A stretch of 64,000 nt of DNA, from the NCBI GenBank assembly GCA_965263035.1, contig OZ253580.1, positions 2,560,001-2,624,000 on the forward strand, read 5' to 3'. Position 1 is the stretch's first letter. Each line of letters begins with the position of its first letter. This document shows positions 1 through 64,000 of the stretch, one piece after another. The notes under the pieces were generated by a model, which was not told the origin of the DNA, made no database searches, and saw nothing but the letters and a program-made list of their open reading frames with translations. The DNA is from Acidobacteriota bacterium (GTDB taxonomy: Bacteria > Acidobacteriota > UBA6911 > RPQK01 > JAJDTT01). The translations under genes and the position numbers were made by a program.

Positions 1-70
1 GCTCCTACCCTTTTTCTGCTGGGCGTCCGCCGGACCGGGCCGGTGGGGGAGCTTTTCTCTTTGCTTTCCG

Positions 71-1540
71 TCAGGCGAGGATCTCGTGGACCAGCCGGGC
101 CGGATACTGGTCGGTGAGGCGCTCCTCCAGGCCGTGACGCCGGTAGACCAGGTCCCGGTGGTTCAGGCCCAGCAGGTGCAGGAAGGTGGCGTGAAAGTCG
201 TGGACGCTGACCCGGTCCACGGCGGCCTTGTGGCCGATGTCGTCGGTGGCGCCGTGGACGTAGCCGGCCTTGACTCCCCCTCCGGCCATCCAGAGGCTGA
301 AGCCGTCGGGACCGTGGTCCCGGCCGGCGGCGCCGCCGTTTCGAAGCTGGGAGATGGGCATGCGGCCGAATTCCCCTCCCCAGATGACCAGCGTGTCGTC
401 CAGCAGTCCCCGCTGCTTCAGGTCGCGAACCAGGGCGGCGGACGGCTGGTCCGTCTTCCGGCAGCAGTTTTCCAGGTTCTTCTTCAAGTCCGAGTGATTG
501 TCCCAGATCTGGTACTCGATGAAGATCTGGACGAAGCGCACTCCCCTTTCCACCAGCCGCCGGGCCAGCAGGCAGCGTCTCCCGTAGGAGGCGGTGGCCT
601 CGTTGTTGAGACCGTACATCTCCTTGGTGGCCTCGCTCTCCGGGGAGAGGTCCAAGGCGTCGCTGGCGGCCAACTGCATGCGGGCGGCCAGTTCGTAGGA
701 GGAGATCCGGGCGTCCAGGTCCGGCTGCCAGGGACGCTCCGTGCGATGGGAATGGTCCAGGCTGCGCAGCAGGGACCGCTCGGCTTCGATCAGGGGATTG
801 GGCAACTTCTCCCGGGGATTCAGGTTGAGCACGGCCGGATCCCTCTCCCGGAACCGTGTGCCCTGATACATCGGAGGCAACCAGCCCGACTGCCAGTTCT
901 GAATTCCGTTGACCGGCAGCTTCTTGTCTTCCAGAACCACATAGCCAGGCAGGTTCCGGTTCTCGGTGCCCAGTGCGTAGGTGACCCATGCGCCCAGGGT
1001 GGGGCGGCCGGGAATGGTCCGGCCCGTGTGAAAGAGGTTGATGGAGGGCTCGTGGTTGAAATGCTCTCCGTACATGGAGCGGACCAAGGTGATGTCGTCC
1101 ACGATGGTGGCGGTATGCGGCAGGAGCTCCGAGAGCTCCATTCCGCACTTGCCGTGCCGGGAGAACTCCCACGGAGACGGCATCAGAGTGCCGACCTGAT
1201 CCATGTTCTCGATCTGGTTGAGCATATCCCTGGGGGCGGCGCCGCCCGCCATTCGAGCCAGGGTCGGCTTGGGGTCGAAGAGATCGACCTGGCTGGGGCC
1301 GCCGTTCATGAACAGGTGAATGACCGACTTGGCCTTGGGCTCATGGTGGGAAGCCAGCGGAGTCAAGTCGCTCCGGGGCCGTCCGTGGTCAAGGCTCGGC
1401 GAACCCGGAAGATCCTTCTGCAGCAGCCAAGCCAGGGCCGCGCCGTGGACTCCGTCGCCGAGACGGGAGAAGAAATTCCGCCGGGTGCCGCGGAGGTTCG
1501 ATCCGAAATTGGCCATGAGGTGCCTCGCTCGGTCAGTCAA
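71..1540 (-). CDS. DUF1501 domain-containing protein
   Basis: Motifs SVIHLFMNGGPSQVDLFDPKP, SYELAARMQ, WGGEFGRMP, GRDH; directly downstream of a PSD1 gene; start could be the second Met. Confidence 0.9.
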   Translation of the reverse strand: MTDRARHLMANFGSNLRGTRRNFFSRLGDGVHGAALAWLLQKDLPGSPSLDHGRPRSDLTPLASHHEPKAKSVIHLFMNGGPSQVDLFDPKPTLARMAGGAAPRDMLNQIENMDQVGTLMPSPWEFSRHGKCGMELSELLPHTATIVDDITLVRSMYGEHFNHEPSINLFHTGRTIPGRPTLGAWVTYALGTENRNLPGYVVLEDKKLPVNGIQNWQSGWLPPMYQGTRFRERDPAVLNLNPREKLPNPLIEAERSLLRSLDHSHRTERPWQPDLDARISSYELAARMQLAASDALDLSPESEATKEMYGLNNEATASYGRRCLLARRLVERGVRFVQIFIEYQIWDNHSDLKKNLENCCRKTDQPSAALVRDLKQRGLLDDTLVIWGGEFGRMPISQLRNGGAAGRDHGPDGFSLWMAGGGVKAGYVHGATDDIGHKAAVDRVSVHDFHATFLHLLGLNHRDLVYRRHGLEERLTDQYPARLVHEILA

Positions 1541-4448
1541 TATACAGAAACTCCGCCGAATTGAGGAGCGTGAGAACCACCGAGCTCAGCGCCGACCAGC
1601 GGGCCCCGGGGCCCCGCGGCGCGGGATCGTTCTTCCGTTCCAGGTGGCCGCGCCACTCCCGCTGCAGGCGTTGCAGCGACTCCTCGATGCGCCGGTCCTC
1701 CTCGGTCGTGGGATAGCGGCTCAGGACCTCCAGATAGAGTTTCTCGATCTGCCCCGGCGTGTCTCCCGGAGCCTGGTCCATGAGACGGCCCGCCAGATAG
1801 CGGGCGTGGCCGCGCATCAGCTCTCCGTTGAAGAGCTGCAGCGCCTGCAACGGGACGTTGGACTGGCGGCGCTGATCGCAGTTGGGGATCATCACCGGAT
1901 AGTCGAAGGCCTCCAGGGAGGAGACGGGCATGCGGCGCCTCTTGAGCAGATAGACGGCCCGGCGCCACCCGCCCGAGGTGGATTCGGGCACCACCTCGCC
2001 GCTGGATTCCTCCTTCAGGGGGACGGGAATTCCGAAGGGGGTCGGGTCCAGGCGGCCGGTGACGCGCAACACCGAATCGTGAATGGCCTCGGCTTCCAAC
2101 CGCCTCAGGGGCATCCGGGACAGGAGCAGGTTGTCGGGGTCCTGCTGCCGGACCCGGGGGCTGACCCGGGACGTCTGCCGGTAGGCCGCCGAGGTCATGA
2201 TCAGCCGGTGCATGGCCTTCATGCTCCATCCCCGGTCCACGAACTCGGCCGCCAGCCAATCCAGGAGCTGCGGATGCGTCGGCTGGGACCCGGTCTTGCC
2301 GAAGTCCCCCGGGGTGGTGACGAGTTCCCGGCCGAAGTGATGGCCCCAGATCCGATTGACCTGAACCCGCGAAGTCAGAGGGTGCCCCTCCTGCGTCAGC
2401 CAGCGGGCCAGGCCCAGACGGTTGCCGCTGGTATCCCGCCCCGGAGACGGCTTCGGACGGTACGGCTCCAGGCCGGTGCCGGACAGGATTCGGGGCACGT
2501 CCGGGTACACCCGTTCCGCCACCGACTGGGCTTCTCCCCGGTTCAGACGATAGACGGGAGACGGGTCCCCACCCATGTCGTAGAGCGCCCGGATGCCCGG
2601 CAGGGTCCGGTACTTGGTCTTGTCCCGGAAATTGGTCTCGGAACCGTACTTGGAGTTCTTGATGTGCGCGATGTCCTTCTGCAACTGGCTCGCGGACTCC
2701 TTGAACTCGGGGAACTCGTCACCGAGAGCAGGGTAAGTGGGGTCCACCACCTCCTTGAACTTCCGGGCCAGGAATCGCTGCAGACTGGAGCGTTTCGCTT
2801 CGGGCGTTTCGGCGATGGCCCTGAGGTCCGTCTGCAGGTCGGGCGGCAGGGCGGCCAGCGCCTGCTTCTGAAATTTTTCCTTGTAGGGCCGCGCTTTGTC
2901 TTCCAGCTCCGTTTCCAGGTTCCGAAGTTTGACCTGGAGGGGGGCGTTGTGGGCCTCGACCTCCTTGAGGTCCGCCTCCAGGGCGACGCGCAGGACCCGC
3001 TTGGTGGGCGGACGCCAGTCGTAGGGGTCCAGGGCGGTCTGGAAGATGGCGGCCAGGCTGTAGTACTCGCGCTGGCTCAGGGGATCGTACTTGTGGTCGT
3101 GGCAGCGGGCGCAACCGACGGTCAGGCCCAGAACCGAAGAGCCCAGGACCTGAAGCTCGTCGGCGATGACGTCCATCCTTTCCTGGAGCGACCCATTGGG
3201 CTGGCCATAGGTGCCGTCGGGGGCCAGCCGCAAGAAGCCGGTGGCGGCGATAACGTTCACCAGTTCCCGGGTGACCTCCTTCTGTTGCTTGTAGTTCACC
3301 AGCTCGTCGCCCGCCAGCTGCTCCGTCAGGAAACGGTCGTAAGGAGTGTCCCGGTTCAGCGCCCGGATCACGTAGTCGCGATAGCGCCAGGCATGAGGGC
3401 GGACCTTGTCTTCGTCGATGATCCCCTCCGAATCGCTGTACCCGGCCACGTCGAGCCAGTACTGGGCCCAGCGCTCCCCGTAGGCGGGAGAGTCCAGGAG
3501 CCGGTCCAGGAGCCGCCCGTAGGCCCCCGGCTCCCGGTCCGCCAGGTAGTCCAGGACTTCTTGCGAGGCGGGGGGCATGCCGGTCAGGTCCAGATAGGCC
3601 CGGCGCAGCAGGACCAGGGGCCCGGCCTCGGGAGAGAAGCCGAGGTCCTTGGCCTCCAGCCGTGCCAGCAAAAAGAGGTCGATGGGATTGCGGGCCGGCT
3701 CCGGATGACGGACTCGAGGCAGATCCGGCCTGCGCGGAGAGCGGAAGGACCAGAACTCCGTGTCTTCCGGGGACAGGGGGGGATCCGCGACGGCATCCGC
3801 CGGGGGCGGATCGACCGCGGCCCCGGCCAGAATCCACTGACTCAGGACCTCCACCTCGGCCGTGGTGGGAGGCCGGATCTTGTCCAGGGGAGGCATCTCC
3901 TGGGAGATGATGCGGGAAAAGAGCAGGCTCCGGCCCGGATCGCCGGGGACGAGAGCCGGCCCCGATTCGCCTCCCCGGAGTCGGCCGGCCCGGGTCCGCA
4001 GGTCCAGTCCCGCCTCCTGCTTGGCCTTTCCGTGACAGTTGACGCAGTGCATCTGAAAGATGGGCAGCACGTCCTTCTCGGTATAGAGCCGGCCGCCCGT
4101 GTGAGCGGCCTGGGCGTCGATCCAGAGCCGGATGGCCCGGATCTCCTCCTGGGACAGGTTGACGTCCCCCGGGGGCATGGCGCCCGAGATCAACTTGGAG
4201 ACCAGCAGGCTCCGGTCCGAGTCCCCGAGCATCAGGGCGGGTCCCGACTTCCCTCCGGCCAACATGGCCTCGAGGGTGCCCAGGTGGAGTAGGCCCTGGG
4301 GATCGGCGCCGCTGTGGCATTGGAGACAGTTCTTCTCGAAGATGGGGAGGACGTCCTTCTCGAAATCGGCGTCGGCGGAGCCGCCCGCTTGAAGAGCGGG
4401 GCCGAAGATCAAGCAGGCCAACGACGTCACACAGAACTTACGCAGCAT
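1533..4448 (-). CDS. PSD1/planctomycete cytochrome c domain protein (DUF1549/DUF1553)
   Basis: Signal peptide; CxxCH motifs CLQCH, CVNCH, CARCH; YGERWAQYWLD and PLQALQLFN motifs. Confidence 0.9.
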   Translation of the reverse strand: MLRKFCVTSLACLIFGPALQAGGSADADFEKDVLPIFEKNCLQCHSGADPQGLLHLGTLEAMLAGGKSGPALMLGDSDRSLLVSKLISGAMPPGDVNLSQEEIRAIRLWIDAQAAHTGGRLYTEKDVLPIFQMHCVNCHGKAKQEAGLDLRTRAGRLRGGESGPALVPGDPGRSLLFSRIISQEMPPLDKIRPPTTAEVEVLSQWILAGAAVDPPPADAVADPPLSPEDTEFWSFRSPRRPDLPRVRHPEPARNPIDLFLLARLEAKDLGFSPEAGPLVLLRRAYLDLTGMPPASQEVLDYLADREPGAYGRLLDRLLDSPAYGERWAQYWLDVAGYSDSEGIIDEDKVRPHAWRYRDYVIRALNRDTPYDRFLTEQLAGDELVNYKQQKEVTRELVNVIAATGFLRLAPDGTYGQPNGSLQERMDVIADELQVLGSSVLGLTVGCARCHDHKYDPLSQREYYSLAAIFQTALDPYDWRPPTKRVLRVALEADLKEVEAHNAPLQVKLRNLETELEDKARPYKEKFQKQALAALPPDLQTDLRAIAETPEAKRSSLQRFLARKFKEVVDPTYPALGDEFPEFKESASQLQKDIAHIKNSKYGSETNFRDKTKYRTLPGIRALYDMGGDPSPVYRLNRGEAQSVAERVYPDVPRILSGTGLEPYRPKPSPGRDTSGNRLGLARWLTQEGHPLTSRVQVNRIWGHHFGRELVTTPGDFGKTGSQPTHPQLLDWLAAEFVDRGWSMKAMHRLIMTSAAYRQTSRVSPRVRQQDPDNLLLSRMPLRRLEAEAIHDSVLRVTGRLDPTPFGIPVPLKEESSGEVVPESTSGGWRRAVYLLKRRRMPVSSLEAFDYPVMIPNCDQRRQSNVPLQALQLFNGELMRGHARYLAGRLMDQAPGDTPGQIEKLYLEVLSRYPTTEEDRRIEESLQRLQREWRGHLERKNDPAPRGPGARWSALSSVVLTLLNSAEFLYID

Positions 4449-4667
4449 GATCTCGTCTCGTGTCCTTTAAAACTACAACGGGGATGGCTTTTGGGGCAAC
4501 TGGAGACGGGAAAACAGTAACGAGGAAAGAGAGAAGAGGCAGACGTTTGCATGCGGGGACTACATTTCACAGTCGGCGGCGAAATCCTGGAAGACACTCT
4601 TTTGGGAAACTCCTCAACGCGAGACACCTCACCTCCATCTGTTAGTGTGTTCAAAGTCGGAAGAGCC

Positions 4668-6008
4668 ATGTTGTCCGTTCGATTGCTGGTTGCATCCACC
4701 TTGCTGGCGGCCGTCGCGTGTGGTCCTGCACGCGTTCCGTTGGTCTCGACCGGACCTCTTTACGACCTGGACCGGATTCCTCAGGACGCCACGGCCTTTA
4801 CCGAGAGCGGGGATCGGCCCATTCTCCAGGTCGGCAAGGACTGGCTCGAGAAGTTCGAAGCCTACTGGTACGGGCCCTGGGAGCGGACCGAGCCCGCGGT
4901 CTGCAGGGCGGCGGCGTTTGGTTGGGCCGCCGAATCGTTCTCCGGGAAGCCGGTCTTCGGTCCCAGTCTGCTGAAACTTTCCGCCTCCCAGGTGGCAGCC
5001 GTCGTGGCCAATGCGCAACTGGATGAATTTCCCAGTCGAGCCGAATACGGGATCGCCATCCGCAACACGGCCCTGCGGGCGCTGCCTTCGGCGGAACCCT
5101 TTTATTTCGACTTCCGCGAGGCGGGAGAGGGATACCCGTTCGACTACAATCAGAATTCGGCAGTCTGGGCGGGGACGCCCCTCTTCCTGACCCACGTCTC
5201 CCGGGACGGACGGTTTCTGGGAGCGGAATCGCCTTACACCTGCGGTTGGATCGATGCGCGGGACGTGGCGTTCGTCGACGAGGAGTTCATGGCCGCGTAC
5301 CGGCAGCCCCGTCTGGCCGCCCTGCGGCGGGACCGGATCCCAGTCTCCGGGGACCCCGGCGGATTCCTCTTCGAGGGGCGGATCGGAATGCTGCTGCCCC
5401 TGGCGGACGGGGCCGAACCAGGCGGTGTCCGGCTGCTGGCTCCCGTGGCCGACGCGAGTCGCCGGGCTTCCCTTTCGCAGGTCCGGCTGGCGGAACAGGA
5501 TGCCGCGCCGATTCCGTTTCCGTTCTCCCAGGATCGTCTGGCCGAGCTGATCAACCAGATCGTGGGGCAGCCCTACGGTTGGGGTGGACTGGGCGGTCAT
5601 CGCGACTGTTCCTCCACCATCCTGGATATCTTCCTGCCCTTCGGACTTCGCCTGCCGCGCAACTCGAGAAGTCAGGCGAGTGCGGGGAAAAACGTGGACC
5701 TCGCCAAGCTCTCCGCGGACGAAAAACGAAAGCGAATTCTGGAAGCGGCGGTCCCCTTCCGCACGCTTCTGAACATCAGGGGCCACGTCATGCTCTATCT
5801 CGGAGCCTTCCGGGGCTCCCCGGTGGCGTTTCACACCATCTGGGGACTCCGGACGGCTTCCCGGGACGAGTCAAGCTCGGGGCGGTTTCTGATCGGGAAA
5901 TCGGTCATCACCAGTCTGTCGCCGGGACTCGAGATCAGCGAGTTGTCACCGAGCAGGGGCGACCTGCTGGACCGCATCGACTCCCTTACTTTGCTGGGAG
6001 AAGAATAG
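4668..6008 (+). CDS. NlpC/P60 family SH3-domain lipoprotein (cell-wall peptidase)
   Basis: Lipobox-like LAAVAC; PYGWGG..RDCSS, LPRNS and GHVMLYLG catalytic motifs; start placed at ATG 4668. Confidence 0.85.
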   Translation: MLSVRLLVASTLLAAVACGPARVPLVSTGPLYDLDRIPQDATAFTESGDRPILQVGKDWLEKFEAYWYGPWERTEPAVCRAAAFGWAAESFSGKPVFGPSLLKLSASQVAAVVANAQLDEFPSRAEYGIAIRNTALRALPSAEPFYFDFREAGEGYPFDYNQNSAVWAGTPLFLTHVSRDGRFLGAESPYTCGWIDARDVAFVDEEFMAAYRQPRLAALRRDRIPVSGDPGGFLFEGRIGMLLPLADGAEPGGVRLLAPVADASRRASLSQVRLAEQDAAPIPFPFSQDRLAELINQIVGQPYGWGGLGGHRDCSSTILDIFLPFGLRLPRNSRSQASAGKNVDLAKLSADEKRKRILEAAVPFRTLLNIRGHVMLYLGAFRGSPVAFHTIWGLRTASRDESSSGRFLIGKSVITSLSPGLEISELSPSRGDLLDRIDSLTLLGEE

Positions 6009-6062
6009 GTGCTCGATTCACCGGCGTCGCGTCAGGCCTGACGATCCAGGCCGGGACTGAGT

Positions 6063-6296
6063 TCAGGCGGCGGTGCCGCGTCCATTGCGGACGAAGAAAT
6101 CCCGCAGCACATCGAGAGTGCCTTCGACCCGTCCTATGCGGTCACGGAGATCTCCGATCTGGTGATCCATACGGTCACGCAAGTCCTTTATGTCCGCTCG
6201 CAAATCACCGCGCACGGATCGGATGGATCGGTCCAGGTAGAAGAATCCCAGAATGAGAATCGCGGGAGTGATCCACTCGGCAAGTTCAGGTGGCAT
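6063..6296 (-). CDS. small single-TM coiled-coil hypothetical protein
   Basis: 77 aa; N-terminal hydrophobic helix followed by repeated DLRDR coiled-coil; GAGG upstream. Confidence 0.6.
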   Translation of the reverse strand: MPPELAEWITPAILILGFFYLDRSIRSVRGDLRADIKDLRDRMDHQIGDLRDRIGRVEGTLDVLRDFFVRNGRGTAA

Positions 6297-6487
6297 CGGT
6301 TCCTCGTAGAAACAAGAATAACATCCCGGACGAGCTCCAGAAACAGGAAGGATTGGGCGATTGGAAATCGCCCCACCGCCGCCCTCGTACAGGGTTGGAC
6401 GGGACCCCTGATCCCGGTCCTCGATCTCTCGATATCTAAAACGGTACGATTCAGAAAAACGCGAAAGTCGGCGTCCAGGAATATAGA

Positions 6488-9400
6488 ATGGCCGAAACCA
6501 AGAGGAGCGGACCCGTGAGCGTGTTCTGGATTTCAGCTTGCCGTGTTTTTGTCATCCTAGCGGCCTTGGCTGCGTTGTTGGCATTGGCGCCGGAGTCGGC
6601 GGCCGCGGGGACCGAACGGAAAACAGCGACGGTGGCTCCTCCCGTGGAGCGGACGGTCGACTTTCAGACCGACGTCCTTCCCCTGTTCGAGGCCAGTTGT
6701 TTCAAGTGCCATGGGCCTGCCCTGGCCATGGGAGGACTGAGGCTGCACACCCGTCCGGACCTGTTGGCGGGCGGGGACAAGGGCGCGGCGGTGCTGGAGG
6801 GGAACAGCTCCGGCAGCCGTTTGATCCGTCTGGTGGCGGGCATGGACGACTTGAAGATGCCCCTGGACGGGGAGCCCCTCAGCCCGGAACAGGTAGGGAT
6901 CCTGCGGGCCTGGATCGATCAGGGAGTCATTTGGACCCAAGGAGCGGCGGTTTCCAACCGCCGAACTCCGGACGAAGCACCGGGCAGATCGGTTTCCGGC
7001 GAAGGCCATTGGGCTTTCGAACCGGTTCGGCAGGATCCGCCGCCCCGGGTCGCGGACAGCGATTGGGTGCGAAACGACATCGACGCCTTCGTGCTGCAGA
7101 AGCTGCGAAGTGAAGGTTTGGAGCCCTCCCCCGAAGCCGACCGGTCCACCCTGATCCGGAGACTCCATCTGGATCTCCTGGGCCTGCCTCCGACGCCGGC
7201 TCAGCGGGAGCGCTTCCTGAGCGACCGGCGTCCCTACGCCTACGAGCGGTTGCTGAACCGGGTGTTGTCGTCGCCCCACTTCGGGGAACGCTGGGCCCGG
7301 CACTGGCTGGATCTGGCCCGCTATGCCGACAGCGACGGTTTCGAGAAGGACAACGTCCGCCCCCATGCCTGGCGCTATCGCGAATGGGTCATCGACGCCT
7401 ACAACCGCGACCTTCCCTTCGACCAGTTCGTGCTGGAGCAGTTGGCGGGAGACCTGCTGCCGGGGGCCACCGTGGAGCAGAAGACGGCCACCGGATTTCA
7501 CCGCAACACGCTGACCAACACCGAGGGGGGGGTGGACCCGGAGGAATACCGGGTGGAGCAGGTGGTGGACCGGACCGACACCACGGGCCTGGTGTTCATG
7601 GGGCTCACCGTGGGCTGCGCCCGCTGCCACTCCCACAAGTACGACCCCATTTCCCACCGGGAGTACTATCAGTTCTTCTCCTTCTTCAACACCGGGATCG
7701 AGAAGAACATCCCCGCCCCGCTTCCGCGGGAGCAGGTGGCCTACCGGTTGGCGTCCCAGCAGTGGGAACGGGAGCATGGGAAGCTGCTGGCCGCCCTGGA
7801 GGAGCAACGTTCGGAGCTGAAGGAGAAGCTGGAGGGGGCGCAGGCCGTGGCTCTCTGGGAAAAGGGGTTGGACCACTCTCCCGTGGAGTGGATTCCGCTG
7901 GACCTGTCCGGCTACGCCGCTGCCGGGGGCGCCGAGTTCAGCGAAGACGAGACCGGCGCACTCCTGGTGAGCGGCAACAATCCCAAGCAGGACCGCTACA
8001 CCCTGGTGGCCAACGTCGAGCTTCGGGGCATCAACGCCATTCGGCTCGACTTTCCGACCCACGAATCCCTTCCCTCGGGCGGTCCCGGACGATCGCCGGA
8101 AGGCAACTTCGTCCTCTCCGAGCTCAAGCTCGGAGACGCCCGGCTCTCCGACCCGGTCAAGCCCACCGAGGTGCCGGTGGAGAGGGTGGTTGCCGGCTAC
8201 TCCCAGAAGGGGTTCGAGATCGAGAAGGCCGTGGACGGAGATCCCAAGACGGGTTGGAGCGTGAACGGCCCCCTGGGGCCCAACCGGGATCAGCAGGCGG
8301 TCTTCGTGACCACTCAGAGCCTGGGGCGCTACGGCGGATCGTCACTCACCCTGACCCTGGAGCAGCTCCACGGCGAGAGCCACAACATCGGCTCCCTGAG
8401 GGCCTACGTGACTCAGACGCCGCGAAAGGATCTGAAGCAGGTCTTCCCCCTGCCGGTGGAGCGGGCCTTGGCGGTGCCGGCCGGGGAGCGGAGCCCGCAG
8501 CAGCAATCCGCGGTCCTGGACTTCTACGTCGACCTGGACCCGAGTGTCGGGAACCGTCTGGCGGCGTTGGAGGGACACCGCAGGGCCCGGCCCCGTCCTC
8601 CGGGGACCATGGCCCAGACGCTGGCCCGGAACCCCGACCCGCCCCGGACCCACATTCATATGCGGGGAGATTTCCTGATTCCGGGGGAGGAGGTGTGGCC
8701 GAATACGCTTTCCGTCCTGCCGCCGCTGGAGCCGCGCGGGAAGGACCCGGACCGGCTGGATCTGGCCCTCTGGTTGACCGATCCCTCACACCCTCTGACC
8801 GCCCGGGTCGAGGTCAACCGTTTCTGGGAGCATCTCTTCGGCCGGGGACTGGTGGCTACCAGCGAGGACTTCGGCACGCGGGGTGAGAAACCGTCCCATC
8901 CCCGGCTCCTGGATTGGCTGGCCAAGGAGTTCGTGGCCGGCGGCTGGAGCCGCAAGGAACTGGTGCGATTGATCGTGACGTCGGCCGCCTACCGGCAGTC
9001 CTCCCACATCCGTCCCGAACTCATGGAGAGAGACCCGAAGAATCTGCTCCTGGCCCGCCAGAATCGTTTCCGAGTCGAGTCGGAAGCGACGCGGGACCTC
9101 TATCTGGCGGTGGCCGGACTGCTGGAGCCGCGAGTGGGCGGCAAGAGCGTCTACCCGCCGCTGCCGGCGGGAATGGCCGATCTGGGGTATGGCGGGACGG
9201 AGTGGCCCGAAAGCTCCGGGACCGGCAAGTACCGGCGGGGCCTCTACATCTTCTTTCAGCGGACCGTGCCGTACCCCATGCTCATGACCTTCGACAGTCC
9301 CGATTCCAACACCTCTTGCGTTCGCCGGATCCGGTCGAACACGCCGCTTCAGGCCCTGACGTTGCTCAACGGTCCTCTCTTCGTCGAGAGTGCCCGATCG

Positions 9401-9673
9401 CTGGGACGAAGGATTCTGGAAGAGGCCCCTTCCGGGGAAGCGGATCGGATCGGATACGCCTTTCGCCTGGCACTGGCCCGCGACCCGAACCGCCGAGAAG
9501 TGGAGATCGTCCACGAGTTGCTGGCCGAGCACCGCAGCGCCTTCGAACGGGAGCCTGAGGCCGCCGCCGAGTTCGCCGGGTCCGCCGACGGGACCGAGGC
9601 CACCGAGACGGCCGCCTGGATCGCCGCCAGCCGAATGATTCTGAATCTGGACGAGTTCCTGACCCGGGAGTGA
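6488..9673 (+). CDS. PSD1/planctomycete cytochrome c domain protein (DUF1549/DUF1553)
   Basis: CFKCH, HFGERWARHWLDLARYADS, CARCHSHKYDP, NTPLQALTLLN. Confidence 0.9.
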   Translation: MAETKRSGPVSVFWISACRVFVILAALAALLALAPESAAAGTERKTATVAPPVERTVDFQTDVLPLFEASCFKCHGPALAMGGLRLHTRPDLLAGGDKGAAVLEGNSSGSRLIRLVAGMDDLKMPLDGEPLSPEQVGILRAWIDQGVIWTQGAAVSNRRTPDEAPGRSVSGEGHWAFEPVRQDPPPRVADSDWVRNDIDAFVLQKLRSEGLEPSPEADRSTLIRRLHLDLLGLPPTPAQRERFLSDRRPYAYERLLNRVLSSPHFGERWARHWLDLARYADSDGFEKDNVRPHAWRYREWVIDAYNRDLPFDQFVLEQLAGDLLPGATVEQKTATGFHRNTLTNTEGGVDPEEYRVEQVVDRTDTTGLVFMGLTVGCARCHSHKYDPISHREYYQFFSFFNTGIEKNIPAPLPREQVAYRLASQQWEREHGKLLAALEEQRSELKEKLEGAQAVALWEKGLDHSPVEWIPLDLSGYAAAGGAEFSEDETGALLVSGNNPKQDRYTLVANVELRGINAIRLDFPTHESLPSGGPGRSPEGNFVLSELKLGDARLSDPVKPTEVPVERVVAGYSQKGFEIEKAVDGDPKTGWSVNGPLGPNRDQQAVFVTTQSLGRYGGSSLTLTLEQLHGESHNIGSLRAYVTQTPRKDLKQVFPLPVERALAVPAGERSPQQQSAVLDFYVDLDPSVGNRLAALEGHRRARPRPPGTMAQTLARNPDPPRTHIHMRGDFLIPGEEVWPNTLSVLPPLEPRGKDPDRLDLALWLTDPSHPLTARVEVNRFWEHLFGRGLVATSEDFGTRGEKPSHPRLLDWLAKEFVAGGWSRKELVRLIVTSAAYRQSSHIRPELMERDPKNLLLARQNRFRVESEATRDLYLAVAGLLEPRVGGKSVYPPLPAGMADLGYGGTEWPESSGTGKYRRGLYIFFQRTVPYPMLMTFDSPDSNTSCVRRIRSNTPLQALTLLNGPLFVESARSLGRRILEEAPSGEADRIGYAFRLALARDPNRREVEIVHELLAEHRSAFEREPEAAAEFAGSADGTEATETAAWIAASRMILNLDEFLTRE

Positions 9674-11169
9674 AGACTATGGATTCTCCGGAAAACAGAT
9701 TGCTGGCCTCCCGCCGCGACTTCCTCACTACTTCGGCCAGCGGCCTCGGGACCGCGGCCCTGGCCTCCGTGCTGGCGGGCGAAGGGCTGCTCCAGGCGAA
9801 GCCCGACGCGGGCATCACCAACCCTCTCTTCCCCAGGCAACCCCATTTCGCGCCCACGGCCAAGTCCTGCATCTTCCTCTTCATGGCGGGCGCGCCCAGC
9901 CAGTTGGACCTCTTCGACCCCAAGCCCAAGCTCATGAAGTTGGACGGACAGCCCATGCCCGAGTCGCTGCTGGAGAAGGTGAGATTCGCCTTCATCCGCA
10001 AGGAGACAGCGGTCCTGAAGGGTTCCGGGGTCCGGTTTCGGAAGCGGGGCGAGTGCGGGATGGAGATCTCCGACCTGCTGCCCCACATCGCCGGCTGCGC
10101 CGACGATATCGCCCTGATCCGGTCCCTCCACACCGACACCTTCAACCACCATCCGGGCCAGCTCATGATGAACACGGGTGTGCCCACCTTCGGCCGGCCC
10201 TCCATGGGATCCTGGATCAATTACGGACTCGGCAGCGAGTCGGAGAACCTGCCCGGGTACGTGGTGCTCACGGCCGGCCGGGGAACCAGCGGCGGCGCTT
10301 CCAACTGGACCAGCGGATTCCTGTCCACCAACTACCAGGGCGTATTGTTTCGAAACCAGGGCGACCCGGTTCTGAACCTGACCAATCCGGCAGGACTCCC
10401 GCACGAGTGCCAGCGTCTGGGACTGGACCGGCTCCGGCAGCTCAACCAGGAGCGCTACCAGCAAACCCGGGATCCCGAGATCCATTCCCGGATCGCATCC
10501 TACGAGTTGGCCTTCCGGATGCAGTCCTCGGCGCCCGAGCTCATCGATCTCGGCGGCGAGAGCGAAAAGACGCTGGAGATGTACGGCGTGAATCGGACCG
10601 AGGAGGAATGGAAGGACAAGCCCAACCGTGGCTACCGGTCGGGAGTCTTCTCCACCTATGCTCGTAACTGCCTGCTGGCCCGGCGCCTGGTGGAGCGGGG
10701 TGTCCGCTTCGTCAACATCTATCATGCTTCCTGGGACCACCACAGCAACCTGGAAACCGGACTGGGTTTCAACTGCATGATGTGCGATCAGCCGGTGGCG
10801 GCCCTCCTGAAGGATCTCAAGCAGAGAGGGCTGCTGGACGAGACCCTGGTGATCTGGGGTGGGGAGTTCGGCCGGACTCCTCTGGGTGAGAACCGCGTGG
10901 GCCGGGAGCCGAACACGGGCCGGGATCACCATCCCTTCGCCTTCTCCATGTTCATGGCCGGGGGAGGCATCCGAGGGGGACAGGTGCTGGGCCGGACCGA
11001 CGACATCGGATGGAACCCGGTCGAGGACCCGATTCACATCAACGACCTCCACGCCACCATCCTGCATCTGTTCGGGTTGGATCACGTCCGCCTCACCCAT
11101 CGCTTCCAGGGCCGCGACTTCCGGCTGACCGACGTGGGGGGCACGGTGGTTGCGAAACTGCTGGCATGA
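9670..11169 (+). CDS. DUF1501 domain-containing protein (Tat-like signal)
   Basis: SRRDFL signal; FLFMAGAPSQLDLFDPKP, WGGEFGRTP, GRDHH; GTGA overlap with upstream gene. Confidence 0.9.
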   Translation: MKTMDSPENRLLASRRDFLTTSASGLGTAALASVLAGEGLLQAKPDAGITNPLFPRQPHFAPTAKSCIFLFMAGAPSQLDLFDPKPKLMKLDGQPMPESLLEKVRFAFIRKETAVLKGSGVRFRKRGECGMEISDLLPHIAGCADDIALIRSLHTDTFNHHPGQLMMNTGVPTFGRPSMGSWINYGLGSESENLPGYVVLTAGRGTSGGASNWTSGFLSTNYQGVLFRNQGDPVLNLTNPAGLPHECQRLGLDRLRQLNQERYQQTRDPEIHSRIASYELAFRMQSSAPELIDLGGESEKTLEMYGVNRTEEEWKDKPNRGYRSGVFSTYARNCLLARRLVERGVRFVNIYHASWDHHSNLETGLGFNCMMCDQPVAALLKDLKQRGLLDETLVIWGGEFGRTPLGENRVGREPNTGRDHHPFAFSMFMAGGGIRGGQVLGRTDDIGWNPVEDPIHINDLHATILHLFGLDHVRLTHRFQGRDFRLTDVGGTVVAKLLA

Positions 11170-12794
11170 GCTTCCGTTTCCGCCGCCGTCTCCTGGCTCC
11201 CGCCGCCGCCGGTGCCGTTTTCCTGCTGTCGGGTTGCGCCGCGGAGGAGGAACCTGAGGCAAGGCCCGCCGGGAAGTACCGATTCATCCTCTCCAACGAC
11301 GGGGGATCAGTGGCGGGTCCCGTGCTGGAAGCTCCCATCGGAGTGGAAGGCCTGGTCAAGCTGGCTATAGAACCTCTCCGGGACACCCAGATCAACACCC
11401 TGTTCTGGCAATTGGGAACCGACCCCTACCTGGGGTCCCCGTCCCACCGGCTCTCGGACTACTACTCGCACCGGACGGAGGTGGGCCCCATCTGGGGGAC
11501 GGAGAACCCTTCCTTTCAGAGCGCCGGGCTCTGGCGCATCCGGGAGAACGCGAAACGGTTGATGGAGGCCGGAACCGACCCCGTCGCCGTGGTGGTGGAG
11601 CATGGGCACCGGGCCGGCCTGGAGGTCTTCGTCTGCATGCGGGTCAACGACATCCACGACACCCGTCTGGAGGGTGGGGTGGAGGACCCTCTCATGTCGC
11701 CCGTCAAGAAGCGGCATCCCGACTGGCTCCTGGGCGAAGAAGGCATCCGCAGGACGGCTTACAACTTCGCTCTGCCCCAGGTCCGGGAGTACAAGCTGGC
11801 CCTGGCCCGGGAAGCCATCGAGAACTACGACCTGGACGGTCTGGACTGGGACTTCTGCCGTCACCCCTTCCTCTTTCCCCAGGGGAGCGAAGCGGAGGGC
11901 GCGCCCCTTATGACCGAGCTGCTGGGTGAAATCCGGCGGGCGCTGGACGAGAAAGGGGAGCGGGTGGGCCGCCGGCTCTCCCTATCGGTGAGGGTGCCCC
12001 GCTCTCTGGACGAGGCCCTGGCGCAGGGAATGGACGTGAGGAGTTGGCTCTCGAAGGGGCTGCTGGACATCCTCATCGTCGGCTACCAGCCGGGGAACAA
12101 GCATCGTCTCCCAGTAGAGGAGTACGTGGAGGCGGCTCGGGGAACCCGCACCCGGATCGTGGCCCAGGGCCTGGGGCTCTTCCAGCAGCCCAGACCCCTC
12201 TCGGCCAAGCTCATCTGGAACGAGAAGGACTACTACACGGCCGAGATGTGCCGCGCCGTGGCCGCGGCCCACTACCGGGCCGGCGCCCAGGGGATCTTCG
12301 TGTTCAACAACCATTACCTGCAGGTGGTTCGGGATCGGCAATACGACCGCCTCCCCTGGAAGGAATTGGGGGATCCCCAGGTCATCGCCCGCAAGGACAA
12401 GCACTACCTGGCGGATCAGCAGAAGTGGGGAGCCGGCCGGCTGCCGCTGGACCTGGCGAAGGTGGGAGAAGAGGTGGAAGTCTCGCTGGACGTGGCGGAC
12501 GACTTGGAAGCGGCCAGCCGGGAAGGCGTCCTGAAATCGGCGACGCTCCGTCTTCTGGTGGACCAACTGACCCCTCAGGACCGGCTGGAGGTCACCCTGA
12601 ATGGCCGCCCCATCGGGGATCCCGACACGCAACACGTCTTTTTCAACGAGACCTGGCTCGAGTTCGCAGCGGGTCCTCCCCAGCTCAAGCAGGGCTGGAA
12701 CCGGATCGGTACCGCAGTCCGGGCCCGCAATCCCCAGATCACCAGCCCCCTCTCCCTCAAGAGCGTCGAGATTCTGGTGAAATACACGGAGTGA
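11166..12794 (+). CDS. glycoside hydrolase-like family 10 (GHL10-type) lipoprotein
   Basis: LLSGC lipobox; NDG, MRVNDIH, HPDWLL, YDLDGLDWDFCR motifs; ATGA overlap at 11166. Confidence 0.65.
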   Translation: MSFRFRRRLLAPAAAGAVFLLSGCAAEEEPEARPAGKYRFILSNDGGSVAGPVLEAPIGVEGLVKLAIEPLRDTQINTLFWQLGTDPYLGSPSHRLSDYYSHRTEVGPIWGTENPSFQSAGLWRIRENAKRLMEAGTDPVAVVVEHGHRAGLEVFVCMRVNDIHDTRLEGGVEDPLMSPVKKRHPDWLLGEEGIRRTAYNFALPQVREYKLALAREAIENYDLDGLDWDFCRHPFLFPQGSEAEGAPLMTELLGEIRRALDEKGERVGRRLSLSVRVPRSLDEALAQGMDVRSWLSKGLLDILIVGYQPGNKHRLPVEEYVEAARGTRTRIVAQGLGLFQQPRPLSAKLIWNEKDYYTAEMCRAVAAAHYRAGAQGIFVFNNHYLQVVRDRQYDRLPWKELGDPQVIARKDKHYLADQQKWGAGRLPLDLAKVGEEVEVSLDVADDLEAASREGVLKSATLRLLVDQLTPQDRLEVTLNGRPIGDPDTQHVFFNETWLEFAAGPPQLKQGWNRIGTAVRARNPQITSPLSLKSVEILVKYTE

Positions 12795-12795
12795 G

Positions 12796-14643
12796 ATCGG
12801 GTCGAGTGCAGGGGATTGCGCCCCTGCACCCTCCCACACCACCGGACGTACCGTTTTCAGTATCCGGCGGTTGGAGTCACCCGAGGTCCGATGGAATGAG
12901 GAACCCATAGCGGCGCAGACGGCGGTTGCTCAGGGCCGTGTGCAGCGCTGAGTGCCGGGCGATTCGCCAGCTTCCTCGACTGCTGTGGGCCACTCGAAGC
13001 AGCGGCTCACGCACCCCCAGAGACCGCAGTCGCCGGAGACGCCCTCGCCAACCATGCCAGCGCAACCAGAAGCATTTGCGCATGTGGCGCCGGATCCAGC
13101 CTTCCAACCTCCAGACCGGACGCCGCCATTCCGCCAGCCGGTAGTATCCCCACCAGCCTCGGATGTGCTGCCGCCATTGGTCTCTCAGTCCCAGGCTGCT
13201 GAGGTTCTGTCGGGCGTCCCAGAGTTGGCGCACCCGTAACTTCAGCCGCTTCAGGCTCTCCGGGGCCACTTCGATCTGCCCCTTCCGGGTGATCCGGAAC
13301 CCCAGGAGCTTCCGCTCCCAGGGCCGGCCCACTCCAGTCTTGCGCGCGTTCACCTTCAACCGCAGATGCTTCGCGATCCACTGCGGCAGGTTCCGGACCA
13401 CTCGATCCGCCGCGGTCGCTCCCCCTACGTAGACGTTACAGTCGTCCGCGTAGCGTACGAAGCAGTACCCGCGTCTCTCCAGTTCTTTGTCCAGCGGGTC
13501 CAGGTAGAGGTTCGCCAGCAGCGGGGAGAGCGGTCCGCCTTGCGGCGTCCCCTCCCGGGCTCCCACCACCACGCCTTCCACCAGAACCCCGCTGCGCAGG
13601 TACCGGCCAATCAGTTTCAGCACCCGTTTGTCCCGGATGACGGCCCCGATTCGCCGCATCATGATGTCGTGATGCACCCGGTCAAAGAACTTCTCGATGT
13701 CCAGATCGACGACCCAGTCCCGGCCTCCCCGGACCACGTACTCCCGTGCCGCTCTCACGGCATCGTGAGTGCTGCGTCCCGGTCGGAACCCGTAGCTGTG
13801 CTCGCTGAACCCCGGTTCGAAGATCCGCCCCAGCTCCTGCAACAGCAGTTGCTGGATGAATCGATCCAGCACCGTGGGGATCCCCAGGCAGCGGACCCCA
13901 CCGTTCGGTTTCGGGATTTCCACCCGCCTCACTGGGGTCACCGCGTAGGTCCCGTCCAGCAACTTGCCACGGATTCGCGGCCAGTGCTTCTGAAGGTGTC
14001 CCTCCAGTTCGGTGGTCTTCATGCCGTCCATCCCCGGCGCCCCCCGGTTGCGGAGTACCGCTCCCAAGGCCGCCCCGTAGTTGTCCGCCGAGACCACCTG
14101 TTCCATCAGCGACTCGTACCTCTCCCTTCTTTCCGGGTCTTCGCCGCCACCGAGACTCGATCTCCGCCCTTCCGGCTTGACGGGTTCCACCCTTGGGCCT
14201 TCCGGACCCGGGCCAGAGGATCTCTCCCCGGCTCCCGTCTTCGGAGTTCTTGGCGCCTCCATTGGCGAGTCCTCCATAAGGTCGGTACGACTCCTTCGGT
14301 CCTTCGCTCCACCGGCTCTACCCGGCTTCTTCGCTACTACGACCTCTGCTGACTTCTCAAGGGCTCTCACCCTTGAGATCTCCCCGAGTAAGGTGCTGCA
14401 TCTTTCCCCCCGGGCCGCCCGGCTCTACCTGGTACGTCTGGATGGGGTTCGGGTTTCGCTGTTGCTCGCCAGCTCACCGCCCGCACCCGGCCTCGCTGCC
14501 GGTTCGTGTTCCTGCGGTCGTGGGTTTGCCTTCCGCTTCCTTCAGCTTCACCTCGCGGCTACGCCTTGCGGTTCGGCTAGGGTTGGTCCCATCACCTCCC
14601 TTGGGATCTTTCATCCCTTAGATACAGCCCATGTCGGGCGCAC
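12796..14643 (-). mobile_element. complete group II intron, class C (IIC)
   Basis: Minus strand starts GTGCGCCCGACATGGG and ends CCCGAT; domain V AACCGCCGGATACTGAAAACGGTACGTCCGGTGGTG with CGC triad; domain VI hairpin TGCAGGGG-CGCAAT-CCCCTGCA; located just 3' of a hairpin. Confidence 0.93.
12877..14277 (-). CDS. ltrA: group II intron reverse transcriptase/maturase, no endonuclease domain
   Basis: GAPGMDG, LGIPTVLDR, SYGFRPGRS, GTPQGGPLSPLL, RYADD, X domain RGWWGYY; start codon uncertain. Confidence 0.93.
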   Translation of the reverse strand: MEDSPMEAPRTPKTGAGERSSGPGPEGPRVEPVKPEGRRSSLGGGEDPERRERYESLMEQVVSADNYGAALGAVLRNRGAPGMDGMKTTELEGHLQKHWPRIRGKLLDGTYAVTPVRRVEIPKPNGGVRCLGIPTVLDRFIQQLLLQELGRIFEPGFSEHSYGFRPGRSTHDAVRAAREYVVRGGRDWVVDLDIEKFFDRVHHDIMMRRIGAVIRDKRVLKLIGRYLRSGVLVEGVVVGAREGTPQGGPLSPLLANLYLDPLDKELERRGYCFVRYADDCNVYVGGATAADRVVRNLPQWIAKHLRLKVNARKTGVGRPWERKLLGFRITRKGQIEVAPESLKRLKLRVRQLWDARQNLSSLGLRDQWRQHIRGWWGYYRLAEWRRPVWRLEGWIRRHMRKCFWLRWHGWRGRLRRLRSLGVREPLLRVAHSSRGSWRIARHSALHTALSNRRLRRYGFLIPSDLG

Positions 14644-14831
14644 GAGCGGCGGCTTTCTTGCCGCCGACAGGGGGGCAGGGGGGACGGAGTCCCCACTTTA
14701 CACTTTCACCCCTCTACACTTCCCGGCCACCGAATCGCATAGCGGCAATGAAGAGCAGGCGGCAAGAAAGTCGCCTGGCCCAGTGGGCGACAAGAAAGTC
14801 GCCCCTCCTGGCGATTAGAAATCGCCCCTCC
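14644..14831. repeat. cluster of four REP-like palindromes
   Basis: Copies at 14644-14666 (reverse), 14758-14775, 14786-14808, 14810-14831; core GGCGRY-loop-RTCGCC followed by SCTCC in full copies. Confidence 0.85.
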
Positions 14832-15631
14832 TACGACCGCGCGTCGGAGGCGTCGATCCTCTCGATCCCTGAAGCGTGGGTCTTCACGGCTTCCAGCACC
14901 AAGGTGCGGCCCGCCAGCAGATCCAGGCTGTGCATCGCCCGGCGTACGTCCTTGTTGGCCTCCCGCTGGCGGGGATCGGTCTCCTTGCGCATGGTCCGGA
15001 TGGAGTAGAGCCGATGGAAGGGATAGAAGAGGAGCAGCGGCCAGCAGGAGCGGCGCCAGAGGTCGGTGGTGGCTTGAGTGATCCGGAAGCCGCTGCTGTG
15101 GAGCGCGTACCGGATCTGGTAGTAGGTCATGGGGTTGATGTGGTCGAACACGGGAGTGTGGGCGAACTCGTTCAGGGGACGGGGACAGAGAGAATAGAAC
15201 CCGGTCAGAAAGTACTTCAGCCTCGAAGCCGAATTCAGGATGTTGGGAGTCGAAAGGATGAGCCTGCCCTGCCACTTGAGGATCCGGTGGCATTCCCGGA
15301 TGAAACGGAAGGGGTGCTCCAAATGCTCGATGCCTTCCAGACAGACGACGTAGTCGAACGACTCATCCGGCAAGTCCAGGGGGCGGTTCATGTCCAAACC
15401 GAGACATTCCACGCCCTCGCACTTGAAGAAGCCCGGGTCCAGGTCCGCCGCCACCGTCTGGAAACCCATTTCTCGCAGGCAGTGGGAGATTCCTCCCTCG
15501 CCTGAGGGAATGTCCAGGATCCTGCCCCTGGGCAAGTCTTCCATGAGATCCAGGACCTTGAAGAAGGTCCGTTCGTGGGCAATGACCTGAAAGCCCTCGG
15601 GTTTCTTCCGAGCTCGACTCACCGATCCCAT
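14831..15631 (-). CDS. class I SAM-dependent methyltransferase
   Basis: ILDIPSGEG, FDYVVCLEGIEHL, GRLILSTPN. Confidence 0.88.
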   Translation of the reverse strand: MGSVSRARKKPEGFQVIAHERTFFKVLDLMEDLPRGRILDIPSGEGGISHCLREMGFQTVAADLDPGFFKCEGVECLGLDMNRPLDLPDESFDYVVCLEGIEHLEHPFRFIRECHRILKWQGRLILSTPNILNSASRLKYFLTGFYSLCPRPLNEFAHTPVFDHINPMTYYQIRYALHSSGFRITQATTDLWRRSCWPLLLFYPFHRLYSIRTMRKETDPRQREANKDVRRAMHSLDLLAGRTLVLEAVKTHASGIERIDASDARS

Positions 15632-15655
15632 TTCAGCACCGCCGCGAAGATGGTC

Positions 15656-17986
15656 TCAAGTTCGGACCATGGAAAAAAGGAGAATGGCGCCCGTACTGAA
15701 CAGGAGATTGGGACCCCAGGCGGCCAGCAGCGGCGAGAGCAGGCCGTTGGCGCCCATCATGCCGAAGATCCCAAAGGCGCCCCAGTAGCAGATCCCGATG
15801 AGCACCCCGGCCGCAATGCCGTAGAGCGCCCCCTTGCGACCCATGGAGAAGGCGAAGGGGATGCCCAGTATGGCCATGATGGGTGTGACCAGAGGCAGGG
15901 AGATCTTGGTGTAGAGATCCGTCTTCAGGTGGTCCACCTCGAAGCCTCCCTGTTGCAGGTCGAGGATGTACCGGTTCAGCTCCGGGTAGGTCATCTTGCT
16001 GGATTCCTTCACTTCACGGGCGAAGTACTCGGGACCTTCGCTCAGTTCGAATTCACGGCTCTCGAACCGGATGAAATCTTTTCGCTCCGGGTGTTCCAGC
16101 TCTCTGATCCAGCCTTGGGACAGGACCCACCGTCCGGTGTGCCGGTCCCAGGCCGCCTTCTGAGAATAGACGTGCCGTTTCAGCCGTCCCTCCTGGATGT
16201 CCAGGTCGAGGACGGAAAGGTCGCCGAAAAGGCCCCGCTGGGCATCGAAGTAATTGTAGTGGTAGAGCCGTTTCCCCTCGCCGAAGATCCAATTTCGTCC
16301 TTGCTGGTAGAAGGTCTGGACGGGACGGCCCTTGATGATGGTGCGCAGGTTGTCCTGCCGCTGGTTGGCGTAGGGAAGGACGTATTCCTGGAGCACGTAG
16401 AGGAAGGTTCCCACCAGCAGAGTCAGCCCCAGCACCGGCAGGCTCACGCGGTACACGCTGACGCCGCAGGCCTTGAGCGCCGTGATCTGACCCGTCTTGT
16501 CCAGCAGGCCGAAGGTGACGAGGGTGCCGATGAGGATGGAAAGGGGCACCAGCAGCATCAGGATGTGGGGCGCCAGGTAGAAGAAGTAGGAGATCAACAA
16601 GCCGTAGGGACTATCGTATTCCAGGACGTCGTCGATGAGGTCGAAAAAGGTGAAGAGATAGAAGAGGGCCATCGTGACCGAGAGGGCGAGGAAGGAGTAG
16701 AGGAGAAAGGTCTTCACCAGGTAGAGATCGATGACGCGAGCCACTCGGGGCCGCATCTGGATCAGGCGGGACCGGCGCCGTTGGAAGCCGGAACTGCTTC
16801 GAATCGTCGAGAGCATCCGCCGGAAACTCTGGGCGGCTCGGGTCAACTTCCGGTCCAGACGAGGGTAGACCTGGCGCCAGCGCAACGGTCTCGAATCCAA
16901 GGCGCCGTAACGGAATGTGGCCCAAGCCAGCAATCCCGTCAGCAGGTTGGTTCCCCACACACCCACCAGGGGATGCAGCATCCCGCCGCGGGCCAACTCG
17001 AAACCGGTCGCGAAGAGGACATAGTAGGCCAGCGCCACCACTACGCTGGCCACCAGCCCGTATCCGCGCCCGCCACGATGATTGCGGGCGCCCAGAGCGA
17101 CTCCCAGCACGGCGAAGATGATCGGCGAAACCGCCAGCGCCAACCGGCGGTTCAACTCCATCCAACTCCGGTCTCGCGTGGCGCCCGGATCGCCTTGGAT
17201 CTCCCTCCAGAGTTGAGTTGGCGCTTTGTCTTCGGAGCGCCTGGGACCGTTCGAGTTCTGTTCCACTGGAGGGAGTGGGAGCGCAAAGTCCCAATTGCGA
17301 AACCGGCTCAGCGTCATTTTTTCGGGAGCGTCCCGCGGGGTGTTGTAGCGCAGCCCGTCCTCAAGATGTAACTGGACCCGGCGCTTGTCTTCGTCGATGA
17401 GGGCCTCCCCGCCCCGGGAGAGGACGATTTCGGTCTCCGCATCGCTGCCGGTGGAAAGGAAGACCCCGTTCCAGAATCCGTTCCTCAGGTCCACGTCGCC
17501 GGCGTAGAGCACCCAACCCTTCGGCAGCCCTTCGTAGAAGACGCGCGCTTTGATCCGGGAAAGGACCGGCTGGACGCCGATCTCATGACGGAGCGTCTGC
17601 AGGTTCCAGTTCCCGGCCGGCAGCAACACCAGGGTGAGTCCCAGCGTGAGCAGGCTCACCAGCAATCCGATGTTGACCACGTGGCGCACCATCCGGTGGA
17701 CGCCGATCCCGCAGGCTCGCATGGCCACGATCTCGCTGTCGGTGGAGAGGCGGCTGAATCCGATCAGCGTCCCGATGAGGAAGGAGAGGGGCACGCTGAA
17801 GACCAGGATGCTGGGCAGAATCGACAACACGGTCTTGACGACCGTCAGGACGGGAGCGTCGGCTCGGATGAGGAGCTCGGTCAGGCGGCCGAACTCCCGG
17901 GTCAGAACGGCGAAGGTGAGGAACAGGAGGGTGATCAGGGAAGGGGGCGCAATCTCCTGGTTGATGAGCTTGTTGATCTTGGTCAT
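15656..17986 (-). CDS. lptF: fused LPS export ABC permease LptF-LptG
   Basis: Two tandem YjgP/YjgQ-type halves (DSEIVAMRACG; GQITALKACG; AAWGPN) in one 776-aa ORF. Confidence 0.88.
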   Translation of the reverse strand: MTKINKLINQEIAPPSLITLLFLTFAVLTREFGRLTELLIRADAPVLTVVKTVLSILPSILVFSVPLSFLIGTLIGFSRLSTDSEIVAMRACGIGVHRMVRHVVNIGLLVSLLTLGLTLVLLPAGNWNLQTLRHEIGVQPVLSRIKARVFYEGLPKGWVLYAGDVDLRNGFWNGVFLSTGSDAETEIVLSRGGEALIDEDKRRVQLHLEDGLRYNTPRDAPEKMTLSRFRNWDFALPLPPVEQNSNGPRRSEDKAPTQLWREIQGDPGATRDRSWMELNRRLALAVSPIIFAVLGVALGARNHRGGRGYGLVASVVVALAYYVLFATGFELARGGMLHPLVGVWGTNLLTGLLAWATFRYGALDSRPLRWRQVYPRLDRKLTRAAQSFRRMLSTIRSSSGFQRRRSRLIQMRPRVARVIDLYLVKTFLLYSFLALSVTMALFYLFTFFDLIDDVLEYDSPYGLLISYFFYLAPHILMLLVPLSILIGTLVTFGLLDKTGQITALKACGVSVYRVSLPVLGLTLLVGTFLYVLQEYVLPYANQRQDNLRTIIKGRPVQTFYQQGRNWIFGEGKRLYHYNYFDAQRGLFGDLSVLDLDIQEGRLKRHVYSQKAAWDRHTGRWVLSQGWIRELEHPERKDFIRFESREFELSEGPEYFAREVKESSKMTYPELNRYILDLQQGGFEVDHLKTDLYTKISLPLVTPIMAILGIPFAFSMGRKGALYGIAAGVLIGICYWGAFGIFGMMGANGLLSPLLAAWGPNLLFSTGAILLFSMVRT

Positions 17987-18115
17987 GGCCGCGCCGTAGC
18001 TACCCGGTCACCTGTCCCGAGACCGGACAATCTACCAAAAATAGACATGATTCCCATTGGGAGATTCCAATGGATGAGCGGAGGGGAAACTTCCGGTCCC
18101 TCCTAAACCCCCTGT

Positions 18116-18139
18116 CGGCGACTGGAAAGTCGCCGCTCC
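18116..18139 (+). repeat. REP-like palindrome
   Basis: CGGCGACTGGAAAGTCGCCGCTCC. Confidence 0.8.
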
Positions 18140-18156
18140 AGTGCTAGAATTTCCAC

Positions 18157-18777
18157 GTGATTCTCCACGACCTGGGGGTCCTGCCGTTTGCGGAGGCTTT
18201 TGCGCTTCAGGACGAGACGGTCCGTCGAGTTGCGGCCGGTCGTCAGGAGGAGACTCTCCATCTGGTGGTGCATCCCCACGTCTTTACCGTGGGGAGCGGG
18301 GGAAACGCACAGAACCTGCTGGCCCCTTTTGATCCTGAGGGACGTCCCATCGACTTGGTCCGAATCAATCGCGGGGGCGACGTGACCTACCACGGACCGG
18401 GACAACTGGTCGGGTACCCGCATCTGGACTTGCGGAGACGGGGACGCGACGTGGGGTTGTTCCTGCGGACCCTGGAGCAGAGCCTGCTGGACACGGCCGC
18501 CCATTTCAGGGTGCAGGCGTTCCGCAGGGAAGGCCTGACCGGCATCTGGACCCGGCGGGGCAAGCTGGGGTCCATCGGCGTGGGGGTGCGCCGTTGGGTC
18601 ACCATGCATGGGTTCGCCCTGAACCTGAACCCCGACATGAGGTACTTCCAGTTGATCAACCCCTGCGGCATGGCAGGCTGTCCCGTCACTTCGCTGGCAG
18701 CCGAGGCGGGAGCCGAGCCGGGCATGGAGGAGGTCAAGGAAGTCTACTGGCGCTCGTTTCGCCGGGTTTTCGGCTGA
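18157..18777 (+). CDS. lipB: lipoyl(octanoyl) transferase
   Basis: HPHVFTVG, RGGDVTYHGPGQLVGYP, HGFALN, INPCG. Confidence 0.95.
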   Translation: MILHDLGVLPFAEAFALQDETVRRVAAGRQEETLHLVVHPHVFTVGSGGNAQNLLAPFDPEGRPIDLVRINRGGDVTYHGPGQLVGYPHLDLRRRGRDVGLFLRTLEQSLLDTAAHFRVQAFRREGLTGIWTRRGKLGSIGVGVRRWVTMHGFALNLNPDMRYFQLINPCGMAGCPVTSLAAEAGAEPGMEEVKEVYWRSFRRVFG

Positions 18778-18783
18778 GAGAGT

Positions 18784-18806
18784 GGAGGGGCGATTTCCAG
18801 TCGCCC
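18784..18806 (-). repeat. REP-like palindrome between convergent lipB and nuoI
   Basis: GGAGGGGCGATTTCCAGTCGCCC. Confidence 0.8.
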
Positions 18807-18837
18807 ATTCCTCGATGTCCCGTCCGCTCGGAAGGGC

Positions 18838-19365
18838 TCAATCTTTTTGCGGCGCCGGCGAGCTCTCCAGGAGCTTCGCCATGTCGTAGACCATTCCTTC
18901 CCGCGTGTAGGAGGAGAACTCCAGAATCCCCGTGTCCATCCGGATGGCGTCCTCGGGACACGCCTCCACGCAGTAGCCGCAGAAGACGCAGAGACCCAGG
19001 TCGATGTCGAACCGAACCGGATATTTTTCGATCTGGGGGTTGGGGTGCTCACCGGCCACGATGTAGATGCAGCGGGCGGGACAAGCCGTTTCGCACATCA
19101 TGCAGGCCACGCATCGGGGCGAGCCATCTTCCCGCCGAGTCAGCCGATGCAGGGTCCGCAGCCTGGAGGCCAGCGGCCGCCGTTCTTCCGGATACTGATA
19201 GGTTTCGGCGCCGCGAAGATGCCGCGCCAATCCCACCTTGTGGGCCAGGTGGATAAGTATGTTGCGGAAGAAATGGCGCGCGGTGAGCCGAAGTCCCTTC
19301 AGGATTCCCGGAAGATAGGTGGATTCCCAGAAACTCAGCTGGGCCTCGACCTTCTTGATGGCCAT
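18838..19365 (-). CDS. nuoI: NADH-quinone oxidoreductase subunit I
   Basis: Two 4Fe-4S motifs CVACMMCETACP and CVFCGYCVEACP; TYQYPEE. Confidence 0.95.
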   Translation of the reverse strand: MAIKKVEAQLSFWESTYLPGILKGLRLTARHFFRNILIHLAHKVGLARHLRGAETYQYPEERRPLASRLRTLHRLTRREDGSPRCVACMMCETACPARCIYIVAGEHPNPQIEKYPVRFDIDLGLCVFCGYCVEACPEDAIRMDTGILEFSSYTREGMVYDMAKLLESSPAPQKD

Positions 19366-19455
19366 GATCAGTTCCCGCTCATTTCCCGCGTCGTCGTCCG
19401 AACGCCATGAGACTACGCCGACTGGCTCTCCTCTGGCAAGACAGATACTTCGTCA

Positions 19456-20538
19456 TCAATTCGTTCCCTGCCACAAGAGGACCACCCCCGTCACCAGGAT
19501 GTTGAGGATGGAGAGGGGCAACACCATGGTCCAACCCAATCTCAAGAGCTGGTCCCACCGAAAGCGGGGCAGGGTCCAGCGGATGAGCATGAAGATGAAG
19601 CAGAAGAACGAGACCTTGAAGAGGAAAGCGCCGACCTGAAGCAACAGCACCACAGTCTGGGGAAGAGGCCAGGCGGCGCCCCACGGAAACTCGAATCCGC
19701 CCGGCGTGAGATAGGGCACCTGCCACCCCCCCAGAAACAGGGTGGTGACCAGGGAGGCCGCCAGCACCGTCTCCACGAAATCGGCGGTGTAGAACATGCC
19801 GAACTTCATCCCGCTGTATTCGACGAAATAGCCGATGATCTCCGATTCCCCTTCCGGAATGTCGAAGGGGACCCGTTTGGTCTCGGCCAGCGCGGCGGTG
19901 GTGAACAGGATGAAACCCAGCGGCTGCAGGACGATCCCCCAACGGGGAAGCCAGCCGAGCAACAGCTCTCCCTGCTGGAGCACCATCTCCTGGAGATGGA
20001 GCGTCCCGAAGACCATGATCAGGCCGATGACGGTGGCGCCCAGGGTGATTTCGTAGGCGATCATCTGGCTGGAGGCCCTCAGGCCTCCCAAAAGGGCGTA
20101 GTTGTTGGCGGAAGACCAGCCGGCAAGAACGAAGCCGTAGATCCCCATGCTCATGGTGGCCAACACGTAGAGGAGACCCACGTTCAAGTCCAGGATCTGG
20201 AGCGACACCGTGTGTCCCCCCAACTCGTAGATGCCCCCGAAGGGTATGACGGCAAAGCTCACCAGGGGGAAGAAGAGGGCGATGACGGGAGCCAGGGTGT
20301 GGACCAGGCGGTTCCCCTGATTGGGAACGAAGTCCTCCTTGGTCAGCATCTTGAGGGCGTCGGCGATGGGGTGAAAGAGCCCCAGCAAGCGCAGGCCCAG
20401 GATGCTGGCCCGGTTGGCGCCGATTCGATCCTGCATCACGGCGCTCTGCTTCCGCTCCAGCCAACTGAGCAGATAGACGAAGCCCATGACCACGTTGAAA
20501 AAGAAGAAGACCTTGGCCAGAACGATCAGGGTACTCAT
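19456..20538 (-). CDS. nuoH: NADH-quinone oxidoreductase subunit H
   Basis: ERK..QDRIG, ADALKMLTKE, PFDIPEGESE, LPRFRWDQL. Confidence 0.95.
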   Translation of the reverse strand: MSTLIVLAKVFFFFNVVMGFVYLLSWLERKQSAVMQDRIGANRASILGLRLLGLFHPIADALKMLTKEDFVPNQGNRLVHTLAPVIALFFPLVSFAVIPFGGIYELGGHTVSLQILDLNVGLLYVLATMSMGIYGFVLAGWSSANNYALLGGLRASSQMIAYEITLGATVIGLIMVFGTLHLQEMVLQQGELLLGWLPRWGIVLQPLGFILFTTAALAETKRVPFDIPEGESEIIGYFVEYSGMKFGMFYTADFVETVLAASLVTTLFLGGWQVPYLTPGGFEFPWGAAWPLPQTVVLLLQVGAFLFKVSFFCFIFMLIRWTLPRFRWDQLLRLGWTMVLPLSILNILVTGVVLLWQGTN

Positions 20539-20561
20539 CTTGTTCGGGTGCGGGACCCCCG

Positions 20562-22148
20562 TCAGCCGGCGCCGTTCGAGCCGAGGATCTCCCCGAACTC
20601 GCCCAGATCCTGGTAGCTCCGGCCCCGCCACTCGGAGAAGAGGTCCTCCGGTTCCGGGTAGAACAGGGCATGGCCCAATCGTTGGGCCAGGTCACAAAGG
20701 ATCTCCAGGTCCGGCCTGGACTCTCCCAGCGGTAGCAGCGCCTGGGCAAAGTGTTGGACCCGTCCCTCGAAATTGGTGAACGTCCCTTCCTTCTCCATGT
20801 GGGTGACGCCGGGAAGGACGGCGTCGGCCATTCGGGCCGTGGAGTTCCAGTTGGCGCCCTGGAACACCACGTACTCGGCCTGCCGGATCAACTCTCCGGC
20901 CTGGTCCGAATCGAAGTCGTGCCCAAAGACGTAAAGGACTTTCACTCCACCGGCCGCGGCATCCCCCAGGGTCCGCTCCGCGTCACCCTGCAAACCCAGA
21001 TCCACGGCCCCGCGGCTGTTGGGGTTCCGGTCTCCCAGCAGCAGAAGCCCGTCCTCCGCCGCCGTTTTCTCCCAGGGATTCCGGAATGGAATTCCGGCGA
21101 CACCCAACTGCTCCTGGAACAACTTCCGGACCAGATAGAGCTCCTCGTTGGATTGCTGGGGAGAAGCGATGATGCCCAATCCCTCCGCTCCGAACTTCTC
21201 GACGGTGGTTCGCAGGGCCGTGGCCACCTCCTCCAGGACCTCCTCCCAGGCGCGAGGTTGGAGTTCCCCTCCAATGCGCAGGCAGGGGTTCTCGATGCGA
21301 TCCCGGTCGACGAAACCGTAGCCGAATCGGCCCTGATCGCACATCCACCATTGGTTCACCAGCGGGTTGAACCTTGGCTTGAGCCTCTGGACCCTCCTGC
21401 CGTCCGCCTTGTAGCTGCGCTGCACATTGAAGTGGACCGCGATGTTGCAGCCCCGGGAGCAACCGTTGCAGACGGACGCTTCCTGCGAGAGGTACCAGAC
21501 CCGGCACTGGAAGCGGAACTCCCGCTCGGTCAACGCCCCCACCGGACAGATGTCGATGACGTTCCCCGAGTAGTTGTTGTCCAGCTCCCGGCCTGGGAAC
21601 AGGTCGATGACCGACCGGTCGCCTCGATCCAGTACCCCCAGCTCATGGCTCCCCGACACCTCTTCACAGAAGCGGACGCAGCGGGTGCAGAGGATGCACC
21701 GCTCCTGGTCCAGCATGACGTGGGGTCCGATGGGAAAAGCCTTCTTCCGTTTGATCTTGTCTTCGTAGACCCGGCTCTCGTGCAGCCCATGCTCCATGTA
21801 GAAATTCTGGAGATCGCATTCTCCCGACTGGTCGCACACGGGACAGTCCAGGGGATGGTTGACCAGCAGAAACTCCAGCATGGCCTGGCGCATCCGGAGG
21901 ACCTGCTCCGAATCGGTGGAGACCTTCATGCCGTCCCGGACGCGAATGTGGCAGGAGATCTGCAGCTTGGGCATGCCTTCGATCTCGACCGCGCACATGC
22001 GGCAGCTGCCGGCGACGCTGAGTCCCGGGTGGTAGCAGTAGCGGGGAACCATCACCCCCAACCGCTCCGCGGCCTCCAGGACGTTGGTGCCCGGTTCGAC
22101 CTGGATGTCCTGTCCGTCGATATTGACCGTATCCATCGGATTCACCAT
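20562..22148 (-). CDS. nuoG: NADH-quinone oxidoreductase subunit G (short form)
   Basis: CYHP..GSCRMC, HPLDCPVCDQSGEC, CILCTRC, CPVGAL; start 22148 or 22136. Confidence 0.92.
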   Translation of the reverse strand: MVNPMDTVNIDGQDIQVEPGTNVLEAAERLGVMVPRYCYHPGLSVAGSCRMCAVEIEGMPKLQISCHIRVRDGMKVSTDSEQVLRMRQAMLEFLLVNHPLDCPVCDQSGECDLQNFYMEHGLHESRVYEDKIKRKKAFPIGPHVMLDQERCILCTRCVRFCEEVSGSHELGVLDRGDRSVIDLFPGRELDNNYSGNVIDICPVGALTEREFRFQCRVWYLSQEASVCNGCSRGCNIAVHFNVQRSYKADGRRVQRLKPRFNPLVNQWWMCDQGRFGYGFVDRDRIENPCLRIGGELQPRAWEEVLEEVATALRTTVEKFGAEGLGIIASPQQSNEELYLVRKLFQEQLGVAGIPFRNPWEKTAAEDGLLLLGDRNPNSRGAVDLGLQGDAERTLGDAAAGGVKVLYVFGHDFDSDQAGELIRQAEYVVFQGANWNSTARMADAVLPGVTHMEKEGTFTNFEGRVQHFAQALLPLGESRPDLEILCDLAQRLGHALFYPEPEDLFSEWRGRSYQDLGEFGEILGSNGAG

Positions 22149-22150
22149 AT

Positions 22151-22309
22151 CAGCCCGCGGCAAAAGTCGTCACGGCATTCGACCGGGTCTGCATCGTGCG
22201 CGAACTGCGTTGCTCCTCGGTCACATACTCCCGGTATGCTCCCTCAGAGCGCCTTGTCCGGCGGGCGCAGCCCCGGTTTCGGTGCTCGCGGGACTTTCGC
22301 CGCGGACTG
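22151..22309. mobile_element. ~160-bp MITE-like repeat, copy 1
   Basis: Imperfect TIRs CAGCCCGCGGCAAAAGTC / GACTTTCGCCGCGGACTG; closely similar copies at 45882 and 49912. Confidence 0.82.
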
Positions 22310-22339
22310 ATATCAGCCCGGAGCCGTGCCGGGACGCCG

Positions 22340-23638
22340 TCACTCTTGGGCCCCGGCCGGAACCCGCCGCTCCAAATCGCATCTCCCGTGCTTCAGGTGG
22401 TAGTCGAACTCGTCTCTGAACTTGACCAGGAAACTCCGCAAGGGCATGGCGGCGCCGTCACAAAGGGCGCAGATGGACGTCCCCGACATGTTGTCCGCGA
22501 TCTGCAGGAGGTCCTCCACGGAACACCGCCTCGCCCGGCCCGCGTGAATGGCGTCCACCGTCCGGGCCACCCACCCGGTGCCCTCCCGGCAGGGGGTGCA
22601 CTGGCCGCACGACTCGTGGGCATAGAAGTGGCTGATCACCCGCATGGCCTCCACCATGCAGACGTCCTCGGCCATGACCACGATTCCGGCAGAACCCAGC
22701 ATGGAACCGATCCTGGCCAGGTGGTCGAAATCCAGAGGCACGCCGATCTCGTCGGCGGTCAGGACGGCGGCCGAGCTTCCTCCGGGGATCACCGCCTTCA
22801 ACTGCTTGCCGTCGGCCATGCCCCCTCCACAATCGTAGATCAGCTCCCTGAGGGGCGTCCCCATGGGGAGTTCATAGACCCCCGGCCGCTTGACGTCGCC
22901 GGAGAGAGAGAAAAGCCGCAGGCCTCCGTTGCGCTCCGAGCCCAGGTTCGCAAACCACTCCCCGCCGTTGGTGACGATGTGGGGAAGATAGGTCAGGGAT
23001 TCCACGTTGTTGATGACCGTGGGGCATCCGAAGGCGCCCACCACCGCCGGGAACGGAGGCTTGAGCCGGGGCCACCCCTTCTTGCCCTCCAGCGACTCCA
23101 GCAGGCCGGTCTCCTCTCCGCAGATATAGGCCCCCGCTCCCACGTGCATGTAGACATCGAGAGAGAAGTCGCGGCCCAGGACCCGGCTCCCCAGAATACC
23201 CTCCCGATAGGCCTCTTCGATGGTTTCCCGGAGGATCCGTTCGGGATGGACGTACTCGCCGCGGATGTAGATGTAGGCAGTGTGGATTCCCACCGCGCGG
23301 GCGCAGATGATCATCCCTTCCAAGAGCCGATGGGGGTCCCACTCCATGATGTAGCGGTCCTTGAAGGTCCCCGGCTCACCCTCGTCGGCGTTGACCACGA
23401 GGTAGATGGGCTTGCCCGTGTCGCGGGGAACGAAGCTCCACTTTCGGCCCACCGGGAAGCCGGCGCCTCCCAGACCGCGGAGATTCGACTTCATGACCTC
23501 CTCGGTGATCCGTTCCGGAGCCATCTCATCCAGGGCCTTGAGAGCGGCCTGGTAGCCGCCGTGCTCGCGGTAGTAGTCGAGCTTGCGAGCCTGGGGATTG
23601 CCGAAGTCGCGGGAGATGAGCCGGAGCCGGTCCCTCAC
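22340..23638 (-). CDS. nuoF: NADH-quinone oxidoreductase subunit F
   Basis: LRGLGGAGFP, NADEGEPGTFKDR, GAGAYICGEET, ESCGQCTPCREG. Confidence 0.96.
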   Translation of the reverse strand: MRDRLRLISRDFGNPQARKLDYYREHGGYQAALKALDEMAPERITEEVMKSNLRGLGGAGFPVGRKWSFVPRDTGKPIYLVVNADEGEPGTFKDRYIMEWDPHRLLEGMIICARAVGIHTAYIYIRGEYVHPERILRETIEEAYREGILGSRVLGRDFSLDVYMHVGAGAYICGEETGLLESLEGKKGWPRLKPPFPAVVGAFGCPTVINNVESLTYLPHIVTNGGEWFANLGSERNGGLRLFSLSGDVKRPGVYELPMGTPLRELIYDCGGGMADGKQLKAVIPGGSSAAVLTADEIGVPLDFDHLARIGSMLGSAGIVVMAEDVCMVEAMRVISHFYAHESCGQCTPCREGTGWVARTVDAIHAGRARRCSVEDLLQIADNMSGTSICALCDGAAMPLRSFLVKFRDEFDYHLKHGRCDLERRVPAGAQE

Positions 23639-24192
23639 GCCTCCCCTCGCAAAGTCTCACCATCCAGGATCCGGTCCGCCGGAGGGGCGATTTCCAATCG
23701 CCCGTTCCGGCCTTGTGATTTCTCTCCATCCAGGATCCGGTCCACCTCCGACCGGTTCAGGGGGCCATGGTAGCCGTCCCCCAATTGCATCATGGGAGCC
23801 AGCTCGCAGGCGCCCATGCACTGTGGGACCGCCTCCCAGCTGAACTCACCGTCGGCAGTGGTTCCTCCGCTGGCGACTCCCAGTTTCTCCCCAAGGTATC
23901 TCTGGACGCCGCGGCAACCTCGGACCCAGCAGGAGATGCTGGTGCAGAGGCGAATGTGCCGGCGGCCCATGGGACGGGTCCGGTACAGGGTGTAGAAGGT
24001 CAGGACCTCGTGGACGTCGATGACCGGCAAGCCGAGAACCTGGGCCACGTGCTCCTCTCCTTCGGGGGAGACGTAACCCAACTGCTCCTGCACCAGGTGA
24101 AGGGCGGGGAGCAGAGCCGCTCGCCGAGTGGGATAGACCTTGAGCAGGGACTCCAGGCGCTCCCTTCTCTCCCGGGTGAACTCGAAACTCAA
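23635..24192 (-). CDS. nuoE: NADH-quinone oxidoreductase subunit E
   Basis: TFYTLY, CTSISC and CMGACELAP 2Fe-2S ligands; TTG start overlaps nuoD stop; C-terminus contains an in-frame REP. Confidence 0.92.
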   Translation of the reverse strand: MSFEFTRERRERLESLLKVYPTRRAALLPALHLVQEQLGYVSPEGEEHVAQVLGLPVIDVHEVLTFYTLYRTRPMGRRHIRLCTSISCWVRGCRGVQRYLGEKLGVASGGTTADGEFSWEAVPQCMGACELAPMMQLGDGYHGPLNRSEVDRILDGEKSQGRNGRLEIAPPADRILDGETLRGEA

Positions 24193-25514
24193 CGGTCCAG
24201 TTCTCCCGCGATCATGTTGACCGATCCGAAGGTGGGAACGATGTCCGCCATCTGGTCCCCTTCCAGGATGCTGGAGAGAGCCGCCATGATGGGGAAGCAG
24301 GGCGGACGGCAACGGACCCGCCAGGGCCGGTCGCTCCCGTCGCTGACGATATAGAAGGCCAACTCGCCGTTGGCGCCCTCCATCGGGAAATAGACTTCGC
24401 CGCGGGGAGGGCGAATCCCGTGGCCCATCATCACGATCTTGAAGTGATTCATCAGGCCCTCGATGTTGGAATAGACCTGCTCCTTGGCCGGAAGGCGGCT
24501 CGTCTTGTCGGCGGCGTAGACCCGGTCGTGGAAGCGCTTCTCCGATCCCTGGAGGGTCGGCTGGATCAGAACCTCGTTGCTCAGGAGGCCGCGAGTCTTG
24601 CCGAACTTGCCCAGATCCGCCATCAGGTCGGGGGAGATCAGTCTTCCCTCCGGGTCCACGTTGGTCGGACCCTCAGGCATCTGTTCCAGGCATTGCTCGA
24701 TGATCCGCAACGACTGCCGCATCTCCTCCATCCGAACCAGGTAGCGGTCCATGTTGTCGCCTTGCTCGCCCACCGGCACATCGAAATCCATGCGGTCGTA
24801 GACAAAGTAGGGGAAGGCCTTGCGAACGTCGTAGTCAATGCCCGTCGACCGCAGGAAGGGTCCCGTTATGCCGTAGGCCACGGCGGATTCGGCGGAGATG
24901 ACGCCCACTCCCCGCATCCGGTCGTAGAAGATGCGGTTGTGAGTCAGGAGATCATCCACTTCCTCCAGAACCTCTTCCACCTTGCCTATCACCTCTCGGC
25001 AACGCTCGGAGAAATCGGCGGTGAGGTCCGCCTTGACCCCGCCGATCCGGCCATAGGAGACGGTGAGCCGGGCGCCGGTGACCTCCTCCACCAGTTCCCA
25101 CAGCCACTCCCGGGCCTTGATCATGTACAGGAAAACGGAAAATGCCCCCAGCTCCATGGCCGAGGCTCCGATACAGGTCAGGTGATCGCAGATCCGGGAG
25201 ATCTCGCTCATGAGCACCCGGATGTATTGGCAGCGTTCCGGGACCTCGAGATCCATCAGTTTCTCGACTCCCGCGGCGAACGCGAAGTTGTTGATGACCG
25301 GGGAGACGTAGTTGAGCCGGTCGGTGTAGGGGAAACACTGGGTGTAGCTGGACGCCTCGCAATGCTTTTCGAATCCGCGGTGGAGGTACCCGATCTCCAC
25401 GTCGGCGCTACGGACCACTTCACCATCCAGGCCCAACGCGATGCGGATCACGCCGTGCATGGCCGGGTGGGCCGGTCCCGCGTTCAGCAACATGGTCCGG
25501 GTGGTCTCAGTCAT
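24189..25514 (-). CDS. nuoD: NADH-quinone oxidoreductase subunit D
   Basis: GPAHPAMHGV, GYLHRGFEK, DRLNY, C-terminal GELDR. Confidence 0.95.
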   Translation of the reverse strand: MTETTRTMLLNAGPAHPAMHGVIRIALGLDGEVVRSADVEIGYLHRGFEKHCEASSYTQCFPYTDRLNYVSPVINNFAFAAGVEKLMDLEVPERCQYIRVLMSEISRICDHLTCIGASAMELGAFSVFLYMIKAREWLWELVEEVTGARLTVSYGRIGGVKADLTADFSERCREVIGKVEEVLEEVDDLLTHNRIFYDRMRGVGVISAESAVAYGITGPFLRSTGIDYDVRKAFPYFVYDRMDFDVPVGEQGDNMDRYLVRMEEMRQSLRIIEQCLEQMPEGPTNVDPEGRLISPDLMADLGKFGKTRGLLSNEVLIQPTLQGSEKRFHDRVYAADKTSRLPAKEQVYSNIEGLMNHFKIVMMGHGIRPPRGEVYFPMEGANGELAFYIVSDGSDRPWRVRCRPPCFPIMAALSSILEGDQMADIVPTFGSVNMIAGELDR

Positions 25515-25524
25515 CGCGCCAGTT

Positions 25525-26004
25525 TCAATCCTTGGGGCCCACCAGGGGCTGCCGCTTGTCGATGGGATAGTCTTTTCGCAGGGGATGCCCCTGGAACTCT
25601 TCGTACATCAGGATGCGGCGCAAGTCGGGATGTCCTCGGAACCGGATCCCGAACATGTCGAATACCTCTCTCTCATACCAGTTGGCGGCCGGCCAAAGGG
25701 GCGTCACCGAGGGGGCCTCCGGAGACGAGCCGTCCACAGGCGCCTTCAACCGCAGCCGGGCGTTTTTCGACCGGGAATAGAGGTGGTAGACCAACTCGAA
25801 GCGGGGCTTCCGCTTCCAGTGGTCGACGGCCGTGAGGTCCATGAGGAAGTCGAAGCGGAGTTGGGGGTCCTCCTTCAGAAAACGTGCGACCCGGGCCAGA
25901 GCCTCCGGCTTCAGGGTGGCCGTATCCTCACCCAACCTGGAGTGGGTCCCCAGGATCTCTTCCGGAAAGCTCTCCTGGAGGCGGGTCAGGGATGTGCTCT
26001 GCAT
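25525..26004 (-). CDS. nuoC: NADH-quinone oxidoreductase subunit C
   Basis: ANWYEREVFDMFGIRFRGHPDLRRIL, GHPLRKDYP. Confidence 0.95.
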   Translation of the reverse strand: MQSTSLTRLQESFPEEILGTHSRLGEDTATLKPEALARVARFLKEDPQLRFDFLMDLTAVDHWKRKPRFELVYHLYSRSKNARLRLKAPVDGSSPEAPSVTPLWPAANWYEREVFDMFGIRFRGHPDLRRILMYEEFQGHPLRKDYPIDKRQPLVGPKD

Positions 26005-26138
26005 CGGAATGACGAACGTCCTTCGGCCAAATGGGATCAAGGTGCGCGCCGTATGCGGATACGCCGCAAGTGATCAGCCCGAAAAAACAGCGAAACCGGG
26101 GTCCGCCTGCCGGGCGCCCCGGCTTTCTCTTCCCTCTC

Positions 26139-26618
26139 CTAGACCTCCTGTCTCTGCTTCCGGATCTTTTCCTGCAGCATCATCAAGCCCTGCAGCACGG
26201 TCTCCGGCCGGGGAGGACACCCGGGGATATAGACGTCCACCGGAATCACGTGATCGATTCCGCGGACCGTCGCGTAGTTGTCGTAGAAACCACCCGTGCA
26301 GGTGCAGACTCCAAAGGCGACCACCCACTTGGGGGCGCACATCTGCTGGTAGACGTTGACCAGAACCGGGGCGATCTTCTGGCTGATGGTCCCGACGACG
26401 AAAAGGACGTCGGCTTGCCGCGGGGAGAAACGGGGGAGACCGGCGCCGAAGCGGTCCACGTCGTAGTGGGCGCAGGCGGTGGCCATATACTCCATGCCGC
26501 AACAGGCGGTCACGAAGGGATATTGAAAAATCGAGTACTTCCTCGCCCACCCCACCACCTGGTCGAGGCGGCTGGTGAAGAAACCCAACTCGGGGCTGCC
26601 CTTGAAATCTACTTCCAA
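26139..26618 (-). CDS. nuoB: NADH-quinone oxidoreductase subunit B
   Basis: TACCGME, SPRQAD, VDVYIPGCPPRPE; TTG start inferred, overlapping nuoA end. Confidence 0.93.
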   Translation of the reverse strand: MEVDFKGSPELGFFTSRLDQVVGWARKYSIFQYPFVTACCGMEYMATACAHYDVDRFGAGLPRFSPRQADVLFVVGTISQKIAPVLVNVYQQMCAPKWVVAFGVCTCTGGFYDNYATVRGIDHVIPVDVYIPGCPPRPETVLQGLMMLQEKIRKQRQEV

Positions 26619-26971
26619 TCCAGTGCTCCTCTCTTGACCGAGTAGTAAAGCCCGGAAAGCACGACCAGCAGAAAGATCAGCATCTCGAAGAACCCGAACC
26701 AACCGAGCTCCCGGTAAACAACGGCCCACGGGAACAGAAAGATCAGCTCCACGTCAAAGAGGACGAAAAGCAGTGCCGCCAGGAAGAATTTTACAGAAAT
26801 CCGACCCCGGCGAATCTCCGAAGGTTCATTGCCGCACTCGAACGGCATCTCATGGATCGCGCCTCCGCCCTTCGGTCCCAACCACTGGGTGATCAGAACC
26901 ATTCCACCGGCCGTGGCGCCGGCAAACACGAGAAGGAGTAGAAAGCCGAGGTAGCCTTCCGTGCCAGTCAT
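26609..26971 (-). CDS. nuoA: NADH-quinone oxidoreductase subunit A
   Basis: PFECG, LFDVELIFLFPWAV, GALDW. Confidence 0.95.
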   Translation of the reverse strand: MTGTEGYLGFLLLLVFAGATAGGMVLITQWLGPKGGGAIHEMPFECGNEPSEIRRGRISVKFFLAALLFVLFDVELIFLFPWAVVYRELGWFGFFEMLIFLLVVLSGLYYSVKRGALDWK

Positions 26972-27258
26972 GAGTCACCCGATCCGGATCCGATCCCGTC
27001 CGCTGAGCCGCCACAGTATACGTTGAGAAGCCGGAAAAGAGAAAAGAGAAAAACGAGGAAAGAGAAAAGAGCAAAGAGAGGTGTTGGTTTGGAAGAGAAC
27101 GCAAGGTGGTCCCGCTTTGGATGCCATCTCCCGGTCTGCACCCCGCTGTGCGTAAACTCCTCGCCTGCCTTCACTCTTTTTTCATTTCCTATTTTCTCTT
27201 TCCTCGGAAGCCGGAACGCCTTGGCGGGATTTGCCGGAGGCTGTTAAGGTTATGCGCC

Positions 27259-28176
27259 ATGGTGGCGGGAAAGGGAAAGCGGCGGCGCCATCCACCCTGG
27301 ATCAAGGTCCGGGCTCCGTTCGGCGAAGGCGTCCATGAACTGAAAGGGCTCCTGGGTGGCCTCGGCCTCAATACCGTCTGCCAGGAGGCCAGGTGCCCCA
27401 ATCTGGGTGAATGTTGGGCCCATGGGGTGGCCACTTTCATGATCCTGGGGCGAGTCTGCACTCGAGGCTGCCGCTACTGCGCCGTCAGCAAGGGGCGCCC
27501 TCCGGTGTTGGACCGGGAGGAGCCCCGGCGGGTGGCCGAGGCCGTGCGGCAGATGGGCCTGAAACACGTCGTGGTCACCTCCGTGGACCGGGACGACCTG
27601 GCGGACGGCGGCGCTTTCATCTTCGCCGAGACGATCCAGGCCATTCGAGAGCTGCACCGCGGGTGTGTGGTCGAGGTCCTGATCCCCGATTTCCAGGGGG
27701 ATGAGGCGGCGCTGAGGACGGTTCTGGATGCTGGTCCCGACATCCTCAACCACAACATCGAGACGGTGCCCCGGCTCTTTCCTGCCGCCCGGGGCGGCGG
27801 CGACTATCGACGATCGTTGGATCTCTTGAGCAACTCTCGCCGGATCTCGCCGGACACGGCGACCAAGACCGGCATGATGCTGGGGTTGGGAGAGCGCGAA
27901 GCCGAGGTATTGCAGGTCATGGAGGACCTGGTGGAACGGCAGGTCAACATCTTGACGCTGGGACAATATCTGAGACCCACGTCCTGGCATCTGCCGGTGG
28001 ATCGATACTACCACCCGGACGAGTTCCGCCGTTGGGGGGAGACGGGAATGCGTCTGGGGTTCGACCATGTGGAGAGCGGCCCCCTGGTCCGGTCCAGCTA
28101 TCTGGCCGACCGCCAGTTCGCCCAGCTCAGGACGAACACCGGGAAAGCTCAACAGCGTACAATTAAGCGGACGTAA
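27259..28176 (+). CDS. lipA: lipoyl synthase
   Basis: TVCQEARCPNLGEC, CTRGCRYC, GQYLRP, SGPLVRSSY. Confidence 0.96.
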   Translation: MVAGKGKRRRHPPWIKVRAPFGEGVHELKGLLGGLGLNTVCQEARCPNLGECWAHGVATFMILGRVCTRGCRYCAVSKGRPPVLDREEPRRVAEAVRQMGLKHVVVTSVDRDDLADGGAFIFAETIQAIRELHRGCVVEVLIPDFQGDEAALRTVLDAGPDILNHNIETVPRLFPAARGGGDYRRSLDLLSNSRRISPDTATKTGMMLGLGEREAEVLQVMEDLVERQVNILTLGQYLRPTSWHLPVDRYYHPDEFRRWGETGMRLGFDHVESGPLVRSSYLADRQFAQLRTNTGKAQQRTIKRT

Positions 28177-28203
28177 GAATCAGTCGGAAAGGAGTCAGGC
28201 AAA

Positions 28204-28761
28204 ATGCCCAGGTATTTGCCGGTACAGCCGGATGCGGCAAATGACAAGGTTCGGAATCTCTACTCGGCGCTGGAGAGTGAACTGGGTTTCGTGCCCAACT
28301 TCATCAAGACTTCGGCCCACAGCGACAACTTCGTGGAGTCGGTGGCAACCTTGTACGGCACGGTCATGGGTGAGACGGGTCTGAGTGAGAAGATCCGATC
28401 GCTGGTCATCCTCAGGACCTGCCAGGTCGACAAGTGCGCCTATACGGCGGCCCCCGCCCTGAAACGGGCTCGGGAGGCGGGTTGGACCGAAGAGCAGTTG
28501 GACGCCATCGACCAAGCTGCGGAAAGCAATCTGTTCGTCTACTACGAAAAGGAAGCCATCCGGCTGGCCGAACTGACCAGCCTGAGTCCGGACGACGTCC
28601 AGGAGGAGTTCTGGATGCAGTTGGACAACCACTACACCTCGGACCAGGTGGTGGAGATGATCACCCTGATCGGGTTCTTCAACATGATCAACCGCCTGGC
28701 TCTGGTGCTGGAAGTGGCGGCGGACCCGGAGCCCGCGGCCGCCGGCGCGGGCGCCTCCTGA
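28204..28761 (+). CDS. carboxymuconolactone decarboxylase/AhpD-like protein
   Basis: LGFVPN, CAY at the CxxC position, QVVEMITLIGFFNMINR. Confidence 0.8.
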   Translation: MPRYLPVQPDAANDKVRNLYSALESELGFVPNFIKTSAHSDNFVESVATLYGTVMGETGLSEKIRSLVILRTCQVDKCAYTAAPALKRAREAGWTEEQLDAIDQAAESNLFVYYEKEAIRLAELTSLSPDDVQEEFWMQLDNHYTSDQVVEMITLIGFFNMINRLALVLEVAADPEPAAAGAGAS

Positions 28762-28775
28762 GCGAATCCGTTTCG

Positions 28776-29243
28776 ATGACTCCCGCGGGCAAACTCGACT
28801 CCGCGTCCGCCCCGACCGAAACCACCATCGGCGGCAGCAAGGCTCTGGTGATCCCCATGGAAGTGGAGTTTCACGACCTGGACGCCATGGGACACGTCAA
28901 CAACGTCCGCTATTTCACCTTCATGGAAACGGCTCGGGTGGCCTTCTTCCGCCACTTTCTGAACGCCCGGCGGATCCACGATCTGCAGATGATCGCGGTC
29001 GAAGCCTCCTGCCAGTTTTTCTCGCCCGCTTACTGGGGAGAGGTCCTTCTGGTCCAGGTCCGGATCCCCCGAGTCGGCAATACCAGCTTCGACTTCCAAT
29101 ACGAAATGACCGAGCGTCGATCGGGCCGCAAGATCGCCCAGGGCAGGACCGTTTGCGTGTCATGGGATTACGTTACCGAGTCCAAGCTGCGGGTTCCCGA
29201 CCGGGTCCGGGCACTCTGCTCCGGAGACGGCCTCGGAGGCTGA
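28776..29243 (+). CDS. acyl-CoA thioesterase (hotdog fold, YbgC/FadM-like)
   Basis: DLDAMGHVNNVRYFTFMETAR, VGNTSF. Confidence 0.88.
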   Translation: MTPAGKLDSASAPTETTIGGSKALVIPMEVEFHDLDAMGHVNNVRYFTFMETARVAFFRHFLNARRIHDLQMIAVEASCQFFSPAYWGEVLLVQVRIPRVGNTSFDFQYEMTERRSGRKIAQGRTVCVSWDYVTESKLRVPDRVRALCSGDGLGG

Positions 29244-29253
29244 CTTGTCCACC

Positions 29254-29451
29254 ATGGAATGGGAGCACAAGGGAATGCGCTTCGCCGTCTCGACCCAGGA
29301 GCTGGGCCCGCTGGTTCTGGCGTCGGCCCGGGTCGACGCCACGGGCCCCTACATCCGAATACGCCCTTTCTCCGCCATGGGCACCGACCGGGACGAAGCC
29401 ATCGAATTCCTGAAGAAGCAGATCCGGCTGGAGTTCCGGCGGCTGCCTTGA
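29254..29451 (+). CDS. small hypothetical protein
   Basis: Short co-oriented ORF with GC-rich third positions, closely following the thioesterase. Confidence 0.6.
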   Translation: MEWEHKGMRFAVSTQELGPLVLASARVDATGPYIRIRPFSAMGTDRDEAIEFLKKQIRLEFRRLP

Positions 29452-29514
29452 GGGGAGGGGGGGGAGGGGGGAGTGTTGGCCGTTCAGTTGGTGGTGGATT
29501 GGGTCTCTGGAGTT

Positions 29515-29594
29515 CGGCGGCAAGAAAGCCGCCGGTCCCAATCGGCGACAAGAAAGTCGCCGCTCCCATTCGGCGACAAGAAAGTCGCCGCTCC
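29515..29594 (+). repeat. three tandem REP-like palindromes, 28-bp period
   Basis: CGGCG(G/A)CAAGAAAG(C/T)CGCCG(G/C)TCC at 29515, 29543, 29571. Confidence 0.9.
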
Positions 29595-30488
29595 TTACAC
29601 CGCGGGCGCGTAATAACCGTTGCGGTGCCTGATGTTCAGCCCCTTGTCCCGGAACAGTTTGACCTCGATCTCCCTGAACTTGCCGTCACGGGTACGGTTT
29701 CTGGGAACGTACGTCAGGCTATATTGGGACCTGAGCTCTTCGTTGACGAGATCGAAGGTCTGCTGCAGTCCGTCGGCGGTGTAGGGAAAGAAAGCTCGTC
29801 CGCCCGTCTCGCGGGAGAGATTCCTCAGGATCTTCTCCCCTTTCTTCTGCTGATCGGCTCCGAAGCGGCTGGTGCCGATGCTGTAGACGGTCACCCCGGA
29901 GACGTGGATACCCCGCAGGACGTCCTCCATCGTGTGCTGGCTGTCCTGGTCGACCCCGTCGGAGATGACCACGATGGCCTGGCGGGTGTCGGGATCGGTC
30001 ATCTTCTGGGAGGAGACACTCATCAACGCGTCGAACAGCTTGGTTCCGCCTCCCGCCTTCAGTTCGCGGATCGCCTTGGCGATGGATCTGGGATTGGACG
30101 TGAAGTCGTGCAGGAGGGAGACGCCCGAATCGAACTCCACCAGGAGCACTTGATCCTGGGGGCGGAGGATGGAATGGACGAATCGGGTAGCGGCCCGCTT
30201 TTCGAACTCCAGCTTCAAGCGGACGCTGGAGCTGGTGTCGATGAGCAGACCGATACGCAAGGGCAGGGCGGTCTCGTGTCTGAAATTGGTGATGAACTGG
30301 CGCCGTCCGTCCTCGTAGATCTGGAACCGGTCCTTCTGGAGATTGGTGACGAACCGGTTCTTTTGATCGGTGACCGAAACCAGGATGTTGACGGCTTCGA
30401 CCTCGACCCGAATCGGGGTCTGCTGAAAGGCGCACAACATCCAGAGGCCGATCCAGAGAAGGGCGCGGGCAGGATGCATCCAGACCAA
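29595..30488 (-). CDS. VWA domain protein (acidobacterial VWFA-related type)
   Basis: IRVEVEAVNILVSVTD, MIDAS DTSSS, GGTKLFDA, VISDG, ETGGRAF, LRSQYSLTY. Confidence 0.88.
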   Translation of the reverse strand: MVWMHPARALLWIGLWMLCAFQQTPIRVEVEAVNILVSVTDQKNRFVTNLQKDRFQIYEDGRRQFITNFRHETALPLRIGLLIDTSSSVRLKLEFEKRAATRFVHSILRPQDQVLLVEFDSGVSLLHDFTSNPRSIAKAIRELKAGGGTKLFDALMSVSSQKMTDPDTRQAIVVISDGVDQDSQHTMEDVLRGIHVSGVTVYSIGTSRFGADQQKKGEKILRNLSRETGGRAFFPYTADGLQQTFDLVNEELRSQYSLTYVPRNRTRDGKFREIEVKLFRDKGLNIRHRNGYYAPAV

Positions 30489-30538
30489 TCTACAACAATT
30501 TACATTTGGCCGACAATTTTGTGAGAATACCGCCTACC

Positions 30539-31123
30539 ATGGGTTCCAGAGACGATCAGCTTCGCCTTCTCGACCGCATCGCCCGTCGGATCGTGGACGA
30601 ATGGTACGAGCGTGCCAAGCGGAGCTACGTCACCGAGGAAGACAGCCGGGACGTGGGTGTCGAACCCGAAGTCAAGAGATTCCATCGCCGCGGCAACCAT
30701 CGCATCAAGTTCTCCCGGCGGCGGGAACTGGAGGTCACCTACGGCCTGGGCGCGCTGAGGAAGGACACGCGGCTCTGCGTGGAGGCCAGCGTCAACAACA
30801 AGTCCGCCGGTTTCGACTACGATCTCTTCACGGGGCGGCTTCAGGACTACTACTGGGAATGCCGGCATGAGAAGCCATGGACCGACCCCGAGTTCGATCA
30901 CTTCAGCTTCAGCGATCTGCTCCACTTCGATCCCAGGATGTCCCACTCGGTCTCGCTGGACATCCGCAAGGACAAGGCCGACATCATTCGCCTGACCTTC
31001 GTCCTCGATTCACGCCCTGAGGATCGCCTCATGGGCCGTGTAGAACTCCTGAAGGACCTGTTGGAAACCTACTGTCTCGCCCCCTTGAGACGCATCTACG
31101 CCGAGTCTTACCGAGAGCGGTAG
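30539..31123 (+). CDS. hypothetical protein
   Basis: ORF with host-like codon usage; no motif recognised. Confidence 0.65.
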   Translation: MGSRDDQLRLLDRIARRIVDEWYERAKRSYVTEEDSRDVGVEPEVKRFHRRGNHRIKFSRRRELEVTYGLGALRKDTRLCVEASVNNKSAGFDYDLFTGRLQDYYWECRHEKPWTDPEFDHFSFSDLLHFDPRMSHSVSLDIRKDKADIIRLTFVLDSRPEDRLMGRVELLKDLLETYCLAPLRRIYAESYRER

Positions 31124-31144
31124 AAGCGGCTGAAAGAGCCCCGT

Positions 31145-31441
31145 ATGGACCAGTCCAAAATCGAACAGCAACGCCGGATTCAAGAGTTTCTGAACCGCGA
31201 CTACAGCTGGCGCCTGTCAGCGGGAGAATGCAACTTCCTGATTCAGCTCATCGCCTTTCTGGTGCAGGCGAATCCCCCGTTCGTCGTGAACGATGAAGGG
31301 GAGAAGGAACCGTTGAACTACCAGAGCATCCGATCCATGGTTCTGCTCAACGAGAAGCTCAGGGCCCAGTTGCAGGATTTCGCCTCCCGGGAATCGATCC
31401 TCATGGACGACATGGACCCGGTGACGGATCGGGTCCAGTAA
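31145..31441 (+). CDS. hypothetical protein
   Basis: 98-aa ORF co-oriented with the previous gene. Confidence 0.65.
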   Translation: MDQSKIEQQRRIQEFLNRDYSWRLSAGECNFLIQLIAFLVQANPPFVVNDEGEKEPLNYQSIRSMVLLNEKLRAQLQDFASRESILMDDMDPVTDRVQ

Positions 31442-31483
31442 CCGGCGCGGAATCCAGGGCCGGCGGCTTCCATCGGTCCCCGG

Positions 31484-32290
31484 TCACGGCTTCTTGCTGG
31501 TGGCCGCCAGTTCCGTCTCGACCCGAGGCAGGTTCTCCGCCGAACGCCCCCTCAGCGCCTGGAAGCGAACCACTTCCCCGACCACCAGAAGAGCGGGCGA
31601 GCGGATGTCCGCCTTCCGAGTCCGGCCGAAGATGTTCCTCAGGGTCCCGGTCGCTTCCTGTTGATTTTCCAGGGTGCCCGATCCGATGACTGCGGCCGGC
31701 GTGTCGAGCGGCCTTCCATGGACCACCAGTCGGGAGATGATCTGCTTGAGGTTTCCCAAGGGCATGAGGAAGACGACGGTGTCGGCCCGGCCGGCCAGTT
31801 CCCAGGATGGATTCCGGCCGGTACCTGAGGCGCGATGCCCGCTCAGGACCAGGACGGACGAGGAGAGCTCCCGGTGGGTCAGGGGAATCCCGGAAGCGGT
31901 GGGAACCCCGAAAGCGGCGCTGACCCCAGGGACGATCTCGAAGGGGACCTGGTGAGCCGACAAGTACTCCATCTCCTCCCCGCCCCGGCCGAAGATGAGG
32001 GGATCCCCTCCCTGGAGACGGACCACCTCTTTCCCGGCGCGGGCCCGAGATACCATCAGCTCATGGATCTTCTCTTGGGAGAAACCGTAGTGCCCCCCCT
32101 TCTTTCCCACCGGAATGGCCTCGGCGGAATCGGGAATCAGGTCCAGGACCCTGGAATCGACGAGCCGGTCGTAGATGACCACATCGGCACGGCTCAGGCA
32201 ACGGACCGCCTTGACCGTCAGCAGTTCCGGGTCTCCTGGGCCGGCGCCCACCACGACGACACGTCCGGTGCGGGGCCGGAGGATCTTCAT
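31484..32290 (-). CDS. cobA: uroporphyrinogen-III C-methyltransferase
   Basis: VGAGPGDPELLT, GGDPLIFGRGGEE, GIPLTHR. Confidence 0.93.
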   Translation of the reverse strand: MKILRPRTGRVVVVGAGPGDPELLTVKAVRCLSRADVVIYDRLVDSRVLDLIPDSAEAIPVGKKGGHYGFSQEKIHELMVSRARAGKEVVRLQGGDPLIFGRGGEEMEYLSAHQVPFEIVPGVSAAFGVPTASGIPLTHRELSSSVLVLSGHRASGTGRNPSWELAGRADTVVFLMPLGNLKQIISRLVVHGRPLDTPAAVIGSGTLENQQEATGTLRNIFGRTRKADIRSPALLVVGEVVRFQALRGRSAENLPRVETELAATSKKP

Positions 32291-32862
32291 TGCAAGCCTT
32301 CCTCGAGCCGGGACCGGACCGCCGCCACACCGTGGCAACGGGCGGTTTCCAGAAGCTCCGGATCCCTCACCATCCGATTATAGTACTCACTCCGCTCCCG
32401 AAAGGAGCTGAGGCGCTCTTTGACCAGTGGCCGAACCTCTCCCAGAGCCCGGACCAGATCTCCGTACTCGGGTCCGAACTGCGCTTCGAGCTGTTGCCGG
32501 ATCTTGCGCGCCAGGGCCGGGCTCTTGCCGGAGGTCGAAATGGCCAGAACCAGATCTCCGCGCCGAGCGATGGCCGGAGCGATGAAACCGCAGTTGGGCG
32601 TCTGGTCGACCACGTTCACCAGAATCCCCCTCCGGTCGGCGAACTCCTTGATCCGGCGGCCCAGACCGGGATCGTCGGTGACGGCCACGATCAGGAAGAC
32701 ATTGCTCCGATCCGGATCGAAAGCGGGGTTCCGGAGGACCCGGGCGCCGGCCTGCTCCAGACCCCTCGCCTTCTCGTCGGCAAGTTCTCCCTCGCCGATC
32801 ACCAGGCACGAACGGTCTCGAAGGTCCAGGAATACGGGGTAGTAGACGGGAGGGTTCGCCAT
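32287..32862 (-). CDS. precorrin-2 dehydrogenase/sirohydrochlorin ferrochelatase (CysG N-terminal type)
   Basis: YYPVFLDL, VNVVD..CGFIAP, AISTSGKSPALA; adjacent to cobA. Confidence 0.9.
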   Translation of the reverse strand: MANPPVYYPVFLDLRDRSCLVIGEGELADEKARGLEQAGARVLRNPAFDPDRSNVFLIVAVTDDPGLGRRIKEFADRRGILVNVVDQTPNCGFIAPAIARRGDLVLAISTSGKSPALARKIRQQLEAQFGPEYGDLVRALGEVRPLVKERLSSFRERSEYYNRMVRDPELLETARCHGVAAVRSRLEEGLQ

Positions 32863-32977
32863 GGATTAATTCCGATCGGTTTAGTGCAAAATAGCCGAGC
32901 TGGAGGCTTCCTGTAAAGCTGAGACGTCGCTTCCGTAGTAGACTGGAGGACAACCTGAGAACATTGGAGAAACAGGG

Positions 32978-33340
32978 ATGAAACGAAGAGCTTTTTTGGT
33001 TTCCTGGCTGCTGTTCCCGCTCGCTCCCGGCGCGGCGTTCGCGGCGGCGGGTGAGCCGCCCGCGACACCCACCGATCTCAAGGGCGTCAAGCGCTTCAAG
33101 GGCGCCATGGCCACCACCGAGCTGACCTGGAAAGACCGCTCCGACAATGAACTGGGGTTCGAGATTCTCCGCTCCAACGCCGGGGCCGAGTTCCGGGTCG
33201 TCGGGATCGTGGGCGCCAACTCGTCTCGCTACCGGGATGAGATCGGCAAGTACGTCACGGGGGCCTTTTCCTACAGGGTGCGAGGATTCAACCGGAACGG
33301 CAAGGGAAAGACTTCCAACACCGTCTCTCTGCTATTCTGA
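32978..33340 (+). CDS. secreted fibronectin type III-like protein
   Basis: Signal peptide; PATPTDL, LTWKDRSDNELGFEILRS, YRVRGFN. Confidence 0.7.
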   Translation: MKRRAFLVSWLLFPLAPGAAFAAAGEPPATPTDLKGVKRFKGAMATTELTWKDRSDNELGFEILRSNAGAEFRVVGIVGANSSRYRDEIGKYVTGAFSYRVRGFNRNGKGKTSNTVSLLF

Positions 33341-33382
33341 ATCGGAGTTTACCCTCTTGCATGCAGGGGGAAACCGGAGGCC

Positions 33383-33404
33383 GGGTGACTGAAAGTCGCC
33401 CCTC
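33383..33404 (+). repeat. REP-like palindrome (degenerate)
   Basis: GGGTGACTGAAAGTCGCCCCTCC. Confidence 0.65.
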
Positions 33405-33440
33405 CCAGTTCGCCCCCTGCCCGGAAGGGGGCGCCGAATC

Positions 33441-34397
33441 ATGGGCGGCCAGAATCATTCCAACCGATTCGTCTCCTTCAATCTGGAGCCGACCTTCCGC
33501 TGCAACCTGGAATGCGAAATATGCCCCCGATTCTCCAGCGAGGATCCCCATCTGGACATGTCCATGGAGACCTATCTCAGGATCCGGCAGGACATGATCC
33601 ACGCCCACACGGTGGATTTCACGGGCTGGGGAGAACCCATGCTGCACCGGAAGATCTATCGGATGGTGCGGATGGCAAAGGAACAGGGCTGCGTCACCAG
33701 CATGACCTCCAATGGGACCATCTTGAATCGGCGGAATTCGACGGCCCTGATCGAGGCGGGGATGGACCGGCTTACCATTTCTGTGGACGGCATGACGGAA
33801 GCGACCTACAACAGCATCCGTCTGGGAGCCTCGTTCGAGACGGTCACGAAGAAGGTGATGGAGTTCGCTCGACTGGTGAGGGAGACACGCAGCTCGTTGC
33901 TGCTGGGGATCGCGTTCACCCTCCAGGAGCAGAATGCTCACGAGCTGGATCTGGTGCTCCCCTGGATGGAGTCCTGTGGAGCCCGCGTACTTCATCTGAA
34001 GCAGTTGAACGTGGTCTCCAACTCATGGGACTGGGAACAGAGCTTTCTCAAGTACCGATTGGGACCGGGTCCCACCGGCGCCGCCCCTCTGGAAGAACTG
34101 GAGCGCCGCATCTCCCGGCTGCTGGATCAGGCTCGGCGAATGGGTATCGAGGTGGCGCTCCACTCCGAGTTCCCCATGAGTTCCCGGATGACTCCACGCC
34201 ATTGCCTGGCCACACCGCTGGAGTCGATCTACTTCTCGTACGAGGGCAGAATGGCCCCGTGTTGTCACTTCGGCCATCACGTGAGCCGGTATTTCGAGGG
34301 ACGGCTGGAGCCTCCCTCCTCCCTCTTCTACGGGGACATTCGCAAGCAGACTTTTAGAGTGAAGAGGAGCCGTTCGTCAGGGGGTCGGATATGGTGA
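33441..34397 (+). CDS. radical SAM protein with apparently truncated SPASM/twitch domain
   Basis: CNLECEIC, GWGEP, TSNGT; C-terminal HCLA..GRMAPCC..YGDI followed by an abrupt end. Confidence 0.8.
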   Translation: MGGQNHSNRFVSFNLEPTFRCNLECEICPRFSSEDPHLDMSMETYLRIRQDMIHAHTVDFTGWGEPMLHRKIYRMVRMAKEQGCVTSMTSNGTILNRRNSTALIEAGMDRLTISVDGMTEATYNSIRLGASFETVTKKVMEFARLVRETRSSLLLGIAFTLQEQNAHELDLVLPWMESCGARVLHLKQLNVVSNSWDWEQSFLKYRLGPGPTGAAPLEELERRISRLLDQARRMGIEVALHSEFPMSSRMTPRHCLATPLESIYFSYEGRMAPCCHFGHHVSRYFEGRLEPPSSLFYGDIRKQTFRVKRSRSSGGRIW

Positions 34398-34513
34398 CGC
34401 ATCTCTTCGGATTCTCAGCGGAGCCGCGTCTCCAGTTTCTGCACTGATCTTCCCCAACACACGCCTGGGCACACCCTCCTCCGACGGCATTTCCGCCGGG
34501 GGAGCCCACGCCG

Positions 34514-37111
34514 TTACACCCGTCTCGACCTGCCGCCTCTCTTCACTCTTTTCTCTTTCCTCTTTCCTTTCCCTCTGGCCTGGTCTCGTTTCAGACGTCG
34601 ATTGAGAAGCTCCACGGCGAGGGGGACGTCCACGTCGGCCGGGTCCACGCCCTTCCCGATGGAGGCGTTGACCTTTCCGTGCTTGACGTACGGCCCGTAG
34701 CGCCCCTTGAAGATCTCGATGGGGACCCCGTCATCCGGATGCTTTCCGATCTCCCGGATTCTGGTCCTGGCGCCCCGCTTGGGGGCTGAGAGCAGTTCCA
34801 GCGCCCGTTCCAGTTCGATCGCGAACAGATTGTCCCCGGGGGCAAGGCTGCGAAAGTCCCGGTTGTGCACCACGTAAGGCCCGTAGCGTCCCAAGCCGGC
34901 TCTTACCGGCTCTCCCGTGTCCGGATGCTCTCCGACCAAGCGGGGCAGCGCCAGCAGGCGCAGGGCCAGATCCAACGTCACCTCTTCAGGAGCCGTGCCC
35001 GGCGTCAGTCCTTGGCGGGGCGGCTTTTTCCCCCGCTGCACTTCGCCTCGCTGAACGTAATGGCCAAAGCGGCCATCCACGAGGTAGATGGAATCTCCCG
35101 TCTCCGGATCCTTACCGAGCTCGGCCGGCCCCTGGTCGCGGCGGCGCAGGATCTCATCCGCCTGCTCGGCGGTGAGGTCGGCGGGGAGCATGCCCTCCGG
35201 GAGAGGAGCAGTCCGCCGGCTTTCGGGCCCGTCATCTTCCAGATAGGGACCGTACCGGCCGATCCGGACTCGCGGCGTGACGCCGGCGAGTTGGACGGTG
35301 GAAGCGACACGGGGGTCGATGTTGTCCTGTTGCGTCGTCAACCGCGCCTCGAATCCCTCCTCTCCCTTGTAGAAGCCTTTCAGATACTCTCGCCAGTCGA
35401 CTTCGCCCCGGGCGATATCGTCCAAAGACTCCTCCATTCTGGCTGTGAAGCCCATATCGACCAGGTCTGGAAAGTGGTTCTCCATCAAGAGAGTCACGGC
35501 AAAGGCAATGAAGGTCGGATGTAGATTCTTCTTCTTGAGCTCGGCATAGCCGCGGTTCTGGATGGTCGTTATGATCGCCGCGTAGGTGGACGGACGACCG
35601 ATCCCCTTCTCCTCCAACGCCTTCACCAACGCGGCTTCGGTGTAGCGGGCGGGCGGCTTGGTGCGGCGCTCGAAACTCTCCAGCTTCCTGAGATCCAACT
35701 CCTGCCCTTCGACCAGGTCCGGAAGGAGGATTTCCTTGTCTTCCAACACCGCGTCCGGGTCATCGGACCCTTCCACATAGGCCCGGAGAAATCCCGGAAA
35801 TTCGATGGTTTTGCCCCGGGCGCGAAATCCAGCCTCGGCCGCGCCGATGATGGCGGTCACGCGTCGCTGGCGCGAGGCGGCCATTTGCGTCGCCACCGCC
35901 CGGCGCCACACGAGTTCATACAGCGCCCGCTCCTTCCCGAAGAGATCGAGCTCGGCCGCCGTGTTCATCTTGGCCCCGGCCGGCCGAATCGCTTCGTGCG
36001 CCTCTTGGGCCGAACTCGAACGGGTCCGATAACTCCGCGGCCCGGGACTCAGGTATTCGCGCCCGTAGCGAGCCTTGACGGCGGAGCGGATCTGGGAGAC
36101 GGCATCGCCCGAGAGGTTGACCGAATCGGTGCGCATGTAGGTGATCAGCCCTCTCTCGTAGAGCCGCTGCGCCACTATCATGGTATCCCGCGCGCCCAGA
36201 TTCAGCTTGCGGTTGGCTTCCTGCTGAAGGGTGGCCGTGGTGAAAGGCGGGGCCGGATTGGTCTTGAAGAGCTTTTTCTCTACCGACCGGACTCGGAACG
36301 TCTCATCCGCCAGTCGCCTTTTGAGACTGTCCACCAGTTCGTTGTCGACCAGGAGGACCTTGCGTCTGGCCTTCAACCTGCCCGTGGCCTGATCGAAGTC
36401 GCGGCCCGTCGCCGTCCGCTGGCCGTCTACTTCCACGAGACTGGCGGCGAAAGGCACATTGTTACGGACACCCTGTTCGGGATGGGAAAGCCTGTCGTCC
36501 GCCGCCAAGTGAGCCTTGAGGTCCCAGTAGACTGCCGAGTGGAACGCCCGGCGCGCCCGCTCCCGTTTCACCAGAAGCCTCACGGCTACGGACTGGACGC
36601 GGCCCGCCGAGAGGCCGGGCTTGATCTTCTTCCAGAGCAGCGGCGAGAGCTTGTATCCGACGAGCCGGTCCAGCACTCGGCGGGCTTGCTGGGCGTCGAC
36701 CCGGTCCGTGTCGATTTCGCCGGGGTGTTCCATGGCCGCCCTGACGGCCCGCGGCGTAATCTCGTTGAAGGACACCCGTCGGAAGCGTCCGGCATTCGAC
36801 TGTTTTCCGGCGCCGAGCGCCTGGGCGATGTGGTAGGCGATGGCCTCTCCCTCGCGGTCCGGATCGGTCGCCAGGAGGATCCGGTCGGCTTGTTTGGCGG
36901 CCGCCCGCAGTTTCCGGAGCACGGGTCCCTTGCCTTCGATGGTCACGTACTCCGGCTCGAATCCGGCCTCGACGTCCACTCCCAGACCCTTCTTGGGCAG
37001 GTCGCGCACGTGGCCGACCGACGCCTCGACTCTGTATCCGTCGTCGAGGTATCTCCCCAACGTCCTCGCCTTGGCGGGCGACTCCACGATCACCAGATCA
37101 GTCACGGTCAA
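34514..37111 (-). CDS. topA: DNA topoisomerase I
   Basis: LVIVESPAKA, ATDPDREGE, SAGRVQS, ITYMRTDS, AHEAIRP, C-terminal GRYGPY repeats. Confidence 0.96.
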   Translation of the reverse strand: MTVTDLVIVESPAKARTLGRYLDDGYRVEASVGHVRDLPKKGLGVDVEAGFEPEYVTIEGKGPVLRKLRAAAKQADRILLATDPDREGEAIAYHIAQALGAGKQSNAGRFRRVSFNEITPRAVRAAMEHPGEIDTDRVDAQQARRVLDRLVGYKLSPLLWKKIKPGLSAGRVQSVAVRLLVKRERARRAFHSAVYWDLKAHLAADDRLSHPEQGVRNNVPFAASLVEVDGQRTATGRDFDQATGRLKARRKVLLVDNELVDSLKRRLADETFRVRSVEKKLFKTNPAPPFTTATLQQEANRKLNLGARDTMIVAQRLYERGLITYMRTDSVNLSGDAVSQIRSAVKARYGREYLSPGPRSYRTRSSSAQEAHEAIRPAGAKMNTAAELDLFGKERALYELVWRRAVATQMAASRQRRVTAIIGAAEAGFRARGKTIEFPGFLRAYVEGSDDPDAVLEDKEILLPDLVEGQELDLRKLESFERRTKPPARYTEAALVKALEEKGIGRPSTYAAIITTIQNRGYAELKKKNLHPTFIAFAVTLLMENHFPDLVDMGFTARMEESLDDIARGEVDWREYLKGFYKGEEGFEARLTTQQDNIDPRVASTVQLAGVTPRVRIGRYGPYLEDDGPESRRTAPLPEGMLPADLTAEQADEILRRRDQGPAELGKDPETGDSIYLVDGRFGHYVQRGEVQRGKKPPRQGLTPGTAPEEVTLDLALRLLALPRLVGEHPDTGEPVRAGLGRYGPYVVHNRDFRSLAPGDNLFAIELERALELLSAPKRGARTRIREIGKHPDDGVPIEIFKGRYGPYVKHGKVNASIGKGVDPADVDVPLAVELLNRRLKRDQARGKGKRKEKRVKRGGRSRRV

Positions 37112-37215
37112 GCTGTCCTTTCCTTCTCAAGTCTGCGGCCGACGGCGCAACGGCGACCGTCCAAGCCGTCCCTTCTATAGCACAAGCGTCTCCGTCGAGA
37201 GCAAAAAAGATCGGA

Positions 37216-38319
37216 TCAGGACAGGCGCCGGCTGTATTGGCGGCCTGGACTCTGCCGGATCAGACCCTTGAGCTCCAGACTCAGAAGGATGTCGCTGAGC
37301 CGGGAAAGGTGCAGACCCGATTGGGCCAGGATGGCGTCGATGTGAAGCGTCGAATCGACGGCCAACAGGGTCAGCACTTCCTTTTCTCCAGCGGTGGTCT
37401 GAGGCGCCGGAGAGGGCTCGGCGTCCTTGGTCCCGAGCCGTTCCAAGACAGAGCGTGGGAGCTCTTCCAGCACGTCCTGGACCGACAGGACCGGTTTGGC
37501 CCCTTGTTGGATCAACCAGTTGGGACCCCAGCTCAGGGGCAGAGTGATAGCTCCTGGAACCGCCCAGACGTCCCGCCCCTGCTCCAGGGCGAGGTTCGCG
37601 GTGATGATTGATCCGGACCCCTTGGCCGCTTGCGTGACGACGGTCCCGTGTGCGAGTCCACTGATGATCCGGTTGCGGGCCGGGAAGTGGTGGCGCGCCG
37701 GGGGACTGCCGCGAGGAAACTCGCTGACCAGGCAACCCTGTTCCCGCACGCGGCGAAACAACTCCCCGTTTTCCGGGGGGTAGACCACGTCGATGCCGCA
37801 GCCCAGGACCCCGATCGTCCGACCTTCCTCCTGGAGAGCTCCCCAATGGGCCTCCGAATCGACGCCGCGGGCCAGTCCACTCACCACGCAGAGTCCCAGG
37901 GCCGAGAGTTCCCGGGCCAGCTTGCGGCTGACCTCCTTCCCGTAGACGGTGGGACGGCGAGAGCCCACCAACGCCACCGAGGGTTCGGACAGGGTCTCGA
38001 CCCTTCCGGCACAATAGAGGGCCGGAGGGGGATCGTGAATCTGCCGGAGGATGTGAGGGTAAAGGGGACTGTCCAGGGTGACCAACTGAAGGCCCAGACG
38101 TGCAAGCCGCCCCAGTTCCCGTTCGGCCGCCCGGATCGCGGACCCGCCGGCGATGGCGCCGATGGACTTTTCCGGCAGGCGGAGGCTTTGGAGAGATTTC
38201 CTGGACAGGCGGAAAAAGGATGACAACGGCCGCTCCTCCTTGATCAGGGACCGGATGACACGGCGAGGCAGTCCGGGGACGCGGGACAGAGCCAGCCAGA
38301 GCAGGGATTCCTGGTTCAT
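37216..38319 (-). CDS. dprA: DNA-processing protein DprA
   Basis: VVSGLARGVD, HFPARNRIISGL, SGSIITA; upstream of topA. Confidence 0.95.
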   Translation of the reverse strand: MNQESLLWLALSRVPGLPRRVIRSLIKEERPLSSFFRLSRKSLQSLRLPEKSIGAIAGGSAIRAAERELGRLARLGLQLVTLDSPLYPHILRQIHDPPPALYCAGRVETLSEPSVALVGSRRPTVYGKEVSRKLARELSALGLCVVSGLARGVDSEAHWGALQEEGRTIGVLGCGIDVVYPPENGELFRRVREQGCLVSEFPRGSPPARHHFPARNRIISGLAHGTVVTQAAKGSGSIITANLALEQGRDVWAVPGAITLPLSWGPNWLIQQGAKPVLSVQDVLEELPRSVLERLGTKDAEPSPAPQTTAGEKEVLTLLAVDSTLHIDAILAQSGLHLSRLSDILLSLELKGLIRQSPGRQYSRRLS

Positions 38320-38425
38320 TTCTTATTGATAACGCTGGCGGTGCAATATCCGTGGAGAAGAGGGGCTGTAGAGGGGACTTTGGAGGGGGGAGGAGTGTAA
38401 AGGGGGGACTGCTGTTATCCTTGAT

Positions 38426-38474
38426 CGGCGGTAAGAAAACCGCCGCTCCATGGCGACAGGAAAGTCGCCGCTCC
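38426..38474 (+). repeat. two tandem REP-like palindromes
   Basis: CGGCGGTAAGAAAACCGCCGCTCC and GGCGACAGGAAAGTCGCCGCTCC. Confidence 0.85.
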
Positions 38475-38528
38475 TTGGCGGCTTTCACACCGGACTGCTA
38501 ACCTCTATTCCGCTTTTCGGAGTCGACT

Positions 38529-39374
38529 TTGCCGGGGGGGAAAGACAGCTTGCCGTTGCGGGTTTCGTTCATCGAGTTCCTCAACGCGGTGCCGCTGGGA
38601 TGGGGATTCATGGAGGGGCAGCACTCCGGGATCCTGAGTGTCGCTTTCGACGTTCCTTCCGAGTGTGCCCGCCGGCTGGCCGCCGGCGAGGCGGACGTGG
38701 GGCTGATTCCGGTCATCGAGTGCGGCCGCATCCCCGGGCTGAGAGTCCTTCCCGATATCTGCATCGCTTCCAGGCAGGAGGTCAAGAGCGTCCTGTTCGT
38801 GAGCAAGGTGCCGATATCCCAGGTCTCCCGTCTGGCCGTGGACCGGTCCAGCCGCACTTCCGTCGCGCTCCTGAGGATCATTCTGGAGAGGTTCCACGGC
38901 CGGGACTCCATCGAGTACGTGGTGGAGGATCCGGATCCTGAGAGAATGTTGGAGCGTTACGACGGGGCGCTGGTCATCGGAAACGCCGCCATGCAGGTTT
39001 CGGGCGGTTCCCTCAGTGTCTACGACCTGGCCGCCGAATGGTTTCGGTTCACCGGTCTTCCCTTCGTCTTCGCCGTCTGGGCGGTGCGTCCCGAGGTGAC
39101 TCTGGGGGAGCGGCTCCGCCTCTTCTACGAGTCCCGGGAGAGGGGTCTGCGGTCCATCGAAACCATCTCCCGGCTCTATGCCGGCAGGCTGGGACTGGAG
39201 CTGGCAGAGGTGCGAGAATATCTACTCAATCTCAACTACGTCCTGGACGACAGCAGCCGTCGAGGTCTGACGACCTTTCTCGACCTGGCCTGGGAAATGG
39301 GCCTGATTCCGTCGGCTCCGGAGCTGGAATACTATCCCCTTCCGGCCCCGCTCCGGACCGCAAGCAAAGGTTGA
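38529..39374 (+). CDS. mqnA: chorismate dehydratase (futalosine menaquinone pathway)
   Basis: FLNAVPL, SRTSVAL, TGLPFVFAVW. Confidence 0.85.
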   Translation: MPGGKDSLPLRVSFIEFLNAVPLGWGFMEGQHSGILSVAFDVPSECARRLAAGEADVGLIPVIECGRIPGLRVLPDICIASRQEVKSVLFVSKVPISQVSRLAVDRSSRTSVALLRIILERFHGRDSIEYVVEDPDPERMLERYDGALVIGNAAMQVSGGSLSVYDLAAEWFRFTGLPFVFAVWAVRPEVTLGERLRLFYESRERGLRSIETISRLYAGRLGLELAEVREYLLNLNYVLDDSSRRGLTTFLDLAWEMGLIPSAPELEYYPLPAPLRTASKG

Positions 39375-40543
39375 TGCGGGTTCGAACGGGCCTTGACCTC
39401 TTTCTGGACCAGCGGCTGGACCTGGTGGCCGGCAAGCGGGTCACCGTCATCGCCCACTCCGCCTCGGTGGACTCCCGCATCCGCAACATCGTCGACCTCT
39501 TTCGGCATCATCCCGAGATCGAACTGGTTTCGGTCATGGGCCCGCAGCACGGCATTTACGGAGAGACCCAGGACAACATGGTGGAGTGGGAGGGTTACCG
39601 GGACCCGGACTCGAAGCTCCCGTTTCACAGCCTGTACGGAGAGACACGGCGGCCCACCCGATCCATGTTGTCGGAAACCGACGTCCTGGTGTTCGACCTG
39701 CAGGACGTCGGTGCCCGTTACTACACCTTCATCCACACCCTGGCCCTGGTCCTGGAGGCCGCGGGCGAGTCGGGGAAGGAGGTCGTGGTCCTGGACCGTC
39801 CCAATCCCATCGGCGGCGTCCAGTTGGAGGGTCCGGTGCTGGATCCGGCCTTCCGGTCCTTCGTGGGGTTGTATCCCCTGCCGATCCGGCACGGGATGAC
39901 CATGGGAGAGATCGCCGGCTACCTGAACTCGGAGTTCGCGTTGGGATGCTCGCTCCAGGTGGTCCCGATGCAGGGTTGGAAACGGGAGATGTACTTCGAG
40001 AATACGGGCCTGCCCTGGGTCATGCCCTCTCCCAACATGCCCTCGGTGGAGACGGCCCTGGCCTATCCGGGACTCTGCCTGCTGGAAGGGACCAACGTCT
40101 CGGAGGGGAGGGGGACCACGAGACCCTTCGAACTCTCGGGAGCCCCCTGGATTTCGGCTCCGGCTCTCGTTGCCGAACTGGAATGCGCCCGGCTTCCGGG
40201 AGTCCACTTTCGGCCCCTTTACTTCATTCCCACCTTTCACAAATGGGCCGGCGAGCGGGTGGGGGGAATCCAGATCCACGTCACCGACAGAGCCCGGTTC
40301 AAACCCTTTCTGACCGGGCTGGTCCTGGTGCGCCTGTATCGCGAGTTGAGCGACGGAAGGTTCGAATGGAAGCCGCCGCCCTACGAATACGAGATGGAGA
40401 AGCTCCCCTTCGATATTCTCTGCGGCACGGATCGCCTCCGGCTCCAATTGGAAGACGGGACGGCGCCTCAGGATGCGGCCCGGCAATGGCAGCCCCAACT
40501 TAAGGCCTTCGAAGAGGTGCGGCAGCGGTATCTGCTCTACTGA
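39374..40543 (+). CDS. namZ: exo-beta-N-acetylmuramidase NamZ family (DUF1343)
   Basis: GPQHG, SLYG, DLQDVGARYYT, LDRPNP, RHGMTMGE, PSPNMP, SEGRGTT. Confidence 0.88.
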   Translation: MRVRTGLDLFLDQRLDLVAGKRVTVIAHSASVDSRIRNIVDLFRHHPEIELVSVMGPQHGIYGETQDNMVEWEGYRDPDSKLPFHSLYGETRRPTRSMLSETDVLVFDLQDVGARYYTFIHTLALVLEAAGESGKEVVVLDRPNPIGGVQLEGPVLDPAFRSFVGLYPLPIRHGMTMGEIAGYLNSEFALGCSLQVVPMQGWKREMYFENTGLPWVMPSPNMPSVETALAYPGLCLLEGTNVSEGRGTTRPFELSGAPWISAPALVAELECARLPGVHFRPLYFIPTFHKWAGERVGGIQIHVTDRARFKPFLTGLVLVRLYRELSDGRFEWKPPPYEYEMEKLPFDILCGTDRLRLQLEDGTAPQDAARQWQPQLKAFEEVRQRYLLY

Positions 40544-40614
40544 TGTCGTGGCAGACGAGGGAAAACGAATGGGGCTTATATATCTAACTTGATGGATCGT
40601 CATGAAGATGTACT

Positions 40615-41944
40615 GTGAGGGTTCACACAACATTTCAGTGCCGAGCCAAGATGTCCAAGGGAGGGCTTCGGCGTCTGGATTGGATCAGATCGGTTTTGAA
40701 CCGCCTCTACAATTCCGCCCTGGAGGAGCGTAAGGACACCTGGGAGCCTGCGCCGCAGAAATTGATCTACTGCGAAAGCGGTAGAATCGGTCCATATTTC
40801 CCCGATTTCTCGACGAATAGAACAACTATGCACCTCCAGATCGAGAAAATCCGGCCTCGATTCCCCACTTTCTCGCTACGATCATTTCTACCGCGCAGAC
40901 TCCTGGGAGAAGGATGAGAAATCCGTGACTCTGTATGACCGGTTGCGGAGTTTGACGCAGCAGCGGAGAAACGATCCGGACGGGCTCGGGGCCATTGCCG
41001 TCAAGGCCGAAAGGGGGATGTTGTTTCGCTTGGAGCGAGCCTTCCAGGCCTGCTTCCGGCGCTGCAAGGCGGGAGAGGATCCTGGGTATCCCCGGTTCCG
41101 ACCGATCTCCAGGATGGAGACCATTGATATCGTCGATCCCAGGACGACGATGGTGAAGAAGCGGGCCCGAGGATACGCCATCCGTCCCCAGGGCTTTCCG
41201 ACGATTCGGTTGTTCCCGGCCCGGCCCTTGCCCGATGCTGAACTCAAGGCGTTGCGGATCGTCCGCAAGCCGAATCGAGTGTACGTGGATCTGACCTATG
41301 AAGTCGAGAAGCAGCCGATGCCGGGGTGTGCATCGGCGGTCGGAATCGACCTGGGTGTCCGCAAGCGGGCGGTTTTGTCCACCGGTGAACGAATCGAACG
41401 CAACACCCGGGACCGGGCGGAGATCAGGCGGCAACAGAGAAAGATTGCTCGGTGCCGGCGGCGGTCGAACCGGAGGAAGAAGAGAGTCCGCCGGTTGGCG
41501 GGAATGCGTTTCCGGGAGGGTGTACGCAACCGGAATGCCTGTCACCGGCAGACCACTGAGATCATCCGCAAGAACGGACTGATTGCGGTGGAGAAGTTGG
41601 ACATCAAGGGGATGACGACGAAGGGCTTGAATCGGGAGATGCTCTCACAGCAATGGGGGCTGCTGCGGAATCAACTCCAGTACAAGGCAGAGTGGGCCGG
41701 TCGGGAGTTCGTGGAAGTCAACCCACAATACACGTCGCAGGACTGTCACCGTTGTGGTGCCCGGAATCGACCGGGAAGGAGCGAGACGTATCGCTGCTCA
41801 GCCTATGATCTCAGAATGGACAGGGACCATAATGCAGCCCTGAACATTCTCAGGGCGGGGGTTCTTGCCCTGGGTGCCGAAACCTGGGCCAGCGGGCCGA
41901 GCGTGGCGCCGGAACTGTGTGCTGACGTCAAGTCAGATATATAA
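40615..41944 (+). pseudogene. tnpB: RNA-guided endonuclease TnpB, interrupted by a MITE
   Basis: LYNSALEERK, GYPRFR, RuvC AVGIDLG / IAVEKL / DRDHNAALNI, zinc finger CHRC..CSAY; removing 163 bp restores a 388-aa frame. Confidence 0.9.
40744..40902. mobile_element. 159-bp MITE inserted in tnpB
   Basis: Imperfect TIRs GAGCCTGCGCCGCAGAAATTGATC / GATCATTTCTACCGCGCAGACTC; CTGG duplicated at 40740-40743 and 40903-40906. Confidence 0.88.
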
Positions 41945-41955
41945 GCCCCAAACGA

Positions 41956-42525
41956 ATGTCAGAGGAGAGGCGGCAACCGCCGATGGAGATCGAGGCCAAG
42001 GTCCCTCTCGAAGTGGAGGAACTGGGTACCTTGCGCTCCAGGCTGCGGGAGATCGGGGCCCGCCTCAGCCGGCCCCGCCTCCGGGAGGAGAACACCCTCT
42101 TCGACTTCCCCGACGGAAGATTGGAGCAGGCCGATTCCGCCCTCCGGGTCCGGTCCTTCGGTCAGGAGTGCCTGCTGACCTACAAGGGGAGGAGCCGGGA
42201 GCACTCCTTTCTGAAGTTGAGGGAAGAGATCGAGACCCGGGTGGAGGACGCGGCCGCACTGGTCGAGCTGTTCGAAGCTCTGGGGCTTCGAAAGGCCTTT
42301 CACTACTGGAAGTATCGCGAGATCTACGACCTGGAAGTGCACCCCGGAGCCGTCACCATCGCGCTGGACGAGACGCCGATCGGCTTCTTCGCCGAGGTCG
42401 AAGGCCCGGAGGAATCGATTCAGGTGGTGGTCGATCTCATGAGTTGGGACCCGGCGTCGTTCATTCGGGAAAGCTACCCCAAGTTGTATCGGGAGCACGG
42501 CCTCGGGTCCCCGGGAGTGGAATGA
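41956..42525 (+). CDS. CYTH domain protein (class IV adenylate cyclase family)
   Basis: EIEAK, ALRVR, LTYKG, REEIE, KYRE, FAEVEG; start 41956 or 41983. Confidence 0.88.
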   Translation: MSEERRQPPMEIEAKVPLEVEELGTLRSRLREIGARLSRPRLREENTLFDFPDGRLEQADSALRVRSFGQECLLTYKGRSREHSFLKLREEIETRVEDAAALVELFEALGLRKAFHYWKYREIYDLEVHPGAVTIALDETPIGFFAEVEGPEESIQVVVDLMSWDPASFIRESYPKLYREHGLGSPGVE

Positions 42526-43538
42526 AGGGAATGATTCTGGCGGCCGGGCTGGGCAGCCGCCTGCGACCCCTGACCTGGATCCGGGCCAAGCCGGCCGTAC
42601 CCCTCCTGAATCGTCCCCTGATCCGCTACGCCTTCGACCTGCTGGATTCTCTGCGGATCGGGGAGGTGGTGGTGAACCTGCATCACTTGCGCGGGTCGGT
42701 GACCCGGGCTCTGGAAGGGGTGACGCCCACGGTGCGTTTCTCGCCGGAACTGGAGATCCTGGGCACGGCCGGTGCCGTGGGGCGGGTCCGGGACTTCTGG
42801 GGGCCGGAACCGTTCGTGGTCTGCAACGGAAAGATCTATTTCGAACAGGATCTGGGTCCAGTGCTGGACGTCCACCAGGAGAGCCGGGCACTGGCGACAC
42901 TGGTTCTGGTGCCGCGGAAACCGGATGATCCCTTCCGGCCGGTCTTCCTGGCCGGGGACGGGCGGATTCGAGCCTTCGGCCAGGATCTGCCCGGACGGCC
43001 GACCGGGCCCGGATACGTGTTCACCGGCGTCCAGATCCTCTCTCCGGGTGTCCTGGACCTGATTCCGGAGGGTCCGTCGGACCTGGTCAAGCACATCTAC
43101 GAGCCGCTGGTGGCCCGGCGCGGCCCGGTCATGGGATTCGTCAGCCGAGCCCACTGGTTCGAGTGCAGCACCCCCGATCGCTACCTGGAAAAGTCGATGG
43201 GGCTGCTTGCTCGAAGGGGTCTCAACGCTCTGCCGGGAGGTTCCGGTGGGAGGAATTGCCACAAGGTGGTTCTGGGCCGGGGAGTCCGGGTCCCGGCGGG
43301 GGCCTCGCTCGAGCGCTGCGTGGTCTGGGACGGCGCCCGCCTGGGCTCCCGTTGCCGGCTGCGAGACTCGATCGTGGCCGGTGAAGTGGATATTCCGGCC
43401 GGGTCCCGGCTCTCGCGAGTCGTGGTCACCCACCCCTTCCCGGAGCCGCTCCGGCCCACCGGAGAAACGCACCCCGGTTACTGGACCTGGCCCCTGGAAG
43501 GACGCCGGCCGGGAAGGGTAAGCACCCCGCTACGCTAG
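42522..43538 (+). CDS. NDP-sugar synthase/nucleotidyltransferase (MurU-like)
   Basis: GMILAAGLGSRLRPLT, VVNLHH, ILGTAG; adjacent to a kinase gene. Confidence 0.85.
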   Translation: MKGMILAAGLGSRLRPLTWIRAKPAVPLLNRPLIRYAFDLLDSLRIGEVVVNLHHLRGSVTRALEGVTPTVRFSPELEILGTAGAVGRVRDFWGPEPFVVCNGKIYFEQDLGPVLDVHQESRALATLVLVPRKPDDPFRPVFLAGDGRIRAFGQDLPGRPTGPGYVFTGVQILSPGVLDLIPEGPSDLVKHIYEPLVARRGPVMGFVSRAHWFECSTPDRYLEKSMGLLARRGLNALPGGSGGRNCHKVVLGRGVRVPAGASLERCVVWDGARLGSRCRLRDSIVAGEVDIPAGSRLSRVVVTHPFPEPLRPTGETHPGYWTWPLEGRRPGRVSTPLR

Positions 43539-43552
43539 AGTGGGCGTGAGCC

Positions 43553-44551
43553 ATGCATTTCGACGAACGGATCCATCGGTTTCTGGAGCAGGAGTTTCCC
43601 GGCACCGGCGCCGTGGGAATCAGGAAGCTGAAAGGAGACGCTTCCACCCGCGAGTACTTCAGATGCGGGGTCTCGGAATCGGAGACTGCGATCCTGACCC
43701 TGTACCCGGACCCTTTCGATCCGGCCGAATCGACTTATGTTCAGGTTTATCAACTGCTCGACCGAATCGGCTTGCCGATTCCTCGGATCTATGCCGTCGA
43801 CGGGGATCTGGGTGTGGTGCTGCAGGAAGACCTGGGGGACGTGACCCTGGAACGGCGCCTGCGCGGAGCGGGCCGCCGGGAGCGGAAACGGCTGCTGAGT
43901 CAGGCCGCCGAGCACTTGATCGTCCTCCAGCGAGAAGGACCCCAGGCGGCGGAGCAAGGCTGGCCGGTGCTACAATTGGCCTTCGATCAGGAGAAATTGA
44001 CCTGGGAGCTCCAGTTCTTCCGGCGTCACTATCTGGAAGGTTACTCCTCCCTCCACGTGGAACAAGAGAGGCTCGCGTCCGAGTTCCGGGCACTCTGCAG
44101 GGAACTCGCCGAGGCCGAGCGATTCGTCTGCCACCGGGACTACCAGGTCCGGAACCTGATGCTGAAGGAGGGACGGGTCTACATGATCGATTTTCAGGAC
44201 GCCCGGCTCGGACCCCAGGCGTACGATCTGGTGTCGCTCCTGATGGATTCCATCGATCTGGCTCCCGATGAGGTCGAGGAGCTCGCGGACTTCTACCTGC
44301 AACGGGGCGCGCCGGCGGTGGACGCCCGCCGGTTTTGGCGCCAGTTCCAGCTCACGACTATTCAGAGACTCCTGAAGGCGTTGGGCACCTTCGGGTACCA
44401 GGCTGGAGCACTGGGGAGAGAGTCGTACCGGGCCTACATTCCGGGCACCCTGGAGCGGGTCGCCGCCGCCTTGAAGACGATTCCCGAGTTCCCCTATATT
44501 CGTGGTCTGGTCGAGGCACAGGTGGCTGCAGCAGGGCGGTTTTCATGCTGA
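43553..44551 (+). CDS. aminoglycoside phosphotransferase-fold kinase (AmgK-like)
   Basis: [43 protein letters not shown]. Confidence 0.85.
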
Positions 44552-45840
44552 CCCAGGTCTATATTCGAGACGTCCCGGCCCACGTGGGGCGCGAGATCGG
44601 CATCAGGGGTTGGCTCTACAACAAGACCCACAAGGGACGGCTGTGGTTCCTCCTGGTCCGGGACGGGACCGGCATGATTCAGTCGGTCCTGTTCAAGGGG
44701 AACGTCGCCCCGGAGGCCTTCGAGGCCGCCGCGGCTCTGACTCAGGAATCCTCCCTGCAGATTACCGGGACGGTCCGGCGGGACAAGCGGGCTCCCGGCG
44801 GGTACGAGTTGGACGCCACCGCAATGGAGGTGGTGCAGATCGCGCAAAGCTACCCCATCACTCCCAAGGAGCACGGAACCTCCTTCCTCATGGATCACCG
44901 GCATCTCTGGCTGAGGTCCTCGCGGCAACACGCGATCCTGCGGATTCGGCATCAGCTGATCAAGGCCGCTCGCGACTTCTTCGACGGGCGGGGATTCGTG
45001 CTGGTGGACACGCCGATCCTGACTCCGGTCGCGTGCGAAGGGACGACGAATCTCTTCCCGGTGAAATACTTCGACACCCCGGCCTATCTGAGCCAGAGCG
45101 GACAGCTGTACAGCGAGGCCTCCTGCATGGCCTTCGGCAAGGTCTACTGCTTCGGCCCCACCTTTCGCGCCGAGAAATCCAAGACCCGCCGGCACCTGAT
45201 GGAGTTCTGGATGGTGGAGCCGGAAGTGGCCTACGCGGATCTGGACGACATCATGGTTCTGGCCGAGGAGTTCGTCTCCTACCTGGTGGCCCAGGCCTTG
45301 CAGGAAGGAGCGGAGGAACTGTCGGCCCTGGGTCGGGACACCGGACCGCTGGAGAAGGTGACACGTCCGTTTCCCAGGCTCACCTATGCCGAAGCCTTCG
45401 ATCTGCTGAAGCAGGAGGGCAGCGAGACGCCTCGGGGAGCGGACCTGGGAGGAACCGACGAGACCATCATCTCCTCCCAGTTCGACCGGCCGGTGATCGT
45501 TCACCGCTATCCCGCCGCCGTCAAGGGCTTCTACATGGAACCGGATCCGGAGAACCGGGACCTGGCACTCTGCATGGACATGCTGGCGCCGGAGGGATAT
45601 GGAGAAATCATCGGTGGAAGCCAGCGGATCCACGACTACGATCTACTGATGGAACGGGTGCGGGAGCACAACCTTCCCGCCGAGCCCCTCTCCTGGTATC
45701 TGGACCTGCGGCGGTACGGCAGCGTGCCCCATTCCGGTTTCGGCCTGGGAATCGAACGGGTCCTCTCCTGGATCTGCGGGATCCCCCACGTCCGGGAGAC
45801 CATCCCCTTTCCCAGGATGCTCCACCGGCTGTTCCCTTGA
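44545..45840 (+). CDS. asnS: asparagine--tRNA ligase
   Basis: [47 protein letters not shown]. Confidence 0.95.
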
Positions 45841-45881
45841 CGAGCCGCGGCGAATGGAGACCCGGGCCCTGCTATTGTGAA

Positions 45882-46041
45882 CCGCCCGTGGCAAAAGTCG
45901 TCACTGCATTCGACCGGGCCTGCATCGTGCGCGGACTGCGTTGCGACTCGGTCACATACTCCCGGTATGCTCCCTCATCGCGCCTTGTCCGGCGGGCGCA
46001 GGACCGGTCTCGGTGCGACGCGCGACTCTTGCCACGGACTG
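45882..46041. mobile_element. ~160-bp MITE-like repeat, copy 2
   Basis: Closely similar to 22151-22309; lies between asnS and folD. Confidence 0.82.
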
Positions 46042-46067
46042 TTATGATCCATCCTCAGAGGGAGCCC

Positions 46068-47006
46068 ATGGAGACCCGGTTGCTGGACGGCAAGAAGGTC
46101 GCTGCCCAGATCAAGAGTGAATTGTCGCAAGAGATCCGGACGCTGACGGCGGGAGACGTGATTCCGGGTCTGGCCACGGTCCTGGTGGGAGGCAACCCGG
46201 CCTCCCGCTCCTACGTAGCCAGCAAGATCCGGGCCTGCCGCGAGTTGGGAATGCATTCCGAAGCGGTGGAGCTTCCGGAGGAGACCAGCACCGAGGAACT
46301 GCTGGCGGTGGTCAACAGGCTAAACGAATCGGACCGGATCGACGCCATCCTGGTTCAGATGCCCCTGCCTTCCCACATCGACACCCAGCGGACGCTGCTG
46401 GCGGTCCGGCCCGACAAGGACGTGGATGGGTTCCATCCGGTGAACACGGGGAGACTCTGCTCCGGAAATCCGGGCCTGGTGCCCTGTACGCCGCAGGGAA
46501 TCATGGAACTGCTGTTCCGCGAGGGGATTCCGCTCCGGGGGGCGGAGGCGGTGGTGGTGGGAAGAAGCAACATCGTGGGCAAGCCCATGTTTTTTCTGCT
46601 GCTTCAGGAGCACGCCACGGTGACCGTCTGTCACTCCCGGACCCGGGACCTGCCCCGGGTCTGCCGCCGCGCCGACATCCTGATCGCCGCGGTGGGCCGG
46701 CCGGCTCTGCTCACGCGGAACTACATCAAGAAGGGCGCCGTCGTCGTCGACGTGGGGGTCAATCTGCTCCGGGACCGGAAAGAAGTGCTGCGTCTGTTCG
46801 GCGACGGTTCGTGCAAGTTGGCGGCGTTCGACAAGAGGGGTTCGGTGCTGGTGGGTGACGTCCATCCCCAGGCCTCGCCGCGATGGGCGGCGGCGGTGAC
46901 GCCGGTGCCGGGCGGAGTCGGCCCCTTGACCATCGCGCTCCTGATGAAAAATACGCTTCGAGCCTGCCGGGAACGACGGGGGACAGTCGGCACGGTCTCG
47001 CAATAG
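46068..47006 (+). CDS. folD: bifunctional methylene-THF dehydrogenase/cyclohydrolase
   Basis: KDVDGFHP, PCTPQG, GRSNIVGKP, TPVPGGVGPLT; GAGGGAG RBS before ATG 46068. Confidence 0.95.
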   Translation: METRLLDGKKVAAQIKSELSQEIRTLTAGDVIPGLATVLVGGNPASRSYVASKIRACRELGMHSEAVELPEETSTEELLAVVNRLNESDRIDAILVQMPLPSHIDTQRTLLAVRPDKDVDGFHPVNTGRLCSGNPGLVPCTPQGIMELLFREGIPLRGAEAVVVGRSNIVGKPMFFLLLQEHATVTVCHSRTRDLPRVCRRADILIAAVGRPALLTRNYIKKGAVVVDVGVNLLRDRKEVLRLFGDGSCKLAAFDKRGSVLVGDVHPQASPRWAAAVTPVPGGVGPLTIALLMKNTLRACRERRGTVGTVSQ

Positions 47007-47021
47007 ATCGCGGGGGGGATC

Positions 47022-47993
47022 ATGAACGAGATCAGGAAGACCATCAGACTTTGGGTCATCGCCGGTTGTCTGCCGCTGCTGGCGGCTTCGTCGGTTCAGT
47101 TCAACCAGGTCAAGAAGATCAAAGTAGGCAAGGCGCCCAACTTCTCAACCCTGGGGCCGGACGGGCGCTACCTGTTCGTGACCAACTTCGCCTCGGACGA
47201 GGTTTCGATCGTGAACTGCGCCACCCAGGAGACGGAAAAGAGCTTCTACGCCGGCTTCAAGCCGCTGGGAATCGCGATTTCGCCCAGCGGAGACCGGATC
47301 TACGTGACCAACTTCCAATCGGGTCTGGTCAAGGTGGTGGACGGAAGGACCTACCGGATCATCGACGACGTCAAGGTGGGCGGAATGCCCACCGACGTGG
47401 TGGTGTCTCCCCGAGGGCACACCATCTACGTGGCCAATTACGGCCGGGGCCGCGTCGGACGCGTCGATTTCATCGATACTGCGTCCCACCGGGTCACCAA
47501 GTCGGTGGACGTGGGCGTGCGCCCGCTGGTGGCCGCCATCTCCGTCCTGGGCGAGCAGTTGTACGTTCCGTGCGCCGGCTCCAACGACCTCTATGTAATC
47601 GACGTCAACGACGGACGGGTGATCAAGGAGATCCCGGTCGGGATCGGTCCCAACGGTATCGCCTTGACGCCCGACGGCGAACGGTTGCTGGTCTCCAACA
47701 GCGGGACCAACGACCTCTCGGTGGTGGACCTGCTCGACATCGAGGAGACGCGCCGGGTTCGGGTGGGAGAGCAACCCTTCTCCCTGAGCGTAAACGCCCA
47801 GGGGTACGTCTTCGTGGTGGAGAGTGGGAGCCGAACGGTATCCATTCTGAGTCCCGAGCTGGACAAGATCCGGACCGTCAAAGTCGGGAAGAAGCCCATC
47901 GACATTCAGGTTTCGCCCGACGGCCGCTTCGTCTACGTGACGGACGAAAAAGAAAATCGGGTCATGATTCTGCAGATCTCGGGTCTGAGCTGA
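47022..47993 (+). CDS. YVTN-type beta-propeller repeat protein (YncE-like)
   Basis: Signal peptide; about seven PDG..YVTN-like repeats. Confidence 0.88.
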   Translation: MNEIRKTIRLWVIAGCLPLLAASSVQFNQVKKIKVGKAPNFSTLGPDGRYLFVTNFASDEVSIVNCATQETEKSFYAGFKPLGIAISPSGDRIYVTNFQSGLVKVVDGRTYRIIDDVKVGGMPTDVVVSPRGHTIYVANYGRGRVGRVDFIDTASHRVTKSVDVGVRPLVAAISVLGEQLYVPCAGSNDLYVIDVNDGRVIKEIPVGIGPNGIALTPDGERLLVSNSGTNDLSVVDLLDIEETRRVRVGEQPFSLSVNAQGYVFVVESGSRTVSILSPELDKIRTVKVGKKPIDIQVSPDGRFVYVTDEKENRVMILQISGLS

Positions 47994-48101
47994 CGGCATT
48001 CGAGCAGTTGTTCCAATTCGTCTCGACTGACCTCCGCGCCTAGGAGCCTGCGCCTTCACCCGATCTGAAGATTCTGAATTTGACGGATACGGGAGGGTGC
48101 C

Positions 48102-49334
48102 ATGGGAGACGGAAAGCCTCGTAGGCGCTCCGGTGAAGCGACTCGGCGAAAATTCCTGGGTCTGGGCGCGGCGGTCGGCGGCGCCCTGATGGCCTGTTCG
48201 GACTCGGCGGACACGCCCGCCGGCGGTGGGGTGAAACGCACCGGCAAACCGCCGGATCAATACGGTGAGCGTTCGCCGTTCGAAAAGTCGGTCCGAAAGG
48301 GATCGGTCTCGAAATACCCCGAAGCGGGCTCCACGCGGACTCCGCTCCAAGACTCGCACGGTATCATCACACCTTCGTCGCTTCACTTCGAGCGCCACCA
48401 TGCGGGGGTTCCCATCATCGATCCCGCCGAGCACCGGCTGTTGTTGCACGGTCTGGTGGACCGTCCGCTGATCCTCACCATGGAGGAATTGAAGACGCTC
48501 CCCTCGGTGTCGCGGATCCACTTCATCGAGTGTTCCGGCAACAGCCGGGGCGAATGGAAATCGAAGAAAGGCGCCACCGCACAGATCAGCCATGGGATGG
48601 CGAGCTGCAGCGAATGGACGGGAGTTCTGCTGTCCGTCCTGCTGGATGAGGTCGGCGTGAAGCCCGACGCCACATGGCTCGTCGCGGAGGGAGCGGACGC
48701 CTGCAAAATGCACCGGAGCCTGCCGCTCGAAAAGTGCCGCGACGACGTGATCGTCGCCTACGGGCAGAACGGAGAGGCGATCCGTCCGGAGCAGGGGTAC
48801 CCCCTGCGTCTGGTGGCGCCCGGTCACGAGGGGAACCTCAACGTCAAATGGGTCCGGCGCCTGATGTTGGCGGACCAGCCCGCAATGGGCCGGGAAGAAA
48901 CGTCAAAGTACACGGACGTGCTGGCCAACGGCAAGGCCCGGCAATTCAGCCTCGCCATGGAGGCCAAATCGGTGATCACGCGCCCCTCCGGGGGCCAGAA
49001 GGTGGAGGGACCGGGATTCGTCGAGATCACGGGGCTGGCCTGGTCGGGCCTGGGATTGATCGAGCGGGTGGAGGTTTCCACCGACAACGGAGCGACGTGG
49101 ACCGACGCCGCCCTGCAGGAGCCTCGGCACCGGATCGCGTTCACCCGTTTTCGGTTGCCTTGGACCTGGGACGGCACACCAGCGGTGATCCTTTCCCGGG
49201 CCACGGACGAGACGGGTTACGTCCAGCCGACCGTGGGAGCTTTAGTGGAGGCGCGAGGCCAGAATTCCAACTACCACAACAACTGCATCAAGTCCTGGAA
49301 GATCGCCGCCGACGGGAGTGTGACCAATGTCTGA
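48102..49334 (+). CDS. soxC: sulfite dehydrogenase/SoxC-type molybdopterin subunit
   Basis: Tat motif TRRKFL; LHFERHH, FIECSGN, GYPLRL, NVKW, SRATDETG. Confidence 0.85.
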   Translation: MGDGKPRRRSGEATRRKFLGLGAAVGGALMACSDSADTPAGGGVKRTGKPPDQYGERSPFEKSVRKGSVSKYPEAGSTRTPLQDSHGIITPSSLHFERHHAGVPIIDPAEHRLLLHGLVDRPLILTMEELKTLPSVSRIHFIECSGNSRGEWKSKKGATAQISHGMASCSEWTGVLLSVLLDEVGVKPDATWLVAEGADACKMHRSLPLEKCRDDVIVAYGQNGEAIRPEQGYPLRLVAPGHEGNLNVKWVRRLMLADQPAMGREETSKYTDVLANGKARQFSLAMEAKSVITRPSGGQKVEGPGFVEITGLAWSGLGLIERVEVSTDNGATWTDAALQEPRHRIAFTRFRLPWTWDGTPAVILSRATDETGYVQPTVGALVEARGQNSNYHNNCIKSWKIAADGSVTNV

Positions 49335-49875
49335 ACGAACAGGGGGACTCTGGCCCGTGTTCGCCGTGGCTGGTCTGCTCGTGGGCGCCGGTGTCGCCCA
49401 GTCTTCGAAGTACAAGGTCGGCCGCGCGCCGACGGCGGACGAGGTCAAGGCCTGGAGCATTACGATTTTTCCGGACGGAACGGGACTCCCTGAAGGGAGC
49501 GGAACCGCCGCCGAGGGCAAGGAAATCTATGCCCGCCGTTGCTCGGAATGCCACGGCACCACGGGCCAGGGTGGGGAATCGGCGGCACTGGTGGGCGGCC
49601 AAGGAAGCCTCACCAGCGCCAAGCCCCTGAAGACGGTCGGCAGCTACTGGCCCTACGCCACGACGCTCTGGGACTACGTGAACCGCACCATGCCCTTCCA
49701 CAATCCGGGCATCCTGACCGACGACCAGGTCTATTCGGTCGTGGCGTACGTTCTACATTTGAATCAGATCGTGGTCGAGAACGAAGAGATGAACGGGGAG
49801 ACGCTGCCCAAGGTCCGGATGCCCAACCGCGACGGGTTCGTGAAGGACGATCGCCCCGACGTGGGCCCGAAGTAG
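49327..49875 (+). CDS. c-type cytochrome (SoxD-like, monoheme)
   Basis: PDGTGLPEGSG, CSECHG, TVGSYWPYATT, MPNRDGF. Confidence 0.85.
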   Translation: MSERTGGLWPVFAVAGLLVGAGVAQSSKYKVGRAPTADEVKAWSITIFPDGTGLPEGSGTAAEGKEIYARRCSECHGTTGQGGESAALVGGQGSLTSAKPLKTVGSYWPYATTLWDYVNRTMPFHNPGILTDDQVYSVVAYVLHLNQIVVENEEMNGETLPKVRMPNRDGFVKDDRPDVGPK

Positions 49876-49911
49876 GGGCTCCTCTTGTGGGCTCCCTCTT
49901 TTGTCCCATAA

Positions 49912-50071
49912 CAGCCCGTGGCAAAAGTCGTCACGGCATTCGACCGTCCCTGCATCGTGCGCGGACTGCGTTGCGCCTCGGTCACATAGGGTCGAATATG
50001 CTCCCTCACCGCGCCTGGTCCGGCGGGCGCAGGAACGGTCTCGGTGCTCGCGGGACTTTCACCACGGACTG
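49912..50071. mobile_element. ~160-bp MITE-like repeat, copy 3
   Basis: TIRs CAGCCCGTGGCAAAAGTC / GACTTTCACCACGGACTG. Confidence 0.82.
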
Positions 50072-50075
50072 ATAA

Positions 50076-50172
50076 GGAGGGGCAACTTCCAGTCGCTCGT
50101 TCCGCCGTTCCCCGTGCGCTCATTCCCCATGCTTCGTCCGGAGTTCGGCGGTTGGAAACCGCCGTTCCCTCC
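50076..50172. repeat. inverted REP doublet (REPIN-like)
   Basis: GGAGGGGCAACTTCCAGTCGCTC ... CGGCGGTTGGAAACCGCCGTTCCCTCC. Confidence 0.65.
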
Positions 50173-50178
50173 GAGAGT

Positions 50179-51170
50179 TCAATTTTTCCGCGCAATGACG
50201 GTCGCCCCCAAGTCCGTTTCCTCCTGCTTGCGAATCGAGTAGTAGACGATTCCCGGAAGGGACGACAACATCATCACCACGAAACCGAGCAGGGACAGAG
50301 TCACGGACATCTCGGCCGGAACACCGGCCTGGGAGAAGAGCAGGTAGTAGGCGCTCTCCCGGAGACCGATCCCGTTGATGGTGAGTGGCACCATGATGGT
50401 CAGGTTGATCAAGGGAACGAAGACCATGAAGAGAGAGAAGGGCGCTTCGATGCCGATGCCCTGGGCCGTCACCCAGACCACGGCCACCGCTCCCGCCTGG
50501 ATGGGAAGCGACACCACGGCTACGAAGGCCATCTTGCCCGGATTCTGCTTCAGGGTGTCCAGGCCCTGGTAGACGAGCTCCATTTTCCGGGTCAGGGAAT
50601 GGAATCCGAATCTCTGCATCATGGAGGTCATCCGGGCGTGGGTCCAGGAGTGGAAGAGCATCACGTTGGCAACTGCGTACCCGGCGCACGCGGCGAGGAA
50701 TAGGTGGACGGACGAAAGCCCGGCGATCTTCTGGGGGACGACGAGGGAGGCGGCGAGACCGATGAGCAACAGGCCGCAGAGGCCTCCGCTGCGTTCCAGC
50801 ATGCTGGTGGTGAGGGTCGTGGACATGCCCCGGCCCGTACCCTTGGACAGGTAGTAGGCGCGGAAGACGTCTCCGCCGATGGCCGACGGCAGGAACAGGT
50901 TGAAGAAGGCGCCGATGAAGACGAGCTTGGTGAGCGGATACCAACGCTGGTGGATACTGAAGTTTTCGAGAACGATCCTCCAGCGGAACGCCGAGAGCAG
51001 CAGCGTGAGGATCTGAATCGAAACCGCCAGCAGGAGGAATTCGGGCCGGGCGCCGGCCGCGACGCGGAGCAACTGGGACAGGTCCAGCCGGCTCAGGACC
51101 AGAATCAGAAAGGAGAGACTCAGGATCAGCTTCAGGACGAGCTTGACCCGAGCCCGCGGCAACCCGGAGG

Positions 51171-51174
<4 letters not shown>
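50179..51174 (-). CDS. lysylphosphatidylglycerol synthase TM-domain/flippase-like protein
   Basis: [30 protein letters not shown]; GTG start inferred from overlap with secA stop. Confidence 0.85.
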
Positions 51175-53854
<2,680 letters not shown>

Positions 53855-54031
53855 ACTGCCTCGTAGTTTATCACGCGGACATCAGCGGACGAGATTCCGC
53901 CACCGGCCATTGCACGCCATCTCCCAGGGAGAGGGCGTCCACAAGGGTCGCGCCTACGACGCGAAGAACCGTGTGCCCACCGGCGAAGGAGTTCCACTCT
54001 TGCCGCTTTTCCGGTTTCTCCTCTTTCCTCC

Positions 54032-56686
54032 TCATAGCGATTTCGCTCCGAAGCCCTCCAGGGTCCAACCCACGACCCAGCGGGAATGGTTGTCGTGCCC
54101 CGAGGCCGCGTTGCCGGCATCGATGGGAGCCACCGACTCGAGATTGGACTCCCGGAGAAACTCCTCCAACCGCGAACGATGTCCGTACATGGCCACCAGG
54201 AAACGAATGGGGTCGACCTGCGCCAGAAGTTCGGTCTCATAGGCGTCGATGGCGTCGGCGCCCCCCATGATCAATCCTAACGCCCGCTTCAGCCCAGGCA
54301 CGAGATTGGTCAGACCGGCGCCGCCCCGGGGGACCATGAGGCGGCCGTCCCGCTCGGTGACGTGGGTCCAGGAGTGGGTCCCGCCGGCGCCGATGTAGGC
54401 CGAGGCGCCCATCCCGGCGACGATGGGAATCCCATAGAGCCGTCCCAGATCCAGATAGGGACGGATGTCCTGATCAGCCTGCCCCCCGAGGTCCTGCAGC
54501 GGGTCCAGCTGGAGCTGGTCGATGAGCTTCTCCCGGAACCAGCGCTCCACGTCCAGCCCCTGCGCCAGATTGTGGAACAACCCTGCCGCAGGGATTCGGA
54601 CGGCCACGGGGACGGCCCGTTCGAGGGCGGCGAGTCCGGCTCTCAGGTCGCGTAGAACCTGAGTGAAGAAGTCCGCCCGCCAGCGAACCCAGTCGCGGTA
54701 GGGGCGGCCGGCGGAGACGTCGATTCTTCCGGGGTCCACGCCGGTCGCTTTTCGATAGGCCTCGACCATCTCGGGGTGGTACAGAAGCATGGGAACTTGG
54801 CGGTCACATCCCACCAACAGGCCGTCCGCCCCCCGCTCGGCCACCTCCAACAGAATGTCGACTCGTTCCTTCCTGACCTCGGGGAAGTAGTAGCTCAGAC
54901 CCCTGGAGTCCGATCCGTCCTTGGCGATCCGCCACCACTCCGGATGGCGCTTGTAGAAATCGCTGGAGAAGATTCCGCCGTAGCGGTTGGCGCCGTAGTG
55001 CCGCTGCATCGCCAGCCAGGGCCAGACCTGTGCCCGGCATCCCTCCCGGGTTCGGTTGACCTGTTCCAGGGCGTCGTACTCGTTGATCATGTGGATGCGT
55101 CTGCCGTAGTCGTGGGGGGAATAGTCGCGGCTCTGCTGCGCCTTCTCATAGGAGGCACAGGGGAAACGGGTGGTCTGGGGCAGACGGCTGTGGTACTCGA
55201 CCCAGGATCGGCCGACCGACCAGCCGATGGTTCCGAATCCCAGTTCAGTCTGGCCGCAGACGATGCTGCGGAACTGGTCCGGCAGCAGGCGGGCCCAGAT
55301 GACGTCGAAGTAGCAGGCCCAGTCGTTCACCGCCAGCAAAGGTGTTGGTGGCGAAGACATCCGGATTCTGAGATTCCGGACCGATTCGGGCGTGACCGGA
55401 ACCAGCCGCAGAAGAGTGGCCATGCCTCGCTGCTCGCCGGCCTTCTTCCAGTCCAGCCACCTCCTGGGGTCGCCGCCGGAGTAGAAACGAATGACTTCTC
55501 CGGTCAGGTCGGCGGCGGTGACGAAAGTCTCGTCTCCCAATTGGGTGGGAGGAGCGTCTCGGATCAACCCCTCGTTGCCCACCTGAACGTGCAGACCTGA
55601 GCCTCCGGTCCCCAGGAAGACGGCATAGGTCCCCCGGGCGGGCGGACGATAGGTGACGGCAGGAGCGGTATAATCTCCTCTGCCGACCAGTGCGACGCCA
55701 TCCTTCGAAAGCCGCTTCCACTCCCAGGACTCGACGTCGATGGGATCGTCTCCCCAACGGCCATGGGCCCTCTGGAAGTTGCGGATCCGGATCTCGGGAC
55801 GCCCCGGGTCGATCCGCAGGCGCCACGAGGCCAACGGGGTCAGCGGGAGACTGTCCGGCCGCTCGGTTCTCCGCCGGTAGTCCAAGACGGGACCGTCCGG
55901 CCAGAGCTGTTCGGCCACCTTGGGCAGGAACTGCACCCGGTAGGCCCCGTCGGGCCGACCCTCGACCGGGACGGAAAATCTCAGCAATCCTTTCGGGCGG
56001 CTGAGCGTGACGTTTCGGGTCCAGAGGGAATCCCCCGAGGCGGCCAGCAACCTCAATTCGCCTTCCATGCGATCGGGACCGACTCCCGGACGGACCTCCG
56101 CCAAAAGCGTCAGACGATCCTGGTCGAGGAGAACCTCCGGGTCCATCCGGAGCGAGATCAGATCGGCGGATCCAAACTTGGGATCGAATACGACTCGATC
56201 GGGTCCGCTTTCCAGGAATCGCAGGGCCTTGACCGGAAGCACGCCTTCCCCCATCCCCAGCCGTTCGGTGGTGACGTCCTGGCTGAGTTGTTGGCGGAAG
56301 GTCCAGGTCTTTTCCGTGTCCGGACCCTTCACCTCGAGCTTGAGCTGGTAGCCGAGAAAGTAGACTGCGCCCGCTTCGTATTCGTAGCGGCCGGGAGCGG
56401 TCAGAGGGCCAATATCGAAGCTGATTCGATCTCGGAACGACCGGGTTTCGGTGATGGTCCTGCCGGCCGGCAGACGCCGGGTCACCCGCGCCTGGAACTC
56501 CCGGTCTCCGGGTTCGAGCACGGTGAAGCCCAGACGATGGTTGGCGCCCGGAACCAGCCGCAGCTCGCGGCCGGACGAATCGAGGTCGACTCCATCGAAA
56601 GCAAGCTTCACCCCATCGGAGGCCCTGGCGAATGTCGGCAAGGTGAGCAGAAAGTAGAGGACCAGAGAATGGTTCCAGGTCATCAT
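54032..56686 (-). CDS. large secreted protein with C-terminal GHL10-like TIM-barrel region
   Basis: Signal peptide; FYKRHPEW, LSYYFPEVR, GADGL, GLDVERW resemble the 11166 protein. Confidence 0.6.
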   Translation of the reverse strand: MMTWNHSLVLYFLLTLPTFARASDGVKLAFDGVDLDSSGRELRLVPGANHRLGFTVLEPGDREFQARVTRRLPAGRTITETRSFRDRISFDIGPLTAPGRYEYEAGAVYFLGYQLKLEVKGPDTEKTWTFRQQLSQDVTTERLGMGEGVLPVKALRFLESGPDRVVFDPKFGSADLISLRMDPEVLLDQDRLTLLAEVRPGVGPDRMEGELRLLAASGDSLWTRNVTLSRPKGLLRFSVPVEGRPDGAYRVQFLPKVAEQLWPDGPVLDYRRRTERPDSLPLTPLASWRLRIDPGRPEIRIRNFQRAHGRWGDDPIDVESWEWKRLSKDGVALVGRGDYTAPAVTYRPPARGTYAVFLGTGGSGLHVQVGNEGLIRDAPPTQLGDETFVTAADLTGEVIRFYSGGDPRRWLDWKKAGEQRGMATLLRLVPVTPESVRNLRIRMSSPPTPLLAVNDWACYFDVIWARLLPDQFRSIVCGQTELGFGTIGWSVGRSWVEYHSRLPQTTRFPCASYEKAQQSRDYSPHDYGRRIHMINEYDALEQVNRTREGCRAQVWPWLAMQRHYGANRYGGIFSSDFYKRHPEWWRIAKDGSDSRGLSYYFPEVRKERVDILLEVAERGADGLLVGCDRQVPMLLYHPEMVEAYRKATGVDPGRIDVSAGRPYRDWVRWRADFFTQVLRDLRAGLAALERAVPVAVRIPAAGLFHNLAQGLDVERWFREKLIDQLQLDPLQDLGGQADQDIRPYLDLGRLYGIPIVAGMGASAYIGAGGTHSWTHVTERDGRLMVPRGGAGLTNLVPGLKRALGLIMGGADAIDAYETELLAQVDPIRFLVAMYGHRSRLEEFLRESNLESVAPIDAGNAASGHDNHSRWVVGWTLEGFGAKSL

Positions 56687-56875
56687 CGGTCAGACTCCCA
56701 GGCAGAATGGAAGGTCGGCCACGGTTCCGGAGGTTTCGATCCTGACAGCCGCCGAGGACTTTTTCCACAGGCCGTCCACACCCTTTCCTCGGTTTTTTTC
56801 GGGACGACCATGGATATGATGAGCGCCGCGAGGAAGGCGACTCGACGGTATTTGACCGAAACGTAACGGGGCCCG

Positions 56876-57922
56876 GTGGTGAGATATTCCAACGGCTTCA
56901 AACTGACCGGGACCTGTCTCTCGGGACTCGGCCTGATCCTGTTGGCCTCGAATTTCTGCGGACCAATTTCTCAAACGGTTCCCCCCGACGAGTTCGGCCG
57001 CGTCTATCCGGTGACGCTGCGCCTGAAGGACGGCTCGCCACTTCTCAAGATCGAATTCAGTTCCCGCGGTATCCAGAAGCTGACGACCGGCGAGGAGCCG
57101 GAACTGGACTGGATCTACCAGGGCGCCTATAGCGCCTGGGACTACACGGAGTGGCACTGGTGGAAGGGTCATCCCTTCGACTTTCAGGCTCGCAGACATG
57201 AAAATCCTGCCTACTGGGACTCTTTTCGTCCCCGTTTCCAGGGAAACCCGCGAGTGGATGCAGGGAAGATCGGCGAGGGCTACCTGGAGATCGATTTCGG
57301 AACCGACGGCTTCGAGTTCCAGCAAGCCTATCTCCTTCCCGATGCGGCCACTCCCGGCCGGGGCTATTGGGACATGTTCTTTACCGCCGTCAACGCTACC
57401 GGAAGACAGATCGAGGAGTACGGGCATTTCTTTGCCTGTTACACCTCGATCAACGGCTCGCGCTCCTTCTGGTACTGGGCCGCCGGAGGAGAGTTGGCGC
57501 TCTGGTCGGAGCGAGGGGTCGGCCACCTGGACGGTTATGTGAGCAGTCCGGCAGCCTACTTCGCCGGGGACGGCAGAATTCCCCATTGCCCCCGCGGAAA
57601 CGGCCGCCTGATGGGCACTTGGCGCCATCCGGTGCTCGTTTCCCACGCCTCACCCGCCGGCTGGCGCTCGGTGATCCTGCTGGACCCGGAGACGACGGCC
57701 GCCGTCACCAGCGGCATGGAGGGAACCGCCATGGATTTCATCTTCTACCCCGGCCACAAGAAGCGTGTCTTTCCGTCCGGTGGCCGTTTCCGTTCCCATC
57801 TGCGGCACCTCATGATCAAGAGTCCCGGGCTCCCAACCCGGGAGCAGTTGGAAGACTGGTGGATGGAGTTTCGGCAGGCAGGGTCCGAACTCGAAAGACG
57901 GCTGGGCGAATTTCGGAATTGA
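56876..57922 (+). CDS. hypothetical secreted protein
   Basis: 348-aa aromatic-rich ORF with hydrophobic N-terminus. Confidence 0.65.
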   Translation: MVRYSNGFKLTGTCLSGLGLILLASNFCGPISQTVPPDEFGRVYPVTLRLKDGSPLLKIEFSSRGIQKLTTGEEPELDWIYQGAYSAWDYTEWHWWKGHPFDFQARRHENPAYWDSFRPRFQGNPRVDAGKIGEGYLEIDFGTDGFEFQQAYLLPDAATPGRGYWDMFFTAVNATGRQIEEYGHFFACYTSINGSRSFWYWAAGGELALWSERGVGHLDGYVSSPAAYFAGDGRIPHCPRGNGRLMGTWRHPVLVSHASPAGWRSVILLDPETTAAVTSGMEGTAMDFIFYPGHKKRVFPSGGRFRSHLRHLMIKSPGLPTREQLEDWWMEFRQAGSELERRLGEFRN

Positions 57923-57948
57923 TCGGACCTTCAACGCCTCCCAGCGTC

Positions 57949-59439
57949 TCAGTTTCCGGCGACGTCGTGCAGAAGCCGGAGCAACGTTCTGCGGACCTTG
58001 GCTTCGGCCTCCACCGCCAGGTAGCTGGACCTCGCCCGCCAGGTCTCGTAGCCACCCAATTCGTGTTGCCGGGAGGTGGGCAGGTAACCGTTGTAGCCGT
58101 TGGCCAACTCGATCACGAAGGTCGGCCGCAGCGGGCTCTCCTGCTTGATGGCCAGGCCCGTTTCGACGAAGGTCTCGCAGGGACTGCTGACGATTCCCAG
58201 AGCGCCGATGCGGATCGCCTGCAGCCGGACCTGAACCTGAGCCGGATACTCGGCCAGCAGCACCGTCTCACGGGCGTAGATGGCTCTTCGTTCCCTGTAG
58301 GGTCCGGGTCCGGCGGCCTGCAGGATCTTCCGCGCCCGCTCCAGGTCGTCCCGGCTCGGCAGTCGAACTCCCAGCTCGATCTCCGATTGGCTGGAATCCA
58401 GAGGCACCCAGTCGTGATACTCGATCCGCCGGTAGGCCTGGACCGCCGAATCGGCCACGTCGGAGGCCACCCGCCGGATCTGCTCGAAGGGCTTGCGGCG
58501 GACGCCCGGCTCGAAGAAGTTGACGTTGTTGATGTCGGCGCTGGTTCCGTTGGACATGACGCCCACGAACGGCGGCTCGACCTCCCCGGCTCCCAACCGT
58601 TGCGTGATCTGCTTGGCGAATTCGCCGAAATAGTCCGCCGAGAGACCGCCGGGCCCGACGCCGCCCACGTAGTGCAGCGAGTAGTTGGCCAGCAGGGCCA
58701 GGGGCCGCCCGTCCCGGGCCTGAACGGAAAGGACCGGAACCTCAGGGTCGATGGGGCCGGCCGGCGCCAGCAACTTGTTGCTGCCCTGAGGCGGATTCAT
58801 CCTCACCCGATCGGTCCCGGCGTCGAACGGATCCGTGTACTGGAAACCGGGACGCATGAACCAGCGCCGATTGAAGACTTGGCGGGCGTTGTTGCCGACG
58901 GCCCAGCCGACTCTGGCCGGTTCGAGCCGCGAGTCGGCCTCGATGACGGCCTGAGCCATCCGTTCCTTCAGAAACTCCCGGTAGGCGTCTTCAGGCTCGC
59001 TCTGGAAGACTCCTCCGACGGTAACGGCAGTATGAGTGTGGGTGGCCGACATCAGCATGTTCTCGGCTGGAATCCCGGTCGAGCGCGACGCCTTCTTGCG
59101 GGCGCTGTCGATGATGTCCCTCGGAATCATGCAGCTGTCGACGACCACGATGGCGATCCGGACCGATCCGTTGTCCAGCACCAGTCCGCGCGCGTTGAGA
59201 GGATCGTGCGCCCTCCCTACTGAGCGGTCGCTCATGCCTCCGTTGGAGGAGACGGGAAAGTTCCGGGGAATGATATCCACCACCGAGGCGCCGGCACGCA
59301 GTACCTTTCGCCCGCCCTGGGCAGCGGATCGTGGAGCCGTTCCAGCCGGGACCAACGCCAGCAGAACGAACATCAGGAGCCAACGTTTCGACATCGAAGT
59401 CAATGGCATCGCGGGTCGATCCTGGAAGAGGGATTTCAA
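57949..59439 (-). CDS. neutral/alkaline ceramidase-like hydrolase
   Basis: HDPLNAR, SATHTHT, NYSLHY, SADY, ELANGYNGYLP, GGYE. Confidence 0.8.
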   Translation of the reverse strand: MKSLFQDRPAMPLTSMSKRWLLMFVLLALVPAGTAPRSAAQGGRKVLRAGASVVDIIPRNFPVSSNGGMSDRSVGRAHDPLNARGLVLDNGSVRIAIVVVDSCMIPRDIIDSARKKASRSTGIPAENMLMSATHTHTAVTVGGVFQSEPEDAYREFLKERMAQAVIEADSRLEPARVGWAVGNNARQVFNRRWFMRPGFQYTDPFDAGTDRVRMNPPQGSNKLLAPAGPIDPEVPVLSVQARDGRPLALLANYSLHYVGGVGPGGLSADYFGEFAKQITQRLGAGEVEPPFVGVMSNGTSADINNVNFFEPGVRRKPFEQIRRVASDVADSAVQAYRRIEYHDWVPLDSSQSEIELGVRLPSRDDLERARKILQAAGPGPYRERRAIYARETVLLAEYPAQVQVRLQAIRIGALGIVSSPCETFVETGLAIKQESPLRPTFVIELANGYNGYLPTSRQHELGGYETWRARSSYLAVEAEAKVRRTLLRLLHDVAGN

Positions 59440-60929
59440 TGAGACTGTATCATTTGCGGCCGAGGTTCCTCTACAACTCCGGGACGGCGTTGGTTCGAAC
59501 CCGGCCGTCCCCGGTCGCCGAGGTCGACCCGCGCCTGCTCCGCCAGCACCATCAGACGTTCGACGATTTCGGGATGTTCGGGGGCGACGTTGCGTGACGA
59601 ACCAACATCACCGACGAGATTGAAGAGGAGGGGTTCCACCGGCCGTTCGTCCCCAAAGTGAGGATGACGGCGGAACGAGTGCAGCGGCACGAAGAGTTTC
59701 CAGGGACCCTGCCGCACCGCATGGAGTTGATCCCGGTCGTAGTAGTAGAAGGCCTCATAGGGCGAAACGGCGGACGGCTCCGCGAACAAGAGGGGACGAA
59801 TATCGTGCCCGTCCAGGATTCGGTCCCGCGGAGGCTCGCCGCCGGCCAGGCGAGTCAAAGTGGGCAGCAGATCCATGGTCGTGGCCAGCTCCCGGCAAAC
59901 GGTTCCGGGGGCGATCCGGTCCGGCCACCAGGCGATGGCAGGCACGCGAAAGGCGCCTTCCCCCGTGGTGTAGCCCCGGCCGAAAAGAGGAGCGTTGCTT
60001 CCGCGCTCCGGACCATCCCCGTCACTGGACAGGGGAGCGCCGTTGTCCGAAGTCCAGATGACCAGAGTGTGTCGATCCAGCTCGAGCTCGACCAGTTTGT
60101 CCAGAATCCGGCCGGTGGACCAGTCCAATTCCTCGACGGAGTCTCCCCAGGGACCGTTTCGGCTCGTGCCCTTGAAGCGCTCGCTGGCGAACGGATTCCG
60201 GGTGCTTCCCGGCATCGCGTGAGGCAGATAGAGAAAAAATGGCCGGGCCCGGTTCTGCTCCATGAACTCCAGAGCCCTCTGCGTGTAGCGCCGGGTCAAC
60301 AGGTTCCGGTCGACCGGGGCCTCGATGACCGTTTCGTTCTCCAACAACGGCAGCGGGGGCCAACGAACTCCGTCCATCCGGTCTCCGATCCGCCGGCCGG
60401 CAGCCTGCGCCATGTCGTCGCTGTAGGGAATGCCGAAAAAGGAATCGAACCCCTGCCGGGTGGGAAGAAACTCCGGCTGGTCTCCCAGATGCCATTTGCC
60501 GATGATGGCGGTGGCGTAGCCGAGAGGCTTCAACGACTCCGCGATGGTGATCTCATCCGGATGCAGCCCATAGGGCGAGATCGGCCGCAAGACCTGGCCG
60601 TCGCGAGGGTTCGTGTGCATACCGACCCTCTGCGCGTAGGCGCCGGTCAGGAGACTGGCGCGTGACGGGGTGCAGACCCCGGCACTGGCGTAGAAGTGTG
60701 TGAGTTTGAGGCCTTCCCGGGCCATGCGATTCAAATGGGGGGTTCGGTGGAGCCGGGAACCGAAGGGCTCGACGTCCCCGTAGCCCAGATTGTCGCAGAG
60801 GATGACGATGAAATTCGGCTGCCGAGTGTCCTCGGCGGAGCAACCCGCCAGGAGCTGAACGGCGAGGGTCAGGGCAGCAAAAAAAATGCGGCGGGATCCT
60901 CTTGACGCAGGCTGGTTCGCGGAAGCCAC
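59436..60929 (-). CDS. sulfatase (formylglycine-dependent, arylsulfatase-like)
   Basis: PNFIVILCDNLGYGD, CTPSRASLLTG, GKWHLG, TSDNG; start estimated. Confidence 0.9.
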   Translation of the reverse strand: MASANQPASRGSRRIFFAALTLAVQLLAGCSAEDTRQPNFIVILCDNLGYGDVEPFGSRLHRTPHLNRMAREGLKLTHFYASAGVCTPSRASLLTGAYAQRVGMHTNPRDGQVLRPISPYGLHPDEITIAESLKPLGYATAIIGKWHLGDQPEFLPTRQGFDSFFGIPYSDDMAQAAGRRIGDRMDGVRWPPLPLLENETVIEAPVDRNLLTRRYTQRALEFMEQNRARPFFLYLPHAMPGSTRNPFASERFKGTSRNGPWGDSVEELDWSTGRILDKLVELELDRHTLVIWTSDNGAPLSSDGDGPERGSNAPLFGRGYTTGEGAFRVPAIAWWPDRIAPGTVCRELATTMDLLPTLTRLAGGEPPRDRILDGHDIRPLLFAEPSAVSPYEAFYYYDRDQLHAVRQGPWKLFVPLHSFRRHPHFGDERPVEPLLFNLVGDVGSSRNVAPEHPEIVERLMVLAEQARVDLGDRGRPGSNQRRPGVVEEPRPQMIQSH

Positions 60930-61027
60930 GAAATACAAATACCAGATTGCCGAGAGCAGCGCGCCGCCTGTCCTGCTTGGAGCGGCCGCTCTCGACAGGT
61001 AGTCTTGACAGCGCGCTGGGGGGTTGA

Positions 61028-62143
61028 ATGAAGAGAGCGATTTCCGGAAGCGGATCCGGCAGAAGAAGTGACCGGGGCCGTTTGGGTGCAGTCCTGCTGG
61101 CGGTGGGGTGGCTGGCCGGTTGTGCCCGGACTCCGGAGCCGACGTCAACGGACAGCGGCTTCAGCGTCACGCACACCGAGGAAGAGATCGTCATCTCGGG
61201 GCCGGTCCTGGAGGCCAGGATCCGGAAGCAGGGCTACGTCAGCGGCGTCGCCGGAGGATCGTTCCTGGACCGCAAGACTGGATTTCGCGATGCAGGCCAC
61301 GGACTCCACATCGCCGACTTCCTGCTGGAGCCGGGCAGCGCCGAATCCCATGGAGATCAGCTCCCCCGGGAGTTGCACTACCTGGATGATCCGCTCATCC
61401 ACGGAATGCGCCCCAAGCGGATCGTCGAAGGCCCCCAGATCTGTACCCGGGCGCGCCGCCTCTCGCCCCGGCTCGTGGAGGGCCCGGACTTCGTGGCGCT
61501 GACCATGGACTTCAACTACACGCTGGCGGCGCCCGGGAAGAAGCCGGGATCGAAGTGGACACAGACCATCGTGTTCCCGGCGGGCGAGCGCTACTTCGTG
61601 TCCAGCGACCGGATCGATTCGGTCAACGACAGCGATTCCCTGTTTCTCCGCATCGACATGCCGGGCCACATCAAGCACCGGAAGGGAGATCTCTTCAGCG
61701 AGGTCTACCTCAGCTACTTCGGCAAGATCCCGGCAGAGGCGTTCCTCGCCGATTTCGGCCCCGACGGACGCTTCAACTACCGAGCGGACCGGAATGAACT
61801 CCCTTCGAGGTTCATCCGGGCCTACCGGCTGCGGAACCCGGAGACGGGGCGGAAGGGGCCGTGGCTCGCCGGCATGACCCTTGATCCGGACACCGTGCAC
61901 GAGGCCTGGTGCCACCAGCGGGGCTACGTCTGCATGATCCAGGAGCTGGGCGGAAAGCCGATCCGGTCCGGAGAGTCCTTCGGCGCCGCCTACGTCGTCG
62001 GTTACTTCGACTCCGTCGAGGAGATGAACCGGATCTACGACCGCTACGCCGGTCACCGCGGTCTCCGGGTGGACCGGAATCGGTGGCGGCTGACAAAACG
62101 GGTTCCGGGAAGGGAAAGAGGAGGAGTGAGGAACGGGAAATGA
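61028..62143 (+). CDS. hypothetical lipoprotein
   Basis: LAGC lipobox; GYVSGV, EAWCHQRGYVCMI; strong codon bias. Confidence 0.72.
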   Translation: MKRAISGSGSGRRSDRGRLGAVLLAVGWLAGCARTPEPTSTDSGFSVTHTEEEIVISGPVLEARIRKQGYVSGVAGGSFLDRKTGFRDAGHGLHIADFLLEPGSAESHGDQLPRELHYLDDPLIHGMRPKRIVEGPQICTRARRLSPRLVEGPDFVALTMDFNYTLAAPGKKPGSKWTQTIVFPAGERYFVSSDRIDSVNDSDSLFLRIDMPGHIKHRKGDLFSEVYLSYFGKIPAEAFLADFGPDGRFNYRADRNELPSRFIRAYRLRNPETGRKGPWLAGMTLDPDTVHEAWCHQRGYVCMIQELGGKPIRSGESFGAAYVVGYFDSVEEMNRIYDRYAGHRGLRVDRNRWRLTKRVPGRERGGVRNGK

Positions 62144-62171
62144 GACGGGAGCCGGGGAAGGGGGTTGGAGG

Positions 62172-64000
62172 GTGATCAGAGGGGTTTCCGCGGTCCTGGC
62201 CGCCGCATCGCTGGCCGTGAGCCTGGCCGCGGGTACTGGAAGCAGACTGGCCGGAACCCGTCCCCTGCGGATGAAAGGGGACCTGTCTCTTCGGTTGGTA
62301 GAGGCGACCGACCGATTCCTGCTGCGGCGGATCGCCGAGTCGCCGAAGTCAAGAGAAAAATTCTGGAGCTGGGACTACTCCTCCCCGCGGTCGTACCTGG
62401 AATCGATCGAGTCGAACCGGGATCGATTTCGGCGCCGCATCGGCGCGGTGGACGACAGACTTCCGGTGGGGGACCTGGAACTGGTGGCCACCCTCACCGG
62501 TCCGTCCCTGGTTGCCGAGAACGGGCGACTCCGTGTGTTCGCCGTTCGCTGGCCGGTCCTGGACGGCGTGGACGCGGAAGGGTTGCTGGTAGAACCTGGC
62601 GGGAAAGCCCGAGCCCAGGTCGTGATTATCCCCGACGCAGACTGGACACCCGAGATGTTGGCGGGCCTGGACCCGCAGACCCCGCCCCGGCTTCAGGCCG
62701 CCCGGATCCTGGGGGAGGCGGGATGCCGGGTTCTGGTGCCGGCGCTGATCGACCGCAAGAACACCTGGTCGGGAAACCCCAGGGTCCGGATGAGCAACCA
62801 GACACACCGGGAGTTCATCTACCGGCAGGCCTACTTCATGGGGCGCCACTTGCTCGGCTACGAGGTGCAGAAGATCCTGGCGGCGCTCGACTACTTTTCC
62901 CGCAACCAGTCCGGCCCCGCCGGCCCGGATACGCCCCTTGGCGTCGCGGGACACGGAGAGGGCGGTTTGGTCGCCCTCTACACCGCCGCACTGGATTCGC
63001 GGGTGCGGGCGACGCTGGTCAGCGGTTACTTCGAACAGCGGGAGCGCGTCTGGCAGGAGCCCGTTTACCGCAACGTCTGGGGCCTCCTCGAGGAATTCGG
63101 GGACGCCGAGATCGCGAGTCTGATCGCGCCCCGCGCACTGCTCGTGGAGGCCTGCCGGGGTCCGGAGGTTCCCGGCCCTCCGCCGCCTCGAAACGGCCGT
63201 ATGGACGCGGCCTCAGGCAGGCTGGAGACTCCGCCCCTGGCCAGCGTCCGGGCCGAATTCCGGAGGGCTCGTAAGCACTTCGAACGGTTGGGAATTCCGG
63301 ACCGGCTCCGCCTGGTCGTCAGTGGCTCCGGAGAGGGTCCCCCGTTCTCTGACCGGGCGCTGGGGGCGCTGCTCTCGGCGCTGGATGACGGACTCACTCT
63401 TTCCGGTGAAAGCAGGCGAGAAGAACCGCTGCGGGATCGGCGTGCCGGGGTCGATCCCGCGATGCGGATGAAGCGCCAGTATCGGCAGTTGGTGGAACAT
63501 TGCCAGAAGCTGATGAGGCTCAGTTCCTTTCGGCGGGAACGATTCTGGTCGCAGGCAGACCCCTCATCCCCGGAACGATGGGTCCGGACGACCCGCGCCT
63601 ATCGGGATCATCTGTGGCGCGAGATCATCGGGTGGCTCCCGCCGGCCAGCGTTGAGCCTGATCCAAGGACACGCCAGATCTACGAAACGGACCGCTGGAG
63701 GGGTTACGAGGTCGTGCTCGGCACTTGGCCCGAGGTCTTCAGCTACGGCGTGATCCTGGTACCCAGGAATCTGAAGCCGGGAGAAAGACGCCCGGTCGTG
63801 GTCGCCCAGCATGGCCGGGCCGGCAGACCCCAGGACGTCTGCGACCCTGCACGAGACCAAGGCCCCTACCATGCCTTCGGCGCCAAATTGGCCGACCGCG
63901 GCTTCGTCGTCTACGCCCCTCAGAATCTCTACATCGGCGAGGAGAAGTACCGCGCGTTGCAGCGGAAGGCGAACCCGCTCAAGCTGACCTTCTTCGCCCC
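62172..64000 (+). CDS. secreted alpha/beta-hydrolase (dienelactone hydrolase-like), runs off the window end
   Basis: Hand translation from GTG 62172 gives a signal peptide; later segments read GVAGHGEGGLVALYTAALD, PVVVAQHG, LADRGFVVYAPQN; no stop seen, so absent from the ORF track. Confidence 0.75.
   Translation, partial: MIRGVSAVLAAASLAVSLAAGTGSRLAGTRPLRMKGDLSLRLVEATDRFLLRRIAESPKSREKFWSWDYSSPRSYLESIESNRDRFRRRIGAVDDRLPVGDLELVATLTGPSLVAENGRLRVFAVRWPVLDGVDAEGLLVEPGGKARAQVVIIPDADWTPEMLAGLDPQTPPRLQAARILGEAGCRVLVPALIDRKNTWSGNPRVRMSNQTHREFIYRQAYFMGRHLLGYEVQKILAALDYFSRNQSGPAGPDTPLGVAGHGEGGLVALYTAALDSRVRATLVSGYFEQRERVWQEPVYRNVWGLLEEFGDAEIASLIAPRALLVEACRGPEVPGPPPPRNGRMDAASGRLETPPLASVRAEFRRARKHFERLGIPDRLRLVVSGSGEGPPFSDRALGALLSALDDGLTLSGESRREEPLRDRRAGVDPAMRMKRQYRQLVEHCQKLMRLSSFRRERFWSQADPSSPERWVRTTRAYRDHLWREIIGWLPPASVEPDPRTRQIYETDRWRGYEVVLGTWPEVFSYGVILVPRNLKPGERRPVVVAQHGRAGRPQDVCDPARDQGPYHAFGAKLADRGFVVYAPQNLYIGEEKYRALQRKANPLKLTFFA

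What the first reader, a model, noticed from the sequence alone, without database searches (positions are those of the whole stretch)
40563..41957. TnpB as sole cargo of a TIR/TSD-bounded element with IS1595-like ends
Seen: tnpB is enclosed by 22-bp inverted repeats (GGGGCTTATATATCT[A/G]ACTTGA, 21/22 match) and by a perfect 8-bp direct repeat AAACGAAT immediately outside them. Its stop codon (41942-41944) lies inside the right TIR and no transposase is present. Known: canonical TnpB hosts (IS200/IS605 with Y1 TnpA, IS607 with a serine recombinase) lack TIRs and make no such duplication. TIRs with 8-bp AT-rich duplications and passenger genes are typical of the DDE IS1595 family. Inference: an RNA-guided nuclease has been captured by a DDE-type non-autonomous transposon that is mobilised in trans. 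This is the best candidate for an undescribed system in the window, though novelty cannot be confirmed without a search.
Basis: partly seen in the sequence, partly recalled or inferred. Interest (0 to 1): 0.85.

Follow-up and report, generated by a model that had tools for sequence, protein, structure and literature searches.

The report
TnpB inside an IS1595-type transposon
This is a broken copy of a small mobile element in which the gene for an RNA-guided nuclease (tnpB) sits between the inverted ends of an IS1595-type transposon and depends on transposases encoded elsewhere in the genome; this kind of partnership is already published, but the IS1595 partner appears not to be.

Summary
The 22-nt inverted repeats (21/22) and the perfect 8-bp duplication AAACGAAT bound a 1,379-bp element at 40571-41949. 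Its only gene is tnpB.

- The genome has 11 tnpB loci of this family. Eight have both ends and site-specific 8-bp duplications.
- The genome has 17 IS1595-type DDE transposase hits. Their elements carry GGGGATTATATA... ends and 8-bp duplications.
- A sister tnpB subfamily matches the IS1595 end at 23/24 nt.
- Seven of eight congeners have the window site empty. Two of them hold a single AAACGAAT.

The window copy is dead. A 155-bp MITE splits tnpB, and a zinc-finger Cys has become Tyr. An intact 388-aa copy lies elsewhere in the genome.

The last ~115 nt fold into a covarying, omegaRNA-like structure whose terminal hairpin overlaps the right repeat.

New lead: 25 of 27 tnpB elements have G|A at the left junction when oriented by tnpB, against 9 of 34 IS1595 controls. 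This may be a TAM-linked constraint.

DDE-linked TnpBs with inverted ends, including solo copies moved in trans, were described in PNAS 2023. IS1595 is not named in that paper's main text. I rate this a new member of a known kind.

The parts
40563..40570 (.). Left copy of the 8-bp target-site duplication AAACGAAT
   Evidence: A single copy is present at the empty orthologous site in G007 and G001.
40571..40592 (+). Left terminal inverted repeat GGGGCTTATATATCTAACTTGA
   Evidence: The terminal 12 nt match resident IS1595 ends at 11/12.
40615..40746 (+). tnpB 5' fragment: GTG start and codons 1-44, ending ...KDTWE
   Evidence: It is 97.7% identical to residues 1-44 of the intact copy.
40747..40909 (.). 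Inserted 155-bp MITE (40747-40901) plus the second copy of its 8-bp duplication CCTGGGAG (40902-40909; first copy 40739-40746). The 163 bp shift the tnpB frame.
   Evidence: repeat D11; 164 copies of at least 140 nt in the genome. One search shows contigs that join 40738 to 40902.
40910..41944 (+). tnpB 3' part (residues 45-388 of the family) carrying the RuvC motifs GIDLG, IAVEKL and DRDHNAALNI. The zinc finger is damaged by TAT (Tyr) at 41804-41806. Stop at 41942-41944.
   Evidence: Other contigs read G at 41805, which gives Cys (table 3).
41844..41949 (+). Predicted omegaRNA (reRNA) scaffold. Nested stems span 41844-41918. A terminal hairpin CTGAC/GTCAG lies at 41922-41936, with its 3' arm inside the right repeat. 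The scaffold ends in ...UAUAAGCCCC.
   Evidence: 29 pairs, 9 with compensatory changes, in 12 sequences; alignment; weak depth hint in RNA libraries.
41928..41949 (-). Right terminal inverted repeat (GGGGCTTATATATCTGACTTGA on the minus strand)
41950..41957 (.). Right copy of the 8-bp duplication AAACGAAT. Its last two bases are the AT of the ATG of the downstream CYTH-domain gene (41956-42525).

Best explanation
The element at 40571-41949 is a non-autonomous derivative of an IS1595-family (DDE) insertion sequence. Its cargo is an ISDra2-like tnpB gene together with its omegaRNA.

It has no transposase of its own. It is moved in trans by IS1595-type transposases encoded by autonomous elements elsewhere in the same genome. 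These recognise GGGG(A/C)TTATA... inverted ends and make 8-bp duplications of A/T-rich targets.

The omegaRNA scaffold is embedded in the last ~115 nt of the element. Its final hairpin and 3' tail double as the right inverted repeat, so whatever follows the repeat (duplication plus flank) would be the guide-side sequence.

Shown: anatomy, multiple copies, differing duplications, empty sites, shared ends with IS1595 elements, RNA covariation.
Inferred: that the IS1595 transposase is what moves it, and that TnpB/omegaRNA cut the unoccupied site to favour retention or homing.

The window copy is a dead member. tnpB is split by a MITE and a zinc-finger Cys is lost, but the ends and the omegaRNA region are intact.
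For: - TIR and duplication are real and non-random.
- The genome has 11 tnpB loci of this family. Eight have both ends and an 8-bp duplication that differs at each site.
- Two copies at different sites are 99.8% identical over 1,244 bp, which points to recent movement. Eleven copies in congener G007 are 95-99% alike.
- Across six genomes, 27 of 32 full-length elements have a duplication with at most one mismatch.
- There are 17 IS1595 DDE hits in the genome. Eleven of these are bounded by GGGGATTATATA... repeats with perfect 8-bp duplications. Family assignment comes from NCBIfam and Pfam.
- The left end of a sister tnpB subfamily equals the IS1595 end at 23/24 nt.
- All 6 genomes with tnpB elements have PF12762 hits.
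- The window site is empty in 7 of 8 congeners. The copy-D site is empty in five others, and G007 holds a single AAACCCAA there.
- The intact copy is 388 aa, scores 194 bits on NF040570 (cut-off 100), and aligns over residues 31-368 with solved ISDra2 TnpB at E 1e-27.
- The 3' structure has 9 of 29 pairs with compensatory changes.
- Tree: the 12 TIR-type rows form one clade at 100/99. None of the 5 Y1-linked rows is near it.
Against: - Trans-mobilisation is not demonstrated.
- The window subfamily's repeat matches the commonest IS1595 end at only 14/22 overall (11/12 terminal). I found no IS1595 variant with a closer inner repeat.
- Five of 32 elements (G000 copy C, L075, L077, L084, L089) lack a recognisable duplication.
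- Congener G005 has several tnpB elements but only one PF12762 hit, which carries a stop. Its tnpB copies carry stops too.
- Two of three congeners without tnpB elements also have IS1595, so co-occurrence is a weak test.
- Two weak Y1_Tnp hits (39 and 36 bits) exist in the genome, far from any tnpB copy.
- Nothing here shows that TnpB or the RNA is active. The RNA-library signal rests on contig depths from one study, which the tool says cannot rank parts of a gene.
Confidence: 0.85

Rival explanations
1. The flank motif G|AWA is not a TnpB/omegaRNA (TAM) constraint. It reflects the transposase's own target preference, or selection for insertions just upstream of genes in the co-directional orientation.
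For: - IS1595 controls also prefer G/C next to an A/T-rich 8-mer (position table).
- 11 of 23 tnpB elements have a co-oriented ORF of at least 100 aa starting within 80 nt downstream.
- The window copy sits between the Shine-Dalgarno-like GAGGG and the ATG of the CYTH gene.
- Two subfamilies inserted at the same nucleotide position after GATAGG in two species, which suggests a hot spot.
Against: - The bias follows tnpB orientation. G|A is found in 25 of 27 tnpB elements, against 5/17 and 4/17 in the two orientations of IS1595 elements (Fisher p 1.3e-7; kin are not fully independent).
- The bias holds in subfamilies whose two repeats are alike (both A or both C at position 5), so repeat asymmetry does not explain it.
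- Only about half of the sites have a co-oriented downstream ORF.
Confidence: 0.35
2. tnpB is passive cargo. An IS1341-type tnpB once landed inside an IS1595-derived MITE, and the composite now spreads only because of its ends. TnpB and its RNA contribute nothing.
For: - The window copy and several others are broken yet retained.
- A 649-bp internally deleted copy still has ends and a duplication.
- A review argues that DDE cut-and-paste elements gain little from OMEGA (PMC13565253, passage).
Against: - Many copies keep open frames of 388-397 aa with the RuvC motifs.
- The RNA stems are kept by compensatory changes across subfamilies that differ by about 25%.
- The stop codon and the terminal hairpin are fused with the right repeat in every subfamily.
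- The orientation-specific flank motif is unexplained by passive cargo.
Confidence: 0.15
3. It is an ordinary IS200/IS605-family (IS1341-group) element moved by a Y1 TnpA. The inverted repeats and duplication are chance, or belong to a palindromic target.
For: - The protein is an IS605-type TnpB.
- Two weak Y1_Tnp hits exist in the genome.
Against: - 27 elements have different 8-bp duplications.
- Empty sites hold one copy of the 8-mer and no palindrome.
- The same ends bound DDE elements.
- Chance expectation for the repeat is 0.00.
- IS200/IS605 elements have neither TIRs nor duplications (PMC13565253 and PMC4810608, passages).
Confidence: 0.02

Closest known systems
DDE-transposase-associated TnpB branches (DDE-1 to DDE-6) of Altae-Tran et al. 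2023, PNAS (PMC10691335; passages read)
   Same: TnpB lies inside transposons with inverted terminal repeats. The tnpB 3' end is close to the transposon end. Solo TnpBs are flanked by ends shared with transposase-bearing elements and are inferred to move in trans.
   Different: The main text names only IS630 (DDE-6). A 2026 review lists ISL2, IS630 and IS1031 (PMC13565253). IS1595 occurs 0 times in the PNAS main text. Here tnpB and the transposase were never found within one pair of ends in the genomes searched. The duplication is 8 bp and variable, and the stop codon lies inside the repeat.
IS1595 family insertion sequences
   Same: GGGG-initial inverted repeats, 8-bp A/T-rich duplications, and resident autonomous copies with a Zn-ribbon plus DDE transposase.
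   Different: No transposase in cis. The cargo is an RNA-guided nuclease with its guide RNA. Insertions show an orientation-specific G|AWA flank that the autonomous elements lack.
IS200/IS605 family, IS1341 group (tnpB-only), with ISDra2 TnpB as the studied enzyme
   Same: Protein family and length. RuvC and zinc-finger motifs. The guide RNA is encoded at the 3' end of the gene and runs to the element's end.
   Different: Those elements have subterminal hairpins, no inverted repeats and no duplication. They insert 3' of a fixed 4-5-nt site that serves as the TAM. The defining end features were tested here and not met.
Fanzor1/Fanzor2* in eukaryotic cut-and-paste transposons (Bao & Jurka 2013, PMC3627910, abstract only; Yoon et al. 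2023, PMC10711439, passages)
   Same: A TnpB-type nuclease in non-autonomous TIR/TSD transposons. The TIR forms part of the guide-RNA scaffold. The problem of fitting a duplication into TAM and scaffold is shared.
   Different: This is a bacterial host and a compact 388-aa ISDra2-like protein. The duplication is 8 bp and variable. Whether the 3' duplication is scaffold or guide here is unknown.

Membership tests
TnpB (RNA-guided endonuclease, IS200/IS605 type) | Sequence membership above curated cut-off | tested here: met
   Intact paralogue P0001 scores 194.2 bits on NF040570 (cut-off 100). Pfam finds OrfB_IS605 and Cas12f1-like_TNB. The window ORF has the same two Pfam families.
TnpB (RNA-guided endonuclease, IS200/IS605 type) | RuvC Asp-Glu-Asp motifs and CxxC...CxxC zinc finger | tested here: inconclusive
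   In P0001 the motifs GIDLG, IAVEKL, DRDHNAALNI and CHRC...CSAC align with the matching motifs of a solved TnpB-type nuclease. That these are the catalytic residues is recalled. The window copy keeps the RuvC motifs but reads CSAY, so the fourth Cys is lost.
TnpB (RNA-guided endonuclease, IS200/IS605 type) | Intact reading frame in the window copy | tested here: not met
   A 163-bp insertion after codon 44 shifts the frame.
TnpB (RNA-guided endonuclease, IS200/IS605 type) | Structured guide RNA encoded at the 3' end and reaching the element boundary | tested here: met
   Consensus fold of 12 diverse copies gives 29 pairs, 9 with compensatory changes. No Rfam family matches. Expression is only hinted at.
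IS200/IS605 family (IS1341 group) | No terminal inverted repeats, no target duplication, fixed 4-5-nt target at the left end | tested here: not met
   22-nt repeats and variable 8-bp duplications in 27 elements. Empty sites confirm the duplication.
IS200/IS605 family (IS1341 group) | Y1 (HUH) TnpA partner | tested here: inconclusive
   None lies in or beside any copy. Two weak PF01797 hits (39 and 36 bits) lie elsewhere in the genome. Y1 genes flank only distant relatives of 30-34% identity.
IS1595 family (as a non-autonomous derivative) | Ends like those of IS1595 elements | tested here: met
   Sister subfamily: 23/24 nt. Window copy: 11/12 terminal nt and 14/22 overall.
IS1595 family (as a non-autonomous derivative) | 8-bp target-site duplication | tested here: met
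IS1595 family (as a non-autonomous derivative) | IS1595 DDE transposase encoded within the element | tested here: not met
   The only ORF family inside is tnpB. No tnpB locus lies beside a PF12762 hit in G000 (coordinates). Hence non-autonomous.
IS1595 family (as a non-autonomous derivative) | Mobilisation by an IS1595 transposase | not testable with these tools
   Only co-residence is shown: 17 hits in G000, and hits in all 5 other genomes that carry the tnpB elements.
DDE-associated TnpB branches of Altae-Tran et al. 2023 | Placement in one of the branches DDE-1 to DDE-6 of their tree | not testable with these tools
   The tree and the lists are in supplements, which are closed. In my tree the nearest outgroups after a SAR202 element are TIR elements flanked by TA (L104, L200), as expected of IS630-type elements.

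The most novel reading that the evidence does not exclude
This is a bacterial counterpart of the Fanzor solution. An ISDra2-like TnpB lineage has hopped between DDE transposon families: TA-flanked IS630-like ends, a SAR202 type with 6-7-bp duplications, and IS1595 ends with 8-bp duplications. In the IS1595 form, TnpB/omegaRNA still performs homing or retention. Only insertions whose left junction reads G|AWA in tnpB orientation survive, because that motif, which spans the flank and the first bases of the 5' duplication, is the TAM or part of it. The C-ending right repeat protects the occupied site.
Probability: 0.35. Interest if true: 0.7.

Novelty: new member of a known kind. Interest (0 to 1): 0.5.

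Why it matters
A 2026 review of OMEGA systems calls the association of prokaryotic TnpB with DDE transposons rare. It offers two untested reasons: little benefit after cut-and-paste excision, and inflexible target recognition (PMC13565253).

This genus offers a natural test bed:
- dozens of recent insertions
- matched autonomous IS1595 elements as internal controls
- empty sites in sister species
- a guide-RNA scaffold fused to the transposase-binding repeat
- a strong orientation-specific flank motif

Together these make two questions directly testable in bacteria: how a TAM-dependent nuclease coexists with a transposase that makes a variable 8-bp duplication, and whether homing works for DDE elements. 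The compact 388-aa enzyme may also have an unusual TAM.

Tried and rejected
- Rfam: no family for the 3' RNA. The only hit was an rpsB sRNA at E 0.41, below gathering score.
- Metagenome contig scan: 373 relatives, none closer than 46% identity. No further members of the clade and no element with tnpB and an IS1595 transposase in cis.
- TIR plus duplication scan of 89 distant loci: only L097 was clear. L200 was flagged and later read as a TA-flanked TIR. My first scan required an 8-bp duplication and missed L097.
- SAR202 relative: its genome has 2 complete copies and 3 lone ends of its repeat. ORFs beside the lone ends are housekeeping genes, and the one IS1595 hit there has different ends. 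Its partner was not found.
- IS1595 ends in G004, G005, G006, G008, G001 and G002: my inverted-repeat finder gave nothing usable for most loci.
- Laid contigs: no contig joins across the whole element, so the runs gave no empty-site evidence. Contigs cannot show RNA ends or strand.
- The empty site in G002 (L270) and the copy-D site in G006 (L279) were not resolved by my pattern. G008 had no match for the copy-D flank.
- Co-mention search for 'TnpB' plus 'IS1595': 9 papers. None links the two in title or abstract. The one I opened lists them as separate genes.
- I did not use structure prediction, complex prediction or the large protein searches. The questions here were about DNA ends.
Full report
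**1. Observation**

The stretch 40563-41957 reads AAACGAAT | GGGGCTTATATATCTAACTTGA ... TCAAGTCAGATATATAAGCCCC | AAACGAAT. The repeat finder gives arms of 23 nt at 96%. The degenerate 22-mer occurs only at these two places in the window with up to 3 mismatches, and 100 shuffles give 0.00 expected.

The only gene family between the repeats is tnpB (Pfam OrfB_IS605 and Cas12f1-like_TNB). Its TAA stop at 41942-41944 lies inside the right repeat. The neighbours are a NamZ-type gene ending at 40543 and a CYTH-domain gene whose ATG (41956) overlaps the right duplication.

**2. The window copy is broken**

Searching the genome with the element splits the query.
- Positions 1-184 and 336-1394 match three other loci contiguously.
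- Positions ~176-345 match dozens of short loci.

The middle piece is a 155-bp MITE (40747-40901) with its own 8-bp duplication CCTGGGAG. There are 164 copies of at least 140 nt in the genome. It interrupts tnpB after codon 44 and shifts the frame.

The fourth zinc-finger Cys is Tyr (CSAY against CSAC). Contigs from other copies or strains read G at 41805, which restores Cys.

An intact 388-aa paralogue (P0001; G000 1886870-1888033, minus strand) is 96% identical to the window's 3' part. It scores 194 bits on NCBIfam guided_TnpB (cut-off 100) and aligns over residues 31-368 with solved ISDra2 TnpB at E 1e-27.

**3. A family of TIR/TSD-bounded tnpB elements**

tblastn finds 11 loci in the genome.
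- Eight have both ends and an 8-bp duplication: AAACGAAT, AAAAGAAG, AAACCCAA, ATATTCAT, ATAAAATA, ATATTATA/GTATTATA, ATAAGAAG, ATATGATT.
- One has both ends but no duplication.
- Two are 5'-truncated.

They fall into subfamilies about 75% alike in DNA, all ending GGGG(A/C)TTATA... Two copies at different sites are 99.8% identical.

Among 60 relatives, matches at E 1e-20 or better occur in 5 of 8 congeners and in 0 of 52 other genomes of the family and order. Public records of these congeners are titled Acidobacteriota MAGs.

Pooling genomes, 27 of 32 full-length elements have a duplication with at most one mismatch.

**4. The partner**

PF12762 (IS1595 DDE) has 17 hits in the genome. Eleven of these elements, and six in G007, are bounded by GGGGATTATATACGAAAGTGCCGA-type repeats (or near variants) with perfect 8-bp duplications. 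The commonest is 1,762 bp. Its ORF scores 178.9 bits on 'IS1595 family transposase' (cut-off 75).

| tnpB subfamily | Match to the commonest IS1595 end |
|---|---|
| G007 subfamily, left end | 23/24 nt |
| Window subfamily | 11/12 terminal nt, 14/22 overall |

All six genomes with tnpB elements have PF12762 hits. So do two of the three congeners without them. No tnpB locus lies beside a transposase gene in G000 (coordinates).

**5. Empty sites**

The orthologous NamZ-CYTH spacer is uninterrupted in 7 of 8 congeners, and the eighth was not resolved. G007 reads GAGGGG AAACGAAT GTCGGAGG and G001 reads GAGAGG AAACGAAT GCCGGAGG, each with one copy of the 8-mer. So the duplication was made on insertion.

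The same holds for the internally deleted copy D. G007 has a single AAACCCAA at that site. In G004 the same position after GATAGG is occupied by another subfamily with another duplication, AAACGAAA.

**6. The RNA**

In an alignment of 12 copies from all subfamilies, the last ~115 nt form nested stems. The consensus fold has 29 pairs, 9 of them kept by changes on both sides. Each subfamily has a terminal hairpin whose 3' arm is the inner part of the right repeat, followed by (U)AUAA(G/U)CCCC. The structure lies inside the coding region, so the C-terminal codons, the RNA scaffold and the transposase-binding site overlap.

Contigs from two RNA libraries of one study have far higher depth over 41836-41963 than over the gene body.

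| Run | Depth over 41836-41963 | Depth over gene body |
|---|---|---|
| X15 (RNA library) | 9,528-23,296 | 27-109 |
| X16 (RNA library) | 3,413-6,687 | 30-170 |

Two runs of unrecorded kind show no such excess. Contig depth cannot properly rank parts of a gene, so this is only a hint.

**7. A flank motif tied to tnpB orientation**

Oriented by tnpB, the base before the duplication is G in 26 of 27 elements. The first duplicated base is A in 26 of 27, the second is A or T in 27 of 27, and the third is A in 20 of 27.

G|A occurs in 25 of 27. The exceptions are the window copy, which has A at -1 where the empty sites in G007 and G001 have G, and one copy whose right duplicate starts with G.

In 17 autonomous IS1595 elements, G|A occurs 5 times in one orientation and 4 in the other (Fisher p 1.3e-7; related elements are not fully independent).

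Right flanks of partial copies, of copies without a duplication, and of two RNA-run contigs start with A in 10 of 12.

The bias holds in subfamilies whose two repeats are alike. Only 11 of 23 sites have a co-oriented downstream ORF.

For Fanzors, the 5' duplication is read as part of the TAM and the 3' duplication is in the RNA scaffold (PMC13565253; PMC10711439). By analogy, G|AWA may be the TAM or part of it. The occupied right junction reads C|AWA and would be spared. This is inference, at about 0.35-0.4.

**8. Origin**

In a tree of 41 proteins (two rows dropped for stops):
- The 12 TIR/8-bp elements form one clade (100/99).
- Their sister is a SAR202 element at 44% identity (100/100). It has different 17-nt repeats and duplications of 7 and 6 bp in two copies.
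- Next come L200 and L104, whose repeats are flanked by TA on both sides. TA is the duplication of IS630.
- All five Y1-linked relatives lie across the root.

The lineage therefore seems to have lived in DDE-type elements before acquiring IS1595 ends.

**9. Literature**

IS200/IS605 and IS607 lack inverted repeats and duplications.

Altae-Tran et al. 2023 report the following (passages read):
- six DDE-associated TnpB branches, all with inverted terminal repeats
- tnpB usually within 250 bp of the end
- solo TnpBs with ends nearly identical to those of transposase-bearing elements, inferred to move in trans

IS630 is the only DDE family named in that main text, and 'IS1595' occurs 0 times. The 2026 review lists ISL2, IS630 and IS1031. 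The full-text search for TnpB plus IS1595 found 9 papers, none linking them. Supplements were closed, so an IS1595-type branch may already be listed there.

**10. Verdict**

This is a new member (IS1595 partner, tnpB only in trans) of a published kind. The window copy is a dead member of an otherwise recently active family. The orientation-specific flank motif and the scaffold/repeat overlap are the parts worth an experiment.

Noticed in passing
window 40747-40901 (duplication 40739-40746 / 40902-40909): A 155-bp MITE with imperfect inverted ends (CTGCGC(C/G)G(C/T)AGAAAT) and an 8-bp duplication. There are 164 copies of at least 140 nt in the genome. It also sits inside tnpB copy I (G000 ~571,350). 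Its transposase partner is unknown.
   Followed up: partly
G000 1740263-1742024 (L038), the commonest IS1595 element: Downstream of the transposase gene the element carries about 700 bp more. This includes a 107-aa ORF matching NA-iREase1/Mrr_cat restriction-endonuclease-like domains (31.5 bits), a possible passenger fragment.
   Followed up: partly
G000 1410200-1410860 (copy D) and G004 (L076/L281): The same nucleotide position after GATAGG, upstream of one orthologous gene, is occupied in two species. The occupants are different tnpB-element subfamilies with different duplications (AAACCCAA and AAACGAAA). The site is empty in five other congeners. This is either a hot spot or a sign of guided re-insertion.
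   Followed up: partly
G000 1410200-1410860 (copy D): A 649-bp internally deleted element keeps both repeats, the duplication and the whole omegaRNA-like region, but only the first ~108 and last ~89 codons. It is a natural RNA-only derivative.
   Followed up: no
L097 and G061 (SAR202 MAG) C99:2215-3595, C182:497-1878: The nearest outgroup tnpB (44% aa) is also a tnpB-only element with perfect 17-nt inverted ends (GAGACGATTTCACAAAT). Its two copies have duplications of 7 and 6 bp. No matching transposase was found.
   Followed up: partly
L104/L192 and L200: More distant members of the same clade (33-34% aa) are bounded by ~20-nt inverted repeats sharing TCAGTTTGAA and flanked by TA on both sides, as expected of IS630-type elements.
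   Followed up: partly
window 41950-41958 and 40556-40570: The insertion lies between the Shine-Dalgarno-like GAGGG and the ATG of the CYTH-domain gene. The gene now has ...AAGCCCC in place of its ribosome-binding site, and any read-through from tnpB would enter it.
   Followed up: no
window 41836-41963: In two metatranscriptome assemblies of one study, contig depth over the last ~110 nt of the element is 35-850 times that over the tnpB body. Two other runs show no such excess. Only contigs were available, so no RNA ends can be read.
   Followed up: partly
G000 3478135-3478365 and 2482924-2483100: Two weak Y1_Tnp (PF01797) matches of 39 and 36 bits with partial model coverage, not near any tnpB copy. 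They are possibly REP-associated or degenerate Y1 genes.
   Followed up: no
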